Made by a program: the position numbers and the translations under genes
The notes under the pieces: model-generated
What the model saw: the letters and a program-made list of their open reading frames with translations, nothing else
Told to the model about the DNA's origin: nothing
Databases searched by the model: none
Part shown: positions 1-36,195 of the stretch, piece after piece
Position numbering within the stretch: the first letter of the stretch is position 1
Layout of the letters: each line of letters starts with the position of its first letter
IMG/VR virus record: IMGVR_UViG_3300029686_000222
Span: 1 to 36,195 of that record
DNA: 36,195 bases
Reading direction: 5' to 3' (one strand)
From: a virus
Taxonomy: Duplodnaviria; Heunggongvirae; Uroviricota; Caudoviricetes

Positions 1-1206
1 ATGTTTGATCCCCAAAAGGTAAATGAAAATAAAGAGGCATTTTTTCTGTATGTGAATGCCAGTGGTGAACTTTCTGCACAAAGTGTTATCAGGGTTGTAG
101 AGAGAGAAGGATTTGTTCAAGGGTATTCTTTGAGTCGTCGTGGTTTTAGGACTTTTCGTAAAGATAGAATCTTGCGAATGTTTGATTCAGAAGCTGCCCT
201 TAATGAGGCTTTTAATGCATGGAATGATGAACCGCCTCTGACTTCCAGTGATTATATTCCTCCCAAGCAATCCACGTCGAAAAACAAATTCTCTATTTGC
301 TTTACTGGGTTTAAACAATCAGATAGGGCGCGGTTAACAGAAATAGCCGTTAATAATAATTTTGATGTGAAAATGGATGTTTCAAAATCGTTATTCATTC
401 TTTGTGTTGGCGATAATAAGGGATGGAGAAAGGTTCAAAAGGCTAACGATTACGGTGCACTTATTCTGAGCGAAGGACAATTCCTGAGTTTTATAGATAC
501 TGGAGAAATACCTTATAAATCTGAAGATATTGGTGATGCTTATCAACAAAATATAGAAAAGGATGTTGAAGCTTGGCAACGTATGGTTGAAGAGTTTTCT
601 TTAACTGTTCGTACGGTGCGGGAACCAAGGCGAAGCACTGCGCTTATAGCAAATTTTTCTGATGGTTTTGCTGTTGGTTGGCGTTTCGCTGTGAAGGAGG
701 TCTTTAAAGAGGCGCTTGATATAAGGCTGACAAAGGTTACTTATGGTGATTACATTTATGAGGTTTGGACGCAAGGTTCCTCTTACCAGTTTCACCAAGG
801 AGATGTATTTTATAGTGACCGTAGTGGTTATGGTTCTTACTCTGAATTTCTACAAAGAGATGATGCAGTTGTCTTACAGGTAAAATATGAATGTTTTTCT
901 GGTTACGATACTGTTTCCTTGTTTGATGGTTCCTTTAGCGGTGAGCTTTCAGTTAATGGGCGCATAGAACCTCGCATTGTTGAGCGTCTTCCTGTTTTAG
1001 TTGAAAGTCAAACCTATGACCCCGGAAAAATTATTGTGGATGTTTTTATCCCCAATGAAAAAAGAAATAAATTAAAATTGTTTGGTGAGTTGTCGATGAA
1101 CCAAGATGATTTTATTTATCTTTTGCAATCCGGATGTTATTGGCAAAAGAAAAAAGGGGAGCGTCCAGAATTGATAAATATTTTCGATGCTATAAAGAAT
1201 ATGTGA
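1..1206 (+). CDS. WYL-domain + BRCT-domain protein with an uncharacterised ~200-aa C-terminal domain (401 aa); possibly N-terminally truncated by the window edge
   Basis: ORF starts at base 1. N-terminus has a WYL-like signature (GFVQGYSLSRRGFRTFRKDRI, resembling the WYL...R-x-FRldRI core). Residues ~95-165 (FSICFTGFKQSDRARLTEIAVNNNFDVKMDVSKSLFILCVGDNKGWRKVQKANDYGALILSEGQF) match the BRCT fold pattern seen in LigA-type BRCT domains. Markedly AT-rich compared with the prophage. Followed by an intrinsic terminator. Confidence 0.6.
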   Translation: MFDPQKVNENKEAFFLYVNASGELSAQSVIRVVEREGFVQGYSLSRRGFRTFRKDRILRMFDSEAALNEAFNAWNDEPPLTSSDYIPPKQSTSKNKFSICFTGFKQSDRARLTEIAVNNNFDVKMDVSKSLFILCVGDNKGWRKVQKANDYGALILSEGQFLSFIDTGEIPYKSEDIGDAYQQNIEKDVEAWQRMVEEFSLTVRTVREPRRSTALIANFSDGFAVGWRFAVKEVFKEALDIRLTKVTYGDYIYEVWTQGSSYQFHQGDVFYSDRSGYGSYSEFLQRDDAVVLQVKYECFSGYDTVSLFDGSFSGELSVNGRIEPRIVERLPVLVESQTYDPGKIIVDVFIPNEKRNKLKLFGELSMNQDDFIYLLQSGCYWQKKKGERPELINIFDAIKNM

Positions 1207-1239
1207 ATTACATCATTGTGAGTGGTCCCAAAAAGAAAA

Positions 1240-1271
1240 CTCGCAGTTTTTACGCTGCGAGTTTCTGCTTT
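1240..1271 (+). terminator. Rho-independent terminator downstream of the WYL-BRCT gene
   Basis: Perfect 7-bp stem CTCGCAG / CTGCGAG with 8-nt loop, followed by TTTCTGCTTT. Confidence 0.6.
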
Positions 1272-1316
1272 GGGATGTGTATAGGGTGCCTTATCAGTCT
1301 TGCCCTGACAACCGAT

Positions 1317-1338
1317 TGACGGGGGATTGCTCCCCCGT
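1317..1338 (-). other. Stem-loop immediately 3' of the hok-like ORF (candidate hok mRNA 3'-terminal hairpin)
   Basis: GACGGGGG-attgct-CCCCCGTC, 8-bp GC-rich perfect stem, 12 nt downstream of the hok-like stop on the minus strand. Confidence 0.3.
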
Positions 1339-1349
1339 CGCGGTTTCCT

Positions 1350-1490
1350 TACTGCTTACACTGTAAGAACGCCGCAAACTCCGCTCCCCAGAAACTCATC
1401 CGTATCTCACACAGCGAACCGTGCAGCATCCAGATGATGAGGATTGCCGTTACGCAGAACGTAATGGCCGTAAGCGATTTTTGCGACATA
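1350..1490 (-). CDS. Hok/Gef-family type I toxin (46 aa): MSQKSLTAITFCVTAILIIWMLHGSLCEIRMSFWGAEFAAFLQCKQ
   Basis: Hand-translated from the minus strand; not in the ORF track because it is shorter than 60 aa. Single N-terminal TM helix, conserved SLCEIR and AAFLxCK motifs shared with HokA/HokB/Gef. AAGGAG Shine-Dalgarno 9 nt upstream of the ATG. Confidence 0.8.
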
Positions 1491-1699
1491 GCGCTTGCTC
1501 CTTTTTCAGGGAGGCGCTAACCTATCACTTGTCTAGGGTAGATGGTTAGGGCCTCGGTTAAACAAAAATGTTTTCCGGGGCCTTTCCACATCCGGCCTTC
1601 AGGTATTCCCTCCAGCCATCAGCCGAAAGGCACCCGCGCGAATTCTAGCCTGGTTTTTTCCCTTGTTTCAATCCGTTGAGGCCTGTCAGCCTTTTGATA

Positions 1700-1777
1700 T
1701 AAAATTCCCGACCGCAGACATTATTCAGTCACGCATTTGATACATGCTTCCGCCGGCGTTCGCGCCGGTTTTTTTTG
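1700..1777 (+). ncRNA. Candidate Sok-like antisense RNA, opposite the hok mRNA leader; 5' end undefined
   Basis: Inferred from hok/sok architecture: a plus-strand intrinsic terminator at 1751-1777 sits upstream (in minus-strand sense) of the hok ORF, where the antisense RNA normally lies. Promoter not confidently identified. Confidence 0.3.
1751..1777 (+). terminator. Rho-independent terminator (plus strand), likely 3' end of the antisense RNA of the hok-like locus
   Basis: CCGGCG-ttcg-CGCCGG stem-loop followed by an 8-T run. Confidence 0.55.
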
Positions 1778-2007
1778 TCCTGTTGCTGCGTAGATCGTCA
1801 TGTGCGATCGATGCGCTGTATTGATCCTTTTTTCAGTTTAATTTTGACTCTTAATTTTACGCAGGCCGCGCCGCGTCTGGCTTCGTTGTTTGACGATTTT
1901 TTGATGCGATCCTTTCGTGATCGTGTCTCATCTCACGTAAAGCATGAAAACTCTTTTAATATCATACAGTTTTATTGCTCCTGCCATTTATGGGATCGTA
2001 AAAACCT

Positions 2008-2200
2008 CTCTGAAAACTGAAAAAAATTTCAAAGCGTGAAATTTCAGATCTTCGCTTTTCCCTCAGTTGCTGCGCGGGCTGGCGGTCATTTTTGCACGGC
2101 AGAAAACTGAAAAAGTGTTTCGACACGAAACCCGCGGGTTGGAGGGGGTAGCGCGGTTTACGTCACCTCACGCTTTACGTCACTCCGTTTACGCGGTGTG
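2008..2200. repeat. Cluster of short direct and inverted repeats in the non-coding gap between the hok-like locus and the prophage tail operon
   Basis: Two copies of GAAAACTGAAAAA, each followed by a small inverted repeat (AAATTTCA..TGAAATTT; GTTTCG..CGAAAC); then three direct copies of TTTACG(T/C) within GCGGTTTACGTCACCTCACGCTTTACGTCACTCCGTTTACGCGG. Confidence 0.3.
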
Positions 2201-2250
2201 TGCATACAGCGCCAGAATGGCACGCAGAACGCATTAATCAGGTGGTGGAT

Positions 2251-2279
2251 AGGAAAACGCACGGCCGGGACCGTGCGTT
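2251..2279 (-). terminator. Candidate terminator of the tail operon (minus strand)
   Basis: ACGCACGG-ccggga-CCGTGCGT hairpin about 40 bp beyond the spike-gene stop, followed on the minus strand by TTTCCT. Confidence 0.4.
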
Positions 2280-2317
2280 GCGTGATGGGGCGTTTATGTG
2301 GCTTTTATGTCTGGTGT

Positions 2318-4015
2318 TCAGGCGATAATGTCGCCGTATTTTTCGCGCAGACTCGTCGCCTGCAGGGCATCTGCGGCAAGTTCGCCGCTGTTCATTGGCG
2401 TGCCTGTGTTGCTATGGGTGTGGTTTGCTGTATGTGTGGCCAGCAATTGAATCAGATCCAGAATATCGATCAGCAACGTCAGCAGGTTAAGCCCGGACTT
2501 TTCCCGCGAGCCGCCGCGACCAATAAATACTGTCGGGGAGGTAAACTCCAGACCGCCGTCCGCCCTGCATGTTCTGCGGCCTCCCACGTTTTCGGTGAGG
2601 TCATGCTCAATGGTGGATATCGCCCCTTTGAGTTGAGTCAGCAAATCCTGCGCTACCATCTGGATATGCTCACCGGCTGCGATCGCATAATTGCCGGTAG
2701 TAAGGTGTTCTGTCTGGCCTGTCATCAGCTTACTGGTGCCAAGAACACTGGTTATGTCGTTTGCCTGGACTGTTGTTGTTCTGGTTGTTGTTGTGCGTTC
2801 TTCCTGATCGCTGTTAATGGTTCGCCTGGCTGAATGCTCCCTGATTTGCTGGTCAGTTTCTCTGTGCCAGCTTCCGTCAGTCGTGACGCGCTGAAACACT
2901 TCTGCGCGCTGTTGCTGCAGTTGTTCGCCGGGCTTTACATCAGGCAGGTTATGGCCCGCGGGTAAGATTTGCCTGATGACAGGTTTATCCGGTCGCCCTT
3001 CAATGTTGGATATTTCCACGATGGTGCCTGCCGGCGGGTAGGCAAAACATCCCGCCTCGCTACCTGCCATCGGGACGGGGAGTGGTACTGCCGGATAAAC
3101 AGGCGTATCGCTTTTATCGTTGCCGTTCTCATCAAGCAGTTGCACATCGACGGCGTAGCGTGGGCGGAAGCTGTCGGCAATATCGCCTAGGGTGACGGAT
3201 TCCGTTGGGGCAATGACGCGCGCCAGCCGGGTATGCAGAGTGCCGCTGGCCAGTTCCGGGAACTGTGTTTCCATCTGTCTGCGTAATGGTGATTTGGAAA
3301 CAGGGCTACCCGTGGCGGTAAGGCGTTCCCATGTCAGGGTCATTTTCTCGTTGTTGAGGGCTACACGGGTAATGCGCCCGGCCGGAAGGTTCACGCCCGG
3401 CCGCACAGTTTCCATAAACATGATGTCGATGCTGTTTCCGCCGCTTTGCCCGAGTGTGTACTGTTGCGGAATATCCGGCATGGTAATACTGGCAAACCGT
3501 GAATCCGGTGCGCTTCCCACAAATACGGAACCGTCCGGCATTGGATGCCAGACGTAATCGCTGATACTGAATGCTCGCCCCAGCTGGCTGAGCAGTTGTG
3601 CTCCGCTGCCGCTGTGGGTGATGTAAGGTGTCGGTGTGCTGACGTAATCCGCATCTGGCGTGATGAAAACGATGCCGCTTTGTTTACCCAGATTATCGAG
3701 TACATCCCGTAACGTTGGATGTTGCATGGAGCAGGGGAAATCAAAATCCAGCACGGCAGCTGCTTCACGGATAAAAAGGCGGCGTGAGCCATTTTCGGCG
3801 GGTTGATCGCGCTCAATGTAGCCGGAGAAATAGCGCCATGCCTCACCATTACGGCCGAGATCAATTTGTATCATTGCGCCGGCAAGGCTTTTTTCCGGTG
3901 ACAGATTATTAACAGAAATGAAGCCGCGACCGGCAGCATTCAGGGTAAGGACAAGGCTGATATCGGCAATTTCCGCCAGCTCGCCATTAATCATGCAACG
4001 TTGGATTAATTTCAT
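2318..4015 (-). CDS. Large central tail spike / hub-spike protein (gpV/VgrG-like), 565 aa
   Basis: Last gene of the tail operon, ATGA-coupled to the upstream gene, AGAGGAAGGG RBS. Internal motif PPAGTIVEISNIEGRPDKPVIRQ resembles the gpV/gp5 OB-fold signature; C-terminal HTANHTHSNTGTPMNSGEL resembles the HxH apex of P2 gpV. The ~320-aa N-terminal domain is of unknown type. Confidence 0.6.
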   Translation of the reverse strand: MKLIQRCMINGELAEIADISLVLTLNAAGRGFISVNNLSPEKSLAGAMIQIDLGRNGEAWRYFSGYIERDQPAENGSRRLFIREAAAVLDFDFPCSMQHPTLRDVLDNLGKQSGIVFITPDADYVSTPTPYITHSGSGAQLLSQLGRAFSISDYVWHPMPDGSVFVGSAPDSRFASITMPDIPQQYTLGQSGGNSIDIMFMETVRPGVNLPAGRITRVALNNEKMTLTWERLTATGSPVSKSPLRRQMETQFPELASGTLHTRLARVIAPTESVTLGDIADSFRPRYAVDVQLLDENGNDKSDTPVYPAVPLPVPMAGSEAGCFAYPPAGTIVEISNIEGRPDKPVIRQILPAGHNLPDVKPGEQLQQQRAEVFQRVTTDGSWHRETDQQIREHSARRTINSDQEERTTTTRTTTVQANDITSVLGTSKLMTGQTEHLTTGNYAIAAGEHIQMVAQDLLTQLKGAISTIEHDLTENVGGRRTCRADGGLEFTSPTVFIGRGGSREKSGLNLLTLLIDILDLIQLLATHTANHTHSNTGTPMNSGELAADALQATSLREKYGDIIA

Positions 4016-4587
4016 GTTTTCCCTTCCTCTTTCACGCTCCCGATGCCAATCCAGTCCAGCCCGGAGCCAATACCATCATTGATGTTTTTCCAGAAAGTCT
4101 CCTGGGTATTCATTCCTTTATCCGGTGCCTGCTCACTGCCGTTCTGTGTCTGCTGCTTTGCGATTGTTTTCTGTGAGCCACTGCGTGCCGATGCTTTTTC
4201 CGGCACGCTTAATTTTTCCCTGAGAGTAAAGGTGACCTGCCAGTGCATCTTGCCCTGTTGTTCCGTTGCATCAATACCGCCCGAAAAAACACCCTGTCGC
4301 ATATTAATCGCCTTAGCAGTAGCGTTGGCGATGCGGTATGTTTTTTTAGCCCCGTTGCTTTCTGTGGCTTCTGCAAGCTGAAATATACGGGTCAGAACAG
4401 CTTCATCATTAAAATCAATGACGCCTGATACACGCAGCTCTTTAGCCTTGCTTCCCTGCTGGGCACTGGTGGTGCTGGTTGACTGTCCGGACATATCTTT
4501 ATCCGGTAGTTGCATGGTGGCGCTGACGATGATGTTGCGTAACAGAATGGCTTCCCCGTCAAGTGCAAGAACGATCATCTGGGTCAT
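4012..4587 (-). CDS. Hypothetical tail-operon protein (191 aa), function unknown
   Basis: ORF overlapping both neighbours in the tail operon; no motif recognised. Start could be the ATG at 4587 or at 4578. Confidence 0.5.
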   Translation of the reverse strand: MTQMIVLALDGEAILLRNIIVSATMQLPDKDMSGQSTSTTSAQQGSKAKELRVSGVIDFNDEAVLTRIFQLAEATESNGAKKTYRIANATAKAINMRQGVFSGGIDATEQQGKMHWQVTFTLREKLSVPEKASARSGSQKTIAKQQTQNGSEQAPDKGMNTQETFWKNINDGIGSGLDWIGIGSVKEEGKT

Positions 4588-5281
4588 GTAGTGATTCTCT
4601 TAGTGATGAAAGATCATTACCGACAAACAGCATCACAGCTGTAAAAACCCATTCCGGATGTGGAATATTTTTTTTTATCAGTGCTGCAACCTGATTTAGC
4701 GTGCCCGTATAAAAAAAACGCCACACCGGACATGTGTTTTTCTGAATTGCGGCCTGCTGGTCGGTGATTTCCTGTAGTGCCTTATCTCTCGCGATTCTGA
4801 ATTGATTCAGAGACGAGGATAATGTTTCCGGAGATACAGCGGTCGGGATCGCAGCCTGCGCAATAGTCGCTGCCCGCGTCATGCTGCGGGTGGTTTGTGT
4901 GGACAGCGTGACTTCTGCAGGAAGTGTGGTTGCCGGTTTTGCAGGGAGCTGCATTTTACTCACGGCCAGCGAAAGCTGGCTGGAGATCATGCGGGACATT
5001 CTTCCCACTTCCGGCAATGGAAGTGCACCTGAAAACTGTCTGGCCAGTGATAAAAACTCGCCAGCAGACGGGGCGCAAAATAACAGCGCCACAACATCTT
5101 TTTCAGTGCTTTCTGTCAGATAAGGTAAAAGCGCGGATACAGCATTATCCGGGCTGAGGTAACGCCCTGATGGTGTAATGTTTCCCGTATTTTCTGACCA
5201 TGGATGGAGACAAACCATTGAACAGGTGATGGCCATGGGGGCCGGGCGCAGAATGGCGTGCTCCCATACAGAATATTTCAT
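4559..5281 (-). CDS. Hypothetical tail-operon protein (~240 aa), directly downstream of the second tail-fiber gene
   Basis: ORF 4559-5302 in the track; the first ATG with an AGGA RBS is at 5281 (the 5302 codon is TTG). No recognised motif. Confidence 0.5.
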   Translation of the reverse strand: MKYSVWEHAILRPAPMAITCSMVCLHPWSENTGNITPSGRYLSPDNAVSALLPYLTESTEKDVVALLFCAPSAGEFLSLARQFSGALPLPEVGRMSRMISSQLSLAVSKMQLPAKPATTLPAEVTLSTQTTRSMTRAATIAQAAIPTAVSPETLSSSLNQFRIARDKALQEITDQQAAIQKNTCPVWRFFYTGTLNQVAALIKKNIPHPEWVFTAVMLFVGNDLSSLRESLHDPDDRSCT

Positions 5282-5305
5282 CTCATTTTCCTGTACGTTC
5301 AAATG

Positions 5306-7834
5306 TTACCCCATTCCGTTCTGACGCAACGTTGTCCCTGCAAGTGTTTTTATAACCACAACACAGGGGAGCAGCCCATTATCTGCGCCGGCAACTTCTT
5401 CCAGTGTTGACATATCCAGTGCATAGTGAGGTTTATCAGGCATCACCACCTGTATTCCGATAGTGATTGTTCCCGCATTTGCAGAGACAGAGCTGACAAA
5501 ATACTGCGCTGAAATGTACTGTCGGTTCTGGTTCTGATAGAGATAACGCGGCTCAATCTGCGCTGAAACAGCGATTCCGATATCGCCAACCGAGGATTGC
5601 CCGATGGGGTTTGATACATCCAGCTTCAGGGGATAAACACGCGAACCATCGGGCAGGCTTTTAAATGAATCCAGACTGGAGTTCAGGGTGCTTACGAGCA
5701 TTTTTGGGATGATCGGGTGAGCGCCATCAACAAACAGAGATTCTGATTGTTTTTTTAATAAATTTGTAGCAGCAGAAGAAACTGCAGGTACAAAGTTTCT
5801 GTACCATGTTTGCGTGGTTGCATTGTACGTAAATGTAACGCTTTTCCCTGCAAATAACGCTTCCGGAGCATCTGAAACCTGTGCATCCTGTGTAAGAAAT
5901 GATGTTCGCGTCACGTCCCTCTTCGCCGTGACTGACAGGTGACAACCATCAACCAGCCCTGGTGCTATCCTGAACTGGAGATATGAAAGTGCAGAGTCAT
6001 TATCAATAAACAATACGGTGTCATTGGTGAGTTTATCCACAACCACCTGGGCGTTATTGACGGGGGTAATGTGTCTGATCTCTCTTTCCGGAAAGACAAT
6101 ATCTTCACCTCCAACAACGGAGCGACCATTAATTCGCATAAAGTCGCGTGTACTCATGCAGGGGACTGCACCCCACGCTGAAACAGACATTGCTGATGCA
6201 ATATCTGAAATTGTTACGGCGGCCGTTTTTCGGATCTGCAGACGACGAAGGGCTGTTGTTGCGGCAGTCTGTGAGGCCGTAACTTTTGCCACGAATGCAA
6301 AAAAGTCGCTCATGGCGAAAGTATCAATGCCTGCGTAATCCGATGTAAATAAATCAGGATAATCTTTCTGGATGGCATCCAGAACGGATAGTCCATATTG
6401 TACCTGTTCAGCAGGTGTATCCAGCACACCAAAACGCCACGGAGCAACAGAGAAACGGTCTTTTTGCACAAAACGAGCATCGCCCGGGGTATCGGGGTAA
6501 TCAGCTTCATTGTAATACGTCTTGAATCTGTTCTGGCCCGGAACAAATAATGCCAGCAACCCTGTTTTAATTGTTTTCATTGCGTTGGAATATTGCGAGG
6601 CGGCATCAGAGTCATTAACCAGTCCGGCCAGAAAGACCAGGGCCCGTAAACCGGCATACACTTCGGCATTATCCTGACAAAAACATTGCGCGTAATGAGT
6701 ATTACCGGGAGCAACGTTTCCCTGAAAGACGTTTACCAGATTTGCACCAGTATTTAGCTGACGCAAAATATTATTTTCCGCTACCAGTCTGATAATTTCC
6801 CATCTGGAATGATTGCCGAGCCCTGAAGGGGCCTGTAACCACGAAGCGTCTGCGATTTCAGCAATACAGGCAAACCAGAGGGATGGGTAACTGTCTGTAG
6901 AATCAGGGGCAACCGGTGAATATAAATCAGCGGCCACATCGGTAAAGAACCATGACCATGATGACGGGATCTCTTTGCTGGTCTTCCCGAGACATTCAAG
7001 AACAGCAGAGCCTGTATAAATAAACTCACCTTGTGAGATGCTACTGATATCAGGTGTGGTTTCTCCGGAAATGCCGGCGATATTTACAAAAAAGAGCGTG
7101 CTGTTAATCATCACGCGCTGTCCGGCTTCATAACGGAAATTCGTCATGAATGGCGCTGTTATACCGAGACGAAAGGCTTTTTCACAAATAACGATTCTGT
7201 CCCTGAGAGAAAAGGCCTTGCCTTCGCTTTCATACATTGCAAGAAACAAAAAATACCAGTTAATACCCCCGGTTGAATTAAGATAACGCCAGAGCCCTGA
7301 ATAACGCCCGTGGGTTATTTGCATGGACAAAAACTGCTTATTAGCTTCGGTGACCGCATAACGGGTTGATACTGCTATGTGATCGCTGATAAAGCCCTGA
7401 ATTGTTTTCATCTCCTGCGAGATGTCTGTTTGCCAGCTTTCAGGAGGAACAGTAATGTGTGCAGCCTGAGCCAGGCCGCTGTAAATGACAGCAAAATTGC
7501 GGATGAGTGTTTCGCCGGCCAGTTTGTGGCGAACCGGGGTTTTAATTACACCGCACAGTGTGTTGCTGGGTTGATGGACCAGGCAAATCCAGTCATAAGT
7601 GAATGTCTCGTTATCAGCAACAACGGCACTACAGACAATGCTGTTTGGATCCAGTTTTCCATAGTGCAGATTATTTACCGTGTGTGTGATTTTTTCTGGA
7701 GGGACAACTTCATCATCTCTGGATGGTTCCCTTTCCATCAGTGCAAAAACAATGGAGTCAGGTCGCGCCGGTAAATTACTGGCGGCGCATTCAGCAACCC
7801 ATTTCTCAAATGCTTTCGTCAACAGCGCGCTCAT
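5306..7834 (-). CDS. Second tail fiber / tailspike protein (842 aa), N-terminal anchor domain paralogous to the upstream fiber
   Basis: N-terminal ~150 aa align with the 567-aa fiber (shared motifs PARPD, LIRNFA/LIRTFA, W-Q spacing); large divergent C-terminal region. TAATG overlap with the assembly gene. Confidence 0.7.
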   Translation of the reverse strand: MSALLTKAFEKWVAECAASNLPARPDSIVFALMEREPSRDDEVVPPEKITHTVNNLHYGKLDPNSIVCSAVVADNETFTYDWICLVHQPSNTLCGVIKTPVRHKLAGETLIRNFAVIYSGLAQAAHITVPPESWQTDISQEMKTIQGFISDHIAVSTRYAVTEANKQFLSMQITHGRYSGLWRYLNSTGGINWYFLFLAMYESEGKAFSLRDRIVICEKAFRLGITAPFMTNFRYEAGQRVMINSTLFFVNIAGISGETTPDISSISQGEFIYTGSAVLECLGKTSKEIPSSWSWFFTDVAADLYSPVAPDSTDSYPSLWFACIAEIADASWLQAPSGLGNHSRWEIIRLVAENNILRQLNTGANLVNVFQGNVAPGNTHYAQCFCQDNAEVYAGLRALVFLAGLVNDSDAASQYSNAMKTIKTGLLALFVPGQNRFKTYYNEADYPDTPGDARFVQKDRFSVAPWRFGVLDTPAEQVQYGLSVLDAIQKDYPDLFTSDYAGIDTFAMSDFFAFVAKVTASQTAATTALRRLQIRKTAAVTISDIASAMSVSAWGAVPCMSTRDFMRINGRSVVGGEDIVFPEREIRHITPVNNAQVVVDKLTNDTVLFIDNDSALSYLQFRIAPGLVDGCHLSVTAKRDVTRTSFLTQDAQVSDAPEALFAGKSVTFTYNATTQTWYRNFVPAVSSAATNLLKKQSESLFVDGAHPIIPKMLVSTLNSSLDSFKSLPDGSRVYPLKLDVSNPIGQSSVGDIGIAVSAQIEPRYLYQNQNRQYISAQYFVSSVSANAGTITIGIQVVMPDKPHYALDMSTLEEVAGADNGLLPCVVVIKTLAGTTLRQNGMG

Positions 7835-8391
7835 TATTTTTTATTCCCGTTAATATCCTGCAGTAATTCCGGCCATGCAATTGTGGCATACGATGATTTA
7901 TCGGTAATCTGGCTGAAATCCATCGCCTGCAGCGATTTCGCGTAAATGCGCCAGGCTTTTAGGTTTTCCCGGTCTCCGTCACTGATTAACCCCAGCAGCA
8001 GGTCTTTTTCCCACTCACTGGACATAATGCTGGCCTGTTTTAGCAGAACATCACGCTCGTCTTCTGCTTTTAATTTGTAGTCGAAGACAAATTCATCATT
8101 GCGGTAAAACCAGTAACCCGGCGCAGTGATGCGGCGGTTAGCGGTAATATCAGGAACTTCAATAACGCTGGCATTGCGAGGCTCAATACCTGTCACATCC
8201 TTACCGACCCACACCACGCGCCCATCCCCGGTGTAAACTATTTTTATTGTGTCACTGGCGAAATTCTTCAGTTCTTCATACCAGTTTTTACCGTCTTCCG
8301 AAAAAAGCCAGGTGACGGCATATTGTTTTGTCATCTGATATTGTTCAGCTGTTTTCGGATCTCCCGGAGTAATGTTTTTTAAATGAAGCAT
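7834..8391 (-). CDS. Tail fiber assembly protein (P2 gpG / Mu U-like), 185 aa
   Basis: Size and position immediately after a gpH-like fiber gene; typical tail-fiber-assembly family features. Confidence 0.65.
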   Translation of the reverse strand: MLHLKNITPGDPKTAEQYQMTKQYAVTWLFSEDGKNWYEELKNFASDTIKIVYTGDGRVVWVGKDVTGIEPRNASVIEVPDITANRRITAPGYWFYRNDEFVFDYKLKAEDERDVLLKQASIMSSEWEKDLLLGLISDGDRENLKAWRIYAKSLQAMDFSQITDKSSYATIAWPELLQDINGNKK

Positions 8392-8393
8392 TG

Positions 8394-10097
8394 TTATACA
8401 CTCGCTACGTTATACCAGGTGCCATTAATCAGTTTCTGAAGAGGGCGGTAATACACGCCGCTGATGTTATCTGCCGAGTTGCTTCCGGTTTCCTGCACGT
8501 TAATACCGGATAATCCGTGGCCTGAAGGTGAGCGAAATGTCCAGGATATCTGGTTACCTCCTGGGTTATAAAACATTTCGGAGCCATAGCGGATATCCTG
8601 CACTCCTGTTCTGCCCAGGTAACCGGCTAATGAACCGCCCCAGATACTTCCATGCACATCGCCATTTGATGCGAGGCGGGCAGAGCCACTTCCTGACTGC
8701 ACTTCACCGGATGCAACACAGTTACCATTTACGCCATTTCCCAGAGATACTTTGCCGGTGGATAAGTCGATCGTAAACGGTCTCAATCCGTTAAACCCCC
8801 CGTATGGGGTGCCCCTGTCGGTCATCATCAGATACAGGTAAGTGCCGTTCTGGTGCCAGAATGATCCGATATTTCCGTATACCATTCTGTAGCTGTTTGG
8901 AGATGCTGTTTGTATCTCTCCTGCGCTTTTTACCATGCCAGTTGTCTGTAGTTGTGGGAGTGTCAGGGGGCCTGTCATTGTGTCGCCACTGCGCTGAACT
9001 GCACCGTCAGCTTTATCGACAGTGGGTTTTAATCCGACATTTTCGATAAACAGTGGTTTGTTGGGGATGTCGCTACCGTTGCGATTTTTAGCAAGACGAT
9101 CATTAGCGTTATTCATTGCGATTTTTACCGCTTTTGACGTGGCGGCGCGGTCTTCTGCGTCGCTGTCGGTGGCGTTGCTGTACTGCGCAAAGCCTTTCTC
9201 ATTCAGTGTTGCGTCCGGGTGTCTGCGGGATTTCTCGTGCTCTGCCAGTGCATTGCTTTGTTCCTCGTCGGGTGTCTCCGGGCGCAGGTCCTGCGGGCCG
9301 TCTGCTGTCATTTTTGCAAGTGGCGCGACAAAGTGTCGGAAGCCGTTACCGTCTGTATAGGACGCATGTTCCTTGCTGGCGCAGAACGTAAAAACGGTAT
9401 TCCATTCGCCGGTAACAAATCCCTGCCAGCTTGCATCAATCCAGAGGGTATCCCCGACCGCAGCCGGCAGGCTGTAAGGTTCGCGCAGACTGACGCGCAG
9501 GCCTCCCACATAACCCACGCCGGCGGCAACAGTGGCGGTACCGTCCTGATAGCTGACCTGAAAACCGTCCCCCAGAAAGGCAGCTTCACCGTAGTGATCA
9601 AATGCCAACAGGCGACGTGATTCATCCATTCCCGCGAGTCGGGCAGTAAAATCAATCTGCCAGACATCAGCACTGACATCGATATGCATTGCCGCAGCCG
9701 CACCGTCAAACTCCATGGCAAAGGTGCGAATAAGGTTATTTCCCTGCACGCCGTTTGCTGTTTTAATTTTTTGCTGGCGCGGTGTGTGTGCAATCATGCA
9801 GAGCACGCCGCTTTCTTCGTTCATGAGGCCAATCCAGTTATATTCGAAGTCACCGATAGTGGTGTCCAGAATAATGGAAAATGCGGCAGCATTCGGGGAC
9901 AGCAGTCCATACTGAGTGACCGGCGCGCGGTACTGAATCATGGATTCATCGGGCAAAGCCTCGTCACGGGGAATTTCGGCAGACTCATCCTGTCCCGGGA
10001 TATACGCAAAAACAAACATGTCCGGGCGTGCGGGTTTATCGCTGATAATCTGATCTGCGCACCAGTTTTCATATTGTTCAGTAATAATTGTGCTCAT
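8394..10097 (-). CDS. Tail fiber protein (P2 gpH-like C-terminal region), 567 aa
   Basis: EHEKSRRHPDATLNEKGFAQYSNATDSDAEDRAATSKAVK matches the conserved P2 H / Mu S block (EHEQSRRHPDA..KGFTQLSSATNSTSE..AATPKAVK); C-terminal KLINGTWYNVASV matches the P2 H terminus (KYINGTWYNVAQV). Confidence 0.85.
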   Translation of the reverse strand: MSTIITEQYENWCADQIISDKPARPDMFVFAYIPGQDESAEIPRDEALPDESMIQYRAPVTQYGLLSPNAAAFSIILDTTIGDFEYNWIGLMNEESGVLCMIAHTPRQQKIKTANGVQGNNLIRTFAMEFDGAAAAMHIDVSADVWQIDFTARLAGMDESRRLLAFDHYGEAAFLGDGFQVSYQDGTATVAAGVGYVGGLRVSLREPYSLPAAVGDTLWIDASWQGFVTGEWNTVFTFCASKEHASYTDGNGFRHFVAPLAKMTADGPQDLRPETPDEEQSNALAEHEKSRRHPDATLNEKGFAQYSNATDSDAEDRAATSKAVKIAMNNANDRLAKNRNGSDIPNKPLFIENVGLKPTVDKADGAVQRSGDTMTGPLTLPQLQTTGMVKSAGEIQTASPNSYRMVYGNIGSFWHQNGTYLYLMMTDRGTPYGGFNGLRPFTIDLSTGKVSLGNGVNGNCVASGEVQSGSGSARLASNGDVHGSIWGGSLAGYLGRTGVQDIRYGSEMFYNPGGNQISWTFRSPSGHGLSGINVQETGSNSADNISGVYYRPLQKLINGTWYNVASV

Positions 10098-10729
10098 GCG
10101 TTACCTGCCTGTAATGTGTAATGCTCCACGGATAATCCGTAATGCCCTGCCTGTAATGATGCGTTTAATCTGATTGTGCCTGGACGTATCGTCGCTTTTG
10201 CCACGTAATACCGGTAATCACCGCTAAATGTGCCGGCTGTCAGGTGAGCGGTGGTTGTATTAATCACCTGAAAGAAATAGCGCCTGCAGGTACGGCCATA
10301 CTGGCGCACGAGCTGCATCATCAGGGCGTTGTTTTCGCTTAACTGGGTGTCATTGATACGCAGTAAAATAACGTCCCAGTCATGCTGCAGCTGTCGTTCC
10401 AGGGTTTTTACCTCTCCCACCCCAAGACGCTTAAAGATGCGTTCGAAGCCTGCGCGTTCGCCCGAGTCCTGAGCGTTGATAAACGCGTGTTTTACCCTTA
10501 AGCGAAATAATGAAACTGGCTCCCCACTGAAGCGGGTGATGTTGCGCTGATAGGCCAGCAGGTTAAGCAGAGGCTCTGCGCAGGTATCAACATCAATTTG
10601 CTGTAGTGGCCATGTCAGCCAGCTGTAGACCTTCTCCCAGTAACGACGTGAAGAATGTGCCAGTGTTAATGGCTCTCCCTTGTTCATCCAGGTTGGGAGA
10701 GGGAATTCGGGCATCTCCGGAATATTCAT
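10094..10729 (-). CDS. Baseplate/tail protein gpI-like (212 aa)
   Basis: Position between gpJ-like and gpH-like genes; ATGA overlaps at both ends. Start taken at the internal ATG (MNIPEMPEF...) that overlaps the J stop. Confidence 0.65.
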   Translation of the reverse strand: MNIPEMPEFPLPTWMNKGEPLTLAHSSRRYWEKVYSWLTWPLQQIDVDTCAEPLLNLLAYQRNITRFSGEPVSLFRLRVKHAFINAQDSGERAGFERIFKRLGVGEVKTLERQLQHDWDVILLRINDTQLSENNALMMQLVRQYGRTCRRYFFQVINTTTAHLTAGTFSGDYRYYVAKATIRPGTIRLNASLQAGHYGLSVEHYTLQAGNA

Positions 10730-11910
10730 GACCCCACCTCCACGATAAGGGATTCCAGGCGAGGCACAGCCAGGTCGCTGAGAATATCCGGAAGGGAAAA
10801 CGTGACCGATTCCACCTGCGGAAATACCTGGTGGATCTCTTCGCCCAGTCGGGACATGCTGAAACGGCTGTACGGCCATGTTTTCTGAACGTCATAATCG
10901 CTGTTTTCGCGAAACGCACAGCGGACCAGATTCTCTACGTTGCGTAATAAAGCCTGTATCTCTTCAGCGTTGAGGTTCAGTGTTGCATACAGCCAGAGTG
11001 TCACGGTCAGGGCATGGCGCGTTTCAGGCATGGAAAAACAGCGCAAATCATCGCCGTGTCCGTGATGACCTTCATCGTTAATAAATGCGTTTACTGCATC
11101 AACGAACGGTCCGGATGCGATGCCGGTATCCAGCAGAATGTAAGCGTTTGCTGTGCCGGGGCCGCGTGGTGCGTCATGCAAAAAATAGATGCGGTCGGCA
11201 CTGATGCCGGCAACACCGGCAATTAATCCCCGGTAAACAGCGTCGGTGTGATAAGCACCGGCAAGATTAAACTGATTGCGAACGCGATCACGCAGTTCGT
11301 CGTCGCTTTCTTCGTTGGCCCCCGGCGTGGTCAGCCAGTTTTCGTCGTTCTCAACGCCGGCGATACCATTAATCGCCACCGGAAGAATGCGGTAATACCC
11401 CGGCGCGAGGTTAAACCCGGCTCCGGCCTGTTCAGCAGAAACATCGATGTTCATGCTGAGTGTTCCTGCCGGAATAATGGTATCCCTGACAACGGTCAGC
11501 GTATAAATCACGCCGTTAATGCGTTCTGTCTGAATCTGCGTACCAGCCGGTACGGTGACCGCGTGATCAATGTCGTCTTTTGTGAAACGAATCACGCCAG
11601 CTGCGTGCGTGGCAGCCTTGCGCTGCAGGTTTACCGCCCATGCGAAAACATCCACAAATACACCGCTGGCACTTACCAGAAACAGGTTTTTCATTACCAC
11701 ATTAACCAGTGCATCTTTCAGCCACATCACGGGCTTTGTGGTAATGGCTGTAATCAACCGCCAGAACGGCGACATGCGGGATGTGTTAGTGATAAGCCCT
11801 TCGTCTTTAACGATGGCCTCAAATTCAGTGCGCGCCTGTTCTTCGGTTACCGGCATGCCGTTATCAGCCAGAATGCGCTCGTAATCTGCGGTTGGTTTGC
11901 CGTTAATCAT
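10726..11910 (-). CDS. Baseplate J-like protein (P2 gpJ / Mu gp47 family)
   Basis: 394-aa ORF with baseplate-J family character; directly upstream of the gpI-like and fiber genes. Confidence 0.75.
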   Translation of the reverse strand: MINGKPTADYERILADNGMPVTEEQARTEFEAIVKDEGLITNTSRMSPFWRLITAITTKPVMWLKDALVNVVMKNLFLVSASGVFVDVFAWAVNLQRKAATHAAGVIRFTKDDIDHAVTVPAGTQIQTERINGVIYTLTVVRDTIIPAGTLSMNIDVSAEQAGAGFNLAPGYYRILPVAINGIAGVENDENWLTTPGANEESDDELRDRVRNQFNLAGAYHTDAVYRGLIAGVAGISADRIYFLHDAPRGPGTANAYILLDTGIASGPFVDAVNAFINDEGHHGHGDDLRCFSMPETRHALTVTLWLYATLNLNAEEIQALLRNVENLVRCAFRENSDYDVQKTWPYSRFSMSRLGEEIHQVFPQVESVTFSLPDILSDLAVPRLESLIVEVGS

Positions 11911-12253
11911 CAAGAGATACCGTAAAAGTCAGGGGATCAAAAAAATCTTCGGTGTGGGCGCTAATCAGCAGGCGGCCGGAAAGCGGGGTTTCCTCTGTCA
12001 CACTGACCGTGCCGGGTGTGATGCGCTTATCATCTTCAATCAGCAGTGTCATCTGCATCATAATGTCGGCGCGAAGCGTCGGGCTTTTTTCAGCCAGCAG
12101 GCGCGTTGCCAGTCCGCTTTCAATGATGGCGTGCTGGCAGTCCTGGGCAATGCTTTCCCTGTTGTTGCACAGCACCGGTTCGGCGGCGCTGTTCAGCGTG
12201 AAATTGCGACCGGTGATAAGCAAATCAATGTAAAGCGGTTTATCAGTATGCAT
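11903..12253 (-). CDS. Small baseplate protein, gpW/gp25-like (116 aa)
   Basis: Size and position (after the tape measure, before J) match gpW/gp25-type wedge proteins. Start taken at the ATG giving MHTDKPLYIDLL...; overlaps the tape-measure stop. Confidence 0.45.
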   Translation of the reverse strand: MHTDKPLYIDLLITGRNFTLNSAAEPVLCNNRESIAQDCQHAIIESGLATRLLAEKSPTLRADIMMQMTLLIEDDKRITPGTVSVTEETPLSGRLLISAHTEDFFDPLTFTVSLDD

Positions 12254-14339
12254 GCAGCTCCATCCATTCATTAAGGTGGGCCGGGGATGCATCCTGCACA
12301 TTGACATTGACCACGCGACGGGAGTTATCAATTGTGGTCTGGCTGTCGCTGTTATTTTGCATTTTTGCCGCAATGCCACCTGGCCCGGCGCTAATAACTT
12401 TTCCACCGGTTAATACAGAACCCTCACTGTTATCTGTAATTTCTGGTACATCAATATTTATACCCGGGAGCATATTCAGCTTGTCAGCAATCCATCTGAA
12501 TGCTGAGCTGAACATACCGATAATTGTGCGCCATAGTCCTGAAAATAATTTATTAATCAGACGAACATAATCCTGAAATATTTCCAGCGGTGAGCGGGTG
12601 GAAAAATAATTAATAACGGCATCCCAGCCGCTTTTAATGCCTTTCCAGGTATTGCCGAACCATACAGCTATATTTTTTATGACACTGGTTACCCACTGAA
12701 AAGCGGCTGTATCCATCAGTGCCGCTTTGATCTCATCCCAGCGGGTAATCAGAAAATAAATGCCCACGCCCAGCGCAGCCAGTGCCAGGATGATTAACGT
12801 TATCGGGCTGAAAAGTAGCTGAGTGGCAACGGCTGCGCCACCGGTAACAGCGGTATAAATTTTCATGGCCACAGCTGCAGCGCCCAGTGCGGCAGAATAA
12901 AGCCACATACCGATGCGTTGCAGTTTCAGCAGTGCAATCTGAATTTTGGCCCTGACATTGTGCGCCCCCATGGCGATACTCATCGCCAGATATAATGCCC
13001 TGACCATGCGGGCAGTAGCACAGAACGCCAGCATAACCACTTTCAGGGCACGATACAGAAAGATGATTAATTTCAGTGGTGCGATTGCGGCCATCCAGAC
13101 CATGCGTAATCCCACCCAGATAAATTTCGCCACCCCCATTACGATATTGACCGTTGCGCCAACCGCCGCAACACCAATAAGTGCCGCGCTTAATAAGCCG
13201 ATTGCACGTGTGATGTTTGGATACAGACGCAACCAGGCAACAAAGGATTTACCGCCTTCGTTGCTTTTCTGGATGAATGGATACAGAACGGGTAACAGTT
13301 GTGTGCCAATTTCAATGCGAATGCCGTTAATAATCGCAGCGGCCTGTTCCCACGGATCGGCCATGGCTTGTGCCATTTCGACAGCCTTATCCATACCTTT
13401 GATATTGCCCAGCGTGGCGATGTTCTTTTCCAGTCCGCCAATGTCTGCATTGAGCAATTTAATCATGGCCACAGCCTCATCGGAGCCAAAAGCGCTTTTC
13501 AGCAAATCAGAGTCAGCCACTTTTGACAGATCACCAAATTTGCCCCTGATAAGTTTCATGATCTCGACAACACTTTTCATCGTGCCGTCTTTATTCACGA
13601 AATTAAGCCCCAGCTTTTTCTGTGCTTTACCAACGGATGCCAGGAAGGATTTATATTTTGTACCAGCCTCGCTGCCACTCATGGTTGCCTGCAGTTGCCC
13701 CAGTACGGCGAACTGCTCGGCCGCATCAATACCGGCTGCTTTTGCGCTGGCACCCAGTGTGGTGAATGCCGCTGACATGTTATCGCCGGTTGTTTTAAAC
13801 ATTTGCACGGCAGTGGCGGTTTGTCCGGCGATCTGCTCCACCCATTTACTTTTTCCCATGGCATCAGCCTGGTCTTTAAAGATGCCGTACATGGTGCCCA
13901 TGTAGGCGGTAATGGTCTGGCTGCTGGATTTGGTTGCTGCTGCCACTGTTGCTGATGCGGTGGTGAAGCGGGACAGCTCATCGTCAGTTAACCCGGCAAT
14001 GGCTGACTGGATGTCGTAAGAAGCACGCACAAAATCCTGCGCAGCTCCGCCGTATTCCATAGTGAAATCAACGGCGGCGCGGCTGAGTTTACGCAGTCCG
14101 GACTCTGCGACGCCCAGTGATTTCACCTCACCGAGCGCCCTGTCCATTTCAATGGCTGGCATCAGTGCGCCCTGAATGGCTGCACCCACTCCCCAGAGCG
14201 CAGCGCCTCCGGTAGCAATGTCCCGAAAAGCTCCCCGACTTGTTGCAGCAAATCCCTGAACCTGTCGCCCGGCTGCGCGTAACGGCCTTGTCAGGCGGTC
14301 TGTCAGTTCAAGAAGTAATTCAAGGCGCTGTTGTGACAT
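12243..14339 (-). CDS. Tail tape measure protein (698 aa)
   Basis: Long Ala/Gly-rich helical protein with hydrophobic central segments, directly downstream of the frameshifted chaperone pair. Confidence 0.85.
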   Translation of the reverse strand: MSQQRLELLLELTDRLTRPLRAAGRQVQGFAATSRGAFRDIATGGAALWGVGAAIQGALMPAIEMDRALGEVKSLGVAESGLRKLSRAAVDFTMEYGGAAQDFVRASYDIQSAIAGLTDDELSRFTTASATVAAATKSSSQTITAYMGTMYGIFKDQADAMGKSKWVEQIAGQTATAVQMFKTTGDNMSAAFTTLGASAKAAGIDAAEQFAVLGQLQATMSGSEAGTKYKSFLASVGKAQKKLGLNFVNKDGTMKSVVEIMKLIRGKFGDLSKVADSDLLKSAFGSDEAVAMIKLLNADIGGLEKNIATLGNIKGMDKAVEMAQAMADPWEQAAAIINGIRIEIGTQLLPVLYPFIQKSNEGGKSFVAWLRLYPNITRAIGLLSAALIGVAAVGATVNIVMGVAKFIWVGLRMVWMAAIAPLKLIIFLYRALKVVMLAFCATARMVRALYLAMSIAMGAHNVRAKIQIALLKLQRIGMWLYSAALGAAAVAMKIYTAVTGGAAVATQLLFSPITLIILALAALGVGIYFLITRWDEIKAALMDTAAFQWVTSVIKNIAVWFGNTWKGIKSGWDAVINYFSTRSPLEIFQDYVRLINKLFSGLWRTIIGMFSSAFRWIADKLNMLPGINIDVPEITDNSEGSVLTGGKVISAGPGGIAAKMQNNSDSQTTIDNSRRVVNVNVQDASPAHLNEWMELHAY

Positions 14340-14526
14340 TACGTTCCCTTAAAGGCGCGGATAATGCCGTTATTGACGGCGATACCCATATTTTCCCAGT
14401 AGTGGTTATCCAGCCAGACGGCAGCAGCCAGTGACTGTGGTGAATCACCTTCACCGGGCAGCCAGTGGCGGCGCAGGATCAGCATCCTGGTAAGGTCATT
14501 GCGATCAATGGCCCCCAGATGGCTTT

Positions 14527-14820
14527 TTATTTTTTTACGGTGATTTCCACTTCCGGCACAAACTCGTTATTCACGGCAGTTGCCAGACTGGCCGGCATTC
14601 CCGGTTTTTCCAGCAACTGGTTCAGCAGATCGCGGTGCTCTTTAATCACGATGCGGCGCAGGTAGTTTTTCAGCGGTGCAATTTTATTGTCCGGCATGAA
14701 GTCGTTCTGCAGGTCGTTGTAGTCTTTCACCGTCGGGATAAACGTCAGTTCATGCTCGCCGACCTGTAAAGTGATGGCGTTCTCTGCGGTGGTTTGGGTG
14801 TTTTTATCGTTCATCATCAT
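14527..14820 (-). CDS. Tail assembly chaperone (97 aa), upstream partner of the frameshift pair
   Basis: Small acidic protein immediately upstream of the tape measure gene, ending in a slippery A-run; AGGA RBS. Confidence 0.7.
   Translation of the reverse strand: MMMNDKNTQTTAENAITLQVGEHELTFIPTVKDYNDLQNDFMPDNKIAPLKNYLRRIVIKEHRDLLNQLLEKPGMPASLATAVNNEFVPEVEITVKK
14530..14536 (-). other. Candidate programmed -1 ribosomal frameshift site (A AAA AAA) giving a tail-chaperone fusion product
   Basis: Seven-A run at the last codons of the 97-aa chaperone ORF; the -1 frame is open from here for ~62 codons (IKSHLGAIDRNDLTRMLILRRHW...RAFKGT) and ends in TAATG overlapping the tape-measure start, as in lambda G/GT and P2 E/E'. 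Confidence 0.6.
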
Positions 14821-14829
14821 GTCCTGTTA

Positions 14830-14878
14830 ATGTCAAGAATAAGAGGGCTTAATAAGCCTGCAGGAAGGCTTATTAAGC
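14830..14878 (-). terminator. Strong hairpin between endolysin and tail chaperone (attenuator or partial terminator)
   Basis: Perfect 12-bp stem GCTTAATAAGCC / GGCTTATTAAGC with 8-nt loop, followed on the minus strand by CCTCTTATTCTT. Confidence 0.4.
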
Positions 14879-14884
14879 GTAAAA

Positions 14885-15226
14885 TCAGCGCACACCGTCG
14901 TGCTCAAGGCTGAAATGATTGCCATCCGGGCGGTTTTTAAAACGACCGCCCCATGTGCCGCCGAGGGATTCCCAGTACTCGCCCAGTTCGCGGTAAGCCT
15001 CTGTGCGGGTCTGGTATTCACCGTTAATAAACAGATTAAAATCCACCGCCAGTCGCTGGCAGTGCAGACTGTTGGTGATGCCTGATCCCTTTTGTGCGTT
15101 GAGTTTTGCCTGCTCTGGCGTGCGGTACGCCTCACCGAACGTCAGGCCATAACCGCGCTGATGGGCAAACTGGATGAGTTTTCCGATCATGACGGTAAAT
15201 TGTTGTTGCTTATCGGAGAGTTTCAT
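14885..15226 (-). CDS. Endolysin, peptidase M15 family (L-Ala-D-Glu peptidase type), 113 aa
   Basis: Motifs HCQRLAVD...GGRF...DGNHFS are typical of zinc-dependent M15 phage endolysins; AAGGAG RBS. Confidence 0.8.
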   Translation of the reverse strand: MKLSDKQQQFTVMIGKLIQFAHQRGYGLTFGEAYRTPEQAKLNAQKGSGITNSLHCQRLAVDFNLFINGEYQTRTEAYRELGEYWESLGGTWGGRFKNRPDGNHFSLEHDGVR

Positions 15227-15330
15227 TTTTGCTCCTTACGGGGTTGTTGAGGTTTACGCAACCAGCGCCACAACGCCCGGATAATTTTCCAGACAATGGC
15301 AGCGGCTTTCTGATCCCTGCGGGACTGCAT
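15223..15330 (-). CDS. Small cationic amphipathic peptide (35 aa): MQSRRDQKAAAIVWKIIRALWRWLRKPQQPRKEQK; candidate lysis accessory peptide
   Basis: Hand-translated; not in the ORF track. GAGGAG RBS 8 nt upstream; its TGA overlaps the endolysin ATG. Sits between holin and endolysin. Confidence 0.4.
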   Translation of the reverse strand: MQSRRDQKAAAIVWKIIRALWRWLRKPQQPRKEQK

Positions 15331-15335
15331 TGCGG

Positions 15336-15632
15336 TTACTCCTCTTTGTTCTCTTTTTCGTCCAGCTTCCGGCGCATGTGGCGCAGGAAGATTTCCACAA
15401 TCTGGTAACCGGCAACGCCCATTGCGGTACCTGCGCCGGCAATGGCCAGTGGGTCAAGGTTCGGGTAGCGAACCAGCAGGGCGGCGGCAGAAACACCCAG
15501 CGCGCTCCCCAGCAGGGTTCGGCCCACAAACAACCGCAACGTAATCGGTTCTGCGCCAGCCAGCACCCGACTTGCGGCAGCGATTCCGCCCAGAATGCCC
15601 AGGGTGATGATGGTGCGTTCATGCTCCTGCAT
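15336..15632 (-). CDS. Holin (98 aa, three predicted TM helices, charged C-terminus)
   Basis: Three hydrophobic segments (IITLGILGGIAAASRVLAG; LFVGRTLLGSALGVSAAALLV; LAIAGAGTAMGVAGYQIVEIF) and a KLDEKENKEE tail; adjacent to the endolysin. Confidence 0.7.
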   Translation of the reverse strand: MQEHERTIITLGILGGIAAASRVLAGAEPITLRLFVGRTLLGSALGVSAAALLVRYPNLDPLAIAGAGTAMGVAGYQIVEIFLRHMRRKLDEKENKEE

Positions 15633-15635
15633 GGT

Positions 15636-16091
15636 TTACCCCATCAGCCCGCGCACGTCGTTCTCTGAGAGAACGGGCACGCCGTTGATACGCACAAAGT
15701 CAGGGCTTGCCACCACGTACTTGATTTTGTGCGTGGTCAGATCCGCGCTCTCGGTGTCAATGCTTAACAGGTTCGAAAGCATCAGCTCGCAACCGAAGGC
15801 TTCAACGCGGATTTCTTCGGTGCCCGTGTTGGCGTAAAACACAAAATCCATTGGCGGCAGGTCACGCCACGATCCCGCCTGAGCCGCCACTTCCCCGAGC
15901 TGGTTAAAGCTGCGGGTACTCATTTCGATTTCACCTTCGGCACTGACAGGGCCGCGCAGTTTGCCGTCAGGGATGCCACGGGTTTTGGCCACGGCGCTTT
16001 CGTCGCTGATATCCAGCGAAATGTTTTTTACGCGGATATCCGTTCCGCCAACATAAACATCAAAGGCCATGCCGTTAATGCGGGTTGTCAT
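15636..16091 (-). CDS. Tail tube protein (151 aa)
   Basis: Size and position immediately downstream of the sheath gene; GGAGGAG RBS. Confidence 0.7.
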   Translation of the reverse strand: MTTRINGMAFDVYVGGTDIRVKNISLDISDESAVAKTRGIPDGKLRGPVSAEGEIEMSTRSFNQLGEVAAQAGSWRDLPPMDFVFYANTGTEEIRVEAFGCELMLSNLLSIDTESADLTTHKIKYVVASPDFVRINGVPVLSENDVRGLMG

Positions 16092-17236
16092 GCGTTCTCC
16101 TCCAGAGATTTGTCCAGCTGAATGCCCACTTTGATGGTTTTGGGGCAGGCGTAAGGGCGGACAACAATGCTGATGCTGACCGTCTTTTCGTCCTGCCAGG
16201 TGATGGCCACATCGCCTTTTTGTGGCGATTTCACTTCGCCCGGAAAGGTGACACCGTTAATCTGCGTGGATTTCGCCATGGTACGCAGCGGGCGGGCAAA
16301 CAGCGTTTCATGTGCGGCAATGCTGCCCGGTGTGCTGTTCAGTGAGCGATCGGCAATTTTGGGGATGGCCATCAGCCGTACGCGGCGCGCCACCTTATCA
16401 GCAATGCGGACATGTTCGATGACGTTGTAGTCCCCGCCTTCCACCTCAAGTGTCACGCCGTCGGCCCAGTAAAGGCCGTCATAGTCGGCATACCACATGG
16501 GCACGCTGTAGCGGGCGGTTGCCAGCGCCTGCAGGGTGGCGAGATCAATTGCCTGTCCCGCGCTGTCCTTCGGGCGCTCTGTGGTTTTCAGTGCGGACAG
16601 CGCCCCGGTTGCCACACGTGCCGGACTGTCAGCAATGGTGACGGCGCTGTTACACAGGCGACCAGCAAGAACGCCCGGTTCAAATCCAAAAATCTCCGGA
16701 ACCAGCATGACCTGCGGGGCTGCAATGCCTTTCTGTAGTGCGGTCAGTTCGGCAACGTATTCCGCCCAGGTTTTGCTGTGGTTGTTGGCGGCGATGGTCA
16801 GGATGAACCAGATGCGGCGCTGATATTTATTGATGATGGTCTGACGTAACGCCTGTATGGCGTTGATATCATCCTTCGTGCTGACCGGCTCGGTGATCAC
16901 CACGCCTTCAACTGAAACAGTTTCCTGAGCCGCCAGTACGGCGTTCTGCCATGCCTGGCAGGCTGGCGTCGCTTCTTTGCCCCTGCCTGCTTCCGGCAGA
17001 ACGGCAACATAGAAAAAGGCATTCTGTCCGGCATTGGTCAGTGCTGACTGAAGGAAATTCTTCAGCGGGCTGGCGTTCGTTCCCAGCAATTCATCCAGAT
17101 CACTGTTGGCATTGACCGGCAGAACCTTACCTTTGTTGTTTTGTGCATTGCCCACAAACAGCAGCGTATTTTCCACGCCGTCCGGCGAGCTACTGAACGT
17201 GTTGTACTGTTCAATCGTGACAGATGGCCAGGTCAT
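16088..17236 (-). CDS. Contractile tail sheath protein (~382 aa)
   Basis: Track ORF 16088-17368; start taken at the ATG with AGGAGA RBS (MTWPSVTIEQ...). Size and position upstream of the tube gene. Confidence 0.75.
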   Translation of the reverse strand: MTWPSVTIEQYNTFSSSPDGVENTLLFVGNAQNNKGKVLPVNANSDLDELLGTNASPLKNFLQSALTNAGQNAFFYVAVLPEAGRGKEATPACQAWQNAVLAAQETVSVEGVVITEPVSTKDDINAIQALRQTIINKYQRRIWFILTIAANNHSKTWAEYVAELTALQKGIAAPQVMLVPEIFGFEPGVLAGRLCNSAVTIADSPARVATGALSALKTTERPKDSAGQAIDLATLQALATARYSVPMWYADYDGLYWADGVTLEVEGGDYNVIEHVRIADKVARRVRLMAIPKIADRSLNSTPGSIAAHETLFARPLRTMAKSTQINGVTFPGEVKSPQKGDVAITWQDEKTVSISIVVRPYACPKTIKVGIQLDKSLEENA

Positions 17237-17255
17237 AATTTGTCTCCTGATTTTG

Positions 17256-17969
17256 TTATCTCGTGCCGCCGTAATGCAGGCTGCGCAACTGCGCTTCCAG
17301 AATGCGGGTAAATTCAGCATCGCTGGCGCCCAGAAATGCGCGGGAGGGGATTTTGATTTCCCATACACGCTTTTTCTGCTCGCCTTTCAGAATGCTGATC
17401 ACCAGCCCGGCCTGCGCCATACTCATGTTTTCCATAATCCATTTCAGGGAGGGCTTTCTGCGTCCCCTGCGTCCGGTTTTTTTGCTGACCGCTCCGATGG
17501 GTGCCCGAAACCCCAGAGAAAGAAGCCGCTCCGCCTGCCGTCGTGTGGCGGGGCGGGTGCGCATGGCTTCGTTGTCCCGGCGCTTTGTGGCGCGGCCTTT
17601 GATGATTGCGCCATGCTGTTGTACCCATGCGACCGCCCCACCATGAGAGCCGGTGTTGTAATTCCCTTTTTTAAAGAAAAGGCGGACACTTTTCCCGTTG
17701 CCGTCAATCCTGATGGCCAGCAGTTTCGGCAGTCCCAGCAGCATTTTGTTTTTATACCTGCCGCTGGCTTTATCCGGTCTTTTTCGTGGTGCCCAGGCTG
17801 CCCCCTCCGGTGTTCGCTGTGCTTTCACATTGCGTCGAGCAGCCGGTATCAGGCCGTATTTCGCAATGCGAACCAGCAGCTTTCTGGCCTTTGCCGGTGG
17901 AAGTTCTGCCTCTCTGATGGCGCGACGAACCTGCCGGAGTTGTGACTCGTTAATCACGGGGCGCGTCAT
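17256..17969 (-). CDS. Virion morphogenesis / tail completion protein (P2 gpS-like), 237 aa
   Basis: Highly basic protein between the gpR-like and sheath genes; resembles the phage virion-morphogenesis (gpS) family. Confidence 0.55.
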   Translation of the reverse strand: MTRPVINESQLRQVRRAIREAELPPAKARKLLVRIAKYGLIPAARRNVKAQRTPEGAAWAPRKRPDKASGRYKNKMLLGLPKLLAIRIDGNGKSVRLFFKKGNYNTGSHGGAVAWVQQHGAIIKGRATKRRDNEAMRTRPATRRQAERLLSLGFRAPIGAVSKKTGRRGRRKPSLKWIMENMSMAQAGLVISILKGEQKKRVWEIKIPSRAFLGASDAEFTRILEAQLRSLHYGGTR

Positions 17970-18439
17970 GGCATCACCTGACAGTGAAGCTGATGCGCCT
18001 GAGCCACCCAGATTTCAGGTTTTTCCAGCCGGTAACGTTTCCCGCCTCTGGGGATGGGGCCGTTTTCGTCCTCAACCAGCGTGATGGGATCAACCAGCGG
18101 CAGACTGATTTCCAGCCATGCCACTTCATTTTCATCATCCGCTTCGACGTCAACGGCTGGCGCATCCGGTGCCAGGCGCTGGCGCAGGTCGCCGCCGTTA
18201 TCTGCCAGCCAGGCTTCAACCAGAGAAAACACCAAATCCGGATTGAGCTGACGATAGGGCCATGCGTCCCATCGCAGAAAGGCCGTATATTTTCGGACCT
18301 GCGTACATAACTGCCCGTGCCCCAGCGACTTCGTAAACGGAACGAGCGTGATATCATCCATGTCACTGGTGAACGGAATGCGTGCGCGTGCCGGCAGATT
18401 GTTTTCAATGAATGCCGTCAGGCTGGCGAGTTGCGTCAT
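17966..18439 (-). CDS. Tail completion protein (P2 gpR-like), 157 aa
   Basis: Local resemblance to P2 R (VEAWLADN versus P2 VLAWLREN); position directly after the head-completion gene. Confidence 0.5.
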   Translation of the reverse strand: MTQLASLTAFIENNLPARARIPFTSDMDDITLVPFTKSLGHGQLCTQVRKYTAFLRWDAWPYRQLNPDLVFSLVEAWLADNGGDLRQRLAPDAPAVDVEADDENEVAWLEISLPLVDPITLVEDENGPIPRGGKRYRLEKPEIWVAQAHQLHCQVMP

Positions 18440-18448
18440 ACCATTTCC

Positions 18449-18943
18449 TTAATCAATCAGTGCAATGGAGGCGCGCGGTCGGCCCAGCAGCGCCCGCACC
18501 GCCATGGCTGCTTCAGCCAGCAACGTCCGGCGGCTCTCGCTGGCTTCTGTTGATGACTGCGCCTCGCGCCGCCCCACGCTGGCAGATTCCGGCAAAAGAT
18601 CGGCCTTTGCGCGTGCATACACAGCCTTGGTGTACAGTGCTGTAATGTGGTTCTGCATCCGTTGAGGTTGTGCATCCGTGTTGCGCGGCTCTGGTTGCAA
18701 CACGGTGTAACCCGGAATATCAGTGGCCCGGATGTAGCCCTGTTCCTGCCAGTATTCACGGCGTGCAGCCAGTTCAGTGTTAATCTCTGTCACCGCGCAA
18801 AGCAGCGCCGTCAGCACCGTTTCGTGTGACGTGACGGCGGGGATACTGCGGCTCTTTTCAAAATCACCGGCATCAATATCCGGCCAGAATCCATCGTTCT
18901 GAATAATGGCCTGCTGATAGTGAATGCTTTTCCCGTCAAACAT
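18449..18943 (-). CDS. L: Capsid completion protein (P2 gpL-like), ~164 aa
   Basis: Synteny (follows the small terminase gene M); start taken at the ATG with GGAG RBS (MFDGKSIHY...). Confidence 0.6.
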   Translation of the reverse strand: MFDGKSIHYQQAIIQNDGFWPDIDAGDFEKSRSIPAVTSHETVLTALLCAVTEINTELAARREYWQEQGYIRATDIPGYTVLQPEPRNTDAQPQRMQNHITALYTKAVYARAKADLLPESASVGRREAQSSTEASESRRTLLAEAAMAVRALLGRPRASIALID

Positions 18944-19041
18944 GCTCACTCCGTGGAAAGGCGGACTGACCGGTTTCCGCAGTGTGCTGATGGCTTTTGC
19001 CGGCACACCTCCACCGCGCCCGCCCGGTTGTTGGGAGTCGT

Positions 19042-19752
19042 TTACGTGCCCTGCAACGCGCGCAGTCTTGCAGCAATGCGCTGGCGCAGGGTTTTCACCT
19101 GAATTTTTGGATGCAGCCAGGCAGCCCGCTCCAGATACTGATCAGCCTGTTGCAGTATCCCCGTATCATTAATTGCACTGGCCAGTGGTTTGCCGTCATC
19201 GCCGCGCAGCAGCTGGACGCCTGCAAAGCGCCAGTAGCGGGCAGCAAGATGTTCATTCACACGCCATTTGTCGCGGATTTTTTCAAACACCTGCTGAAAA
19301 TATGGCGCGATACTGTTCCCGCGTTCAGCTTCGGTTTCTGCCCATTCAAGAATGAAATGGGCCACAAACGTTGGCAGCTCGCTTTTGAAGTTCTCCGGCG
19401 TCTTCTGTCCCTGCTCAATGGCAATGTCAGTCCACCGCAGCGCCAGCTCAAACTGCCCGGTATCGAACAGCCAGATGATGCAGTACACCAGAATGGGATT
19501 CTGATAGACGCGTTCCCCCTCCAGATAAGCCTGTGCGTGTGGCAGCCAGCGGGGCAGCAGCGTGTTCCGCTTGAATTCCAGCTTGTCAGACAGCAGCTCC
19601 ATGTTGTGCAGTTGTCTGATGTCGTTATTCAGTGCCAGCAGCTTAATGTGCTGGCTCTCTGTACTGACAGCGCTCCCGTCCGTTCTGGTCATGAGTGCTG
19701 CACGGCGCTCATCCATCTGTCGGGCACGTTGTCGCTGCATTGGCGTTGGCAT
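19042..19752 (-). CDS. M: Terminase small (endonuclease) subunit, P2 gpM-like, 236 aa
   Basis: Synteny between N and L; family-level resemblance to P2 M. Confidence 0.75.
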   Translation of the reverse strand: MPTPMQRQRARQMDERRAALMTRTDGSAVSTESQHIKLLALNNDIRQLHNMELLSDKLEFKRNTLLPRWLPHAQAYLEGERVYQNPILVYCIIWLFDTGQFELALRWTDIAIEQGQKTPENFKSELPTFVAHFILEWAETEAERGNSIAPYFQQVFEKIRDKWRVNEHLAARYWRFAGVQLLRGDDGKPLASAINDTGILQQADQYLERAAWLHPKIQVKTLRQRIAARLRALQGT

Positions 19753-19769
19753 ACCGTGCGCTCCGTTTA

Positions 19770-20783
19770 TCAGGCGATGGTGACCGCAGACTCATCTACG
19801 GCAGCATATAAATCCGGATCGCCCAGGGCGTACCCCTCGTAACGCCAGTATGAGTTTTCGAACTGTTTGCGATCGCCCACATCTTCTGCTTTACGACGGC
19901 GGGAACCCTTCAGCGTCAGGATCTGCAGATTTGGCAGCATGGTCACCACCATACGCTTGCCCGGCATAAACGGTGGAATGATGGCCTTGCGGCCCGCAAT
20001 GTTCTTCGTCAGCAGCTGTGCGGCCACTTTTTCGGTAGGCTTGTCTTCTTTGTTGTAGAGGCGCAGCTCTTCGGCAGCCACAAGGTCAGCACCAACCAGC
20101 ACGGTAAGTCGCGGGTCGTTGTGATACTGCGCCGGGATGTAAGTGCGGATCAGATCTGACGCCATGGCGTCAAGGCCGACATAATCACCGCCTTCACCCA
20201 GGGTAACGGCATCCGTCAGGATGCGGGAGGTATTGCCGGGCTGTTTTCCCCACTTTTTGGCGATTTCATGCCAGCCGATGTTGACGTCTTCGCCGTTCGG
20301 GTGACTTTCCGGGTCAGAGTTTTCAGCAGCCTCTTTACCGTTAAAGCCAATGCGCAGCATGTCCAGCGCAAAGTTGGTGACGGCGGCGGAGTTCATCAGA
20401 TTGAAAAATTCCTGCGGGCTGCCGGCATTCGCCCAGATGGCGAGTTGTTCCCAGGTGATCACACAGCAGGAATCAGTTTCAACGAGTTTGAATTCGTTGC
20501 CTTTGATGCCAGAACCTTTGGCGAAACGACCACTTTTCACGCGACCGGTGCGCAGCGTGGATTCGCCCACGGTGACGACCTGCCCCTGCGGGTGCGGAAC
20601 ATCCATGCAGGTGGTGAAATTCAGAAATTCCGTGCTTTCCAGCAGGGCTTTACGCAGGGCAATGCTGCGTGGTTCGGTCAGGGAAAAAGTGCGATCGCCT
20701 GAGACAGCGCAGTCACTGAATGTTTTTTGCAGTTCGCTGAGGTACTGGTTAACCAGCTTTTGTGCTTCTGGTGTCATGTTCAT
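19770..20783 (-). CDS. N: Major capsid protein, P2 gpN-like, 337 aa
   Basis: Conserved blocks shared with P2 N (IGFNGKEAAENSDP.., GWHEIAKKW, GGDYVGLDAMASD); GGAGAG RBS. Confidence 0.9.
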   Translation of the reverse strand: MNMTPEAQKLVNQYLSELQKTFSDCAVSGDRTFSLTEPRSIALRKALLESTEFLNFTTCMDVPHPQGQVVTVGESTLRTGRVKSGRFAKGSGIKGNEFKLVETDSCCVITWEQLAIWANAGSPQEFFNLMNSAAVTNFALDMLRIGFNGKEAAENSDPESHPNGEDVNIGWHEIAKKWGKQPGNTSRILTDAVTLGEGGDYVGLDAMASDLIRTYIPAQYHNDPRLTVLVGADLVAAEELRLYNKEDKPTEKVAAQLLTKNIAGRKAIIPPFMPGKRMVVTMLPNLQILTLKGSRRRKAEDVGDRKQFENSYWRYEGYALGDPDLYAAVDESAVTIA

Positions 20784-20797
20784 TGCGTTCTCTCCGG

Positions 20798-21688
20798 TTA
20801 CACCAGGTTAAAAGTTTCGCCACCGGCCGGATTGTTACCCGGCAGCTTCGTGGCATCCTTGCTGAGTTCAGCAAATGCGGTTTCCATACTGGTGACCTTC
20901 TCCGCGATGGCGTTCACCGTGGAGAACAGCTTTTCGCCCTGCTCAGTAGTCAGCATGAAGGTTTTCTCGTCCTTGTTGTTCTGTTCTGCGTTGTCCTGCC
21001 CCTGATCGCCGGCGCTGCCTTCCGGCTTGTTATCACCGGTATCTTTCGTGGCATCCTTCGCGCTGAACTGCGCGACGTTTTCTTCCAGTTTGTCCAGACG
21101 TTCGCCGGTTTTGTTGATGGCGTCCATCAACTGACCGAACTGCTTTTCGTTCATATCGTTTTCCTGTTTGTCGCGTCCCATGGAGAAAAGACCGGAAAAG
21201 AAACTGCGTTTGGCCTGCTCGTCGTCAGATTGCAGCGTGAAATTCAGTTCTTCCGCATTCCCCATGTGAATGGAATCTCCCTGCGAAAATTGCAGGCGGG
21301 TGGTGTTGATGCTGGCCGGTGTGTCAGTCACGGCGATGCCGGATACAAAGAATTTGCCTGTCCCCAGGTAGTTTTCCTTTACCTCTATGGAGGTGAAAAG
21401 TTTTTGTCCGGCCTCGTTGGCTTCGGTCAGAAAGCGGTTGGGTATCAGGCGGGCTTTCAGTTGCACTTTATCACCGGCTTTTTCTGCCTTCAGTGCATCA
21501 ACAAGACCATAGTTATTGGTGAAAGCACGCCAGCCGGCGCTGGCATGAAACGGCCAGAGCATGGCAGTGTGTTCGTCCGGGTTATAAACCTCGGCGGCAT
21601 CCGTCAGCCACTTTGGATCAATTTCCCGACCGTCGATAGTGGGGCCTGAAGTGGCTACGACCACCCAGTCTGTTTTCAGTTTCGACAT
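20798..21688 (-). CDS. O: Capsid scaffolding protein, P2 gpO-like, 296 aa
   Basis: N-terminal protease-like region and acidic coiled-coil C-terminus; synteny upstream of N and divergent from P. Confidence 0.85.
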   Translation of the reverse strand: MSKLKTDWVVVATSGPTIDGREIDPKWLTDAAEVYNPDEHTAMLWPFHASAGWRAFTNNYGLVDALKAEKAGDKVQLKARLIPNRFLTEANEAGQKLFTSIEVKENYLGTGKFFVSGIAVTDTPASINTTRLQFSQGDSIHMGNAEELNFTLQSDDEQAKRSFFSGLFSMGRDKQENDMNEKQFGQLMDAINKTGERLDKLEENVAQFSAKDATKDTGDNKPEGSAGDQGQDNAEQNNKDEKTFMLTTEQGEKLFSTVNAIAEKVTSMETAFAELSKDATKLPGNNPAGGETFNLV

Positions 21689-21770
21689 CTGAATTAACCC
21701 GCTGATAAAAATTAACTGAGCGTTATTTAAGTGGGAAATAAAAAAGCCGTCACCTGATTAATTTCCGGTG

Positions 21771-21798
21771 TTTTCGGATATACGCATATATCCGAAAA
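21771..21798. promoter_or_regulatory. Perfect 12-bp inverted repeat in the divergent late-promoter region between O and P
   Basis: TTTTCGGATATA-cgca-TATATCCGAAAA, centred in the 194-bp O/P intergenic region. Confidence 0.4.
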
Positions 21799-21882
21799 AT
21801 ACCGAAACGCGATATTCGTTTTTAAAAAGGCCTTTACTGAAAATGCATAAATTAAAATGGCATCAGCAGAGATTGATTATTT

Positions 21883-23670
21883 ATGGCGTACTCTGATGAA
21901 GTGATTGCTGCAGCAAAATCACTCTACCTGAAAAGGCACACCCCAAAAGAAATACAAAAGAAGCTCGGACTGAACAGCCCGCGAATTGTTTATTACTGGG
22001 CGACAAAGTTTGAGTGGTACACGCAGCTCAATACGGAAGGCGTGGAAGATGTTATCGCCCGGCGTCTCGCTGTACTGGCGGAACGTGACCATAAGACCCA
22101 GGAAGAACACGATGAGCTTGATCGCCTGATTGGTCATCACGTCAAACTGATGTCGGTCAGAAACAAGCACACGGAACGAATGGCTGAGATTGCGCGAATG
22201 GGAGTGGACATTCCCCAGCCTGGCTGTTATGGAAAAGAAGAACGCGGAGAAAAAGGTGCAGGCAAGAAAGAGCGTCCCCGCAAAACTAATGACGTTTCCG
22301 GATTGACTGCTGAAAGTTTTGAGCCGTTTACCAAAAAACTGTTCGCTTATCAGTTGCATCTGCGTAAAAACAAATCCCACCGTGTACGCAACCTGCTTAA
22401 ATCCCGTCAGATTGGGGCAACGTATTACTTTGCGTTTGAGGCGTTTGAAGATGCGGTATTAACCGGCGACACACAGATATTTTTATCGGCATCAAAACGT
22501 CAGGCCGAAGTGTTCCGTACTTATATTGTAAAAATTGCACAAACAGAGTTTGGCATTCCCATTAAAGGCAATCCGGTTAAGTTAAGTAATCTGGCTGAAC
22601 TGTATTTTCTGGCGACCAACAGCAACACGGCACAGTCAAACAGCGGCCACCTGTACATTGACGAATACCTGTGGATCCCCGGTTTTCGCCGTCTCAATGA
22701 AGTGGCGTCAGGGATGGCCACCCATAAACACTGGCGCATTACCTATTTCTCCACGCCGTCATCCAAAACACACCAGGGCTACCCGTTCTGGTCTGGCGAT
22801 GAATGGCGCAAAGGCGACCCGAAACGAAAAGGGGTTGAGTTTCCGTCTTTTGATGAACTGCGCGATGGCGGGCGTGAATGCCCGGATGGCCAGTGGCGCT
22901 ATGTGGTGACAATGGAAGATGCTATTGCCGGCGGCTTTAACCTTGCTGACATCAACGAGCTGCGCGAGCGGTACAACGAAACAGCGTTCAATATGCTGTA
23001 TATGTGCGTGTTTGTGGATGACAAAGAGAGCGTCTTTAAATTCGATGACCTCGTGCGCTGTGGCGTTGATGTCAGTACGTGGGAGGATTTTCACCCGGAA
23101 GATGCCATGCCATTTGGAAACCGTGAAGTGTGGGGAGGCTTTGACCCTGCGCGCTCCGGCGATAACGCCACGTTTGTGGTGCTGGCACCGCCGCTGGTTG
23201 CGGCAGAACGATTCCGCGTGCTGGAAAAACACCACTGGCGCAGCATGTCATTTCAGTTTATGGCAGAGCGTATCCGCAGCATTAAGGCGCGCTATAACAT
23301 GACGTTTATCGGCATTGATGTTACCGGGCTTGGCTATGGTGTCTTTGAGCTGGTTCAGGGATTTGCCCGCCGTGAAACAGTGGCCATTCATTACAGCGTT
23401 GAATCCAAAAACCGCCTGGTGATGAAGATGCTGGATCTGATTTACGCCAACCGTATTGAGTGGGATGAGGAAGCCACAGATATTCCGGCATCGTTCCTGG
23501 CCATTCGTCAGGAGTCCACCAACAGTGGTAATAAAGTCACCTTCACCGCCGAACGTAGCGAAGAAACCGGGCACGCTGACATCTTCTTTGCCATAGCTCA
23601 TGCCGCAAGTAATGAACCCCTGAACTATAGGCACAAGCGCAAATCAACATGGATCCTGCCAGATGAGTAA
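21883..23670 (+). CDS. P: Terminase large (ATPase) subunit, P2 gpP-like, 595 aa
   Basis: Length, ATPase-like region and synteny with Q; family-level similarity to P2 P. Confidence 0.9.
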   Translation: MAYSDEVIAAAKSLYLKRHTPKEIQKKLGLNSPRIVYYWATKFEWYTQLNTEGVEDVIARRLAVLAERDHKTQEEHDELDRLIGHHVKLMSVRNKHTERMAEIARMGVDIPQPGCYGKEERGEKGAGKKERPRKTNDVSGLTAESFEPFTKKLFAYQLHLRKNKSHRVRNLLKSRQIGATYYFAFEAFEDAVLTGDTQIFLSASKRQAEVFRTYIVKIAQTEFGIPIKGNPVKLSNLAELYFLATNSNTAQSNSGHLYIDEYLWIPGFRRLNEVASGMATHKHWRITYFSTPSSKTHQGYPFWSGDEWRKGDPKRKGVEFPSFDELRDGGRECPDGQWRYVVTMEDAIAGGFNLADINELRERYNETAFNMLYMCVFVDDKESVFKFDDLVRCGVDVSTWEDFHPEDAMPFGNREVWGGFDPARSGDNATFVVLAPPLVAAERFRVLEKHHWRSMSFQFMAERIRSIKARYNMTFIGIDVTGLGYGVFELVQGFARRETVAIHYSVESKNRLVMKMLDLIYANRIEWDEEATDIPASFLAIRQESTNSGNKVTFTAERSEETGHADIFFAIAHAASNEPLNYRHKRKSTWILPDE

Positions 23671-24697
23671 AAAGAAGAAATATTCTGTGACACACGATGC
23701 CGGAGCAAAAAAAACGGCCGGCAAAATGACGTTTATTGAATTTGGTGACCCCGAACCGGTTGCTGCATGGGGCTGTTATTACGGCTCGCTGTGGGATGGT
23801 TATAACGGCTGGTACACGCCGCCCATTGAGCGCATGGATCTCGCCATGTTGTCCAATATCGCGCCGTATCACGGCGCAGTATTGCGTGCCCGCGTGAATA
23901 TGATTATGCAGGGTTTTCGGGGCGGTGGGGGTATGACACACGCCGCCATGGCGGCAGCAGTGACCAATCTGCTGATATTCGGGGATATGGGGCTGCTTAA
24001 AATACGTAACGGCTTCGGTCGGGTGGTGCGTCTGCATACGTTGCCTTCTCTGTATCTGCGGCGTAACAACGAGGGAGGCACGGTGATTGTGCAGGCGGCA
24101 CTGGAAGATCTCGTGTATCCGCCAGGCGAAGTGGTGTTCGTGGCAATTTATGACCCGCAACAGCAGGTTTACGGTGTCCCGGATTATATCCACGGGATGG
24201 AATCCGCCATGCTGAATGTGGATGCCACCCGCTTTCGTCGCAAGTATTACAAGAACGGCGCACATCTCGGTTATATCCTGTATTCCACTGACCCGGATAT
24301 GACTCCCGAGCTCGAGGCGGAATTCCGTAAAAAGATAGAGGGGTCAAAAGGGGCGGGCAATTTTAAATCCATGTTCATCAATATACCGGGCGGAGACAAA
24401 GAAGGCGTTAAGGTGATCCCTATCGGGGATTCAGGTACAAAAGATGAGTTCCTGAATATAAAAACCATCAGTGCCCAGGATCAGCTCGTGGCACACCGTT
24501 TTCCACCCGGACTTGCCGGCATCATTCCCGCAAATACGGCCGGGCTTGGTGACCCACTGAAATCCCGCGAGGCATATTACAGGGATGAGGTTATCCCGAT
24601 GCGCCGCCTGATTATGGAGGGGATCAACAGCGACCCGGATATCAGACGACTGGGGGAGGTAAAATTTATTCTTGATTTTGATGAACCCATGGAGTGA
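23663..24697 (+). CDS. Q: Portal protein, P2 gpQ-like, 344 aa
   Basis: Overlaps the P stop by 8 nt; P2 Q-family resemblance and synteny. Confidence 0.9.
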   Translation: MSKKKKYSVTHDAGAKKTAGKMTFIEFGDPEPVAAWGCYYGSLWDGYNGWYTPPIERMDLAMLSNIAPYHGAVLRARVNMIMQGFRGGGGMTHAAMAAAVTNLLIFGDMGLLKIRNGFGRVVRLHTLPSLYLRRNNEGGTVIVQAALEDLVYPPGEVVFVAIYDPQQQVYGVPDYIHGMESAMLNVDATRFRRKYYKNGAHLGYILYSTDPDMTPELEAEFRKKIEGSKGAGNFKSMFINIPGGDKEGVKVIPIGDSGTKDEFLNIKTISAQDQLVAHRFPPGLAGIIPANTAGLGDPLKSREAYYRDEVIPMRRLIMEGINSDPDIRRLGEVKFILDFDEPME

Positions 24698-24762
24698 TGT
24701 GCGGTATGGGGAAAGAGCGGGTAAAATCGGCGGCAGTAAAACGCTGTTCCGGGAGGTGGAAA

Positions 24763-25020
24763 ATGCGCAGACAGAAAGCGCGATGTCATTGCTGCGGTGC
24801 ACATGCAGTGATTGAGAAAACAGCCTGGAAAACCGATCAGTTTGCTGATGTGTATTACCGTTGCACCCGTCTCGAGTGCGGACATACCTGGGTGATGAAT
24901 CTGACCTACTCGCACACACTGGTGCCCAGCGGGCTGGATAACGGCGTGTTAAAGCTGTTGATTGAACGGATGCGCCCGGAAGAAAAACAAATGGCGCTGG
25001 AGTTGTTGCAGGCGGGTTAG
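24763..25020 (+). CDS. Ogr/Delta-family zinc-finger late-gene activator-like protein (85 aa)
   Basis: Start at the ATG with GGGAGGTGG RBS. Cys pattern C-x2-C ... C-x4-C with HA-x-H spacing (ARCHCCGAHAV...YYRCTRLECGHTW) parallels P2 Ogr (CPLCQHAAHA...YHQCQNVNC). Confidence 0.6.
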   Translation: MRRQKARCHCCGAHAVIEKTAWKTDQFADVYYRCTRLECGHTWVMNLTYSHTLVPSGLDNGVLKLLIERMRPEEKQMALELLQAG

Positions 25021-25260
25021 TGGGTTTTTTGGGAGAAGATTGTGCCAACCTCTCAGCTGGCGTGGTTGGAGTCCCAGTCTGACGACGAAGTGACCAACTA
25101 GGCGGTATCAGCTTTTTTGGGAGCCGCCTCTGAATCCCCAAAATCTTAAATACAGTCTGCGAGCGAAAAATAACGTTTGATGCACTTAAATTCAACGATA
25201 AACGTATTTGCGATGTGGGTTCACCCTGGCTACGGCGACTGACGCGCTTCGCTTGTCCAA

Positions 25261-25308
25261 CCCGGAACGGGCGCACAAAGAATTTGCGCACCCGTTCCGG
25301 GTTTTCTT
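25261..25308 (+). terminator. Large inverted repeat with T-run downstream of the P-Q-ogr-like operon
   Basis: CCCGGAACGG ... CCGTTCCGGG 10-bp perfect stem around a 21-nt loop, followed by TTTTCTT; lies in the presumed cos region. Confidence 0.4.
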
Positions 25309-25359
25309 ATTCAACGGCAGACAACTGATAATCTGCGTCTTCCTGTGGGCTGGGCAGCT

Positions 25360-25566
25360 CTAAATACGCTTCACAATACCCACAAGATTACTAGGGGACA
25401 GTTCTGCTGTGCGTTTAATATCGTCCACTATGTACGATGCATGTTCACGGTTAATCGCATAGATATAAAATGAGTACTTCCGTTCATCTGCCATAAAGTC
25501 GACAGAAAATAATTTCCATGTACGCCCCTCGACTTCAACCTGTAACGGCATATTTATTCCGCTCAC
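25360..25566 (-). CDS. Hypothetical small protein (68 aa) in the tin/old-equivalent hotspot
   Basis: GTG start with AAGGAG RBS 8 nt upstream; no recognised motif. Confidence 0.5.
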   Translation of the reverse strand: MSGINMPLQVEVEGRTWKLFSVDFMADERKYSFYIYAINREHASYIVDDIKRTAELSPSNLVGIVKRI

Positions 25567-25592
25567 GCATAGTCTCCTTTTGAAAATTCTAA

Positions 25593-25970
25593 TTAAATAT
25601 TTTCGTTACGAAGCATGGCTGCGCGGCAGGCGTTCCAGCCTGTAGCGTATGCAGCCGCTTTGCTGCTGCCTTCAACTGGCGCATCCTGCCAATACATTTC
25701 ATCCGGCACTACCGGTGCTGGCAGCTCGCGATACAGCGGGATTACACGACGCGAGTCTGCGTATTTATCTGGCGGACACTGAAATATCTCACCAAAACCA
25801 TACTCCCTGACATCTTGCAGTTCCTCGTCATCAGTCCATGCCACCGGTTCTGCTTCCAGCGAGGCTAACGCTATTTCATAAGCCCGGCGCTCAATATTGT
25901 CTCGCACGTCCAGGCTGCCTATGCGCTCTTTGATTTCTTTAATCAGTTCTTTGTCGGTGAAAGTTGTCAT
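25593..25970 (-). CDS. Hypothetical acidic protein (125 aa) in the tin/old-equivalent hotspot
   Basis: ATG with RBS; C-terminal AYATGWNACRAAML block seems familiar from phage accessory proteins, but no family could be assigned from memory. Confidence 0.55.
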   Translation of the reverse strand: MTTFTDKELIKEIKERIGSLDVRDNIERRAYEIALASLEAEPVAWTDDEELQDVREYGFGEIFQCPPDKYADSRRVIPLYRELPAPVVPDEMYWQDAPVEGSSKAAAYATGWNACRAAMLRNENI

Positions 25971-26064
25971 GTGTTAGTCCTTATTCTGCTGTGCTTTCAA
26001 CTGATGAGGGGAACAAAATCGTTTCAGTGCGTTGGCATCAGGGCGGATGCGCCCTGATGTTGTG

Positions 26065-26376
26065 TTATTCGGGAAATAACGCCCGGATATTCCCGGCCAT
26101 CTGGCTGGTTATCTGTGTGGTTGGCGTTGGAGGTGTCGCAGGGCGTTCTGCTCTGGTTTGTGTCACTGATAACGCTTCATCATCAGCCCATGCAGCCAGT
26201 CGGTAAGCCTCTGCCGGATTCATTTTCAGAAGTGCCAGCCCGGCCAGAAAAGCCACGCGTTGGCCGCTTTTGCGGGCTTCTGGTGTAAGGCTGTCCAGCC
26301 AGGCGCATGCTTCGCCTTCGTTCTTGACGGCGGCGGGCTTCAGATAGAAACTTATCCGTCTGGTTGGTGTCGTCAT
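26065..26376 (-). CDS. parR: ParR-like plasmid partition adaptor (DNA-binding), ~103 aa
   Basis: RRISFYLKPAAVKNEGEACAWLDSLTPEARKSGQRVAFLAGLALL aligns with plasmid R1 ParR (RRTIAFKLNPDVNQTDKIVCDTLDSIPQGERSRLNRAALTAGLAL); AAGGAG RBS; 4 bp after the parM stop. Confidence 0.8.
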   Translation of the reverse strand: MTTPTRRISFYLKPAAVKNEGEACAWLDSLTPEARKSGQRVAFLAGLALLKMNPAEAYRLAAWADDEALSVTQTRAERPATPPTPTTQITSQMAGNIRALFPE

Positions 26377-26380
26377 TGGT

Positions 26381-27340
26381 TTACTCCTTGTCCATTGCGT
26401 ACAGCCCATTAACCAGAGCAAACTGTGGCACCCTGTCCGCGATGAAAGTCGCATTAACTCCGCAGGCTTCGCGGATAGCGGGTGCCACAATCTCCGCCCC
26501 GCCACCGACAACCATCACCCGCCCGTAACCCGAAAAACCCGCCAGCGCGCGGATCACGCGTTGTTTCAGTGTTTCTTCCTTTTCACGAATAACCGCCATC
26601 AGGCCGGCGTAATGCGCGTCATTGTGGATGTGCTGGCGCAGCCAGGCTTCATCGTGGCGATGTTCGATAATGGTATTGGCGATATGGTGACTGGTACGCA
26701 TACCGTTGGTGGCCATCACTGACAGTACGGCATCGGCTATCAGGGAAACGCCTACGTGTGGATCGCAAAATACCTGGCTGATACCTGCCAGTTGTCCCTG
26801 AACCTTTGCCACATCCAGCGTGGTTCCGCCCAAATCCACAATCAGCAGGGATTCAAACGGACTCATGTCAGCCAGTGCCTTAAAGCCAGCCGGAATGGAT
26901 TCAGGCATAACCCGCACGTTACGGATAGTGAATGCCTCACCGTTCTGGTACTCCACCGGGCGCATGACGTTCGCTTTTTTGCGGTTGATGTTGGCCATGT
27001 CCGGCTGTGCGTTTGTGTCGAAATACTCGCTCAGTGGCAGGGTGACAACCACATCCACCTCCTGTGGCGTGATGCCTGATTTGACCAGCGCATGATGAAT
27101 GGCAATGACATTCACATCGCTGTACTGGTATTGCGTGTCGGTCGTCTGGACAAAGCGATCGCTGACCGGATCAAAACCATAGCGCACGCCATCAAGCATG
27201 TAGTTCGCGGGCTGCGTGCCACCGAACGGCGCAGACCATTCCGACTTGAAGCTGTTCGGGCTGATGGCGTTGCGGCGTTCGCCGTTCTCAGTCCATGCCA
27301 GCTTGATGTTGGTGGAGCCGTCGTCGATACAAATTTTCAT
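26381..27340 (-). CDS. parM: ParM/StbA-like actin-type partition ATPase, 319 aa
   Basis: N-terminal phosphate-1 motif MKICIDDGSTNIKLAW (R1 ParM: FIDDGSTNIKLQW); later LIVDLGGTTLDV and VVGGGA motifs typical of the actin/ParM fold. Confidence 0.85.
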   Translation of the reverse strand: MKICIDDGSTNIKLAWTENGERRNAISPNSFKSEWSAPFGGTQPANYMLDGVRYGFDPVSDRFVQTTDTQYQYSDVNVIAIHHALVKSGITPQEVDVVVTLPLSEYFDTNAQPDMANINRKKANVMRPVEYQNGEAFTIRNVRVMPESIPAGFKALADMSPFESLLIVDLGGTTLDVAKVQGQLAGISQVFCDPHVGVSLIADAVLSVMATNGMRTSHHIANTIIEHRHDEAWLRQHIHNDAHYAGLMAVIREKEETLKQRVIRALAGFSGYGRVMVVGGGAEIVAPAIREACGVNATFIADRVPQFALVNGLYAMDKE

Positions 27341-27371
27341 GTAGCTTTTCCTTATGTTGATTAATTAATCG

Positions 27372-27470
27372 TTTACGGGATTCTGAAATCCCGTTTTCGC
27401 CTGTTTTGTGCGCGCTTCATATATCGCGGCGCGTTTTTTGCTCATTTACGGGATTTGTGAATCCCGTTTC
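27372..27470. repeat. Two near-identical imperfect palindromes (~26 bp) flanking the parM upstream region; candidate parC-like centromere or operator
   Basis: TTTACGGGATTCTGAAATCCCGTTTT (27372-27397) and TTTACGGGATTTGTGAATCCCGTTTC (27445-27470); the second lies inside the last codons of gene A. Confidence 0.4.
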
Positions 27471-30239
27471 TGTCTGCTTTTTGTTTCCACTGGTCAGGCC
27501 ACCCCGCAGCAGGTCTGCTTTGCGGCGGGCGCGTTCAGTGGTTTCACTGATTCTCTGTGCGTGCTCTGCGTCACGGATGGCGCGCAGCATGTCAGAAAGC
27601 ACGGTAACGGGGGTTTTCATGGTGTTCTGGTCCTGCTGAAGTGTGGATGCCAGGCGTGCGGCGGCTTCGGGGTCTGATGCCCCCAGCTGTTCCAGATAGC
27701 TGGCAACCGGGTTATGGCGGATCTCCGTGCTGCTTACGCCGTGATTACGGCTCAGGCGCTGCCAGAGCTGCGTGATTCGGCTGTCCGGGCGGGTATCCGG
27801 TTTGCGTACAATTTCAAATCCCTGCGGTGCAATGATGCTGCCGTCAACGTACAGGCTGCCGCCCCGTAACAGGTGCTGCATCTGATGTTCACCGATATGC
27901 AGGCCGAGAGATTCAGCAGACTCCCGCCATTCTTTAGCGAGTAATTCGTGGTTATCAGGCAAAGGCCGCTGCTGTTTGCGGCTCTGTGTCCAGCTCTGCA
28001 TTTCATCACTGCTGTTTTTTGCCTGTTTGTCACGCAGCGAACGCATCAGCGCCCGGCGTTCGTGCCGTTTCAGTGAGCGCATCCATTCGTTCACTTCAAT
28101 GCCGTCAGGGAACTGCGGCCACGGTGTTGGCCGTTCTTCCGGCTGTTCTGTCCCGCTGTTGTCCGTTTCCTGTACACGGGGACAGTTATTGCCACGAGTC
28201 CAAGGGGCGGCAGGGCCGCCCTGAAGGTCAAAACCATTTTCGCGGGTGCTGTCTTCCGCTTCCGGTTTGCGTCTTACCAGCTTCCAGTTATCCGGATGCG
28301 TGCACACACGGGAGGATTCCCCGATGAGTGGTGACCAGATCCCGTAAATCTGTACGCTCTGTTCGCCGTAATCGTTCAGCTCATCTGCGAGGTCGTAGGC
28401 GGTGCGAATCAGGTAGTCTTTGCGTGGAACAAGTACGCCGCCCTGTTTCTCTATGTAGGTGGCAAAACATCCGGCATCAGCGGCAGCAAGAACCGCGTCC
28501 ATTGCGTCATCCTTCAGCCGTTGCGGTCCTTCCGGGTTGCGAGCCATCTGGCTGGCAAGGCGACGCAGTTCACGCCACACCTGACGGGAGGGGATACCAA
28601 AGAACTGGAACTGGCGGACCCGGTGAAGGCGCGCCCAGCCGATGGCACGCTCCACGCTCTCGGCCATTGATTTTCCGGTTTCGTGGTCAACGCGTGGCTT
28701 GCCCGTTTTCGGGTCGATGCCATCCACGGCGCGGTTGTCCAGGTTCTTTCCGATGTAGGTGGCGATGTAGCTGGTTGGTGTGCCTTTTGAGCCGTCGACA
28801 TACTCCACCTTAAAGCGCGGAGTAATATCATTGCCCAGCTCGTGGCGGTCTTCCTGAATGGCAATATCGCGGGTGTGGGACACAATGGTGTCGATTTCTT
28901 CCGGATGAGCAAAGACCATCATATGCCAGTGCACGGTGCCGTCATGGTGAGGCTCCACCGTGCGGATGCCATACCAGCGCAGGCCGTCGCGGTTCAGTTT
29001 CTTGCGGACCGCCGCAAAAAACGTGTTAACCAGGTAATCGCTGGAGTCGCGCATGGTGGCCCCGTTCCATTTGGGATTCGGATGACCGTTCTCTGTTGTG
29101 GCGTGGTATTTTGACGGGCAGGTGACAGTCAGAAACACCGCTTTGTCGCCACGGGCTTCGGCCAGAAGTTCCAGTCCCTTCATGGTGGCCATCATTTCTG
29201 CCTTACGGTGAACCGGGTTACTTACTCCCGCGTAATACACTGTCTCGAGATCAATCGTGAACCCGTCTTCGTTTTCCAGCATGAAACTTTTCAGGAAATC
29301 GCGTGTTTTCTCGCGCTGTGCGCGAAACTCGCTTAACGCGTCCTGGCTCAGATAGGGCGATGTTTTTCTGGAAACCAGACAGGCGGCGCGGAGTTGTTCT
29401 TCCCGCCACTCGCAACGTAACAGCCACAGTTTGCGTTTCCACCATTCCGCACAGGTCAGGCGAAGGATTGCGCCCGGCAGCAGCTCCGTGTCCGGTTCGT
29501 TCCTCCGGTCTTTATCTGTTGTCAGTGCGTCATAATGTGGAGGCATGGCGTGCAGGTGTAACGCCATGCGGGCCAGCATCTGATACGCCTTCAGCGTTAC
29601 GTCCATGGTCAGCTCGCCATCGGTCGCGCCAAAGCCATCACAGAGTTTTTCGAAGGTGCTGCTGAACATCGCCGCCGTCATGGTAGCCAGCGTCTGTATC
29701 TGGTGCTTGTTGAGCTGCGGCAGGTAAAGCAAATCGTCCAGGCGTTCGCGTCCGGCAAGAGAGCGATAACCCGGTGTCAGCCAGCGGTGGTCGGTGCGGT
29801 CCAGACGTTCGAATATTTTGCGCAGGGTTCCGCGCGCGTAGCGTTCAGCCTGCCAGCTCTTTTTGCCTTTCCGGCGATCGGCTTCCTGTTTTTTGCGCAG
29901 GAAGGAGAGGTGGCGAATAAGCGTATCGCGCAGATAGGACGGCAGCAGGCGCAGCGAGGCCATGGCTTCATCCACCGCACCGCGTGCCTGTTTTCTGGCT
30001 TCTCTGGCCAGTGTGATGGTTTTGTCCTGCTTTTCCTGTGCGTCCAGGCTTTTATTAATCAGGTTGCCCAGCGGTGTGGCGGAGAACGCCGCGTCAGCCA
30101 TTTCCTGGCGGCGCTCGTTCTCTGCCCGGTAGGCATCCAGCCAGGAGGAAAGTGCGGATTCAGGTGCGGGGATCCCCGTTCCTTCACGTCCTACTGTGTG
30201 GCGCGGTTGTTGCCAGTCCCTGATGTACTCTGTCGTCAT
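27417..30239 (-). CDS. A: Replication initiation endonuclease, P2 gpA-like (rolling-circle HUH-type), 940 aa
   Basis: HUH-like motif VHWHMMVF and paired catalytic tyrosines in YIATYIGK, as in P2 A / phiX174 A-type initiators. Confidence 0.85.
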   Translation of the reverse strand: MTTEYIRDWQQPRHTVGREGTGIPAPESALSSWLDAYRAENERRQEMADAAFSATPLGNLINKSLDAQEKQDKTITLAREARKQARGAVDEAMASLRLLPSYLRDTLIRHLSFLRKKQEADRRKGKKSWQAERYARGTLRKIFERLDRTDHRWLTPGYRSLAGRERLDDLLYLPQLNKHQIQTLATMTAAMFSSTFEKLCDGFGATDGELTMDVTLKAYQMLARMALHLHAMPPHYDALTTDKDRRNEPDTELLPGAILRLTCAEWWKRKLWLLRCEWREEQLRAACLVSRKTSPYLSQDALSEFRAQREKTRDFLKSFMLENEDGFTIDLETVYYAGVSNPVHRKAEMMATMKGLELLAEARGDKAVFLTVTCPSKYHATTENGHPNPKWNGATMRDSSDYLVNTFFAAVRKKLNRDGLRWYGIRTVEPHHDGTVHWHMMVFAHPEEIDTIVSHTRDIAIQEDRHELGNDITPRFKVEYVDGSKGTPTSYIATYIGKNLDNRAVDGIDPKTGKPRVDHETGKSMAESVERAIGWARLHRVRQFQFFGIPSRQVWRELRRLASQMARNPEGPQRLKDDAMDAVLAAADAGCFATYIEKQGGVLVPRKDYLIRTAYDLADELNDYGEQSVQIYGIWSPLIGESSRVCTHPDNWKLVRRKPEAEDSTRENGFDLQGGPAAPWTRGNNCPRVQETDNSGTEQPEERPTPWPQFPDGIEVNEWMRSLKRHERRALMRSLRDKQAKNSSDEMQSWTQSRKQQRPLPDNHELLAKEWRESAESLGLHIGEHQMQHLLRGGSLYVDGSIIAPQGFEIVRKPDTRPDSRITQLWQRLSRNHGVSSTEIRHNPVASYLEQLGASDPEAAARLASTLQQDQNTMKTPVTVLSDMLRAIRDAEHAQRISETTERARRKADLLRGGLTSGNKKQTETGFTNPVNEQKTRRDI

Positions 30240-30245
30240 ACTGAT

Positions 30246-30611
30246 TTACTTCGTCATACCGTCCAGAGTGTCACGGCAAACGGTAGCCAGCCGCTGAATT
30301 TCCAGCACGGTGTCTTCTGTGTCGGCATAGCGATGTGTGATGCGGATGCTGTCTGCAATCACATCGACGATCGCAGAGGATGGGCACTGGTAAATGCCAA
30401 TAACGGACGGGGTGCCGCCTTCAATGCGGTAAAGCCTGTAATTTCCCTCGTGGCTGTCAATCATGTAGCGGCCATCAATAACAATCTTTCCGTCAGCGAG
30501 CTGCGGTACAGGCAGGGATTTCAGGTACATGTCATAACGGTCACGCACGCGAACGGCAAGATCGCGCTCTGTGTTCATCAGCCAGTCAATAAAGTTTTCT
30601 GCGAGAATCAT
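30246..30611 (-). CDS. Hypothetical early protein (121 aa), translationally coupled to gene A
   Basis: AAGAGG RBS; its stop overlaps the A start. Confidence 0.5.
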   Translation of the reverse strand: MILAENFIDWLMNTERDLAVRVRDRYDMYLKSLPVPQLADGKIVIDGRYMIDSHEGNYRLYRIEGGTPSVIGIYQCPSSAIVDVIADSIRITHRYADTEDTVLEIQRLATVCRDTLDGMTK

Positions 30612-30683
30612 TGCGGCAATCCTCTTGTTACAGATGTGCGAAGGCCTCCCGCCGCAAGGTGCAGGAAAGGCCCGGAACCAGAA

Positions 30684-30914
30684 TTAATGGAGTTTGTTTT
30701 GCTGCTGGATGAGCTGTTGAAGCTCGTACAAATCATCCGCCAGATAGCTAAAAACAGAGGCGGAATAAGTGTTTGATAGCGCATGACTGCGTTCATGCAG
30801 CATATTGATGTGCATGATTTGCGCGACGCGTGATGCGCGGAAAAGTCTGCGGTTGATTTCAGTCTGGATGTGACGACGCTCCGCGATAGCGCGGTGCTGT
30901 TTGCGGTTTGCCAT
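30684..30914 (-). CDS. Hypothetical small basic protein (76 aa)
   Basis: ATG with AGAGAGG RBS; overlapped by a longer low-complexity ORF in another frame that was rejected. Confidence 0.45.
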   Translation of the reverse strand: MANRKQHRAIAERRHIQTEINRRLFRASRVAQIMHINMLHERSHALSNTYSASVFSYLADDLYELQQLIQQQNKLH

Positions 30915-31093
30915 GGTGTGGCCTCTCTGTTAGTCAGTTTTGAAAACTCACCATCCAGAGGTTCCAAGCTCGGGGTGGTGAGACGCACAGGGTTGGAACT
31001 ACCGGCTAACAGAGGACCCGGCCCAGCTGATGCTGGCCCTGTACGCCCCACCATAATTCGTGTGCGAAAAAGACATGGCGATACGGTACGCAC

Positions 31094-31114
31094 AAAAAAA
31101 CCGCTGGCGCGGTT
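31094..31114 (-). terminator. Weak candidate intrinsic terminator within the early-region intergenic gap
   Basis: Minus-strand AACCGC-gcca-GCGGTT followed by TTTTT; 6-bp stem only. Confidence 0.3.
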
Positions 31115-31234
31115 GTGCGCTCTGTTAGTCTGCGGGGTTCCAATCCCGGCACCCGTTTTATGAGATGCAGCGGAAATGTAACCTGACTGATTGCGGCATG
31201 GCAAGCGGTTTTTTTGTGTGTGCATGATGATTAC

Positions 31235-31795
31235 TCAGTTTGGTAATAGCTCGTACAGCACGGCGTCAGCGGCGGTGCGGCGACCGTAAAGAAAACGTGC
31301 TGTGCGAGTGGTGACTTTTATTTGCAGTGTGTGATTAATGTGTTTTGCTATCATGGCGAACGTCATGTGCTGCTCATCATGTAGTTCAGTCACCAGTTCC
31401 ACCAGGTGATCGCTGTATCTGGTCAGGTGGTGGAGTCCTCCGCATTTTCGCAGGCTGTAACCACGTTTTTTCAGGTGCACTTGTACGGTGCGAATGGTGC
31501 ATCCCACCTCGGCGGCCAGTTCCCGTGCCGTTCTGGTGCGGCGGTTTTCAATGAGAAAGGCGATCTCCTTTGCACTCAGAGTCTTTTTTTTGCGACCAAT
31601 CAATCCACGATCACGTAAAAAACTTAGTCGGTGCATAACTGCGTCATGGGTTCGTTGAATTTGTTCGGTTATCTGGCGTGTGTTGCACTCCGGATAAAGC
31701 GAGATAAGCATTTCATCTTCCTGTTGTGTCCATGGCTTTACATGTGCCGGAGCCACGCCAGGTGTACTCATTGGTTTGAGTTTGAAGTTATGCAT
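31235..31795 (-). CDS. HTH-containing early protein (186 aa); possible P2 B-like replication accessory protein
   Basis: GAGGT RBS; two helix-turn-helix-like segments (TRQITEQIQRTHDAVMHRL; TARELAAEVGCTIRTVQVHLKKRG). Assignment to B is by position only. Confidence 0.45.
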   Translation of the reverse strand: MHNFKLKPMSTPGVAPAHVKPWTQQEDEMLISLYPECNTRQITEQIQRTHDAVMHRLSFLRDRGLIGRKKKTLSAKEIAFLIENRRTRTARELAAEVGCTIRTVQVHLKKRGYSLRKCGGLHHLTRYSDHLVELVTELHDEQHMTFAMIAKHINHTLQIKVTTRTARFLYGRRTAADAVLYELLPN

Positions 31796-31823
31796 ATTTT
31801 TTTACCTCGTTAGTGGTGGTGCT

Positions 31824-31970
31824 TTACACGGCGTATAAACCGCGGTGGTGGCACCACACTTCAAACATTCGTTTCACAATTTCGCGGCAGTAGTAGCCAT
31901 CGATATCTCTTGTCAGGTCGTAGCGGTTGCCGTAACGCTGATGCATCCATCGTTCAAAGGCTTTGTGCAT
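31824..31970 (-). CDS. Hypothetical small protein (48 aa): MHKAFERWMHQRYGNRYDLTRDIDGYYCREIVKRMFEVWCHHRGLYAV
   Basis: Hand-translated; not in the ORF track. AAGGGA RBS 9 nt upstream; fills the gap between two early genes. Confidence 0.4.
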   Translation of the reverse strand: MHKAFERWMHQRYGNRYDLTRDIDGYYCREIVKRMFEVWCHHRGLYAV

Positions 31971-31981
31971 GCTCTGGTCCC

Positions 31982-32281
31982 TTACTGGTTAAGGAAAAAA
32001 TCAAAAACCTTGTCGATGCGTTGCAGCAGCTCTCGCTGCATTGCTTCCGGTGTTTCCGGTTCGCCAGGTGAACCCAGTGGTGCACAGAAATCAGCGATTT
32101 CATGATGGAGCGTCAGGCGAATGGCTGGAGCCATGGTTCTGGCGTGCTCCAGCTCATCCAGCAGTGCCAGCACAGCAGACGGCGAGAGCATTGCGCGAAA
32201 CGCCAGTAATTTTTGATGCGTTGCCATTCGTTGCAGGTCAGTCGCCAGTTCGCGTAGTTCCTGGTGGTTGATGGTGCTCAT
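31982..32281 (-). CDS. Hypothetical early protein (99 aa)
   Basis: ATG start overlapping the upstream gene's stop (operon coupling). Confidence 0.5.
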   Translation of the reverse strand: MSTINHQELRELATDLQRMATHQKLLAFRAMLSPSAVLALLDELEHARTMAPAIRLTLHHEIADFCAPLGSPGEPETPEAMQRELLQRIDKVFDFFLNQ

Positions 32282-32523
32282 GCTCTGGCTTCCTTCAGTA
32301 GCTGGTTAAACATGTGAGTAAGTGGGTTGCCACACCCGAACGGCATCGGGTTTACCTGGTAAGAGAACCGACCGCCTGTTTTGCGTTCTTCTCTGATGAC
32401 TAAGCCGTCGCGCCAGAGTTGGCGTAACTCCGCATTAATGGCTGTGGTTGGGGTATTCAGTGCTGCGGCGATTTCTCCACCGCTACAACCCGGATTGGCG
32501 GCGATGTAGTCCAGAATGGTCAT
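32278..32523 (-). CDS. Small winged-helix DNA-binding protein (81 aa)
   Basis: MTILDYIAANPGCSGGEIAAALNTPTTAINAELRQLWRDGLV resembles a MarR/ArsR-type wHTH; ATGA coupling to the upstream gene. Confidence 0.5.
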   Translation of the reverse strand: MTILDYIAANPGCSGGEIAAALNTPTTAINAELRQLWRDGLVIREERKTGGRFSYQVNPMPFGCGNPLTHMFNQLLKEARA

Positions 32524-32723
32524 CTGCGTGACTCCTGTACCTGTCGGATAAGGTTCACCCGCGCCACATTCGTGGCGCAGAAGTAAGTGCCGTCAGTGAG
32601 ATAGATGTGATGTGCATCTTTTTCTGAACGGTGTTTGTCGATAGTGGTAATCAGGCGTTCGTCGACCTCGTATTCGCGCCCTCTGGAGGTAAAGCGAACG
32701 ACGGGAAAATGCTTAATTGCCAT
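32520..32723 (-). CDS. Hypothetical early protein (~67 aa)
   Basis: Start taken at the internal ATG (MAIKHF...) because the first track codon is TTG. Confidence 0.45.
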   Translation of the reverse strand: MAIKHFPVVRFTSRGREYEVDERLITTIDKHRSEKDAHHIYLTDGTYFCATNVARVNLIRQVQESRR

Positions 32724-32746
32724 TACGCTCTCTTTGTCCAATAGCC

Positions 32747-33157
32747 CTATGCGTTAAATACGGCACGTTGCGTGCCATCAATGAATGCGGCCTGAGTGCG
32801 TTCTATCAGGCGGAGATTTGTCAGAACTTCTGACTCTCTTATGGGGTAAGGGGTAATCAGGTATTTGTCCTGCAATTCGGCGATAATGATGTATTGCTGT
32901 AGCTCCGAGCCAATAATATGAATAAGGTGTCCAATGTCAGATAAATTCAGTCTGGTGGTTGGTTGTGTTTTGAGAACCGTTAGTTCAGCATCCTGTTTTT
33001 CGATGATTTCGGCTGCTTCGGCGGTTATTCTTGTTATCATCATGGCCGTGGTGGCAGGCCCAATCATTCCTGCATTTGTTGCATCCTGAATGGCTCTGTT
33101 TGCGGTCTTCGATATATTTTTTAGCGCAGTTACAATGCCTTTTTCTTTTGCGTTCAT
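32747..33157 (-). CDS. Hypothetical early protein (136 aa)
   Basis: ATG with GGAG RBS. Confidence 0.5.
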   Translation of the reverse strand: MNAKEKGIVTALKNISKTANRAIQDATNAGMIGPATTAMMITRITAEAAEIIEKQDAELTVLKTQPTTRLNLSDIGHLIHIIGSELQQYIIIAELQDKYLITPYPIRESEVLTNLRLIERTQAAFIDGTQRAVFNA

Positions 33158-33250
33158 TTTTCTATCTCCATTATTTACGTGTGTGAATGCCTCCGCTAAT
33201 TCGGATGGTTTTCACGTTTTCTTATTTAATCTGGTGTTTTATTTGTGCTG

Positions 33251-33364
33251 TTATTCGTCAGAGAAAAAATTCTCAATCTTTTTCACTGAATGAATAATTC
33301 GCATAATCCCGATTGCGCAGGCCACCGAAATAATCAGAACAAGCCATGACATAAATATGCTCAT
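33251..33364 (-). CDS. Small hydrophobic peptide (37 aa): MSIFMSWLVLIISVACAIGIMRIIHSVKKIENFFSDE; single predicted TM helix
   Basis: Hand-translated; ATGA-coupled to the upstream gene's stop and preceded by GGGGAA. The 67-aa track ORF 33273-33476 in another frame was rejected in its favour. Confidence 0.35.
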   Translation of the reverse strand: MSIFMSWLVLIISVACAIGIMRIIHSVKKIENFFSDE

Positions 33365-33603
33365 ACGATATTCCCCAGTTTATACGGTTCAATGCGTTCA
33401 CCGCATTCTGCAGCGCAGACGAGTTCGGAGAGTTCGTTAATTGCATCCAAATCGTCAGCGTAAAAAGCCACGTCATAAAGGCTTCTGATTGCCCTTGCTA
33501 ATGAATCATGGGCTGCGTGTTCTGCCTGGGCCCCTGATGTGTTTAGGCGAAAATAAAAACGCTCAAGTGCTTTGTTGACAAGAGCTTTATATTCTTTGTC
33601 CAT
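33361..33603 (-). CDS. Hypothetical early protein (~80 aa)
   Basis: Start at the internal ATG (MDKEYKALVNK...) with AAGGG RBS. Confidence 0.45.
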   Translation of the reverse strand: MDKEYKALVNKALERFYFRLNTSGAQAEHAAHDSLARAIRSLYDVAFYADDLDAINELSELVCAAECGERIEPYKLGNIV

Positions 33604-33613
33604 CGCACACCCT

Positions 33614-33901
33614 TTAATCTGCCTTCTGGATTTCTGCTTCTGAATCCATACAAATAATTTCGATATAGGGTTTATCGCCATTAACCTGACGAGCCTTTTC
33701 AGCTTCGCTAATGATTTCGCGTACGGTCTGGTACGGAAGTTCCACGATCAGTCGCGTGCCGTTCAGATAAACGTAAGTGGCTTCATCGGTTCCGTTTTTC
33801 CCCGCCGGAGCCACTCCATCAATAGCGGATGCGCGTAATAACAGTTCACCGCGAAAATCAATAAAGCGGATAAATACACCTTGAGTATGGTCTTTAGTCA
33901 T
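33614..33901 (-). CDS. Hypothetical early protein (~95 aa)
   Basis: Start at the internal ATG (MTKDHTQGVFIRF...) with AGGTG RBS. Confidence 0.5.
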   Translation of the reverse strand: MTKDHTQGVFIRFIDFRGELLLRASAIDGVAPAGKNGTDEATYVYLNGTRLIVELPYQTVREIISEAEKARQVNGDKPYIEIICMDSEAEIQKAD

Positions 33902-33911
33902 AAAGCACCTG

Positions 33912-34262
33912 TTATAAATCAGCCTGTTTAATAAAACTCTGTCCACGCAGCAGGCGATCAACCGTGCGTAGTGCTTCGTACAATGTGAAATCCTGTCCGA
34001 ACTGATTGTCGCCGCTGCTTAGTGCAAAAATGCGGTTTCCGGTAAACGGATTGCGCGGGCATTTGTGGACCACGATTCCAGCTTTCTCAATCAGCCAGGT
34101 ATGCTCGCCGATTTGTTTTACAGCGTGTCCGTCTGGTGTTGCGTGTGTTTCGCTCAGGCTGTAGCGAGAGCCGCTGCGTGATGCACTGGTGGCGAAACGG
34201 TTAGCATGGCGTTCCGCACCGTTGCGGAAGCGCTGCTGTGAAGAATTGCACCGTTCCTTCAT
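33912..34262 (-). CDS. Hypothetical early protein (116 aa)
   Basis: ATG with GGCGGAG RBS; first gene after the cox-like gene. Confidence 0.5.
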   Translation of the reverse strand: MKERCNSSQQRFRNGAERHANRFATSASRSGSRYSLSETHATPDGHAVKQIGEHTWLIEKAGIVVHKCPRNPFTGNRIFALSSGDNQFGQDFTLYEALRTVDRLLRGQSFIKQADL

Positions 34263-34299
34263 ATCAAAATACTCCGCCTAAAATGAATTATGGTTTGAG

Positions 34300-34764
34300 T
34301 TATGCTGCTTTACCGTTGATGTTTCTGTTTCGTCTGCCACTTGTTGGCTTAAACAAAAACAGACGGTTTTCCCAGTCGTGCCATTCCTGAGGTGCGTTTT
34401 CGATGAGGCGATCGCATGCTTCATCCCACGCTTTTCTGTTGATGTAGAGTTCAGCGTTTCCGCCTGGCTTGAGAGGGTCCGCCATATACACCGCAGGTAG
34501 CTTTCCTGCTTTTGCCATGCTTACGATGGCATCAACGGTCTTTCCGATATACATCGCAAACCCTTCTTTTGACAGGAGATGCGAGGGATTTTCTGAAAGT
34601 CGAATTTCTTCACGTTCACGTGCTTTGCGTCCTGTTTTTTGATGCTCACCTTCTGGCATTTCTGACAGGTGATCGCATCGTGTTCCGCAAAGTGACTCAG
34701 GCGCGTTTTGAGTGCTTTCTTGCATCTGATATCCTCCGCCATTGGTGCTCTTTCTAATTGGCAC
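34300..34764 (-). CDS. Cox-like excisionase / early-promoter regulator; start uncertain
   Basis: C-terminal ~85 aa (GFAMYIGKTVDAIVSMAKAGKLPAVYMADPL...) parallels P2 Cox (EFAKLIGKSTGAVRRMIDKGKLPVIDMTDP...). Divergent from C. The GTG at 34764 gives 154 aa; internal ATGs at codons 14, 36 and 71 are alternatives. Confidence 0.6.
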   Translation of the reverse strand: MPIRKSTNGGGYQMQESTQNAPESLCGTRCDHLSEMPEGEHQKTGRKAREREEIRLSENPSHLLSKEGFAMYIGKTVDAIVSMAKAGKLPAVYMADPLKPGGNAELYINRKAWDEACDRLIENAPQEWHDWENRLFLFKPTSGRRNRNINGKAA

Positions 34765-34839
34765 TAGTTGGAACCACTTAGAACATTTGTTTGCTGTTCA
34801 TATGTGGTGTTAATCTACACATATGTAGGAGTTTGTCAA
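34765..34839. promoter_or_regulatory. Divergent C / cox-like promoter-operator region with inverted repeats
   Basis: 75-bp gap between divergent repressor and cox-like genes; CATATGTG ... CACATATG inverted repeat and GAACA..TGTTC dyad. Confidence 0.5.
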
Positions 34840-35133
34840 ATGGACATTCCTCAAAAAATTCGCGTCATGCGCAAATCTGAAGATCTCACTCAGCGGGAAT
34901 TCGCTGATATGATTGGAATTTCTTATTCTGCTCTGACCAGTTATGAGTATGGTCGTAACCTTCCTGGCCTTGAGATCACTATCAAGCTTTTCAAGCACCC
35001 GAGATTTTCTAAATACCGCGACTGGTTTCTGTTTGATGAAGTTGAACCCAAGGCCGGGCAGGTTGTACCGGCTCTCGCACACATTGGGCAAGGCGAAGCG
35101 GAATCATCCCGCTCCGGCAAGAAGACTGGTTAA
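34840..35133 (+). CDS. C: Immunity repressor, P2 C-like (98 aa)
   Basis: Start at the ATG with AGGAG RBS. KIRVMRKSEDLTQREFADMIGISYSALTSYEYGRN and the VPALAHIGQGE...SGKKTG terminus match P2 C (KIVLMRKSEYLSRQQLADLTGVPYGTLSYYESGRS ... APALAHFGQNE...SGQKTG). Confidence 0.85.
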   Translation: MDIPQKIRVMRKSEDLTQREFADMIGISYSALTSYEYGRNLPGLEITIKLFKHPRFSKYRDWFLFDEVEPKAGQVVPALAHIGQGEAESSRSGKKTG

Positions 35134-35199
35134 CGGTTCACCAGGCATTTATTTCCCAGAGCTGTGATCAAGATGATGTTTTCATTGGAGGGCTTCCTT

Positions 35200-36195
35200 A
35201 TGTCGATTAAGAAGCTCGCTAATGGCAAATTTTGTGTGGACGTGCGGCCAGCTGGATCAGAAGGAAAAAGATTCAGGCGGCGATTTGATACTCGTGGTGA
35301 GGCTGTTTTGTATGAGCGTCATGTATTGCAGCATTACCACGACAAAGACTGGGTTGATAAGCCAACAGAACGGCGCTCGCTGAGGGAGTTGCTGGATTGT
35401 TGGTGGCTATACCACGGGAAAAATCATCCTTACGGTGCGATGGAGCGAGTGCGTATTTCTGCGGTCATTAGTGATCTTGAAAGTATTAATGTTACACGCA
35501 GCGACCAACTTACTCGTAAGAACATAATTAATTATCGGTTATTGTTGCTTAACCGCGGAATAAAACAATCCACGGTTAATCGTTATTGCGCAATGATGAG
35601 TGGTTTCTTCACAAAACTAATTGACGCAGAGGAATATTCTGGGGCTAATCCGTTTCATGATGTGAAAAAACTTAATATCAAACAGCCTGAAATGGCTTAT
35701 TTGTATCATGAAGATATTCCACGATTACTGGAGTTGTTATCTGGTGATGAATTAAAAGCTGTCTTGTTGTGTCTGGCAACAGGTGGAAGATGGAGTGAGG
35801 TTGCAAATATCAAGGGGGAGCATGTTATTAGCGGCAAAGTCATTTTTATGGAAACCAAAAATGGGAAGCGTCGCGTTATACCTATATCGTCAGAACTGGA
35901 GTGCATGATTAAAACAAAGGCCACTGGTCGTTTAATTTATCCAAGTTATGCAGCTGTCAGAGCTGCTATCAGAAAGGTGAGGCCCGATCTTCCTGAAGGG
36001 CAGTCGATACATGTTTTACGGCATACCTTTGCCACTCACTTCATGATTAATGGTGGGAATATCATCACTTTGCAGAGAATACTTGGACATAGCACTATTC
36101 AGCAGACGATGACTTATGCCCATTTTGCACCGGATTATCTACAGGATGCTGTGCGCTTTAATCCTGTGGCTGAGTTGTCCAGATATTGCCCATAA
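35200..36195 (+). CDS. int: Tyrosine integrase, P2 Int family (331 aa)
   Basis: Start at the ATG with GGAG RBS (MSIKKLANGKFCVDVRPAG...). C-terminal catalytic block HVLRHTFATHFMINGGNIITLQRILGHSTIQQTMTYAHFAPDYLQDAV is near-identical in pattern to P2 Int. The stop is the last base of the window. Confidence 0.9.
   Translation: MSIKKLANGKFCVDVRPAGSEGKRFRRRFDTRGEAVLYERHVLQHYHDKDWVDKPTERRSLRELLDCWWLYHGKNHPYGAMERVRISAVISDLESINVTRSDQLTRKNIINYRLLLLNRGIKQSTVNRYCAMMSGFFTKLIDAEEYSGANPFHDVKKLNIKQPEMAYLYHEDIPRLLELLSGDELKAVLLCLATGGRWSEVANIKGEHVISGKVIFMETKNGKRRVIPISSELECMIKTKATGRLIYPSYAAVRAAIRKVRPDLPEGQSIHVLRHTFATHFMINGGNIITLQRILGHSTIQQTMTYAHFAPDYLQDAVRFNPVAELSRYCP

Follow-up and report, generated by a model that had tools for sequence, protein, structure and literature searches.

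A rare WYL-BRCT cargo gene at the attL edge of a P2-type prophage is a candidate immunity gene

The first gene of the window (the whole 36,195-nucleotide stretch of viral DNA analysed here), which we call X, encodes a protein that joins an N-terminal WYL domain, a BRCT domain assignable to the LigA/RFC1 class and a C-terminal region, termed domain C, that belongs to a large unnamed family. X is a rare, horizontally acquired cargo gene at the prophage edge, and its domain architecture and genomic context suggest that it is a reasonable new immunity candidate. The reading we favour, with somewhat less than even confidence, is that X belongs, as accessory cargo, to the lysogeny/attachment module of a P2-family prophage and is a candidate superinfection exclusion or abortive immunity protein. 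The features concerned are as follows.

1..1206, + strand: gene X, encoding the WYL-BRCT-domain C protein (open reading frame; 25 full-length homologues; PHROG 36782)
1..228, + strand: WYL domain, an Sm/SH3-like barrel of five strands with a helix after it, aa 1-76 (Pfam, PADLOC, AF2, Foldseek)
229..279, + strand: disordered, poorly conserved linker, aa 77-93 (pLDDT < 50; variable alignment columns)
280..525, + strand: BRCT domain of the predicted LigA/RFC1 (5'-phosphate DNA-binding) class, aa 94-175 (Pfam, Foldseek, profile search)
532..606, + strand: long connecting alpha-helix, aa 178-202 (AF2 model)
607..1203, + strand: domain C, aa ~203-401 (member of a large unnamed family)
1237..1264, both strands: hairpin between X and hok with a U-run after it on each strand, a likely bidirectional terminator (fold energy)
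34768..36195, + strand: C-type repressor (HTH) and integrase genes at the opposite end of the prophage (open reading frames; annotation of identical DNA)

X is an uninterrupted open reading frame of 401 codons for amino acids, starting with ATG. Its 25 full-length homologues range from 34% to 99% identity and have 49 invariant positions in common, distributed across the three domains, a degree of conservation that establishes it as a real gene and rules out a chance open reading frame. PHROG 36782 matches over the full length of the protein (E 1.5e-69). X was found in only one of 5426 E. coli genomes, and its G+C content is 37.6% (GC3 0.287) versus 51.9% for the prophage (2318..36195). The initial annotation, which described X as far more AT-rich than the prophage and as horizontally acquired cargo at the prophage edge, was thus right on both counts, since the composition is AT-rich and foreign and the distribution patchy. 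When X is compared with the copy in Ec-U9-2, where it also occupies an att-proximal slot, the differing codons comprise 4 synonymous and 4 non-synonymous changes, which are too few to inform.

Taken alone, X falls below the Pfam cutoff for WYL (PF13280, 15.6 bits against a cutoff of 21.8, E 0.016), and the PADLOC WYL match is similarly modest (E 0.013). Across the family, PF13280 matches 10 of the 18 N-termini examined (best E 2e-6), with the relatives at loci L124 (25.5 bits) and L040 (45.1 bits) exceeding the cutoff. The AF2 model of X shows a five-stranded barrel (residues 13-18, 24-35, 38-43, 48-53 and 57-61) with a helix after it, for which Foldseek returned PafBC (9fnd_Y, probability 0.98). 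Residues F15, Y17, Q40, G41, R50, T51 and R56 are invariant in the family, the last three lying in the RTFRKDRI motif, so that X has the Sm/SH3-like barrel with an R..R motif near its end. These results bear out the WYL assignment first made from the sequence. In a sister E. coli allele (L073) the gene carries a frameshift at the linker.

The middle domain had likewise been called a BRCT domain, and here the fold is clear. Pfam PF00533 matches aa 96-162 of X just under its cutoff (21.2 bits against 21.3, E 3.4e-4), and precomputed matches to the same model exist for several homologues. The best Foldseek matches were the BRCT domains of RFC1 (2ebu first), LigA and Rad4, with probability 1.00, while a profile of the family domain retrieved from the PDB only LigA (1dgs, 1l7b) and RFC1 (7tib, 2ebu), at E 1e-5. 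The FTGF, K/R and G.KK..KA motifs of the family align with the LigA/RFC1 motifs (HMMER: 1dgs, 1l7b, 7tib), including the TG, R and K positions of the phosphate pocket. In RFC1 we take the 5'-phosphate pocket to be T415/G416/R423/K458; the equivalent T102, G103, R/K109 and K144 are conserved in the X family, G103 and K144 being invariant and T102 invariant or nearly so. A BLASTP comparison of the X domain with one deltaproteobacterial LigA C-terminus gave no alignment. By fold and pocket residues we place this domain in the LigA/RFC1 DNA-binding class, for which DNA binding is predicted. In LigA and RFC1 the BRCT domain is accessory to a large enzyme, whereas X carries neither a ligase nor an ATPase catalytic module. 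The domain ends with a conserved TGEIP motif.

The WYL-BRCT combination is by no means peculiar to X. It had been regarded as uncharacterised, a description that stands, but it is not new, since the architecture was already listed by Makarova et al. 2014 (PMC4012209) and proteins of ~160 aa with this organization form at least 500 clusters, mostly from P2/186-type prophages, and correspond to PHROG 2561. The architecture list in PMC4012209 was the sole relevant text in the literature on WYL, BRCT or SWIM phage or anti-phage proteins, in which we found no characterization of the family. WYL-BRCT alone is the commonest form in phages, cultured Peduoviridae included, which argues that an effector domain is unneeded for the core function; downstream of WYL-BRCT the architecture varies among relatives. 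The Peduoviridae proteins (gp32 of Escherichia phage Cartapus, XAF37129 of Yersinia phage MLG42 and a "DNA ligase" of Mannheimia phage PHL101) are 35-40% identical to aa 11-171 of X and share its slot, in the order cI-int-attP-gene-ogr-D, but they end immediately past TGEIPD, without domain C. None of the cultured phage records covers more than 42% of X, which is therefore a rare extended form.

Domain C was first described as a C-terminal domain of ~200 aa with no recognizable motif, and it proves to belong to a widespread family, without name, structure or annotation, whose hundreds of clusters span diverse bacteria, phages and one archaeal MAG. The family motif is R..LIA.F.DG[FY]A.GW.FA..E.F..ALDI..T ... 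WTQG ... F..LLQ.G, and the model is beta-rich with helices at the termini. A single acidic position is nearly invariant in the alignment, and none of His, Cys, Ser or Lys is invariant at any column, which gives no sign of a catalytic effector; in the X family the domain has a pI of ~5.4 and is not basic, and the net charges and pI values of the domains proved uninformative. Stand-alone domain C proteins (P0028-P0174) are homologous to aa ~203-401 of X, with E values down to 1e-65, and keep its motifs. They differ from X in being separate genes or in other fusion orders, in occurring in many phyla and partly in non-phage settings, and in that their usual partner is SWIM and not WYL-BRCT; the partner is nevertheless again a small nucleic-acid-binding module. 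Fusions of domain C with SWIM make up at least 8 representative clusters, and the domain is also fused to a C-terminal BRCT (P0074, P0131, P0020) and to WYL (L040, E 1e-11). As separate genes, domain C neighbours SWIM genes at seven loci (L030, L032-34, L042, L044, L070) and BRCT genes at three (L036, L057, L071). At locus L031 two neighbouring genes, which adjoin an integron-type integrase, encode the parts of X separately, one of them WYL-BRCT (169 aa) and the other domain C (198 aa).

X is the first gene inside the prophage attL. The window begins at its start codon, and it had been suspected that upstream partner genes were cut off; none was, for 158 bp upstream of X lies the chromosomal core gene ytfP, its left neighbour in every X-bearing E. 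coli contig. Between ytfP and X is the att core, CACCTTCGGGTGGC, which occurs 14 nt past the ytfP stop and again 93 nt past the int stop; at attL it coincides with the ytfP terminator hairpin. In the excised circular genome the order is C - int - attP - X, all on one strand, and the cultured phages Cartapus and MLG42 have the same map (C - int - attP - gene). The ATG of X is preceded, at a distance of 10-23 nt, by a strong hairpin and its U-tract (-20.3 kcal/mol), and no sigma-70 consensus was found upstream of the gene on the + strand. Beyond the stop codon, the hairpin at 1237..1264 (-15.9 kcal/mol, z-score -3.9) likely closes the X transcription unit; the equivalent position in L003 (11241-11260) is terminator-like on both strands. 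X is thus a single-gene unit with hairpins on both sides. Because attL separates it from C and int, a hairpin precedes its ATG and no sigma-70 consensus is present, we can only infer that this copy is expressed in the lysogen.

Relatives of X make the lysogeny-module setting plain. In P2/186-type prophages the full-length homologue is the next gene after the CI/C repressor, with which it shares a strand, and in most cases it overlaps the start of int, giving the order C-X-int (L011, L017, L025); at L020 the order is CI(S24)-X-...-TIR-gpD. In a set of 79 viral loci, none identical to another, the first gene upstream encodes a 186-type CI repressor (identified by Phage_CI_repr and Phage_CI_C) in 34 cases and the second gene upstream does so in 18; the integrase is the first or second gene downstream in 34, and 16 have gpD on the opposite strand, matching the attL-end arrangement of the window. 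The contents of this slot vary. In sister prophages it holds a 93-aa open reading frame (UPEC132) or DUF4875 (STEC316), UPEC132 having the same int, C, cox and att as the window prophage without X. X itself lies inside the element, between the att core and the hok end, as expected of an accessory ("moron") slot.

In enterobacteria, few elements carry anti-phage genes as commonly as P2-type prophages do. To our knowledge the major hotspots of these prophages have already been mined, whereas the small CI/int/attP slot has not. The slot also holds KAP NTPases that match PADLOC PDC-S20 (E 3e-180) a TIR-like effector and a RES protein (the last in Cartapus), and WYL-BRCT genes often precede such variable cargo (KAP NTPase, TIR-like), followed by int. 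X therefore sits where candidates for lysogen-expressed anti-phage genes, namely the PDC-S20 KAP NTPases and the TIR-like proteins, are found. For P2, minor defence hotspots have been described both in the interval from the integrase to att and in that from the integrase to the primase (PMC13586616). PADLOC, to which the initial annotation had looked for a defence association, matched only the generic BRCT and WYL parts of X. Its 411-aa model PDC-S48 matches aa 98-166 of X (E 1.7e-5) only through the C-terminal BRCT part at model positions 337-406; the remainder of that model bears no relation to X, which therefore does not belong to this candidate system. A weak NCBIfam match to GapS2 (17 bits against a cutoff of 330) fell on a neighbouring BRCT protein and not on X, and GapS2 did not appear as a name among the best 120 WYL-BRCT homologues; a link between X and GapS2 was rejected.

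It is scarcely credible that X is a WYL-type transcription regulator (BrxR, CapW or PafBC-like), or a DNA ligase or exonuclease, despite its WYL domain and the "DNA ligase", "NAD-dependent DNA ligase" and "putative exonuclease" labels that its relatives bear in database records. BrxR, CapW and PafBC share the WYL ligand-sensing barrel with X, and regulators of these types are tied to defence loci and DNA-damage sensing (PMC4012209); however, they are dimeric wHTH-WYL-WCX transcription factors, whereas X has BRCT and domain C instead, lacks WCX and begins directly with the WYL barrel at residue ~13. Because Pfam, NCBIfam and PADLOC detect no HTH, X is not of the BrxR/CapW type, and the comparison with those proteins that had been drawn earlier must be dropped. 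The adenylation, OB-fold, Zn-finger and HhH domains of LigA are all missing, as is the DEDDh domain of exonucleases, and the NCBIfam matches reach only the terminal BRCT of such models, with 10-27 bits against cutoffs of 369-1051; in the LigA models this amounts to the last ~75 residues, with 10.6-23 bits. The "DNA ligase" label on phage WYL-BRCT proteins is a misannotation, and the module so routinely mislabelled is a recurrent resident of the CI/int/attP slot. We also think it very unlikely that X is an addiction component acting with hok/sok, or a stabilizing toxin itself, as its position directly beside hok/sok at the prophage edge could suggest. The hok-like module initially noted there is real, being supported by a Hok/Gef annotation and an Rfam sok match at 1476..1635 on the - strand (E 1.4e-8), but hok/sok is present in 1690 of the 5426 E. 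coli genomes versus one for X, hok is mostly absent beside relatives of X, and a likely terminator lies between the two. hok/sok is a module independent of X.

A weightier alternative, which we nevertheless consider unlikely, is that X serves the life cycle of the phage, either as a sensor of DNA damage or DNA structure in the lysis-lysogeny decision (for example in SOS-independent induction where the C repressor is not RecA-cleavable) or as an accessory to cos-end or integration-excision events near attP. WYL domains in PafBC sense DNA damage, and PafBC is a Foldseek match to X; the BRCT domain resembles the nick- and junction-binding class of LigA and RFC1; relatives always adjoin CI, int or attP; and the effector-free WYL-BRCT form is common in cultured Peduoviridae. 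Against this, X is rare and dispensable, as its single E. coli occurrence and the UPEC132 prophage indicate, its relatives co-occur alike with S24-type, 186-type and P2 C-type repressors, family members are also seen outside prophages and in an integron-like setting (L031, L014), and the architecture downstream of WYL-BRCT is variable. If X did tune lysogeny, it would feed into the P2/186 switch in a new way. It is rather improbable that X instead benefits the host as a DNA-repair or damage-tolerance accessory (lysogenic conversion), with domain C and its adaptor taking part in host ligase or clamp-loader-type transactions at nicks and gaps. In addition to the LigA/RFC1-like BRCT and the reach of the family into diverse bacteria and an archaeal MAG, this proposal draws on Deltaproteobacteria in which a stand-alone domain C and SWIM pair lies between hemA and ligA, directly upstream of ligA (L032), or beside IHF and groEL (L034), settings that are not defence islands. 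However, these are only two housekeeping settings, with ligA adjacency seen once, and the full-length family is essentially prophage-restricted, X being AT-rich, foreign and patchily distributed.

Returning to the immunity reading, we propose that X would be the single-chain form of a widespread two-part module composed of a nucleic-acid-recognizing adaptor and domain C, the adaptor being WYL plus the LigA/RFC1-class BRCT in X and a SWIM zinc finger or BRCT alone elsewhere. X would be made in the lysogen or from an unintegrated phage genome. Its WYL barrel may bind single-stranded DNA or a nucleotide-like ligand and its BRCT pocket a 5'-phosphate exposed by a nick, a gap or a recessed end, so that together they would steer the protein to discontinuous DNA such as the cohesive ends, or the replication and recombination intermediates, of an incoming phage. 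Domain C might then block ligation or replication of that DNA, or signal growth arrest, with superinfection exclusion or abortive immunity as the outcome, to the benefit of the resident prophage. Such an immunity protein would add a reader of 5'-phosphate/ssDNA junctions, a sensor type not yet documented in phage defence. A broader and more doubtful idea is that domain C, conceivably a new fold, forms with small 5'-phosphate, ssDNA or zinc-finger adaptors (BRCT, WYL, SWIM) an unrecognized two-part system for broken or gapped DNA that has no classical enzymatic effector and might, for example, cap or sequester phage DNA ends or replication intermediates, X and the P2-type WYL-BRCT proteins being its prophage-borne immunity version. 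In any case domain C is an unnamed family whose partners are consistently DNA-recognizing modules.

Like X, the P2 exclusion genes old, tin and fun/Z are single genes of P2-type prophages, rich in AT and of horizontal origin. Replication complexes of ssDNA and protein are the target of Tin, which makes for a conceptual parallel with X, but old, tin and fun/Z show no kinship to it in sequence or fold. Together with the P2/P4 defence hotspots, these genes serve the lysogen against other phages (Rousset 2022, PMC9122126; PMC13586616). X lies in the minor int/att-proximal slot and not in the gpA-gpQ or tail hotspots.

Gene X, which opens the window, is an uninterrupted ORF of 401 aa with an ATG start, and is followed by a hok-like module.

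1..1206, (+) strand: gene X, coding for WYL, BRCT and C-terminal parts
1349..1489, (-) strand: hok, a 46-aa Hok protein with the SLCEIR motif; Hok/Gef annotation
1476..1635, (-) strand: sok, Rfam match of 46 bits (E 1.4e-8), below the gathering score
2318..4015, (-) strand: 565-aa protein, no Pfam hit on record
4012..4587, (-) strand: HP1_ORF34-family protein, next after the 565-aa protein

The initial annotation of X as a WYL-BRCT fusion with an additional C-terminal part was upheld by Pfam, by the WYL matches of the family, by modelling and by conservation. The BRCT domain (aa 96-162) scored 21.2 bits against a Pfam gathering score of 21.3. In an AlphaFold2 model with 23 family members as input (mean pLDDT 76) these residues formed a beta-alpha-beta-beta-alpha-beta-alpha unit, for which the best Foldseek matches were the BRCT domains of RFC1, LigA and Rad4 (probability 1.00). 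The N-terminal 76 residues were modelled as a five-stranded barrel plus a helix. By itself the window protein gave a WYL score of 15.6 bits, under the Pfam threshold of 21.8, and the PADLOC WYL model matched it with E 0.013; Pfam WYL was matched by 10 of 18 family N-termini (best E 2e-6), and the WYL-containing PafBC was a Foldseek match to X (probability 0.98). The last ~200 residues (domain C), described initially as lacking a recognised motif, indeed had no match in Pfam, NCBIfam, PADLOC or PDB. Invariant residues (49 across 25 full-length homologues of 99% down to 34% identity) are distributed over all three parts. The GC content of X is 37.6% (GC3 28.7%) vs 51.9% for 2318..36195, confirming that the gene is more AT-rich than the prophage.

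Among 5426 complete E. coli genomes, one carries X and two carry a sister allele that is 59% identical at the aa level. In this sister allele (L073 1..1195, also L047-L049; H61 and H62; cluster P0012 with its 325 members) a frameshift in the disordered WYL-BRCT linker leaves a 100-aa WYL ORF and a 328-aa BRCT-domain C ORF; the allele is either a pseudogene or a natural split. The hok-like character of the neighbouring module was borne out by its Hok/Gef annotation and the sub-gathering sok match. DNA of the hok/sok region (1213..2300) is present in ~1690 of the 5426 genomes, at the ends of several prophage types, and the module is independent of X.

All E. coli contigs with X show the order tamA-tamB-ytfP, 158 bp, X, hok(-), prophage. 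The 14-bp CACCTTCGGGTGGC, which is the stem-loop of the ytfP terminator (L003 9855..9870; L029 ~4590..4603), occurs 14 nt past the ytfP stop and again 93 nt past the integrase stop, beside chpS, and is the att core. It separates ytfP from X, so that no gene of the element lies between attL and X; the concern that upstream partners had been lost at the window edge was thus unfounded, ytfP and the att core lying directly upstream. The window, which spans the ATG of X to the stop of the integrase (35164..36195), covers essentially the entire prophage. After integration the attL hairpin precedes ACGAAAAC, not the native GTTGTTTTAT, and the ytfP terminator is therefore without its U-tract, a loss that could let tamAB-ytfP transcription continue into the prophage end. 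Immediately before the window, a hairpin with a 12-bp stem followed by UUUAUUU (L003 9941..9973; -20.3 kcal/mol, z -3.75) stops 10 nt short of the X ribosome-binding site; in UPEC132 another hairpin occupies this boundary of the conserved att arm. No sigma-70 consensus was found upstream of X, and its promoter was not located there.

The order on the excised circle is C repressor-int-attP-X-hok, and the cultured 186-like phages Cartapus and MLG42 have the same map with a shorter homologue (cI-int-(attP)-[RES]-WYL-BRCT-ogr-D). Slot content beside att is variable: in UPEC132, whose int, C, cox and att are the same, a 93-aa ORF stands where X would be, in STEC316 the slot holds a DUF4875 gene, and Cartapus has an extra RES protein. 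X and hok, together with the int/C/cox end, are common to two prophages with unlike structural modules, the window type and the canonical P2 type of Ec-U9-2. The window prophage is mosaic across 2318..27000, its ends (X/hok and cox/C/int) being 97-99% identical to those of the Ec-U9-2 prophage at the same att site. Of 50,697 cultured phage records, none was closely related to its structural region (≤4% covered); the only part to match P88-like Xuanwuvirus phages was a ParM/partition region towards the right-hand end of the query. The 565-aa and HP1_ORF34-family genes lie directly past hok, before the tail-fibre genes.

Full-length homologues of X from other Enterobacterales and metagenomes were located in P2/186-type prophages. 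There the gene comes immediately after the immunity repressor, in the same orientation, and usually overlaps the int start, which gives the order C-X-int; one locus is ordered CI(S24)-X-...-TIR-gpD. Our IMG/VR scan for relatives gave three locus classes: ~20 contigs with full-length X, ~45 with a WYL-BRCT-only protein of 153-200 aa (PHROG 2561, labelled 'DNA ligase') and ~10 with a BRCT-plus-other protein. Cultured phages have the short form only. Of 79 non-identical loci, 34 have a 186-type CI repressor (Phage_CI_repr + Phage_CI_C) as the first gene upstream and 18 have it as the second; 34 have the integrase as the first or second gene downstream; and 16 have gpD on the opposite strand, as at the attL end in the window. 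At least 500 clusters came up in a WYL-BRCT profile search, and almost all bear the name 'hypothetical', 'BRCT domain-containing' or, in error, 'NAD-dependent DNA ligase'. X is a rare extended variant of this common prophage module. Its kind is known: the lysogeny and att slots of P2-type phages carry AT-rich accessory genes, and WYL-containing sensors have been described. The initial annotation named no characterised WYL-BRCT architecture; WYL-BRCT is among the WYL architectures listed by Makarova et al. 2014 (PMC4012209) and is therefore already known, though uncharacterised. Neither domain C nor the specific combination in X was found in the literature searched.

Variable cargo lies between WYL-BRCT and int, namely KAP NTPases, a TIR-like protein, an NA37 protein and a 294-aa protein with a C-terminal BRCT. 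The KAP NTPases of this CI-to-int slot match PADLOC PDC-S20 (E 3e-180 and 9e-83), with weaker PifA/QatA similarity. KAP-family NTPases and the TIR-like protein directly follow the WYL-BRCT gene at three loci:

L113, 6502..7842
L108, 7644..9164
L107, 6498..7349

Two more recurrent genes flank X in many prophages (L045 4752..5363 and 6720..7604; 13 and 7 similar viral loci). The upstream one codes for a ~205-aa tail-anchored protein like the Flk N-terminus (NCBIfam Flk, E 9e-15), and the downstream one for a 294-aa protein with repeated D-G-x-I-x-x-x-E motifs and a C-terminal BRCT (PDC-S48-like), a type that also adjoins stand-alone domain C in L036 and L057. A homologue of 42% identity (P0019; L014 10001..11206) lies beside a pgsA/tRNA integration site with no prophage genes around and a small opposite-strand ORF at the hok-equivalent place; it looks like the remnant of a lost prophage.

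Domain C is a member of a large family that has no name. Searching 1.84 billion cluster representatives with a domain C profile (aa 186-401) identified 780 proteins at E≤1e-3, of which 396 also passed E≤1e-10, mostly stand-alone proteins of 150-230 aa, with the common motif R..LIA.F.DG[FY]A.GW.FA.PE.F..ALDI..T...WTQG...F..FLQTG; none of the members tested had a Pfam or NCBIfam family. Domain C is fused to an N-terminal SWIM zinc finger in at least 8 representative clusters, to a C-terminal BRCT in P0074, P0131 and P0020, and to a WYL domain in L040 (E 1e-11). Separate genes adjoin it for SWIM proteins (L030, L032, L033, L034, L042, L044, L070) and for BRCT proteins (L036, L057, L071). L031 (3993..6570) encodes the parts of X as two neighbouring genes, one for WYL-BRCT (169 aa) and one for domain C (198 aa), which diverge from an integron-type integrase. 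From these recurrent partnerships, fused or adjacent, it follows that X is the fused form of a recurring two-part module. The L031 integrase, from a gammaproteobacterial MAG, has a Phage_int_SAM_4 N-terminus and is integron-integrase-like, and the split X is possibly an integron cassette. Two SWIM + C pairs occur in non-mobile contexts, one between hemA and ligA and one beside IHF and groEL.

PDB matches of the family BRCT profile were limited to LigA (1dgs, 1l7b; E 1e-5) and RFC1 (7tib, 2ebu, 2k6g), and the FTGF, K/R and G.(R/K)K..KA motifs of the X family align onto the equivalent motifs of both. We take the aligned positions to be RFC1 T415/G416, R423 and K458, the residues by which the 5'-phosphate at a recessed DNA end is bound; in X, T102, G103 and K144 vary little or not at all. 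WYL domains of PafBC and related proteins bind ssDNA. Because the RFC1/LigA-type pocket residues are kept and WYL domains bind ssDNA, we infer that the WYL-BRCT unit may read discontinuous DNA, namely a 5'-phosphorylated ssDNA/dsDNA junction of the sort present at nicks, gaps and cohesive ends.

The architecture of X, its position, its module logic and the slot it has in common with defence candidates are observed, and our preferred reading, held tentatively, is that X is an exclusion or immunity protein. X would be produced in the lysogen and would target the discontinuous DNA of an incoming phage, and domain C might then keep that DNA from being processed further or give a signal for growth arrest. 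Several observations weigh against this: domain C has no evident catalytic residues and only one near-invariant acidic residue, some of its relatives have housekeeping neighbourhoods, in phages the module commonly consists of WYL-BRCT alone with no effector domain, and this copy has the -20.3 kcal/mol U-tract hairpin before its ribosome-binding site and no upstream sigma-70 consensus. At present, therefore, X is a context-based candidate and not a demonstrated system, albeit one worth a phage-challenge experiment.

X could instead serve the phage's own lysogeny, induction or DNA handling, as the place of the gene beside repressor, integrase or attP and the effector-less short form would allow; we regard this as rather unlikely. 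A repair accessory of benefit to the host would suit the LigA/RFC1-like BRCT and the non-mobile SWIM + C pairs; with full-length homologues located in prophages, we consider it less likely still. Adjacency to hok is what suggests an addition to that addiction module; the module occurs independently of X, and this reading is very improbable. The WYL domain and database names such as 'DNA ligase' on relatives could suggest a regulator, a ligase or an exonuclease, a reading to which we give almost no weight and which we rejected because X lacks both an HTH and a catalytic domain; of the LigA and DEDDh models, only the BRCT end matches.

Follow-up and report, generated by a model that had tools for sequence, protein, structure and literature searches.

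The locus examined here raises two linked questions: whether DNA near one end of a prophage that an open reading frame (ORF) track shows as empty holds a hok/sok-type toxin-antitoxin module, and how such a module could be controlled when no mok frame overlaps hok. In plasmid R1 the overlapping mok frame has been reported to be essential for Hok translation. Throughout, the window means the whole stretch of viral DNA that was analysed (36,195 nt).

The hok gene and its product

The hok coding sequence occupies positions 1349-1489 of the minus strand (ATG start, 141 nt, 46 aa plus stop, as given in the ORF listing) and encodes the peptide MSQKSLTAITFCVTAILIIWMLHGSLCEIRMSFWGAEFAAFLQCKQ. The original prediction had placed a 46-aa Hok/Gef ORF at 1350-1490 on this strand; the ORF and its family are correct, but the coordinates were one base off. 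The peptide scores 29.9 bits against the Pfam HOK_GEF profile (PF01848; cut-off 22, E 4.1e-7), enough for assignment to the family and well beyond chance, with residues 7-44 aligned to profile positions 5-42 of 42. It also matches PHROG 251 ('MokW-like host killing') with an E value of 1.3e-22. Hok peptides were recognised by a length of about 50 aa, an N-terminal hydrophobic helix, the motif (S/D)LCE and, towards the C terminus, a further Cys or editable Tyr; the window peptide, at 46 aa, has this layout, its SLCE and C-terminal Cys aligning with those of HokA. Indeed, the closest characterised toxin is HokA of E. coli K-12, which is 43% identical over its full length and has in common with window Hok the M-x-Q-K start, the WM(I/L)...SLCE core, the AAFL-x-CK end and both cysteines, which are hard-coded. 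The HokA equivalog NF007290 is likewise the best NCBIfam match, but at 34 bits it falls short of its cut-off of 89, so we describe the toxin as HokA-like and not as HokA. The 'MokW-like' labels of phage records had suggested that the locus is hokW-sokW of the Stx2 prophage Sp5. We rejected this identification: HokW is a 51-aa toxin of the HokD-like cluster (35_712) and only 31% identical to window Hok. As HokW, the protein that has been characterised, falls in another cluster, the label of PHROG 251 is misleading. A literature search for mokW turned up only unrelated papers.

At the protein level the window does not differ from a known toxin. Peptide 72_1621 of Hok 'cluster 72' in the 2026 bioRxiv preprint of Escalera-Maurer et al. 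(10.1101/2025.08.07.668861) is identical to window Hok. The preprint lists cluster 72 as high-abundance and describes the cloning of 72_1621 in pAZ3 (LRP137) for a toxicity assay; the Stx-phage variant 72_1589 is the copy adjoining lom. It reports that 42 of the 45 homologues tested were toxic and names 19_179, 60_1482 and 69_1540, but not 72_1621, as non-toxic. By its own account, Mok, Sok and mRNA structure were expressly outside the analysis, so that the RNA anatomy and the mok loss at this locus are absent from it.

The gene is also widespread. The exact peptide is present on at least 1000 public contigs, where it is named Hok/Gef family protein, and the module is found in 1750 of 5426 complete E. 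coli genomes (about a third), with ~2980 copies in total. In a spread sample, 39 of 40 DNA matches overlie an annotated intact hok CDS; a search for a second hok copy within the window found none. The locus had been called unannotated, which holds for the ORF track from which that was judged; however, the same 141-nt CDS is already annotated in RefSeq ('Hok/Gef family protein') and in phage records. A profile search of genome contigs gave 6 loci, several with doubtful organism labels, and contigs assigned to Planococcaceae, Vagococcus and Xanthomonas, 72-98% identical to the E. coli peptide, are probably contamination and were kept out of the taxonomy. The locus is therefore a known one, a common prophage hok/sok module with a catalogued toxin, and the sole oddity of this copy is the lost overlapping mok.

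Several patterns of substitution indicate that hok is under purifying selection. Nine residues (G24, C27, E28, A39, A40, L42, Q43, C44 and K45) are invariant in all 22 clade members compared, a set that spans three genera (E. coli, Salmonella and Klebsiella), and dN/dS against distant clade members is 0.09-0.43. The window and phage Chuche, whose modules are 91% identical and of the same leader type, differ in hok by 5 synonymous and 0 non-synonymous changes, a split with a neutral chance of ~0.0004.

Prophage setting

With genes for an integrase, a gpA-like replication protein, terminase, tape measure and baseplate protein, the window looks like a complete temperate myovirus-type prophage of ~36 kb. 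No close relative of the phage body emerged from a megablast against INPHARED, which gave short patches only. The module lies at the far end from the integrase, 1.3 kb from the prophage terminus; it follows the late tail genes on the same strand and adjoins a cargo gene with a BRCT domain. It is carried as a moron. In P2-like, Xuanwuvirus and Stx phages, related modules occupy prophage ends or moron positions; others are found beside non-phage cargo (Phd/Fic, in Klebsiella) and as tandem copies in Salmonella. The module marks mosaic joints at prophage cargo positions: the breakpoints of homology with different relatives fall within the hok promoter (between −35 and −10, ~1647-1659) and just beyond the 3' element or the terminator. 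PADLOC had no model matching Hok and gave the neighbouring BRCT protein only a 22-bit domain-level match to a candidate system. Judged by position, the module may plausibly stabilise the cargo gene or the prophage end.

Structure of the hok mRNA

The hok promoter (1642-1671, minus strand) consists of a −35 element TTGAAA (1671-1666), an 18-nt spacer and a −10 element TAGAAT (1647-1642), and matches the consensus at 10 of 12 positions in the promoter scan. In all subgroups of alignment A2 the −10 hexamer (TAGAAT, TAGATT or TAAATT) stands at a constant distance from GGGTGCC. A LexA-box-like site was sought near this promoter and none was found. From a predicted start at ~1636 to an equally predicted end at the intrinsic terminator, the mRNA would be ~405 nt long (1229-1636, minus strand). 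The terminator (1229-1265, minus strand; inverted repeat I1) has an 11-pair stem followed by CTTTTT. Its rough symmetry means that transcription of the plus-strand gene at 1-1206 could end there too. Other terminators are found in the relatives whose homology stops at 1281.

The hairpins expected of a hok mRNA are borne out by folding. A 410-nt minus-strand RNA folds at −175.6 kcal/mol, compared with −130.8 ± 5.7 kcal/mol for shuffles (z = −7.9), with its two ends paired to each other. Among 42 relatives 90.7% of cells in this structure are paired and 37 pairs show changes in both partners; shuffles give 25.2 ± 2.6 such pairs and slid controls 13-20.

The best known model for such an RNA is that of plasmid R1 (hok/mok/sok, parB), whose Hok is 39% identical to window Hok over 31 residues. 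As the work of Gerdes and co-workers established, R1 makes a stable, folded and inert toxin mRNA with mutually exclusive 5' pairings, which is activated by 3' processing and opposed by an unstable antisense RNA. R1 is plasmid-borne, whereas the window module is prophage-borne and without an overlapping mok; nevertheless, counterparts of the R1-type helices can be recognised in the window, supported by coupled covariation and predicted accessibility. The tac-like 5' element GGGUGCCUUUCGGCU (1621-1635, minus strand; inverted repeats I5 and I7) can pair either with a 3' element or with an internal partner. Pairing with the fbi-like 3' element, ...GAUAAGGCACCC (1284-1300, minus strand), closes the full-length mRNA. 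This closing helix contains a perfect 9-nt complement, GGGUGCCUU/AAGGCACCC, 334 nt apart, and extends to 15 pairs in the minimum free energy (MFE) structure; 96% of its cells are paired in the 42 sequences, with 4 compensatory pairs. The compensatory changes are UA to CG (nine times), CG to GC (nine) and GC to AU (eight), between partners ~340 nt apart. Once the 3' element is gone, the 5' element would form a 5' hairpin with the ucb-like internal partner GUGGAAAGGCCCCG (1576-1589, minus strand). This alternative helix appears in the MFE structure both when the first 150 nt are folded alone and when the 3'-truncated RNA is folded; it has 13 pairs, is 96.4% paired and also shows 4 compensatory pairs. 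Columns 80, 81, 83 and 84 of the 5' element covary with both the internal and the 3' partner. On the evidence of the alignment, these mutually exclusive 5' pairings with coupled covariation are the hok refolding switch.

Three further elements complete the fold. The Sok-target hairpin GAGGC...GCCUC (1511-1555, minus strand) presents a 14-nt loop (1540-1527) that contains CUAG; its stem (helix 5) is nearly invariant and aligns with the target hairpin of Rfam RF01794. The predicted probability that the target of the Sok 5' tail is unpaired rises from 0.16 to 0.58 upon 3' truncation. An anti-SD/SD helix (1489-1519, minus strand), in which UAGCGCCUCC (1519-1510) pairs with GGAG...GCGCUA (1501-1489) in the full-length MFE structure, masks the Shine-Dalgarno (SD) sequence of hok (AAGGAG, 1503-1498) together with the A of its AUG; in the 42 relatives, pairing reaches 99.6% in helix 7 of this structure and 95.8% in helix 8. 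Directly past the hok stop codon lies a 3' UTR hairpin, GACGGGGGAGCAAUCCCCCGUC (1317-1340, minus strand; inverted repeat I6; helix 17), which is 98.7% paired with 5 compensatory pairs and, by analogy with the R1 paradigm, is likely to act as a barrier to 3' trimming.

At gathering thresholds an Rfam scan of the whole window, the check that the original prediction had proposed, reports no hok/sok RNA, and only C4 and isrK elsewhere. A permissive scan does give a match to the hok-leader model RF01794, at 1476-1635 on the hok strand (46.2 bits, E 5.5e-9 in a 1-kb search): the match covers the full model length with the expected position and strand, but lies below the gathering score of 59. All five clade copies examined in this way score 33-57 bits, likewise under 59, compared with 118 and 110 bits for K-12 hokC and hokB, which align with the same geometry. 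Further traits shared with K-12 hokB and hokC are GGGUGC at the mRNA 5' end, the GAGGC...GCCUC target hairpin and GGCACCC near the 3' end. The assignment as a hok/sok-like type I toxin-antitoxin locus stands, because the Pfam threshold is passed, the closing helix and the alternative 5' hairpin covary and the RF01794 match falls in place. Since the Rfam sok model at its threshold misses the whole clade and small-ORF tracks miss the toxin, prophage annotations can be expected to show 'empty' DNA here as a matter of routine.

The leader reading frame

The window has no mok frame that overlaps hok, stops being present at −112, −46 and −19. What it does have is the 24-codon leader ORF MWKGPGKHFCLTEALTIYPRQVIG (1517-1591, minus strand), in the hok frame and preceded by GAAGG (1600-1596). 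It ends at a UAG (1519-1517; −30 to −28 relative to hok) 27 nt ahead of the hok ATG. On both points the initial reading of the sequence was right. By comparison, K-12 mokA is annotated as an in-frame extension that ends at the stop codon of hokA, whereas the window leader ORF is cut by the UAG before it reaches hok. In K-12 hokB and hokC the mok AUG is part of the Sok-target loop, 8-10 nt in from the 5' end of Sok and 7-8 nt past GAGG; the window has CUA there, and in the alignment no clade member has a start codon at this canonical position.

The leader UAG is part of the anti-SD/SD helix, by which the hok start site is masked. It is invariant, and is at the same time the complement of the predicted Sok −10 element. 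Loss of the 3' element raises the predicted probability that the leader AUG is unpaired from 0.06 to 0.63.

Leaders vary across the clade. An ATG-started ORF that overlaps hok and begins further upstream is present in 59 of the 101 clade copies examined (~58%). The leader AUG of the window is found in all E. coli-type copies of A2 and in the E. albertii copy, and is missing from the Klebsiella copy and from five of six sequences derived from Salmonella enterica, the sixth having just a short leader ORF that ends far upstream. E. coli members share an SD and AUG ~102 nt upstream, from which the frame drifts freely through 1-nt indels. The absence of the AUG in Salmonella and Klebsiella copies and the frame-shifting indels in E. 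coli copies rule out the 24-aa leader ORF as a conserved peptide. Since the AUG is missing in part of the clade, translation of the leader cannot be a universal requirement; and since Salmonella and Klebsiella copies without it keep the Hok peptide at dN/dS 0.09-0.29, the clade appears to be independent of canonical mok. Preprint 10.1101/2025.08.07.668861 describes translation of Mok as coupled to that of hok. We put forward, as a view that we hold less likely than not, that cluster-72 hok loci use no canonical Mok, and that Hok may be unlocked by a ribosome that reaches the anti-SD helix in any frame, or by refolding alone.

The predicted Sok RNA

A putative Sok promoter lies on the plus strand at 1495-1523 (−35 TTGCTC, 1495-1500; 17-nt spacer; −10 TAACCT, 1518-1523). 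It is weak, with 3 of 6 matches in each hexamer, and the promoter scan reported no plus-strand promoter in 1490-1530. Its placement relative to the hok SD and the target hairpin is that of the annotated sokB promoter (TTGCCG-17-TAAGAT-7-G). The complements of its hexamers, AGGTTAG and GAGCAAG, show little or no variation in A2, a conservation that can also be explained by their overlap with the anti-SD helix. Some Salmonella members carry the −10 variant TATCCT, which is nearer consensus.

By positional homology to K-12 sokB and sokC, we predict a Sok RNA of ~62 nt encoded at 1531-1592 of the plus strand. It would comprise a free 5' tail GUCUAGGGUA (GUCUAGGGUAGAUGG in the centroid structure), a hairpin at 1548-1584 and the tail UUUCCACAUC, ending after the hairpin as the annotated sokB and sokC suggest; the predicted fold has −24.9 kcal/mol (z = −4.1). 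Its 5' end would be 42 nt upstream of the hok ATG. The annotated K-12 RNAs of 57-59 nt have the same layout, with the −35 element over the hok SD and starts 49 nt (sokC, 59-nt RNA) and 48 nt (sokB, 57-nt RNA) upstream. A plus-strand terminator for Sok had been part of the original prediction, and the plus strand has candidate sites at 1317-1340 and 1752-1769, but both are in the wrong place to end Sok: the first is the conserved hok 3' UTR hairpin and the second lies outside the conserved module, and both were rejected in this capacity.

Proposed mechanism and alternatives

Our best explanation, to which we give a probability of roughly 85%, is a type I toxin-antitoxin module of the hok/sok family with a HokA-like cluster-72 toxin, carried near a prophage end beside BRCT cargo; the mechanism we propose runs through the following steps. 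The strong σ70 promoter would produce the predicted ~405-nt hok mRNA. Pairing of 1635-1621 with 1300-1284, a structure that covariation shows, would close the full-length RNA and keep the Sok target, the leader AUG and the hok ribosome-binding site paired, presumably leaving the RNA inert. Slow 3' trimming toward the 1340-1317 hairpin, as in plasmid R1, would then remove the 3' element, whereupon the 5' end would switch to 1589-1576, the alternative helix that covariation likewise shows, and expose both the leader AUG and the hairpin that Sok targets. The short-lived ~62-nt Sok may bind the target loop through its free 5' tail, and this pairing may block leader translation, trigger RNase III cleavage, or both. 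The least certain step is the one that follows when Sok is gone: the 24-codon leader ORF would be translated as far as its UAG and, because this codon lies inside the masking helix, translation would open the hok start site, replacing in this copy the missing overlapping mok. Hok would finally enter the inner membrane and kill or arrest the cell, in keeping with the absence of 72_1621 from the non-toxic homologues that the preprint names, 72_1621 being listed there among the tested ones.

The same parts could have been selected for faster host lysis and phage release at induction, as with hokW-sokW, the only prophage hok with a tested role, namely lysis timing, and that in Sp5 only (PMC8621323). 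In Sp5, mitomycin C removed sokW RNA, HokW appeared ~1 h ahead of the endolysin, and deletion of the locus halved the released phage (PMC8621323). That system is also prophage-borne, with an antitoxin cis-antisense to the 5' UTR (the sokW overlap is 71 nt; PMC8621323), and the window module is found on a complete-looking prophage, downstream of late tail genes on their strand. HokW, however, is a toxin of another cluster, the hok promoter has no LexA-type box nearby, and a function in lysis is not obvious beside Phd/Fic in Klebsiella or in the Salmonella tandem copies. We regard such a role as unlikely.

A second possibility is that the module was selected for superinfection exclusion by abortive infection, an incoming phage shutting off host transcription so that Sok is depleted and Hok released. 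R1 hok/sok was reported by Pecota and Wood in 1996 to exclude T4, and the module has the position of prophage cargo with another cargo gene adjoining. Against this, the PADLOC search gave nothing for Hok beyond the domain-level match of its neighbour, and hok genes are not enriched near defence systems according to 10.1101/2025.08.07.668861. Exclusion seems to us an improbable basis for its selection.

Alternatively, the module could be regulatorily decayed and silent, its intact peptide gene left untranslated without mok, as has been proposed for the chromosomal hok loci of K-12, where IS150 is annotated as interrupting hokA, mokA and sokA. The three stops do close a frame that 59 of 101 clade copies keep, the predicted Sok promoter is weak, and chromosomal hokA, hokB and hokC did not mediate post-segregational killing, as earlier work is summarised in 10.1101/2025.08.07.668861. 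A silent module is nevertheless hard to reconcile with the 5:0 split between window and Chuche, with an RNA architecture kept in its entirety including the anti-SD helix, with a hok promoter so close to consensus, or with the constraint on Hok in the Salmonella and Klebsiella copies that have no leader AUG, and we think decay quite improbable.

It is very unlikely that there is no cis-antisense Sok and that only mRNA folding, antisense read-through out of the 1-1206 gene or some different RNA keeps the toxin mRNA in check: the blank promoter scan, the hexamer conservation confounded by the anti-SD helix, and a plus-strand promoter-like site (1171-1200) from which transcription could leak through the symmetric terminator (1236-1265), cross hok as antisense and end at the strong plus-strand terminator 1752-1769 would all allow it, but the hairpin and 5' tail of 1531-1592 match annotated sokB and sokC in shape, length and position, the Rfam hok-leader model aligns through the Sok region, and the Salmonella −10 variant has moved closer to consensus, not farther from it.

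Implications

As a discovery the module carries little weight, since thousands of genomes already carry an annotation for the toxin and the preprint has catalogued the same peptide and lists it among its tested homologues. Its interest lies in the clade as a natural leader series, which includes an overlapping ORF, a short ORF that ends in the anti-SD helix, and copies with no leader AUG. The toxin is identical or conserved in all these variants, which makes the series suitable for asking how strictly the hok family needs Mok coupling. If our tentative view of the cluster-72 loci is true, overlap-type Mok coupling would be dispensable in a large and actively maintained branch of the hok family.

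The toxin gene is a known and common hok

The hok/sok-like type I toxin-antitoxin locus predicted at 1317-1780 is confirmed as an observation, and the evidence supports its interpretation as hok/sok; it is a very common locus and was known before. Its toxin gene is a 46-codon ORF with an ATG start on the minus strand (1349-1489, one base off the 1350-1490 first proposed), encoding MSQKSLTAITFCVTAILIIWMLHGSLCEIRMSFWGAEFAAFLQCKQ. The peptide matches Pfam HOK_GEF (29.9 bits against a curated threshold of 22, E 4.1e-7) and PHROG 251 (E 1.3e-22), while its top NCBIfam match, HokA, reaches 34 bits, far under the equivalog cut-off of 89. By tblastn, no second hok copy was found in the whole window.

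The exact peptide occurs on at least 1000 contigs of the public protein collection, under the names 'Hok/Gef family protein', 'protein HokA' and UniRef T2HRZ6_ECOLX. With the 379-nt module core (1281-1659) as nucleotide query, matches were obtained in 1750 of 5426 complete E. coli genomes, UTI89, ST131 and O157:H7 included, with up to nine copies per genome. In a sample of 40 matches spanning the whole ranking an annotated Hok/Gef CDS lay under 39, the remaining one being a 53-nt partial match. Phage records carrying the module (Chuche, P88, Xuanwuvirus and Stx phages, where it adjoins lom) are labelled 'MokW-like host killing'. This label is misleading for the cluster's peptide, since the HokW that has been characterised, from prophage Sp5, has 51 aa, is of HokD type and shares just 31% identity with the window's Hok.

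A 2026 preprint catalogues 1264 Hok peptides clustered at 60% identity (10.1101/2025.08.07.668861). The identical peptide is listed in its Table S2 as 72_1621, in a high-abundance cluster, and was cloned as pAZ3::72_1621. Of the 45 homologues tested, 42 proved toxic on arabinose induction, and the three named exceptions are other sequences; the toxicity test suggested with the original prediction has thus in effect been reported already in the text of that preprint. Mok, Sok and the mRNA lie, by its own statement, outside its scope.

The Rfam sok model describes the hok leader

At gathering thresholds Rfam reported no match at the hok locus. At an E-value threshold RF01794 ('sok') matched over its full model length on the minus strand (1476-1635, E 5.5e-9), so that the proposed Rfam scan does find its model in the right place and on the right strand, but with 46.2 bits against a gathering score of 59. 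Calibrated on the K-12 hokC (118 bits) and hokB (110 bits) loci, RF01794 covers the stretch between the mRNA 5' end and the hok ATG on the hok strand, with the annotated sokC and sokB inside its span on the opposite strand; the model therefore describes the hok leader. Five further copies from the clade (Hok cluster 72 of E. coli, E. albertii, Salmonella and Klebsiella) scored 33-57 bits, each under threshold. The clade is thus systematically missed by Rfam, which accounts for the 'empty' look of the locus.

Covariation in the hok mRNA agrees with a refolding switch

A sigma-70 promoter on the minus strand (-35 TTGAAA, 1671-1666; -10 TAGAAT, 1647-1642; 10 of 12 consensus matches) and a predicted intrinsic terminator (1265-1236, minus) delimit a predicted hok RNA of about 405 nt. 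Near its 5' end GGGUGCCUU (1635-1627) is perfectly complementary to AAGGCACCC (1292-1284), and in the minimum-energy fold a 15-pair helix between the RNA ends closes the entire molecule. The fold reaches -175.6 kcal/mol against -130.8 +/- 5.7 in shuffles (z = -7.9). Across an alignment of 42 distinct module copies, taken from E. coli, E. albertii, Salmonella and Klebsiella, pairing in the full structure stands at 90.7%. In it 37 pairs are changed on both sides; column shuffles gave 25.2 +/- 2.6 such pairs, and sliding the partners by 1-3 columns gave 13-20. The closing helix, 96% paired, has four compensatory pairs (UA to CG nine times, CG to GC nine times, GC to AU eight times), and the hairpin directly past the stop codon (1340-1317) has five.

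Folded without the 3' element, the 5' end takes GUGGAAAGGCCCCG (1589-1576) as its partner instead, and 1555-1511 forms a GAGGC...GCCUC hairpin; the alternative 5' hairpin is 96.4% paired on the alignment. Columns 80, 81, 83 and 84 of the 5' element show compensatory changes with this internal partner and with the 3' element alike. Such covariation of the same bases with two mutually exclusive partners is as the refolding pathway of the hok family predicts. For R1 hok mRNA this pathway was reportedly worked out by Gerdes and co-workers. In partition-function calculations, removal of the 3' element raised the mean unpaired probability of the Sok-tail target from 0.16 to 0.58, of the leader AUG from 0.06 to 0.63 and of the hok SD from 0.28 to 0.46, values that agree with a refolding switch.

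The clade lacks a canonical mok start

The original prediction found no overlapping mok-like frame and only a 24-aa upstream ORF; this ORF (1517-1591) is in frame with hok and stops 27 nt before its ATG, and with both ORFs present as described that account was correct. In K-12, mokB begins in the -1 frame, 58 nt before hokB; mokC ends at the stop of hokC and therefore extends it in frame. The two mok start codons are located in the loop targeted by Sok, 8-10 nt inside the Sok 5' end. Where hokB and hokC have this AUG the window has CUA, and no clade member in the 42-copy alignment has a start codon at that position. The window's overlapping frame is shut by stops at -112, -46 and -19, and its hok frame upstream by the UAG at -30 to -28.

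Among 101 clade copies, which are non-independent and mostly retrieved through protein similarity, 59 have an ATG-started ORF (from -130 or -103) overlapping hok, 18 share the window's leader type with the stop 27 nt before the hok ATG, two have a leader ORF ending 16 nt before it and 14 one ending further upstream, and eight (Salmonella, Klebsiella) lack a leader ATG. The absence of mok in the window is thus a variant state within the clade.

When the full-length RNA is folded, the leader UAG (1519-1517) falls within a helix, UAGCGCCUCC/GGAG...GCGCUA, that hides the hok SD and AUG and is 96-99.6% paired across the clade. Given this placement, we propose that termination on the leader opens the hok start; that a ribosome completing the leader ORF would do so is the weakest step of the model.

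A candidate Sok RNA

K-12 sokC (59 nt) and sokB (57 nt) start 49 and 48 nt upstream of the hokC and hokB ATGs, and the sokB promoter (TTGCCG-17-TAAGAT-7-G) has its -35 over the hok SD. At the corresponding position, the plus strand of the window has TTGCTC (1495-1500), a 17-nt spacer, TAACCT (1518-1523) and, after 7 nt, G 1531. Past this G the strand continues with a free tail of 10-14 nt, which is complementary to the target loop, then with a stable hairpin (1548-1584) and UUUCCACAUC. Promoter position, tail and hairpin together give a predicted Sok of about 62 nt at 1531-1592 (-24.9 kcal/mol, z = -4.1), a candidate placed by position. Its hexamers match consensus at only three of six positions each and are absent from the promoter scan output; they are invariant on the 42-copy alignment, a conservation confounded by the anti-SD helix overlapping both.

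The hairpins originally assigned to hok mRNA are present, as are two plus-strand terminator-like sites, neither of which belongs to Sok: 1317-1340 is the hok 3' UTR hairpin, and 1752-1769 falls outside the conserved module, homology with most relatives being limited to about 1659 down to 1281 or 1228.

Back-to-back with the hok promoter, a promoter-like TTGAGG-18-TAAAAT (1676-1705, plus) precedes the strong intrinsic terminator at 1752-1769 with its 8 T; together they would yield a plus-strand RNA of about 65 nt (~1712-1778) outside the conserved module. Over 1676-1778 the hexamers and terminator are near-invariant in seven relatives (one -35 substitution in one relative; T-run length varies) and the body is variable. 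Its fold z is only -1.4 and Rfam gives no match; it may represent a prophage sRNA, or simply serve as a backstop that terminates antisense transcription.

The hok module lies at mosaic joints

The window looks like a gene-bounded temperate myovirus-type prophage of about 36 kb, with an integrase (35164-36195), a baseplate protein (2318-4015), a gpA-like replication protein, large terminase, tape measure and tail fibres; no close relative was found among deposited phage genomes. C4 antisense RNA (76.4 bits, 30971-31058, minus) and isrK (70.2 bits, 31094-31168, minus), adjacent matches at Rfam gathering score, overlap a 205-aa repressor-like ORF (30608-31225), and the region looks like a P1/P7-type antisense immunity element of the prophage.

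The hok gene sits 1.3 kb from the window end opposite the integrase and adjoins a 401-aa BRCT-domain ORF (1-1206, plus), whose product matches PHROG 36782 (unknown function), partially resembles the ligase BRCT domain and, at 22 bits and at domain level only, matches the PADLOC candidate system PDC-S48. In relatives, the 650-nt spacer from hok to the baseplate gene (1660-2318) is ~93% conserved although no gene is annotated there. It includes a near-invariant block of about 200 nt (~2040-2240) with direct repeats (CGGTTTACGTCAC and CGCTTTACGTCAC at 2154-2166 and 2171-2183; GAAAACTGAAAAA at 2012-2024 and 2102-2114), and may be a regulatory or protein-binding region.

A unit of BRCT gene plus hok, 96.9% identical to window 1-1647, occurs in E. 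coli Ec-U9-2, where it is flanked by the host gene ytfP and by the ogr gene of a P2-like prophage, and in STEC316 and relatives the unit of hok, spacer and baseplate gene (1213-2392) adjoins another cargo gene (DUF4875), near flk. Further clade copies are found past ogr, past tail-fibre genes, as tandem pairs, or with YafO or Phd/Fic genes as neighbours; from these varied neighbours we conclude that the module is a mobile cargo element at mosaic joints. Homology with different relative sets breaks at shared points inside the hok promoter (~1647-1659), just past the 3' closing element (1281) and just past the terminator (1213-1228), placing the module at recurrent recombination joints, with the -35 hexamer supplied by flanking DNA. 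Addiction, exclusion and lysis timing are candidate roles for which the module may be selected. No LexA-type box was found near the hok promoter.

Two tandem modules about 490 nt apart occur in Salmonella genomes, each with its own leader and terminator (L096, 1501-1641 and 1991-2131; L097, 1501-1641 and 1995-2135). At Salmonella locus L093 (hok at 1501) the toxin ORF and 3' closing element are kept, but unrelated sequence stands in place of the promoter region and of the 5' GGGUGCC element; the locus may be truncated or rewired. In IMG/VR, dozens of prophage contigs (L014, L016, L020 and many more, length 1641) stop exactly 3 nt past the hok coding match and so lack its 3' UTR, closing element and terminator; predicted prophage borders are thus routinely cut at hok. 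Loci labelled Planococcaceae, Vagococcus and Xanthomonas pisi (L004, L005, L008) carry E. coli-type Hok (72-98% identity), most likely through contamination or mislabelling.

The only findings that go beyond the literature consulted are the RNA anatomy of cluster 72, the absence of a canonical mok start throughout the clade and the loss of any overlapping frame in the window's copy. The window and phage Chuche share the window's leader type and 91% identity across the module, with five synonymous and no non-synonymous differences in hok; against Salmonella and Klebsiella members dN/dS is 0.09-0.29. On these comparisons, purifying selection on the toxin persists whatever the leader state.

Follow-up and report, generated by a model that had tools for sequence, protein, structure and literature searches.

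The last three genes of the tail operon in a prophage of 36,195 nt (the whole stretch of DNA analysed here, hereafter the window) pose the question whether genes placed behind the tail fibres, close to the attachment site, encode ordinary tail parts or, as the first-pass annotation had considered for one or more of them, cargo. Three overlapping genes of 240, 191 and 565 aa were indeed confirmed by their ORF coordinates (Table 1), by PHROG and Pfam matches and by homologues. The PHROG E-values (1.8e-233 for the 565-aa protein against phrog_2258, "baseplate protein"; 1.3e-64 and 3e-100 for the other two), the match of the 191-aa protein to Pfam PF25759 (E = 1.8e-53) and homologues numbering in the hundreds mark the three ORFs as real genes rather than chance. 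For gene 1 the most likely start is the ATG at 5281, in frame and yielding 240 aa, since AGGAAA lies 5–6 nt upstream and the product shares 100% identity with P0121, an E. coli protein of 240 aa; from the stop of the preceding 842-aa fibre gene (5306) to this start there are 24 nt. The same 29-nt overlap between genes 1 and 2 appears in the annotation of E. coli AJ1. Translational coupling, suggested by these overlaps, would suit a fixed stoichiometry, and from the overlaps we infer that the trio is co-translated. We rejected programmed frameshifting from gene 1 into gene 2: a database protein (P0299) fuses both, yet nothing in the window points beyond an ordinary overlap.

Table 1. Coordinates of the trio and of the genes downstream of it
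Feature	Position	Strand	Remarks
Gene 1, 240 aa	4559..5281	-	orthologue of HP1 orf33 (by sequence comparison); TTG-start ORF reaches 5302 (247 aa)
Gene 2, 191 aa	4012..4587	-	orthologue of HP1 orf34 (by sequence comparison); Pfam PF25759
Gene 3, 565 aa	2318..4015	-	orthologue of HP1 orf35 (by sequence comparison); predicted fused hub and spike
ATGA stop/start overlap of genes 2 and 3	4012..4015	-	GAGGAAGGG upstream; sequence read directly
29-nt overlap of gene 1 end and gene 2 start	4559..4587	-	sequence read directly
hok/gef toxin gene	1489..1349		cargo, downstream of the trio
BRCT-domain protein gene	1..1206		low GC (0.39); cargo, downstream of the trio

The whole window is a prophage of the HP1 subgroup of Peduoviridae (P2 family), with the gene order of HP1. 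Its annotation contains, in HP1/P2-family order, L, R, S, sheath, HP1-Orf24 tube, endolysin, tail assembly chaperone and tape measure, and further DUF2590 (W-like), J, I, fibre and fibre chaperone, as well as capsid, terminase, portal, GPA replication protein, Cox and integrase genes. The trio is located directly 3' of the fibre and fibre-assembly genes and comprises the last late genes before cos/att. When this position was matched against the HP1 map and against ESSI-2, phiO18P and phi3, the HP1-type order (sheath, tube, lysis, chaperone, tape measure, W, J, I, H, G, then the trio) fitted. As judged by sequence comparison, genes 1, 2 and 3 are the orthologues of orf33, orf34 and orf35 of Haemophilus phage HP1 (Hpunavirus, Peduoviridae), with BLASTP E-values of 3e-22, 2e-38 and 4e-130 and identities of 28, 46 and, over the full length of the 565-aa protein, 38%; the HP1 proteins measure 258, 187 and 533 aa. 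Megablast of the 3-kb region against phage DNA records gave no match, and relatives were found solely by tblastn. In HP1, ESSI-2 and phiO18P the module has the same three genes, the same order and the same place before cos/att, with hub and spike fused, as published for the gpD and gpV homologues of HP1 (PMC10612066), while in phi3 and in the Pseudoalteromonas phage ACA1 the hub and spike of the same module are separate ORFs. Apart from identities of only 28–46%, the window differs from HP1 by a second fibre gene before the trio and by the hok/gef and BRCT-domain genes after it.

The trio thus consists of ordinary tail parts and not imported cargo, since the tail genes of HP1-type prophages end with these three as a rule: they are the hub-and-spike genes of the lineage in their customary order, and a fused hub-spike was already known for HP1. 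The first-pass annotation had called a hub and spike behind the fibres unusual, and this is correct relative to P2 and Mu, but the arrangement is canonical across the HP1 subgroup (HP1 orf31–orf35, ESSI-2, phiO18P, phi3), and the tail operon of P2 likewise has U and D at its end, beside attP. The P2 tail is the same machine with the same roles to fill, but its V gene opens an operon of its own, upstream of W-J-I-H-G, and hub (D) and spike (V) are made as two proteins; in Mu, too, hub (gp44) and spike (gp45) are two proteins, and their genes come ahead of those for wedge and fibres. Across the window annotation we found no second hub, spike, tube-initiator or LysM gene, and separate gpD, gpV, gpU or gpX genes were absent.

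If the 240-aa gene, the 191-aa gene or both were non-structural att-proximal morons, for example for lysogenic conversion or defence, this would agree with the lack of a solved-structure relative for either small protein, with a site close to the cos/att end, where the hok/gef and BRCT-domain genes do sit, and with the absence of the orf34 homologue from the proteins detected in ACA1 virions (PMC10612066). However, the genes keep the same slot between fibre and hub-spike genes, and the trio its order, in phages of Haemophilus, Aeromonas, Pseudomonas and Cronobacter (HP1, ESSI-2, phiO18P and phi3 were compared), and the ACA1 gene table lists the trio in the same order (PMC10612066). The products of the first and third genes moreover have counterparts in ACA1 virions, where mass spectrometry detected the orf33 orthologue gp46 (2 spectra) and gpD-like and gpV-like proteins (PMC10612066). 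Both small genes overlap flanking structural genes, the GC content of the trio (0.49–0.55) is like that of the rest of the prophage, as opposed to 0.39 in the neighbouring BRCT-domain gene, and the trio matched no PADLOC defence family. A tail deprived of the two small proteins would also have no candidate for tube initiator or glue. A patchy distribution is usual for cargo genes; the trio was present in every HP1-type genome examined and did not qualify as morons. The minus strand within 2318–5400 showed no promoter-like site, and an Rfam scan of 1–5400 for Sok-type or other RNA returned nothing at the gathering threshold. Since the order is conserved across distant hosts, the GC content typical and no defence family matched, the cargo reading of the trio is unsupported, and for the two small genes we consider it highly improbable. 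The att-proximal moron slot that had been expected does exist, but downstream of the trio: the actual cargo slot is just beyond the hub-spike gene and holds the hok/gef and BRCT-domain genes.

As described in the first-pass annotation, only the 565-aa protein has recognisable features, and the other two lack obvious ones at the sequence level. It is predicted to consist of a gp27/gpD-like hub (residues ~1–260), an OB-fold (~262–352), a spike shaft and an apex with H532-x-H534. In the AF2 model, pLDDT was 80–95 over residues 1–250, 52–77 across the OB region and 30–50 in the C-terminal 200 residues, the latter as expected when a trimeric shaft is modelled as a monomer. Foldseek of the full-length model against the PDB returned AlgoCIS, Pvc8, VgrG and Afp8 (E = 2.5e-17 to 1e-12); the alignments to VgrG-type spikes cover the OB region, where the model has the intermediate pLDDT given above. 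The first ~300 residues matched the hubs Mu gp44, the MuSo2 43-kDa protein, phiTE, E217, pyocin R2 and T4 gp27 (1wru, 3cdd, 9cuy_X, 8eon_E, 6u5h_A and 1k28_D; E = 1e-12 to 1e-4), with target-normalised TM-scores of up to 0.60. On the predicted structure, the N-terminal ~300 residues therefore belong to the gp27-type fold, and the suspected VgrG-like fusion of a hub to the spike was borne out. Among the Mu proteins, the hub fold matched 1wru, 3cdd and 9ki1_G at E ~1e-10 and the spike 9ki1_V matched at E = 1.5e-3.

The gpV-like OB-fold motif noted earlier is real, though below threshold by sequence. Residues ~311–369 aligned to the OB domain of VgrG1 (E = 0.22), Phage_base_V (PF04717) gave E = 0.023 with 15.5 bits against a cut-off of 23.8 bits, and a match to Gp5_trimer_C was below threshold. 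PDB sequence searches with the three proteins yielded only a weak VgrG OB-domain match; remaining PDB matches (NDUEG3, TraT and others) were dismissed as noise. The motif P-x-x-G-x-x-V-x-(6)-G-R-P-D-K-P was invariant or nearly so in the homologues. H532-T-H534, which had also been pointed out, is present in all 26 homologues compared (48–86% identity) and is followed by ~30 residues predicted to form a helix. In the trimers of P2 gpV and phi92 gp138, such an H-x-H apex motif coordinates iron. The C-terminal "HTHKHPG...TGSP" of P2 gpV resembles the H-x-H of the 565-aa protein, whereas the helix after the motif is unlike gpV. No sequence similarity of the 565-aa protein to P2 gpD or gpV was detectable, hhalign included; the hub fold of the P2 gpD/gp27 type was reached by Foldseek via the hubs of Mu, pyocin R2 and T4.

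VgrG, Pvc8, Afp8 and Alg8 have the same order within one chain, namely a gp27-like hub, a gp5-type OB-fold and a trimeric shaft. In contrast to these proteins, the C-terminal part predicted for the 565-aa protein contains some helix and has an H-x-H apex, while in VgrG-type proteins a PAAR protein caps a long beta-helix of the gp5 type. The scores against the type VI models TIGR01646 (E = 3e-4, 19.8 bits, cut-off 121.8) and TIGR03361 (15.9 bits, cut-off 186.35) were far below those required for membership. The 565-aa protein is thus VgrG-like in its working but lies outside the T6SS family, and its gene is situated within a prophage tail operon.

The 191-aa protein belongs to PF25759 (HP1_ORF34, "baseplate complex protein") and phrog_1398, and its family comprises 350 representative clusters. 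The alignments show a conserved core of ~130 aa, then a polar linker that varies and, at the C-terminus, a helix-like segment that is again conserved. It is most likely a tube initiator analogous to gpU, one of the inner-baseplate parts of P2 (gpD x3, gpU x6, gpX x6, gpV x3; P2 structure preprint). An orf34 homologue gave an HHpred hint to Pfam PF06995 (P2 gpU), labelled "uncertain" by the authors (PMC10612066). PF06995 matched none of the 29 members of the family that we scanned, and an NCBIfam scan of the 191-aa protein gave no match. A HMMER profile cross-search of the family against gpU reached at best E = 0.018 in one sequence and was not considered meaningful, and two HMMER profiles of gene 2 returned nothing beyond chance matches from the PDB. 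With hhalign, gene 2 was compared with the single P2 gpU and with a 10-member gpU alignment, using profiles of 121–132 members from an exhaustive representative search; none of these comparisons reached significance. The 121-sequence profile aligned with the 10-sequence gpU profile collinearly but non-significantly (P ~0.2). The same set-up misses gene 3 against P2 gpD and gpV, and because this positive control fails, the negatives are uninformative and no evidence against homology.

Alternatively, the tube might dock straight on the VgrG-like hub. The 191-aa protein would then be some other part of the baseplate, for instance a glue like gpX, and the 240-aa protein might be the initiator or unrelated. 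In the T6SS, fused VgrG-type hubs take the Hcp tube ring directly, and the VgrG fold match of the 565-aa protein as well as the non-significant gpU similarity would fit such a design. However, the solved phage and extracellular contractile baseplates (P2, Mu, pyocin, and PVC and AFP with their fused spikes) all contain an initiator ring. The size of the 191-aa protein and its core, flexible linker and C-terminal segment parallel the description of gpU (P2 preprint), and the published HHpred match of the orf34 homologue also points to gpU (PMC10612066). We therefore regard direct docking as unlikely and retain the 191-aa protein as the candidate initiator.

The 240-aa protein evolves fastest of the three by identity to HP1, with E ~5e-7 to the Aeromonas and Pseudomonas versions. 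With a profile of its family, the gene is recovered at the corresponding place in ESSI-2, HP1, phi3 and phiO18P. It matched phrog_31292 and phrog_1677, both labelled "unknown function", and an NCBIfam scan gave one chance-level match only (Cas6/Cmx6, E = 0.078). The AF2 model (pLDDT 75, pTM 0.74) found no structural neighbour in the PDB or BFVD using Foldseek. P2 has no counterpart of this protein. The first-pass annotation had allowed for a complete but rearranged tail module; hub and spike map cleanly, the 191-aa protein is a candidate for gpU, and none of the standard tail families accommodates the 240-aa protein. We consider it a lineage-specific tail or baseplate protein.

It could also be an assembly factor, either a fibre chaperone or adaptor or a factor for hub assembly, and not a permanent part of the virion. 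The gene directly follows the second fibre gene of 842 aa, which lacks a chaperone of its own, and both its fast evolution and the very weak signal of the orf33 orthologue in the distantly related phage ACA1 (PMC10612066) are compatible with such a role. Nevertheless, this orthologue was detected in purified virions (PMC10612066), and domain scans of the 240-aa protein revealed no Caudo_TAP or other chaperone domain. The gene is furthermore kept whatever the fibre set: HP1 has one fibre with a chaperone, the trio of E. coli AJ1 is preceded by a different fibre and a DUF4376 protein, and in ACA1 the receptor-binding protein is diversified by a DGR (PMC10612066). A specific chaperone of the 842-aa fibre was rejected on account of this presence regardless of the preceding fibre set, and an assembly factor in general seems quite improbable.

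The three proteins very probably form the inner-baseplate (hub) module of an HP1-subgroup contractile tail of the P2 family. The 565-aa protein would most likely be trimeric, its N-terminal gp27/gpD-like part providing a central hub for the assembly of the tube and of the W-, J- and I-like wedges, whose genes lie upstream. The spike that pierces the membrane would consist of its OB-fold and C-terminal shaft, and, like those of P2 gpV, the H-x-H motifs of three chains may coordinate a metal ion at the tip. The 191-aa protein would most likely initiate the tube between the hub and the first tube ring, the role of gpU in P2. The 240-aa protein would be a low-copy, lineage-specific virion component; as the window encodes no LysM protein, it may fill the glue or adaptor role that the LysM protein gpX holds in P2.

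Structure and literature searches found no baseplate structure from the HP1 subgroup. Tentatively, its inner baseplate could be built unlike any solved contractile tail, with a fused hub-spike, a diverged PF25759 initiator and a 240-aa protein of neighbourless fold that replaces the gpX glue or acts as trigger or ripcord. If this possibility, which we rate as less likely than not, is true, the 240-aa protein represents a new class of baseplate component.

In E. coli RefSeq the three proteins are labelled "hypothetical protein", "baseplate complex protein" and "type VI secretion system Vgr family protein", the last being the PGAP name of a 90%-identical homologue of the 565-aa protein. This label is misleading, and a VgrG-like match in such a prophage tail operon is no sign of a secretion system; the trio is better read as an HP1-type tail hub-spike module. 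Morons in HP1-type phages should accordingly be sought in the cargo slot after the hub-spike gene, where hok/gef and variable genes are located, and not inside the trio.

Three consecutive open reading frames on the minus strand, proposed by the first-pass annotation to end the tail operon, were found at exactly the coordinates it gave, and their large homologous families indicate that they are real genes. An in-frame ATG at 5281 is the most likely start of gene 1, as judged from the sequence, and would yield a protein of 240 aa; AGGAAA lies 5–6 nt upstream of this codon, and the product is 100% identical to a 240-aa E. coli database protein (P0121). The start is located 24 nt past the stop of an 842-aa fibre gene. 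Reading of the sequence further revealed an overlap of 29 nt between genes 1 and 2 and an ATGA overlap, preceded by GAGGAAGGG, between genes 2 and 3. From these overlaps, the trio would be translationally coupled.

From end to end, the window is a prophage of the P2 family, HP1 subgroup. It contains an integrase, Cox and a GPA replication protein, portal and large terminase genes on the strand opposite to the late operon, a P2-type capsid, tail genes (gpL, gpR, gpS, sheath, HP1-Orf24 tube, M15 endolysin, tail assembly chaperone and tape measure), baseplate genes (DUF2590, which is W-like, J and I), and finally a fibre, a fibre chaperone, a second fibre and the trio. The gene order is the same as in Haemophilus phage HP1, in which the final five genes, orf31 (fibre), orf32 (fibre assembly), orf33, orf34 and orf35, are succeeded by cosR, with attP and int after it. 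On sequence similarity, the 240-, 191- and 565-aa proteins are orthologues of HP1 orf33 (28% identity, E 3e-22), orf34 (46%, E 2e-38) and orf35 (38% over the full length, E 4e-130), respectively. Profiles of the three families located the trio in unchanged order in Cronobacter phage ESSI-2, Aeromonas phage phiO18P and Pseudomonas phage phi3. E. coli prophages in about 48 complete genomes are 90–93% identical to the trio region, and partial matches occur in more than 1000.

Coordinates and annotation of the trio (from the ORF listing) and of other genes in the window
Feature	Position	Strand	Remarks
Gene 1 ORF	5302..4559	minus	
Gene 2 ORF	4587..4012	minus	
Gene 3 ORF	4015..2318	minus	
Second tail-fibre gene, 842 aa	5306-7834	minus	tail-collar N-terminal domain; weak match to MGH1-like glycoside hydrolase domain (E 0.003)
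122-aa ORF	15254-15622	minus	between tube gene and M15 endolysin gene
Hok/Gef toxin gene, 46 aa	1489..1349	minus	Pfam HOK_GEF (E 4e-7); ~830 nt downstream of hub-spike gene
BRCT-domain protein, 401 aa	1-1206	plus	Pfam E 3.4e-4; phrog_36782; DNA-ligase-like PHROG matches

The 565-aa protein had been suspected to carry a fused N-terminal hub as in VgrG, and this is supported by an AlphaFold2 model based on 26 homologues, with a predicted VgrG-type hub-spike fold. Confidence was high at residues 1–250 (pLDDT 80–95), moderate in the OB-fold region and poor in the C-terminal third, as would be expected when a trimeric shaft is modelled as a monomer. In Foldseek searches against the PDB, the full-length matches were fused hub-spike proteins, namely AlgoCIS 7aef_q (2.5e-17), PVC Pvc8, AFP Afp8 and several T6SS VgrGs, while phage hubs (Mu gp44, the MuSo2 43-kDa protein, phiTE, E217, Pa193, pyocin R2 and T4 gp27) matched over only about 300 residues; the Mu spike was a weaker match. 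The OB-fold motif at residues ~311–369 aligned to the VgrG1 OB domain, Pfam Phage_base_V and TIGR01646, all below threshold. H532-x-H534 is invariant across the family and resembles the C-terminal 'HTHKHPG...TGSP' of P2 gpV. The H-x-H of gpV and phi92 gp138 binds iron in the trimer. About 30 residues, predicted to be helical, follow the apex motif in the 565-aa protein (window 2318-2420), whereas gpV ends about 12 residues past its HTH. As tblastn matches to ESSI-2-type phages end at residue 499, variation within the protein is greatest in the region of the spike tip.

Fusion of hub and spike is already known in HP1-type phages. It was found in HP1, ESSI-2, phiO18P and the window prophage, while the two are separate ORFs in phi3 (4782-6652) and in phage ACA1 (gp48/gp49; PMC10612066), so that the HP1 subgroup is not uniform in its fusion state. 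The phi3 record lacks annotation for the orf33-like ORF and the hub ORF, and it gives the orf34 homologue the wrong label 'nucleoid DNA-binding protein'. According to the model, the 565-aa protein is predicted to act like VgrG without belonging to the T6SS family. Its scores lie far below the cut-offs of that family, so that the name which a close homologue bears in RefSeq, 'type VI secretion system Vgr family protein', misleads.

Pfam places the 191-aa protein in PF25759, 'HP1 ORF34 baseplate complex protein' (E 1.8e-53), a family for which an exhaustive profile search returned 350 representative clusters. Alignments showed a conserved core (~130 residues) joined through a polar, variable linker to a C-terminal segment that is again conserved, a layout similar to that of the P2 tube initiator gpU, in which a core and a flexible stretch are followed by a C-terminal helix touching the wedge (P2 structure preprint). 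For the ACA1 orthologue, which was not detected in virions, an HHpred match to PF06995 (P2 gpU) with 15% identity was reported and homology was called uncertain (PMC10612066). We found no PF06995 match among the 29 members of the family that were scanned. Comparing a 121-sequence profile of the family with a 10-sequence gpU profile, hhalign gave a collinear alignment with P ~0.2; this negative is uninformative, since the same procedure misses the 565-aa family against P2 gpD/gpV despite its clear fold link to the hub class. P2, Mu, pyocin, PVC and AFP particles all possess an initiator ring that sits between the hub and the tube, and no other candidate was found encoded in the window; the 191-aa protein is therefore probably the tube initiator.

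The 240-aa protein is the fastest-evolving of the trio. It matched only PHROG families of unknown function, gave no match in Pfam, NCBIfam and PADLOC scans, and no sequence relative was found in the PDB. AlphaFold2 modelled it with reasonable confidence (pLDDT 75, pTM 0.74) as a mixed alpha/beta domain containing one long helix (151–180) and a disordered loop (~105–123); Foldseek against PDB and BFVD returned no neighbour (best probability 0.05). An orf33-type gene is present in every HP1-type genome examined, whichever fibre genes precede it. In a database representative, P0299 (397 aa), the C-terminal half of an orf33-like protein runs in frame into an entire orf34-like protein; this single case may reflect a real fusion or an error of gene calling or sequencing, and, if real, hints that the 240- and 191-aa proteins act together. 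The ACA1 orthologue, gp46, was seen in purified virions, by only 2 spectra (PMC10612066). While the 240-aa protein could possibly be an assembly factor, we infer that it is a low-copy, lineage-specific baseplate component. As such it may replace gpX, the LysM glue protein, for which the window has no gene. A more novel reading, in which the inner baseplate is built differently and the orf33 family provides a new class of baseplate component, is conceivable, but rather unlikely.

Because operon ends near att often carry morons, one or more of the trio had also been considered as possible cargo. The evidence speaks against this idea: the trio is conserved and syntenic in the HP1-type genomes examined, its genes overlap, and its GC content (0.49–0.55) is like that of the prophage (~0.52; first kilobase of the window, 0.39). 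No minus-strand promoter-like site was found within 2318-5400, and no member gave a defence-family match in a PADLOC scan. An att-proximal cargo slot does exist, past the hub-spike gene. In two E. coli prophages at different chromosomal sites an identical Hok/Gef protein adjoins the orf35 homologue; the toxin gene therefore travels with the phage, as prophage cargo at the cos/att end. A search for a Sok-type RNA gave no Rfam match at the gathering threshold. The BRCT-domain gene (GC 0.39), whose product weakly matches the candidate defence system PDC-S48 in PADLOC (E 1.7e-5), may be a variable cargo or defence gene; related E. coli prophages carry other genes at its position, and phi3 has a HicAB pair in the cargo position past its hub-spike genes.

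The slot of the 842-aa fibre, a gene lacking a chaperone gene of its own, holds a 430-aa fibre and a DUF4376 protein in E. coli AJ1 and is degraded in strain CP131, and thus looks like a swappable receptor-binding cassette. The 122-aa ORF had no PHROG or Pfam match and is probably a holin, as the HP1 holin occupies that position.

The position of the trio after the fibres had been called unusual, a view not supported here. The order indeed differs from P2, with V-W-J-I-H-G and a separate FI-FII-E-T-U-D operon, and from Mu, where hub and spike are ahead of the wedges; however, it is the same as in HP1, and the P2 tail genes likewise end with U and D, beside attP. In P2 terms, the HP1 layout places the W-J-I-H-G block between T and U, attaches V to the C-terminal end of D, and adds a further gene, orf33, ahead of U. 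Such a layout has been documented ever since HP1 was sequenced, and the split between the HP1 and P2 subgroups has been treated previously (PMC2771037; PMC10612066). The observation itself was thus correct, and the trio is an ordinary, already described module.

Follow-up and report, generated by a model that had tools for sequence, protein, structure and literature searches.

A 35-residue cationic peptide gene as a candidate disruptin in the spanin-less lysis cassette of an HP1-like prophage

The DNA analysed here, referred to as the window, is a 36,195-nt stretch that holds a prophage of the HP1-like kind (Peduoviridae), with a three-gene lysis cassette in its late tail operon. On the minus strand the order is tail tube, holin, 35-aa ORF, M15 endolysin, hairpin and tail chaperone (Table 1). 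The original prediction had placed the holin, peptide and endolysin genes between the tube and chaperone genes and had described the 35-aa ORF as equipped with a ribosome binding site (RBS) and stop-start coupled to the endolysin. The cassette was found as described. The sequence GAGGAG lies 8 nt ahead of the peptide ATG (15328-15330), and an ATGA at 15223-15226 overlaps the peptide TGA (15223-15225) with the endolysin ATG (15224-15226).

Table 1. Features of the lysis cassette and its flanks, in window coordinates.
Feature	Position	Strand	Basis and remarks
Tail tube gene, 151 aa	15636-16091	-	Pfam Phage_HP1_Orf24 E=1.7e-50; PHROG 1182 tail protein; adjoins cassette upstream
Peptide Shine-Dalgarno GAGGAG	15339-15344	-	Read from sequence; made up of the two final codons of the holin
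Holin, 98 aa, HP1-type "phage holin family 2"	15336-15632	-	PF04550 (Phage_holin_3_2) E=5.5e-28; PHROG 175 holin
35-aa cationic amphipathic peptide gene, candidate outer-membrane disruptor	15223-15330	-	ORF, MQSRRDQKAAAIVWKIIRALWRWLRKPQQPRKEQK
Endolysin Shine-Dalgarno AAGGAG	15232-15237	-	Read from sequence; inside the C-terminal codons of the peptide
Endolysin, 113 aa, M15 metallopeptidase	14885-15226	-	Peptidase_M15_4 E=1.4e-11; PHROG endolysin families
13-bp hairpin with U-rich tail	14847-14878	-	RNA fold; within the 64-nt spacer
Tail assembly chaperone, 97 aa	14527-14820	-	Pfam Phage_TAC_10 E=2.7e-25; downstream neighbour

The holin match spans positions 1-85 of the 86 in the PF04550 profile and the protein has the length of the holins of its relatives. 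This end-to-end match and length exclude the possibility that the peptide is a C-terminal tail cut off the holin by a nonsense mutation. A 122-aa ORF in another frame of the holin (15254-15622, minus strand) is not a gene: it is rich in W, P, C and R as off-frame readings are, it has neither signal peptide nor lipobox, and the holin frame is strongly constrained (dN/dS ~0.04). The endolysin (dN/dS ~0.07) carries neither a signal nor a SAR sequence. Its residues H55, D62, H104 and H109 do not vary across six orthologues, which fits the His/Asp metal ligands of M15 peptidases, and its identity to the endolysins of relatives with spanins is 75-87%. A phmmer search of PDB sequences with the endolysin gave no match, hence no solved structure close enough. 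The 35-aa peptide had no match among the families of Pfam or PHROG. The cassette, compared by megablast with the cultured phages of the phage collection, matched nothing; no isolated phage there has this version.

A cassette embedded in the tail operon had been regarded as a noteworthy departure. It is instead the HP1-type standard. Haemophilus phage HP1 has the order orf24-hol-lys-orf25(Rz-like)-orf26, and Salmonella phage SI7 and Yersinia phage vB_YenM_324 (YenM324) are arranged alike. In these three and in Cronobacter phage ESSI-2 a hol-lys-spanin cassette lies between the tube and the chaperone or tape-measure genes, and all four have the holin family of the window. The SI7 and YenM324 endolysins are orthologous to that of the window (76-81% identical). 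With a PF04550-type cassette between a tube gene of the HP1 orf24 family and a chaperone gene, the window belongs to the HP1 type. The position of the cassette is therefore not new, and its content is the unusual part. In HP1-type phages an i-/o-spanin pair stands straight after the endolysin and nothing lies between holin and endolysin, whereas the window has a 64-nt hairpin spacer at the first site and the 35-aa ORF at the second. The peptide had been described as standing in place of spanins. A cationic peptide is indeed present where spanins are absent, but it is encoded upstream of the endolysin, and the slot that holds the spanin genes in relatives is occupied by the hairpin spacer.

No Rz-like spanin follows the endolysin in the window, and the gap of just 64 nt between endolysin and chaperone holds no two-component (Rz/Rz1) spanin. 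Nine spanin sequences taken from relatives, used as tblastn queries, gave only noise in the window (E >= 0.02). Lipobox scans of the window matched only antisense to known genes, so no lipobox ORF on a coding-consistent strand is available for a unimolecular spanin of the T1 gp11 type; the same scan recovered the o-spanins of five control loci. The complete prophage copy in E. coli, from the integrase to the host gene raiA, has no annotated spanin and no credible lipobox ORF, and the same tblastn queries did not match it. The absence of Rz/Rz1-like spanins that had been predicted from the window is thus borne out, and a spanin pair elsewhere in the prophage, which would have spoken against a substitute, was found in neither the window nor the complete copy.

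To place this absence in context, IMG/VR loci with an orthologous endolysin (77-81% identical) were compared. In 65/65 of these the holin gene overlaps the endolysin gene by 4 or 14 nt, there is no small ORF between the two, and an i-spanin follows the endolysin. The o-spanins were recovered by the scan in 63/65 loci and seen by eye in the remaining 2. HP1, SI7 and YenM324 also possess spanins. Conversely, 15/15 loci of the window/L027 type have the small cationic ORF and no spanins. Among the loci compared, the peptide ORF occurs only where spanins are absent. This anticorrelation probably reflects one evolutionary event rather than many independent ones. Since HP1 and all other relatives examined have spanins, the spanin pair is probably ancestral and was probably lost in a single Escherichia-associated sub-clade.

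The peptide has a net charge of +9 and three Trp residues, and it lacks a transmembrane domain (TMD), lipobox and signal peptide. Its hydrophobic moment is 0.635, a value reached by 79/5000 shuffles, and AlphaFold2 predicted a single helix at residues 3-24 (mean pLDDT 73). Charge and moment fall within the values obtained for magainin, melittin, cecropin A, LL-37 and gp28 of Escherichia phage phiKT, in agreement with the amphipathic helix that had been proposed. As a guide to how often such properties arise by chance, 188 ORFs of 28-45 aa were collected from the six frames of the window. A charge of at least +7 was found in 28 (15%), together with a hydrophobic moment of at least 0.5 in 4; small cationic ORFs are thus frequent in the non-coding frames of this DNA. 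The peptide ORF alone among the 188 combines at least +9 with at least 0.6. From these counts the charge and moment of the peptide, taken as one sequence alone, are roughly a 1-2% chance event. The comparative evidence is stronger than this estimate. Across the sub-lineages that carry the ORF, charge stays at +7 to +9 and hydrophobic moment at 0.51-0.64 despite sequence drift.

Proteins of two kinds offer themselves for comparison. The lambda Rz/Rz1 and T1 gp11 spanins presumably do the same job as the peptide, removal of the outer-membrane barrier in the last step of lysis, and are part of the same cassette. A TMD and/or a lipoylated Cys holds spanins in the membrane; they reach across the periplasm and bring the two membranes to fuse. 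The peptide, in contrast, lacks both kinds of anchor, and at its length it cannot bridge the periplasm. It is comparable in length, charge, hydrophobic moment and predicted single amphipathic helix to LL-37, cecropin A, magainin 2, melittin and Trp/Arg-rich peptides. Helical antimicrobial peptides are secreted in host defence or venom and act from outside, whereas the candidate peptide would be made inside the lysing cell.

The closest parallel is a disruptin. phiKT gp28 is a 56-aa amphipathic protein of charge +7 whose gene lies between those of the endolysin and holin, and it complements a lambda Rz/Rz1 defect (Holt et al., bioRxiv 10.1101/515445). Both gp28 and the peptide are small, cationic and predicted to form an amphipathic helix, without signal, TMD or lipobox. 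Both are encoded between holin and endolysin genes in phages without a spanin, and the two holins belong to the same Pfam family, PF04550 (29% identity over 75 aa between the window holin and phiKT gp29). The differences are also clear. The order is holin-peptide-endolysin in the window and endolysin-peptide-holin in phiKT, the peptide has 35 aa rather than 56, and the window endolysin is an M15 peptidase not homologous to phiKT gp27. The window phage is a temperate HP1-like myovirus; phiKT, of the Autographiviridae, is a virulent podophage. No similarity between the peptide and gp28 was detected by blastp (word size 2, E <= 100). Because the disruptin class is defined by function, absence of homology to gp28 excludes common descent and does not exclude a common mechanism. 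What would be expected of a disruptin in sequence and gene context is a small, strongly cationic, predicted amphipathic helix without targeting signal, encoded in the lysis cassette beside holin and endolysin in a genome without any spanin, and this is what the peptide, the window and the complete E. coli prophage present.

We propose that the cassette of this prophage uses the 35-aa peptide as an outer-membrane disruptor that substitutes for spanins, a reading that we consider evenly balanced. Disruptin function is suggested by the mutually exclusive distribution of peptide and spanins, the physico-chemistry and the gene position. Holin, peptide and endolysin would be translated off one late transcript, the peptide from its own RBS and stop-start coupled to the endolysin. 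The peptide would build up in the cytoplasm or on the inner membrane and enter the periplasm with the endolysin upon holin triggering. While the endolysin cleaves peptidoglycan, the surface-active helix (residues ~3-24) may bind the anionic LPS leaflet and weaken the outer membrane, the job that spanins do in the sister phages.

Comparison indicates that the ORF is a gene. It was searched for with a query consisting of the 35 aa plus six in-frame residues from upstream. A four-sequence holin alignment (A2) seeded the profile scan, a six-holin alignment (A1) being too divergent. The holin-based scan of representative genomes gave one locus, in E. albertii. The profile search of 1.84 billion proteins returned P0007, P0005, which was known already, and P0008, which was useful; a fourth match, a 1059-aa repetitive protein (P0006), was discarded as spurious. 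The peptide ORF was found in 24/24 related loci and also in five metagenome loci. Loss of the ORF in related phages would have counted against the original prediction, and it is kept in every related locus of the same lineage. It is open in three sub-lineages, the window/E. coli type, L190 and L027, the latter two carrying diverged homologues in the same slot. Wherever the upstream sequence was read (window, L027, L190), the ORF has its own start codon and RBS: GGAGGA at 8 nt with a GTG start in L027, AAGGA at 6 nt in L190. The ORF is missing from the PGAP annotation of the E. coli copy. Openness of an ORF is by itself weak evidence, since in the window a second frame of the spacer is open as well. 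The origin of the peptide was sought by tblastn against all spanin-bearing relatives and phiKT, and nothing fell below E ~0.2.

Could the ORF be translated without the peptide having a function? It might be a relay or spacer that remained when a rearrangement took the spanins away, kept open only for the endolysin RBS and for holin-endolysin coupling, with outer-membrane disruption dispensable or passive. Such a relay agrees with the stop-start overlap of the ORF with each neighbour, with the position of the endolysin RBS inside it and with the rate of change. The peptide evolves far faster than the neighbouring genes, with 63% identity to L190 (neighbours 83-95%) and ~31% to L027 (neighbours 71-87%). 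C-terminal truncations are tolerated: one locus (L006) ends after 27 aa and three loci lack the last 2 aa; a frameshift variant (P0004) is a further damaged copy. [quoted passage not shown] A site-based count gave 12 synonymous and 14 nonsynonymous variants, a marginal signal of selection (p = 0.047). Against a relay, pairwise pS is 0.20 and pN 0.041 in the peptide frame (dN/dS ~0.18), and this synonymous excess is confined to that frame, pS and pN being about equal (~0.08) in the other two. The peptide is under weak purifying selection. Length differences within and between lineages all come in whole codons (-1 codon in L018, -3 in L196, +4 in L190, +6 in L027), and an amphipathic, cationic, Trp-containing core is kept over the three sub-lineages while the sequence diverges. 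A relay is also superfluous because spanin-bearing relatives couple holin and endolysin directly through their short overlap. We regard a functionless relay as unlikely.

Somewhat more doubtful still is a lysis role at the inner membrane or the holin, with the peptide setting the timing of lysis, depolarising the membrane so as to trigger the holin, or regulating in the manner of an antiholin. Its gene is immediately 3' of the holin gene and coupled to it, and any anionic bilayer binds cationic amphipathic helices. The model for phiKT itself has gp28 in the inner membrane, gradually compromising it before triggering, and additional small lysis factors that work through the holin are known, such as Lcc6 of LambdaSo. 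Antiholins are either holin isoforms extended at the N-terminus or separate proteins of the membrane or periplasm that bind the holin; the peptide is encoded by an ORF of its own, without TMD or signal peptide. Its lack of a transmembrane segment speaks against a role at the inner membrane or the holin. Its restriction to phages whose spanins are gone is a pattern unexpected for a timing factor, and the holin scarcely differs from that of spanin-bearing relatives.

It is improbable that a non-canonical disruptor was overlooked, be it a spanin of odd topology, one encoded beyond the window or one contributed by a different prophage, with the small ORF incidental. The searches recognise spanins by rules for the lipobox and the N-terminal TMD and by similarity to those of relatives, and other spanin topologies are conceivable according to Kongari et al. 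The window also stops at the integrase stop codon and within cargo genes, with a few end bases missing. The complete E. coli copy nevertheless yielded nothing by annotation, lipobox or tblastn, and none of the unassigned ORFs of the window has a TMD together with a coiled-coil or lipobox pattern. In this HP1-type family spanins are always directly 3' of the endolysin.

The site directly 3' of the endolysin is taken by the hairpin (-21.7 kcal/mol, z = -4.5), which was flagged as terminator-like. Each of the three sub-lineages with the peptide keeps it, changes in one arm being paired with changes in the other, whereas a check of spanin-bearing relatives did not find it. It has a long, A-U rich stem and a loop that is not conserved. 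Rfam assigned the spacer and hairpin to no known RNA family. A dispersed repeat (REP or MITE) is excluded by the single copy per prophage, one in the window and one per prophage in E. coli. Binding of an arginine-rich peptide helix to this hairpin, modulating termination or mRNA stability between the lysis and distal tail genes, is highly improbable: peptide and hairpin co-occur, the changes in the stem are compensatory and the N-terminal SRRDQKAAA..W is, as we take it, loosely like the arginine-rich motifs of N proteins, but the hairpin is unlike boxB-type targets in loop and stem, the peptide has no domain to contact RNA polymerase or Nus factors, and its strongly hydrophobic face (I, V, W, L) suits membrane binding better.

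The best reading is that the peptide may be a new candidate disruptin, unrelated in sequence to the known one. Rather more tentatively, and at somewhat less than even confidence, it may found a second disruptin family unrelated to gp28, one that originated at the holin-endolysin junction, or was captured there, and took the place of an ancestral Rz/Rz1-type pair while the orthologous holin and endolysin were retained.

No recognisable spanin is present in about 13-15% of phages of Gram-negative hosts. To our knowledge phiKT gp28 is the sole disruptin family characterised. A paper of January 2026 considers the general use of disruptins by spanin-less phages still open, their diversity defeating prediction (PMC12819732). 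The peptide would add a second candidate, one from E. coli and close relatives, to which complementation of lambda Rz/Rz1 can be applied directly. Natural controls are built in: the sister phages combine spanins with a same-family holin and an orthologous endolysin. If the proposal is true, these phages present a natural "isogenic" swap of spanin for disruptin, and the two solutions to the outer membrane are exchangeable over short evolutionary distances. It would also show how further disruptins can be found by comparison, from a small cationic ORF turning up just where the spanins of a cassette vanish, and a short Trp/Arg-rich peptide with likely outer-membrane activity would join the antimicrobial toolbox.

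All late genes of the window are on the minus strand, and the block from sheath to tape measure runs from 17368 down to 12243. The lysis cassette in this tail operon had been described as holin, small cationic peptide and endolysin, and sequence, Pfam and PHROG agree with its coordinates and description. The 35-aa product, MQSRRDQKAAAIVWKIIRALWRWLRKPQQPRKEQK, scores above threshold against no Pfam family, and PHROG gives no match either. Its ribosome binding site (RBS), GAGGAG at 15339-15344, was read from the sequence 8 nt upstream of the ATG. Peptide and endolysin are stop-start coupled through a shared ATGA (15223-15226), and the endolysin RBS (AAGGAG, 15232-15237) lies inside the last codons of the peptide. 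A 122-aa ORF (15254-15622, minus strand), overlapping the holin in another frame and open in relatives (122-128 aa), was rejected as a gene; signal, lipobox and SD are all missing, and the composition resembles that of off-frame readings. The sheath ORF was called mechanically at 426 aa from a GTG start, with a 113-nt overlap with the upstream gene. Translation probably begins instead at an internal ATG near 17236, given the 382 aa annotated for the homologue in E. coli.

Features of the lysis cassette and surrounding tail genes
Feature	Position	Strand	Remarks
Sheath	16088-17368 (first of block)	-	DUF2586; PHROG tail sheath
Tube	15636-16091	-	Pfam Phage_HP1_Orf24, E=1.7e-50
Holin, 98 aa	15336-15632	-	Pfam Phage_holin_3_2, E=5.5e-28
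35-aa ORF	15223-15330	-	between holin and endolysin
Endolysin, M15 peptidase, 113 aa	14885-15226	-	Peptidase_M15_4, E=1.4e-11
Spacer, 64 nt	14821-14884	-	between endolysin and tail assembly chaperone
Hairpin, 13 bp, 6-nt loop, U-rich tail	14847-14878 (within spacer)	-	-21.7 kcal/mol, z = -4.5
Tail assembly chaperone	14527-14820	-	Phage_TAC_10
DUF6890 gene	after chaperone, before tape measure	-	
Tape measure	last of block	-	

The small ORF was present in 24/24 related loci first examined (E. coli, E. albertii, IMG/VR) and in five metagenome loci. Variants lack one codon (L018), three codons (L196) or, in three loci, the last two residues; one stops after residue 27 with the helix intact (L006), and the protein database holds one frameshift version (P0004). 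Two more diverged peptides are encoded at this position in loci without spanins, and both have their own RBS. That of L190 (39 aa, MKLTDRQQKRAAIAWKILRTLWRWLCKPQKTSKDKNETL) is 63% identical to the window's, between a holin, endolysin and tube that are 83, 95 and 92% identical. That of L027 (41 aa, MTGKKASPGILSGMRQFAVKVWQLLRSLQKLRNSMNGKTRP) is about 31% identical, with W14, R18, L20 and L24 aligned; a near-identical copy is an E. coli protein annotated as hypothetical. Conservation in related phages, on which the original prediction had been made to depend, is borne out by these loci of the same lineage.

That the ORF is open counts for little by itself, since in the window a second frame of the spacer is open as well. 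In the peptide frame pS is 0.20 and pN 0.041, whereas reading this DNA in either of the other frames gives about 0.08 for both (Nei-Gojobori, 16 haplotypes); the ratio is 0.04 for holin and 0.07 for endolysin. A stricter tally, with each distinct variant allele counted once, gave 12 synonymous and 14 nonsynonymous changes in the peptide, with 29% synonymous expected (p=0.047), and no signal in the other frames. Taken together, the small ORF is very probably a real gene, fast-evolving and under modest constraint. An unlikely alternative is a translated relay without peptide function, outer-membrane disruption being dispensable.

The net charge of the peptide is +7 to +9 across every lineage. 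On the Fauchere-Pliska scale its hydrophobic moment over 18 residues is 0.51-0.64, where magainin 2 scores 0.52, melittin 0.55, cecropin A 0.62, LL-37 0.78 and phiKT gp28 0.52. Only 79/5000 shuffles of the window peptide reached its moment, and among 188 window ORFs of 28-45 aa it alone combines a charge of at least +9 with a moment of at least 0.6. AlphaFold2 predicts a single helix (residues 3-24) and a disordered tail, with mean pLDDT 73. Charge, moment and predicted helix fit the cationic amphipathic peptide first described. Such a peptide might instead be a lysis-timing or inner-membrane factor, which we consider improbable.

The original prediction also held that spanins are absent, and in the window this stands. 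Queried with i- and o-spanins of five relatives (nine sequences), tblastn found no match below E=0.02 either in the window or across the full prophage copy in E. coli. Strict, then relaxed lipobox scans of all six frames returned only ORFs antisense to known genes and one 38-aa cargo-region ORF without an SD; the same scan found o-spanins in 5/5 control loci. In a greedy gene map of the window, none of the proteins without an assignment has an N-terminal TMD or a lipobox. Elsewhere in the prophage none was found by tblastn or in the PGAP annotation of the whole E. coli ETEC1716 copy, from integrase to host gene raiA. That an unrecognised, non-canonical spanin is encoded is very doubtful.

Past the last tail gene, a 46-aa ORF (1349-1489, minus strand) with an N-terminal TMD matches Hok/Gef above the curated Pfam cut-off (E=4.1e-7), which makes it a type I toxin gene of the cargo region. 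At the edge of the window, a 401-aa ORF (1-1206, plus strand) with only a borderline BRCT-domain match, just under the Pfam cut-off (E=3.4e-4), is presumably cargo; the E. coli copy has other cargo there (YafO toxin, ATP-dependent nuclease, methyltransferase fragment). The ORF at 26381-27340 (minus strand) matches by position and size the plasmid segregation protein ParM called by PGAP in the E. coli copy, where a partitioning/stability gene adjoins it; the window ORFs just below lie at about 25593-26380. A ParM gene beside a partitioning/stability gene is unusual equipment for an integrated P2/HP1-like prophage.

Relatives were gathered from IMG/VR using the holin and, separately, alignment of orthologous endolysins. 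Of the best 80 endolysin loci, 65 encode an endolysin with 77-81% identity to that of the window. Each of these 65 has a holin gene running 4 or 14 nt into the endolysin start with no ORF between them, an i-spanin with an N-terminal TMD that begins at the endolysin stop, and an o-spanin with a lipobox (63 by scan, two by eye). The other 15, of the window type or diverged L027 type, all lack both spanins and carry a small ORF between holin and endolysin. Peptide and spanins are mutually exclusive in distribution. The endolysin is orthologous across both groups (75-87% identity; H55, D62, H104 and H109 invariant). Endolysins of peptide-bearing loci are 87-95% identical among themselves and 75-81% identical to those of spanin-bearing loci, making these loci closer to one another than to any spanin-bearing locus. 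Given this grouping and the spanin of HP1, the outgroup, a single spanin-to-peptide swap in one sub-clade is the simplest history.

The window is an HP1-like peduovirus prophage that carries HP1_Orf24, HP1_ORF34, a P2-family capsid module and an integrase. Its cassette position had been contrasted with P2 Y-K-lysA-lysB. The contrast holds, but the position is not unusual. Phage HP1 has the order orf23 (sheath), orf24 (tube), hol, lys, orf25 (Rz-like spanin), orf26, orf27; Salmonella phage SI7 and Yersinia phage vB_YenM_324 have tube, holin, endolysin, i-spanin, chaperone, with an annotated o-spanin in addition in the latter. The tail-operon position has long been the norm in the HP1 branch of the family. 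What is out of the ordinary in the window is the cassette's content: unlike it, these phages carry spanin gene(s) after the endolysin.

The hairpin occupies the place of the relatives' spanin genes. All three sub-lineages with the peptide have it, once per prophage and with changes in one arm matched in the other, and none was found in those spanin-bearing loci that were checked. Possible roles are termination or attenuation between lysis and distal tail genes, or stabilisation of the mRNA; it may also be a scar of recombination. An RNA-binding peptide acting on this conserved hairpin is scarcely credible.

To our knowledge, phiKT gp28 is the only characterised non-spanin outer-membrane disruptor (disruptin) of a tailed phage. 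This amphipathic 56-aa protein (+7), encoded between endolysin gp27 and holin gp29, complements a lambda Rz/Rz1 defect, and the added synthetic peptide equals LL-37 in activity (bioRxiv 10.1101/515445). The holin of phiKT (phiKT 37282-37665), the source of the first disruptin, shares the HP1-type Pfam family of the window holin (29% identity over 75 aa, pairwise E=1e-12), whereas the phiKT endolysin is unrelated to the window's and gp28 has no similarity to the window peptide. Full-text literature searches gave no match to the peptide motif. Kongari et al. found no spanin in 91/677 phages and count HP1/HP2 and ESSI-2 as spanin-bearing (PMC6139136). According to a 2026 paper, disruptin diversity complicates prediction, and whether spanin-less phages encode disruptins is open (PMC12819732).

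We propose the peptide as a new candidate disruptin, unrelated in sequence to gp28. It would be co-translated with holin and endolysin from the late tail-operon transcript, then released to the periplasm upon holin triggering, or cross earlier as proposed for gp28. After the M15 endolysin cuts the peptidoglycan, the peptide would bind LPS and weaken the outer membrane. The observation is genuine and the original reading is supported, save for the location of the cassette, which is ordinary. The candidate is directly testable in E. coli, with the spanin-bearing sister phages as natural controls.

What the first reader, a model, noticed from the sequence alone, without database searches (positions are those of the whole stretch)
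25360..25970. Two small unknown genes at the position of P2 tin/old
In P2 the stretch between gene A and cos carries the phage-exclusion genes tin and old, and comparative work on P2-like prophages describes this locus as a hotspot for diverse anti-phage systems. Here it holds a 125-aa acidic protein and a 68-aa protein, each with its own RBS, neither recognisable to me. They could be a minimal defence, anti-defence or toxin-antitoxin pair.
Basis: partly seen in the sequence, partly recalled or inferred. Interest (0 to 1): 0.55.

Follow-up and report, generated by a model that had tools for sequence, protein, structure and literature searches.

The report
Lambdoid accessory gene pair in P2-type hotspot
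Two small genes at the variable "cargo" slot of a P2-family prophage are real. They are a borrowed piece of the poorly understood exo-xis accessory region of lambda-like phages, with no sign of being a defence or toxin-antitoxin system, so the finding is fairly ordinary.

Summary
Two co-oriented minus-strand genes (125 aa, pI 4.5, 25593-25970; 68 aa, 25360-25566), each with an AAGGA/AAGGAG ribosome-binding site, lie between gpA-parM-parR and ogr-portal of a P88-like (Xuanwuvirus) E. coli prophage. This is the published gpA-gpQ hotspot of P2-like phages. In 81 related loci I found 34 cargo architectures, including IetAS, AbiL-like, RmrA-like, DUF3800 and Phd/Doc.

The two genes are not unrecognisable:
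- The 125-aa protein matches PHROG 5117/660/60 and has about 3,000 homologues. It is a mosaic whose 'AEPVAW...GWNACRAAML' tail also ends some Ead/Ea22-like proteins and begins many DUF551 proteins.
- The 68-aa protein belongs to PHROG 10509. It also occurs alone in strictly lytic phages (Kagunavirus, ~150-kb myoviruses).

The same two-gene block, at up to 94-95% nucleotide identity, sits in lambdoid exo-xis regions upstream of xis-int. Neither protein matches PADLOC, Pfam, NCBIfam or PDB, and the fold searches were uninformative. The two families also occur separately, so they are not an obligate pair.

My best reading is that they are non-essential, early-operon phage accessory proteins that modulate the host or phage development. 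I do not think they are a lysogen defence system. Novelty is low: a new member of a known, uncharacterised kind, in an already catalogued hotspot.

The parts
25593..25970 (-). Gene for a 125-aa acidic mosaic protein. It has an N-terminal helical hairpin ending in 'IALASLEAEPVAW' and a tail ending in 'GWNACRAAML'.
   Evidence: ORF. RBS AAGGA 7 nt upstream. Matches phrog_5117 (E 8e-35), phrog_660 and phrog_60. 2,973 homologues, including proteins that carry PF13935 or PF04448. Module conservation shown in alignment A1. AF2 model pLDDT 72.6.
25360..25566 (-). Gene for a 68-aa beta-beta-beta-alpha mini-protein (PHROG 10509).
   Evidence: ORF. RBS AAGGAG 7 nt before the GTG. phrog_10509 E 1e-25; all 77 distant relatives tested fall in the same PHROG. 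127 representative clusters. dN/dS 0.09-0.18. AF2 model pLDDT 72.6.
25371..26026 (-). Approximate extent of the block shared with lambdoid exo-xis regions (the imported cassette, holding both genes).
   Evidence: blastn against lambdoid loci L010-L019 gives 85-95% identity from 25371 up to between 25631 and 25997 depending on the locus, plus a separate 71-bp match at 25956-26026 in L019. P88-type backbone homology resumes at 26018-26037 on one side and at 25353 on the other.
26036..26059 (-). 10-bp GC-rich stem-loop directly after parR. On the coding strand it has no adjacent U-tract, so read-through into the pair is likely.
   Evidence: Inverted repeat I8. RNA fold of the intergenic region, z -2.6. 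Conserved with the parR flank in P88 and L004.
26065..26376 (-). parR-like partition adaptor (103 aa, Plasmid_stab_B). This is the conserved left anchor of the variable slot.
   Evidence: PF10784 E 6e-24. phrog_2515 matches residues 46-148 of the longer ORF. 191 relatives in IMG/VR.
26381..27340 (-). parM actin-like segregation ATPase.
   Evidence: PF06406 and PF21523.
27417..30239 (-). gpA-type replication endonuclease (940 aa).
   Evidence: PF05840 E 6e-131.
25259..25303 (.). 45-bp near-perfect palindrome between the convergent early operon and the portal-ogr unit. Probably a terminator; a packaging-site role is not excluded.
   Evidence: Inverted repeat I1, 21-nt arms, 90% complementary. 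Terminator-like on the plus strand. Conserved in L007, L008 and L009.
24763..25020 (+). Ogr/Delta zinc-finger late activator (85 aa). With the portal it forms the right anchor of the slot in this sub-lineage.
   Evidence: PF04606 E 1e-12. Annotated as an 85-aa Ogr/Delta protein in relatives.
23663..24697 (+). Portal protein (gpQ homologue).
   Evidence: PF04860. Annotated as portal in relatives.

Best explanation
The two ORFs are genuine genes at the promoter-distal end of the P2-type early operon (the Cox side) of a P88-like prophage. The gene order is cox ... ash ... A, parM, parR, stem-loop, gene125, gene68, palindrome.

They form a block of about 0.65 kb that came by recombination from the exo-xis ('ea') accessory region of lambdoid prophages into the gpA-gpQ cargo hotspot. 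Gene125 encodes an acidic, mainly helical mosaic protein built from shuffled modules. Those modules are also found at the end of Ead/Ea22-like proteins and at the start of DUF551 proteins. Gene68 encodes a beta-beta-beta-alpha mini-protein of PHROG 10509 that also occurs on its own in lytic phages.

Inferred mechanism: both are made early, together with the replication genes, on induction or infection. They act by binding host or phage proteins rather than by catalysis, and so tune host physiology, the timing of development, or host immunity for the phage's benefit. This is what the characterised exo-xis genes do. They are dispensable cargo, not a lysogen-expressed exclusion system.

What is shown: the gene reality, the family membership, the origin of the block, the context, and that the two families are separable. 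What is inferred: the timing of expression and the mode of action.
For: **Identity of the phage and the operon.** Megablast to P88 and Xuanwuvirus. Pfam hits to GPA, ParM, Plasmid_stab_B, Ogr and portal. Cox, a CI-type HTH repressor and an integrase lie at the right end, and every gene from cox to gene68 is on the minus strand.

**No separate expression signal.** There is no sigma-70-like site on the minus strand in 24600-26600. The hairpin after parR has no adjacent U-tract.

**Origin of the block.**
- The 71-aa homologue P0121 sits in a lambdoid pL-side region in 10 of 10 contexts, among Rad52/RecT, SSB, Abc2, Ea22, HNH and DUF551 genes; where they fall within the fetched locus, xis and int lie downstream. 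In each context a full-length homologue of the 125-aa protein ends 26 nt upstream.
- blastn identity across the block is 85-95%.
- HK022 gene 36 is a 54%-identical homologue that lies next to the Ea22-like gene 37.

**Mosaic structure of the 125-aa protein**.

**Distribution of the 68-aa family.** It is found in 147 phage records, mostly lytic Kagunavirus and ~150-kb myoviruses. This fits a function that helps the phage during lytic growth.

**Selection.** dN/dS for the 68-aa gene is 0.09-0.18. The exact 125-aa protein occurs on 18 contigs, and all 10 examined show the same slot.

**Literature.** Exo-xis genes, including ea22, are early, non-essential modulators of the lysis-lysogeny decision (PMC7093339, PMC10834534, PMC10695390).
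Against: - The slot is a proven defence hotspot. A 2026 study found that 6 of 8 unknown-function loci from the analogous P4 hotspot were defensive, and machine-learning defence signals in about 30% of unknown hotspot proteins (PMC13586616).
- A ParR-regulated promoter upstream of parM could express the pair in lysogens. Candidate parC palindromes are seen.
- The promoter scan matches only a consensus. Absence of a hit is weak evidence.
Confidence: 0.55

Rival explanations
1. The pair, or one of the two genes, is a small lysogen-expressed anti-phage (exclusion) system occupying the tin/old-equivalent hotspot.
For: The location is the gpA-gpQ hotspot (PMC9122126). Relatives carry IetAS, AbiL-like, RmrA-like, DUF3800 and Phd/Doc in the same slot. 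Unknown genes in such hotspots often prove defensive (PMC13586616). The 68-aa gene has a low GC content of 41.5%.
Against: There is no PADLOC hit and no enzymatic or sensor domain. Homologues sit in early lytic operons of lambdoid phages and in strictly lytic phages. The pair is co-oriented with the repressible early operon and has no promoter-like site. In the slot survey, several recognised defence cargos lie on the opposite strand, whereas Ea-like cargo is always co-oriented.
Confidence: 0.13
2. A type II toxin-antitoxin pair, with the acidic 125-aa protein as antitoxin and the 68-aa protein as toxin, that stabilises the prophage or its plasmid form next to parMR.
For: There are two small adjacent genes 26 nt apart, the upstream one acidic. 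They lie next to a partition module. A genuine Phd/Doc pair occupies the slot in relatives.
Against: The families are separable. The 68-aa family occurs without a 125-aa homologue in K1G and IME250, and the 125-aa family occurs without a 68-aa homologue in HK022. The family sizes differ greatly (2,973 hits against 127 clusters). Neither protein matches a toxin or antitoxin Pfam family, and the upstream protein has no DNA-binding domain. A toxin carried alone in lytic phages is unlikely.
Confidence: 0.04
3. A neutral passenger: a recombination remnant of a lambdoid ea region that lost its downstream DUF551 gene. It persists in one recent prophage lineage without contributing to fitness.
For: The block ends exactly at the 68-aa stop, and the last residues differ from the lambdoid versions (KRI against SSQDKE). 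The DUF551 gene that follows in lambdoid contexts is missing. The cargo variant is rare: 1 of 80 IMG/VR P88-like loci, and no complete E. coli RefSeq genome covers 80% or more of the slot. The carriers are nearly identical, so their age is too short for selection to show. In a relative (L004) the neighbouring Ea22-like gene is a pseudogene.
Against: Both reading frames are intact in all copies examined. dN/dS against the lambdoid copies is low. Strong RBSs are retained. The same 68-aa gene was kept in two other P88-like slots with different partners (L003 and L004).
Confidence: 0.2

Closest known systems
Exo-xis ('ea') region genes of lambdoid phages (lambda ea22, ea8.5, orf60a/61/63; HK022 genes 35-37; P22 ea genes)
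   Same: The two-gene block is found, at 85-95% nucleotide identity, in lambdoid pL-side accessory regions next to Ea22-like and DUF551 genes, with xis-int downstream where it falls within the locus. HK022 gene 36 is a 54%-identical full-length homologue of the 125-aa protein. Both sets are small, mosaic and non-essential, and sit at the distal end of an early operon.
   Different: Here the block sits in a P2-family (P88-like) genome, downstream of gpA-parMR. The 125-aa protein is not detected by the Ead_Ea22 Pfam model. It has no sequence similarity to the solved lambda Ea22 C-terminal domain or to any other PDB chain. No member of either family has been studied experimentally, as far as the literature searches show.
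DUF551 (PF04448) proteins such as E. coli CPS-53 YfdS and Stx-phage Ea22 variant V2
   Same: Many DUF551 proteins begin with the same N-terminal modules ('IALASLEAEPVAW' ... 'GWNACRAAML') at 55-70% identity over the whole 125 aa. In lambdoid contexts a DUF551 gene often directly follows the 68-aa gene (6 of the 10 P0121 contexts, starting 4 nt downstream).
   Different: The 125-aa protein stops before the DUF551 domain. It corresponds to the N-terminal adaptor part only.
P2 tin/old locus, the gpA-gpQ defence hotspot of P2-like phages (Rousset et al. 2022, PMC9122126; Moura de Sousa et al. 2026, PMC13586616)
   Same: The anchors are the same (gpA homologue and portal). The locus is hypervariable and holds known defence systems in relatives. 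[quoted passage not shown]
   Different: The cargo here has no similarity to known defence proteins. It is co-oriented with the early operon and derives from an early lytic region of other phages.
Small early proteins of lytic phages that bind host targets (for example T7 Gp2)
   Different: The structural score is not significant. PurS and ribosomal eL20 score equally or better. There is no sequence similarity. This is a lead only, not a membership claim.

Membership tests
Cargo of the P2-like gpA-gpQ hotspot | Located between a gpA-type replication endonuclease and the gpQ-type portal. | tested here: met
   PF05840 at 27417-30239 and PF04860 at 23663-24697. parMR and ogr lie inside the interval.
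Cargo of the P2-like gpA-gpQ hotspot | High turnover of content between conserved anchors in related elements. | tested here: met
   81 loci gave 34 architectures, with slot lengths of 991-4168 bp.
Known anti-phage defence systems (PADLOC-DB v2) | Profile match of at least one protein to a defence-system model. | tested here: not met
   No families matched either protein at E <= 0.1. Slot cargo from relatives does match IetA/IetS, AbiLi/AbiLii, RmrA and PDC-M04A.
Ead/Ea22-like family (Pfam PF13935) | Match to the Ead_Ea22 profile (N-terminal segment plus coiled coil). | tested here: not met
   No Pfam hit at E <= 0.1. Only the C-terminal tail (residues ~39-125) is shared with some PF13935 proteins, e.g. 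P0037 and P0040.
DUF551 (Pfam PF04448) | Presence of the C-terminal DUF551 domain. | tested here: not met
   No Pfam hit. The alignment shows that the protein ends where the DUF551 domain begins in P0034 and P0096.
PHROG 5117 / 660 / 60 (unknown function) | Profile match over most of the protein. | tested here: met
   phrog_5117 E 8e-35 over residues 1-122; phrog_660 E 2e-28; phrog_60 E 6e-22.
PHROG 10509 (unknown function) | Profile match over most of the protein. | tested here: met
   E 1e-25 over residues 4-62. All 77 distant relatives match the same PHROG.
Type II toxin-antitoxin pair | The two families co-occur as an obligate pair. | tested here: not met
   The 68-aa family occurs alone in K1G and IME250. 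The 125-aa family occurs alone in HK022.
Type II toxin-antitoxin pair | One gene is toxic and the other neutralises it. | not testable with these tools
   Needs expression experiments.
P2 Old (OLD-family ATPase-TOPRIM nuclease) / P2 Tin | Sequence or domain similarity to Old (AAA plus TOPRIM) or to Tin. | tested here: not met
   Neither protein has an ATPase or TOPRIM domain. I made no direct comparison with the Tin sequence.
Lambda Ea22 C-terminal domain (solved NMR structure, PMC10834534) | Sequence similarity to the solved domain. | tested here: not met
   phmmer of the 125-aa protein against all PDB chains found no match at E <= 10.

The most novel reading that the evidence does not exclude
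The 68-aa PHROG-10509 mini-protein, alone or assisted by the acidic 125-aa adaptor, is a new counter-defence or host-takeover factor. It is shared by lytic Kagunavirus and ~150-kb myoviruses, by lambdoid exo-xis regions and by P88-like hotspots. If so, the gpA-gpQ 'defence' hotspot also trades offensive early genes with unrelated phage families.
Probability: 0.2. Interest if true: 0.55.

Novelty: new member of a known kind. Interest (0 to 1): 0.25.

Why it matters
As it stands, this adds one more cargo variant to a hotspot that has already been catalogued across thousands of P2-like prophages. [quoted passage not shown]

The modest value lies in the 68-aa family. It is a well conserved mini-protein, seen in 127 clusters at 50% identity, all 77 of those tested falling in PHROG 10509. 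It occurs in lytic and temperate phages of several families and has no Pfam model, no solved structure and no known function. RefSeq genomes often leave it unannotated. A phenotype for it would be informative for many phages. The 125-aa protein illustrates the module shuffling of Ea22/DUF551-type proteins but adds nothing new in kind.

Tried and rejected
- **P2 cos.** I searched for the 19-mer with up to 3 mismatches and found none, so cos is not located.
- **Profile libraries.** Pfam, NCBIfam and PADLOC gave no hit for either protein. The only signal was an insignificant tRNA_int_endo match at E 0.078.
- **PDB sequence search.** Nothing for the 125-aa protein. Only chance-level hits for the 68-aa protein and its 77-member profile.
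- **Rfam.** No family in the slot.
- **Own promoter.** The search found none on the coding strand.
- **Complete E. coli genomes.** No genome carries the whole slot as in the window. The query included the 218-bp indel, which lowers coverage. The pair is nevertheless present in draft and metagenome contigs.
- **Literature.** Searches for Ea22-like, DUF551 and Xuanwuvirus found no functional study of either family.

Full report
**1. What is in the sequence**

The window is a P2-family prophage of the P88 type (Xuanwuvirus, Peduoviridae). The parM-parR stretch is 96-97% identical to phage P88 and its relatives.

On the minus strand an uninterrupted run of genes goes from cox (34300-34764) down to the finding. 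It passes DUF4754, HTH and Ash-family genes, then:
- a 940-aa gpA replication endonuclease (27417-30239);
- parM (26381-27340);
- a parR-like Plasmid_stab_B gene (26065-26376).

A CI-type repressor and an integrase lie at the right end.

Converging from the left on the plus strand are the large terminase, the portal (23663-24697) and an 85-aa Ogr/Delta gene (24763-25020).

The two ORFs of the finding are the last genes of the minus-strand run:
- 25593-25970: 125 aa, pI 4.48.
- 25360-25566: 68 aa, GTG start, pI 6.55.

Each has a strong Shine-Dalgarno sequence 7 nt upstream, and the two are 26 nt apart. The corrections are that the phage is P88-like, that parMR lies between A and the pair, and that cos could not be placed, because the P2 cos 19-mer is absent.

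**2. They are real genes**

The 125-aa protein has 2,973 database homologues. The 68-aa protein has 11 close homologues, and a profile search of 1.8 billion representative proteins finds 127 clusters.

Close homologues of the 68-aa protein share an invariant core, SFYIYAINREHASY. Across the wider family G14, W17, A37, H42 and A43 are (nearly) invariant. dN/dS against diverged copies is 0.09-0.18, though this rests on few substitutions. The N-terminus MSGIN is conserved, with an ATG start, in a lytic phage, which supports the GTG start here.

RefSeq annotation skips this gene in at least two related prophages.

**3. What they are**

No Pfam, NCBIfam or PADLOC model matches either protein. Both fall in PHROG families of unknown function: phrog_5117/660/60 for the 125-aa protein and phrog_10509 for the 68-aa protein.

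The 125-aa protein is a mosaic:
- Residues 1-45 form a helical hairpin ending in the nearly invariant IALASLEAEPVAW.
- Residues ~46-80 are a variable middle.
- Residues ~84-125 end in the nearly invariant GWNACRAAML helix.

The part from ~39 to 125 is also the C-terminal tail of some Ead/Ea22-like (PF13935) proteins. The whole protein resembles the N-terminal half of many DUF551 (PF04448) proteins. It carries neither of those domains itself.

**4. Where the pair comes from**

The 71-aa homologue P0121 was examined in ten genomic contexts. In all ten it lies in a lambdoid prophage's pL-side accessory region, among Rad52/RecT, SSB, Abc2, Ea22-like, DUF4014 and HNH genes; where the locus reaches that far, xis and int lie downstream. 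In each case:
- a full-length homologue of the 125-aa protein (119-170 aa) ends 26 nt upstream;
- in six of the ten, a DUF551 gene starts 4 nt downstream.

At the DNA level the window is 85-95% identical to these loci from 25371 up to between 25631 and 25997, depending on the locus. P88-type backbone homology resumes at about 26018-26037 on one side and at 25353 on the other. The pair is therefore a block of about 0.65 kb transplanted from a lambdoid exo-xis ('ea') region. The junction falls in the last codons of the 68-aa gene (KRI instead of SSQDKE), and the DUF551 gene was left behind.

HK022 gene 36, next to the Ea22-like gene 37, is a 54%-identical homologue of the 125-aa protein.

The exact 125-aa protein occurs on 18 contigs, and all ten inspected show the same P88-like arrangement. 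Still, this cargo is rare. It appears in 1 of 80 IMG/VR P88-like loci. No complete E. coli RefSeq genome holds 80% or more of the slot.

**5. The two families are separable**

tblastn finds the 68-aa family in 147 phage records. Most are strictly lytic phages: Kagunavirus such as K1G, and ~150-kb myoviruses such as Serratia phage IME250. The loci examined there contain no 125-aa homologue.

Conversely, the 125-aa family is found in 294 records, mostly Stx and other lambdoid phages. HK022 has no 68-aa homologue beside it.

This argues against a toxin-antitoxin pair or an obligate two-component system. The presence in lytic phages argues for a function that serves the phage during lytic growth.

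**6. The slot**

Using parR and the portal or ogr as anchors, I surveyed 81 loci. Slot length ranged from 991 to 4168 bp, with about 60 ORF clusters in 34 architectures.

PADLOC recognises the following cargo:

| Cargo | Loci |
|---|---|
| IetA/IetS | 2 |
| AbiLi/AbiLii-like | 1 |
| RmrA-like plus a partner | 4 |
| PDC-M04A (DUF3800) | 3 |
| Phd/Doc pair | 4 |

The commonest cargo, however, is small co-oriented genes of the Ea type: a 205-aa Ea22-like protein in 27 loci, a ClpX-zinc-finger-like 123-aa protein in 31 loci, and others sharing modules with the 125-aa protein.

This slot is the published gpA-gpQ hotspot (PMC9122126, PMC13586616).

**7. How it most likely works**

Shown:
- The pair sits at the distal end of the Cox-side operon.
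- It has no sigma-70-like site of its own.
- The stem-loop after parR (26036-26059) has no adjacent U-tract.
- A 45-bp palindrome (25259-25303) follows gene68.

Inferred: the genes are read through from the early promoter, or possibly the parM promoter, and are made early on induction or infection.

Their relatives sit in early operons of lambdoid phages and in lytic phages. The proteins are small and lack catalytic motifs. The characterised exo-xis genes are non-essential modulators of lysis-lysogeny timing and host physiology (PMC7093339, PMC10834534, PMC10695390). The best-supported reading is therefore that these are dispensable early accessory proteins that act by protein binding on host or phage processes (confidence about 0.55).

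Rivals:
- Neutral recombination passenger: 0.2.
- Lysogen defence system: 0.13. This keeps some weight because unknown genes in such hotspots are often defensive (PMC13586616), and because a ParR-regulated promoter could express the pair in lysogens.
- Toxin-antitoxin pair: 0.04.

**8. Novelty and verdict**

The hotspot, its variability and its Ea22-type cargo are already described. Both proteins belong to existing but uncharacterised phage families. This is a new member of a known kind.

The most novel reading not excluded is that the PHROG-10509 mini-protein is a counter-defence or host-takeover factor shared across very different phage families (probability about 0.2). Overall interest is low to moderate.

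Noticed in passing
window 25021-25238: A 218-bp presence/absence segment lies directly after the ogr stop codon. It is present in the window, L008, L020-L023 and L025. It is cleanly absent in the otherwise near-identical L007/L030, L009, L024 and L027. It contains the direct repeat TTTTTTGGGAG twice and has no Rfam match. Its nature (small mobile element, packaging-site variant or deletion) is unknown.
   Followed up: partly
window 25259-25303: A 45-bp near-perfect palindrome (21-nt arms, 3-nt spacer) lies between the convergent early operon and the portal-ogr unit. It is conserved in relatives of both slot types. It could be a bidirectional terminator or part of the unlocated cos site; the P2 cos 19-mer is absent from the window.
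   Followed up: partly
window 30971-31058 and 31094-31168, minus strand: Rfam gathering-score matches to C4 antisense RNA (76 bits) and isrK Hfq-binding RNA (70 bits). Both lie within or next to the Ash-family ORF 30608-31225. This suggests a P1/P7-type antisense immunity element inside a P2-family early operon.
   Followed up: no
window 27373-27396 and 27445-27468: Two copies of the palindrome ACGGGATT-N4-AATCCCGT flank the end of gene A and the start of parM. They are a candidate ParR-binding centromere or operator (parC), and possibly a promoter that could drive parM, parR and the pair in lysogens.
   Followed up: no
window 24763-25020, plus strand: An Ogr/Delta late-activator gene sits directly downstream of the portal gene. 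This is not its position in P2, and it is absent from this position in phage P88. The terminase-portal-ogr module belongs to a different sub-lineage (81 E. coli genomes, 93-96% identity) from the P88-type portal. The prophage is therefore a mosaic of two Xuanwuvirus-like backbones.
   Followed up: partly
window 1-1206, plus strand: A 401-aa ORF in a low-GC region (39%) at the far end of the prophage. It has a weak BRCT hit (E 3e-4) and a weak PADLOC PDC-S48 hit (E 2e-5). It may be a second accessory or defence locus.
   Followed up: partly
L003 6001-6240 and L004 6001-6290 (RefSeq E. coli STEC2018-607 and VCSW5): The 68-aa gene is present at 97% protein identity in the same slot of two other P88-like prophages, but PGAP leaves it unannotated. 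In each case it is paired with a different upstream gene: a 148-aa homologue of the 125-aa protein in L003, and a truncated Ea22-like pseudogene in L004.
   Followed up: yes
L006 5795-6004 (Serratia phage IME250) and L052 slot: A 69-aa cysteine-rich protein (LYCDC...APGH motif) is the immediate upstream neighbour of the 68-aa homologue in a lytic 155-kb phage. A homologue of it also occurs as cargo in a P88-like slot. This hints that several small genes travel between lytic phages and this hotspot.
   Followed up: no
Slot survey loci L030-L109: Several PADLOC-recognised cargos (Phd/Doc, DUF3800, AbiL-like, and also two membrane or DUF4760-like proteins) lie on the strand opposite to the early operon. 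All Ea-type cargo, and the pair studied here, are co-oriented with it. IetAS and RmrA-like are exceptions, being co-oriented.
   Followed up: partly

Follow-up and report, generated by a model that had tools for sequence, protein, structure and literature searches.

A complete parM-parR cassette was found between the replication gene A and the portal gene of a P2-like temperate phage. With a probability of roughly 0.55, we read it as a working DNA-segregation module of type II (ParMRC-type), one that would belong to a long-standing, phage-specific ParM/ParR branch found in some of the P2-like phages. Several observations stand behind this reading: the genes are intact, they fall into the ParM and ParR families, they are under purifying selection, and both their synteny and the geometry of two boxes upstream of parM are conserved. 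The cassette itself is already known: RefSeq annotates it, and Rousset et al. (2022) noted a putative partition system at the gpA-gpQ hotspot in about a quarter of P2-like phages. The sequence comparisons presented here add an apparent ParM clade, a slot shared across genera, an estimate of selection on parM and a recurrent two-box geometry.

The parM and parR genes and their phage

The window, by which we mean the whole stretch of 36,195 nucleotides that was analysed, is on sequence grounds a P88-type (P2-like) temperate phage, namely a P88-like Xuanwuvirus (Peduoviridae). Over the 3' end of gene A, parM and parR it is 94.6-97.2% identical to P88, P884B11, phiSM, 520873 and 503458, and its gene order is that of P88 and its relatives. 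The window encodes an integrase (35164-36195), a repressor with an HTH of C type (34768-35133) and Cox (34300-34764). Gene A (27417-30239, minus strand, stop codon at 27417-27419) is the sole replication gene recognised in it and encodes a P2-type replication endonuclease of 940 aa (PF05840 at 5.6e-131). This gene lies directly upstream of parM in the same orientation, separated from it by 76 bp. A query with a P2 cos sequence had no match in the window, and no cos site was located.

The original prediction of a complete ParM/ParR cassette located in the tin/old hotspot was confirmed on both points, as the two genes are intact with matches to the Pfam ParM and StbB families, and their position, with gene A on one side and the portal gene on the other, corresponds to the tin/old (gpA-gpQ) hotspot as defined by Rousset 2022. 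The parM gene (26381-27340, minus strand) encodes an actin-like segregation ATPase of 319 aa that matches PF06406 at 1.8e-82, PF21523 at 2.6e-68 and phrog_691 ('partition protein'). It aligns over its full length with the ParM of plasmid R1 (PDB 1mwk; E=9.2e-93), and the motifs IDDGSTNIK, MPES (R1 E148), DLGGTTLD (R1 D170) and GGGAE are conserved in this alignment, so that both domains of the actin-fold ATPase and its nucleotide-binding and catalytic motifs are accounted for. The parR gene (26065-26376, minus strand) encodes a stbB-type adaptor of 103 aa (PF10784 at 2.5e-24, phrog_2515), and its true start is the ATG at 26376, 4 nt past the parM stop, as in P88.

ParR begins with a putative DNA-binding part, where adaptors of type II systems have a ribbon-helix-helix domain, continues with a linker that is rich in Pro and Gln and variable, and ends in the conserved motif NIxxLFPE. 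Across 35 alleles the N-terminal TRRISFYLKP and the C-terminal N-I-x-x-x-F-P residues are invariant and the linker is hypervariable; the C-terminal motif is common to plasmid ParRs (IncFII, IncL/M). A search of PDB sequences with ParR gave no match. A low-confidence AF2 monomer model (pLDDT 56) places helices at residues 21-62, disorder at 63-86 and a C-terminal helix at 87-101, with the N-terminal strand unstructured, as expected of an obligate dimer.

The parM leader (27341-27371, minus strand) contains a Shine-Dalgarno AAGGA and an AT-rich ATTAAT(T/C)AA box conserved in an alignment of three lineages. A scan for sigma-70 promoters upstream of parM returned none scoring at least 9/12, and a hand-derived candidate (TTCAGA-16-ATTAAT) was dropped as it scores only 8/12. 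No terminator-like site was found by scanning the minus strand between gene A and parM.

In P88 (NC_026014), Xuanwuvirus P884B11, phiSM, 520873 and others, the cassette is 95-99% identical in both DNA and protein and has the same neighbours, and the products are annotated as 'plasmid segregation protein ParM' and 'partition protein'. In the window, parR is followed by a different cargo from that of the P88 group. A perfect hairpin with 10-bp arms and a 4-nt loop (inverted repeat, 26036-26059) occurs just past the parR stop and forms the right-hand edge of the conserved module, with homology to E. coli relatives stopping at 26036-26065 of the window.

Phage ParMs and the state of the prophage

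A scan of contigs with ParM recovered only three near-identical loci, and the more distant relatives came from a protein search combined with contig look-ups. The closest plasmid ParM is at most 53.5% identical to the phage ParM and no ParMs were found at 60-95%. ParMs of 54-62% identity occupy the same gene A-parM-parR-...-portal slot in P2-like prophages of Plesiomonas, Hafnia, Serratia and Enterobacter, the backbones of which are very divergent from the window (gene A 29-55% and portal 33-75% identical). The phage ParMs group together in a neighbour-joining tree with a bootstrap of 56%, or 78% when one sequence of unknown context is counted, which suggests at that level of support a clade of their own apart from plasmid ParMs. 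The survey of related P2-like prophages proposed along with the original prediction found the cassette annotated in the relatives of P88 and in the same slot in four further genera. The suggestion that the cassette is a hitch-hiking stabiliser in the hotspot does not agree with its place beside gene A, at an edge that is conserved among P2-like phages of very divergent sequence, nor with a phage-specific ParM clade.

In E. coli the cassette was found in 1304 of 5426 complete genomes (24%), including O157:H7 and ST131. Within the P88 lineage it is nearly fixed, and its presence is not unusual.

Partition genes in a tailed phage raise the question of whether the prophage is a facultative phage-plasmid, able to persist as a low-copy plasmid over many generations, for instance where the host has no attB. 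Such a reading was suggested by Rousset 2022. It is consistent with a circular 34.4-kb record in PLSDB (pZ1323PEC0009-2) that comprises a whole P88-like genome, although a single circular record could also be an excised replicative form. A related ParM/ParR pair is also used by the P1-like tailed phage D6, a phage-plasmid with a circular plasmid prophage. The ParM of D6 is 48% identical to that of the window; it falls outside the P2-phage clade in the neighbour-joining tree, and the upstream region of its StbA-type par contains several AT-rich repeats. Against autonomous maintenance, chromosomes carry 1450 of the 1452 copies found in complete E. coli genomes, and the lysogens of phiSM are integrated. 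Moreover, integrase, repressor and Cox are kept in all members examined, and the sole replication gene is the rolling-circle gene A in a repressed early operon, with no plasmid-type replicon seen. We consider this reading rather improbable, and stable plasmid lysogeny is unlikely; the episomal maintenance put forward in the original prediction was not borne out in its stable form. A match to a small Shigella 'plasmid' was rejected as evidence for a plasmid state, as it is a linear prophage fragment ridden with IS1.

Paired boxes upstream of parM

Two perfect 20-bp palindromes lie upstream of parM and are proposed as ParR sites. Box 1 (ACGGGATT-CTGA-AATCCCGT) is located at 27375-27394, from -54 to -35 relative to the parM ATG, and box 2 (ACGGGATT-TGTG-AATCCCGT) at 27448-27467, from -127 to -108. 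Across the 36-kb window the arrangement ACGGGATT-N4-AATCCCGT is present at these two places only, each time with 0 mismatches, and the chance expectation for such a palindrome in the window is 0.13 even when 3 mismatches are allowed. The near-identical paired palindromes of the original prediction were thus found in place, but the perfect part is 20 bp (8-bp arms around a 4-nt centre) and not 26 bp. As predicted, one of them is within the 3' end of gene A, where box 2 falls in the last 17 codons. The boxes are 73 bp apart (about seven helical turns), and the likeness between their surroundings extends to a 42-nt direct repeat of 76% identity (27369-27410 and 27442-27483).

The support for these boxes comes solely from comparison between genera. 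Within the 260 nt upstream of parM, exactly two GGG-N10-CCC boxes were found in the window, Plesiomonas and Hafnia, spaced 73, 72 and 73 bp apart respectively. This is the sole such pair at each of the three loci, and the probability of at least two in 260 nt is 0.002-0.009. The counterpart of box 1 is at -57 in Hafnia and -61 in Plesiomonas. The upstream box lies in the tail of gene A in Plesiomonas and in the tail of an unrelated 167-aa ORF in Hafnia, and these coding tails are not homologous. In the Serratia/Enterobacter clade the N-terminus of ParR differs (NRKISFYL) and another pair of repeats is found at about the same place. The proposal that the palindromes are ParR sites, either a parC or an operator, gains comparative support from the recurrence of the two-box geometry in Hafnia and Plesiomonas prophages. 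These comparisons favour the pair as putative ParR-binding boxes that would make up a compact parC acting on extrachromosomal phage circles.

Comparison within E. coli is less favourable to this reading. Here the boxes vary about as much as the flanking sequence, and about half of the relatives have a box 2 with one imperfect arm (ACGGGACT). Box 2 of P88 is imperfect, whereas both boxes of the window are perfect palindromes. A variant of the box-1 core, mostly CCC to CCT, was observed in 29 of 104 E. coli loci and shows no link to decay of parM. Covariation between ParR allele class and box variants was looked for within E. coli and none was found, so that the boxes do not track the ParR alleles; this is consistent with the invariance of the N-terminal strand of ParR. 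In a relative without the cassette, box 1 is gone along with parMR and box 2 is retained.

The persistence of box 2 with gene A where parMR has been lost is also what might be expected if the boxes worked as RNA or DNA hairpins, either keeping antisense transcription out of gene A, as intrinsic terminators on the plus strand, or belonging to the origin or nick site of gene A. The plus strand does show two 8-bp hairpins followed by T-rich tails, one of which was flagged as terminator-like, and the boxes of the window fold at -10.7 kcal/mol (z -3 to -3.8). However, the counterparts in Hafnia and Plesiomonas reach only about -4.5 to -5 kcal/mol and fold no better than shuffled sequence, yet they keep the GGG-N10-CCC pattern and the 72-73 bp distance. 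This lack of conservation in hairpin stability points to recognition of duplex DNA. Furthermore, no plus-strand gene runs into the box region. The upstream box of Hafnia is outside gene A altogether, which argues against a role in the origin. We judge a hairpin or origin function to be quite unlikely. The link between the palindromes and the P2 origin that had been drawn in the original prediction found no support; a query with the nick sequence of the P2 A protein gave no match in the window, and no ori was located.

Among the closest known systems is the type II ParMRC system (StbA/StbB) of plasmids R1 and NR1. The window shares with it the order cis site-parM-parR and the presence of repeated sites upstream of parM, in addition to the full-length ParM match with its catalytic motifs and a PF10784 ParR with the C-terminal tail motif of plasmid ParRs. 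The parC of R1 is intergenic and consists of two sets of five 11-bp direct iterons that flank the promoter, whereas the window has two boxes only, starting at -54 and -127, which are inverted and not direct repeats, have no clear promoter and include one inside the preceding gene; their geometry is kept in three lineages. Two boxes as compared with ten iterons count against a segregation module, as do the variability of the boxes in E. coli and the survival of box 2 after the loss of parMR. The replicons also differ, the window being an integrating rolling-circle phage and R1/NR1 a low-copy theta plasmid. In favour of the module, phiSM, with a ParM 98.7% identical to that of the window, is a functional integrating phage.

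From the parts described above we infer ParR-box binding, filament-driven movement and the time of action. The invariant TRRISFYL strand at the N-terminus of ParR would bind both 20-bp boxes, which straddle the end of gene A and would jointly form a compact parC. The C-terminal NIxxLFPE tail would then capture ParM filaments at their ends, and filament growth would push the phage DNA circles apart. Transcription of parMR most likely occurs with the early operon, since the genes have the same orientation as gene A and no terminator intervenes; this timing is read from gene order only, in a region with no convincing sigma-70 promoter. The module would act during the extrachromosomal stages of the genome, first between infection and integration and again after excision or induction, and the integrated prophage would not need parMR for its upkeep. 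As an outcome, the replicating circles would be shared between both daughter cells or would be positioned for replication.

Positioning of this kind has a precedent in the AlpAC/alpS system of the CGP3 prophage of Corynebacterium glutamicum, where efficient replication of circular phage DNA depends on an actin-like protein and on a DNA-binding adaptor with sites upstream of their own operon, both expressed early after induction. Like the window, CGP3 is an integrated prophage, although it belongs to another host phylum and phage type; the likeness is one of description, whereas the proteins of the window are close to the plasmid pair. The more specific proposal, an ancient phage-owned ParMRC lineage with a minimal two-box centromere that serves as a cytoskeletal device of the extrachromosomal phases, either segregating pre-integration and excised circles or positioning them as AlpAC does, is put forward only tentatively and is less likely than not to hold. 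If true, segregated circles would allow both daughter cells to become or stay lysogenic, and an integrating E. coli phage would for the first time have been shown to position its genome by an actin-based system, one present in about a quarter of strains. Phage-encoded cytoskeletal DNA positioning, known from CGP3 AlpAC, would then reach to P2-like coliphages, and the boxes would be a very compact natural ParMRC centromere. A literature search for experimental work on the P88-like cassette (binding, filaments, stability) found none; the two-box cis element offers concrete targets in the tractable phages P88 and phiSM.

Selection on the cassette and the cargo of the hotspot

The parM gene is under strong purifying selection, with a dN/dS of 0.08 across 85 loci. 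It is intact in 85 of 93 related loci (91%), and the pseudogenisation in relatives that the original prediction had named as evidence against the cassette is confined to the other 8. The parR alleles, on the other hand, are extremely diverse, with a mean dS of 0.56 vs 0.07 for parM (about eight times), and variation in the core and linker of ParR ranges from purifying to relaxed selection (dN/dS 0.23-0.64). Judged by their sequences, the parR alleles look like old recombined variants. The synonymous excess of parR over parM stands beside a putative DNA-reading strand and a putative ParM-binding tail that stay fixed.

Allele diversity of this extent might be expected under conflict and, together with the location in the gpA-gpQ defence hotspot, would suit a role in exclusion, in which ParMR would be a moron acting on incoming plasmids or phages by destabilising those with the same centromere (incompatibility), or a defence of the tin/old type. 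However, a PADLOC search matched neither ParM nor ParR, nor either of the ORFs of 125 aa and 68 aa that follow downstream. The cassette shares its interval with the tin/old cargo of P2 but is conserved, A-proximal and non-defence by PADLOC; from genus to genus it stays at the conserved edge, and the truly variable cargo lies beyond parR. In addition, the strand of ParR that putatively reads DNA and the tail that would bind ParM are invariant, and the core and linker alone vary. An exclusion role appears distinctly improbable.

That the cassette is a decaying relic of past plasmid-phage recombination with no current function, as the 8 of 93 loci with a broken parM and the O157:H7 copy located in a degraded prophage might suggest, is hardly credible, as it is contradicted by the selection data and by the 91% of intact copies, the synteny across genera and the conserved cis boxes. 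One further locus (L037) appeared to have a new context upstream of the cassette, which was rejected as it is an insertion of IS66 into gene A.

The parM-parR cassette and its occurrence

The cassette lies on the minus strand, where gene A (27417-30239; 940 aa, PF05840) is followed after a gap of 76 bp by parM (26381-27340; 319 aa) and after a further 4 nt by parR (26065-26376; 103 aa), which has its ATG at 26376 and includes its stop at 26065. The ParM of the window matched both Pfam ParM domains (1.8e-82 and 2.6e-68), was aligned over the full length to R1 ParM (PDB 1mwk; E=9e-93) and keeps its phosphate-binding and catalytic motifs, among them the positions that correspond to E148 and D170 of R1. 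ParR matched the StbB family PF10784 (2.5e-24). The original prediction of a complete cassette on an element that also bears an integrase and a repressor is supported by these matches and by the presence of an integrase, a C-type repressor and Cox at 34300-36195, and its molecular reading of the cassette was reasonable.

The cassette is a well-populated feature of P88-like phages. Over this region, Escherichia phage P88, Xuanwuvirus P884B11, Citrobacter phage phiSM, phages 520873 and 503458 and others match the window at 94.6-97.2% identity, and both genes already carry ParM or partition protein annotations in these records. It was found in 1304 of 5426 complete E. coli genomes, and in a sample of 30 taken at even spacing from those 1305 records, parM was beside a P88-type gene A in 29 and lost in one. 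The gpA-gpQ interval was defined as a hotspot by Rousset et al. 2022. No experimental study of the cassette was found in the literature searched. In E. coli O157:H7 Rafaela_II (L003, 1-3055), the cassette lies within a rearranged prophage remnant where an IS3 pseudogene and tail-fibre assembly genes adjoin parR, and both parM and parR are still intact. An example of a decaying copy occurs in IMGVR_UViG_2874920711_000009 (L037, 500-3300), in which the 3' part of gene A is interrupted by an IS66-family element (three ORFs) and the neighbouring parM is frameshifted.

A possible role in plasmid maintenance has already been suggested in print, and help in episomal maintenance had also been proposed for the window. 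Long-term plasmid lysogeny is unlikely, however, as 1450 of the 1452 cassette copies in complete E. coli genomes are chromosomal, the integration module is retained and the sole replication gene lies in the repressed early operon. One circular 'plasmid' record of 34,461 bp (NZ_CP148288.1, pZ1323PEC0009-2), from an E. coli isolated from a cat, consists of an entire P88-like phage genome that includes integrase, parMR, a hok/gef gene and a com/methyltransferase pair; this circle could be either a true episome or an excised replicative form.

Paired boxes upstream of parM

The pattern ACGGGATT-N4-AATCCCGT occurs at exactly two sites in the 36 kb, both with no mismatches, at 27375-27394 (box 1, nearer parM) and 27448-27467 (box 2); the chance expectation is 0.13 even with three mismatches allowed. 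The boxes are 73 bp apart and form the cores of a 42-nt direct repeat, with box 2 located within the last 17 codons of gene A. The prediction was therefore right about two palindromes upstream of parM, one of them in the 3' end of gene A, but not about their 26-bp length, as the perfect part is 20 bp. We found no earlier description of this two-box cis element or of its conservation between genera.

Conservation of the boxes within E. coli says little because the whole upstream region is ~97% identical throughout. About half of the E. coli loci have an imperfect box 2, and the box 1 core is variant in 29 of 104, mostly from CCC to CCT; no link was found in these loci between box variants and either the ParR allele or parM decay. 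Other genera were scanned by geometry alone (GGG at positions 3-5 and CCC at positions 16-18 of a 20-mer) in the 260 nt upstream of parM. Exactly two GGG-N10-CCC 20-mers were observed in each of the window, Plesiomonas and Hafnia, with box 2 and box 1 at -127 and -54 (spacing 73 bp), -133 and -61 (72 bp), and -130 and -57 (73 bp) relative to the parM ATG, respectively. The background probability of at least two hits per 260 nt is 0.002-0.009, and no other pair spaced 70-76 bp was found in any of the three loci (11-36 kb each). Box 2 falls in the tail of gene A in E. coli, in the tail of a gene A in Plesiomonas that can be aligned only to residues 1-696 of the 940 in the E. coli protein, and in the tail of a 167-aa ORF without similarity to gene A in Hafnia; these three coding contexts are unrelated.

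The E. coli boxes form stable hairpins (-10.7 kcal/mol, z -3 to -3.8), whereas those of Hafnia and Plesiomonas (-4.5 to -5 kcal/mol) are no better than shuffled sequence. Since hairpin stability is not kept across genera, the conserved feature is the spaced pair of duplex half-sites together with its distance from parM, a pattern that points to a dimeric DNA-binding protein as the likely reader of the boxes rather than an RNA hairpin or terminator.

TRR[IV]SFYL is the ParR strand common to the three lineages with these boxes. In the Serratia/Enterobacter clade this strand reads NRKISFYL, and the prophages of the clade (L015, L016 and L018) contain at -119 to -54 a different element pair instead of the boxes, a long inverted repeat with arms of 12-22 nt around ATAGAAAAAT and a gap of 22-28 nt, which is probably the target of their divergent ParR. 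The strand and the upstream element differing together is one case of protein-site co-variation. A 14-bp palindrome, GCCGTTTAAACGGC, was also observed nearer parM in L015. The two 20-bp palindromic boxes differ from R1 parC, which consists of two sets of five 11-bp iterons (PMC2241845), and from the plasmid relatives, which have ~250-bp intergenic regions with several AT-rich repeats.

Lineage and limits of the module

The closest non-prophage plasmid ParM among 72,556 plasmids is 53.5% identical, with no match between 60 and 95%, and the only homologues among phage records belong to P88-like phages and the phage-plasmid D6 (48%). In a large protein collection, the next relatives were found in Plesiomonas and Hafnia (62%), Serratia (58%) and Enterobacter (54%). 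Every located relative in this 54-62% range lies in a P2-like prophage, and all four genera show the same order of gene A, zero to two small genes, parM, parR, variable genes, in some cases ogr, portal and terminase. ParM (54-62% identical to the window) is at least as conserved across these distant phages as the core genes gene A (29-55%) and portal (33-75%). A neighbour-joining analysis of 106 ParMs places the 14 P2-phage sequences together and separates them from plasmid ParMs such as those of IncFII and IncL/M; bootstrap support for the group is moderate at 56%, or 78% when a single sequence of unknown context from a short contig is included. The cassette is a phage-lineage module and not recent plasmid cargo, and the suggestion of a hitch-hiking stabiliser does not fit a ParM that holds the same slot in very divergent P2-like phages. 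No earlier description of such a phage-specific clade in this slot was found.

In E. coli CUVET19-1704 (L011; NZ_CP115358, 3889-4149), a P88-type prophage without parMR, homology to the window ends ~10 bp past the gene A stop, so that the prophage retains box 2 but has lost box 1; an ead/Ea22-like pseudogene directly follows gene A. At the other edge, homology among relatives stops at 26036-26065, just past parR, and this limit coincides with a perfect hairpin (26036-26059; 10-bp arms, 4-nt loop) directly after the parR stop that may terminate the operon or mark a recombination boundary. Beyond it comes the variable cargo of the hotspot, represented in the window by a 125-aa and a 68-aa ORF with no assigned function. 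An Ogr/Delta-type zinc-finger gene (PF04606; 24694-25020, plus strand) lies immediately after the portal gene, whose end it overlaps, and an ogr-like gene is also beside portal in the Plesiomonas and Hafnia prophages, a position that differs from that of ogr in P2.

Divergence of parR and proposed action of the cassette

Pseudogenisation in relatives, named at the outset as an outcome that would count against the system, does not describe the sampled loci, as parM is intact in 85 of 93. Over the 85 loci with both genes intact, parM has a mean dN of 0.006 and dS of 0.072 (ratio 0.08). Codons 1-19 of parR are conserved to the same degree, while from codon 20 on the alleles are old; mean dS in E. 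coli is 0.56 for the whole gene and ~0.6 from codon 20, about eight times the parM value of 0.07, and dN/dS is 0.23 for the helical core against 0.64 for linker and tail. We found no earlier description of these mosaic, highly diverged alleles. The breakpoint at codon 19 is sharp (divergent part 26065-26320), and clustering at 90% identity gave dozens of clusters for ParR and about four for full-length ParM. Either diversifying pressure acts on ParR or the recombining hotspot has its left edge within parR.

All of 35 representative ParR alleles, 46-91% identical to that of the window, keep the N-terminal TRRISFYLKP and the helical core, as well as the N-I-x-x-x-F-P residues of a NIxxLFPE motif at the C-terminus, which also occurs in plasmid ParRs; only the Pro/Gln-rich linker varies freely. 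This layout of a putative DNA-binding N-terminus, flexible linker and ParM-binding tail is as expected of a ParR. The AF2 monomer, with helices over residues 21-62, a disordered stretch at 63-86 and a helix at the C-terminus, agrees with it in outline, although at a pLDDT of 56 it is too uncertain to prove a ribbon-helix-helix fold.

The cassette is most likely a working ParMRC system, for which we infer binding, filament formation and timing. ParR would bind both boxes on the same helix face, seven turns apart, its tail would hold the ends of ParM filaments, and filament growth would move the phage circles. As no terminator-like site was found on the minus strand between gene A and parM, and a promoter scan found no good sigma-70 promoter upstream of parM, the simplest reading is that parMR would be expressed together with the early operon and therefore act while the phage genome is extrachromosomal, both between infection and integration and once it has been excised. 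The nearest precedent for such a function comes from an integrated prophage, CGP3, whose AlpAC/alpS system is induced early and required for efficient replication of circular phage DNA (PMC4446434). Interest in the cassette is modest at present and would grow with proof that it helps to position or segregate phage genomes.

Two Rfam matches above the gathering score, a C4 antisense RNA (76 bits; 30971-31058, minus strand) and the Hfq-binding sRNA isrK (70 bits; 31094-31168, minus strand), were found just upstream of a 121-aa ORF preceding gene A, and a 'derepression protein' is annotated nearby in P88. They suggest that this P2-like phage has an immunity or antirepressor circuit based on antisense RNA, in the style of P1/P7. 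Finally, a 401-aa ORF at the left end (1-1206, plus strand), which has only a weak BRCT-domain match, may represent either host DNA or cargo of the other variable locus of P2.
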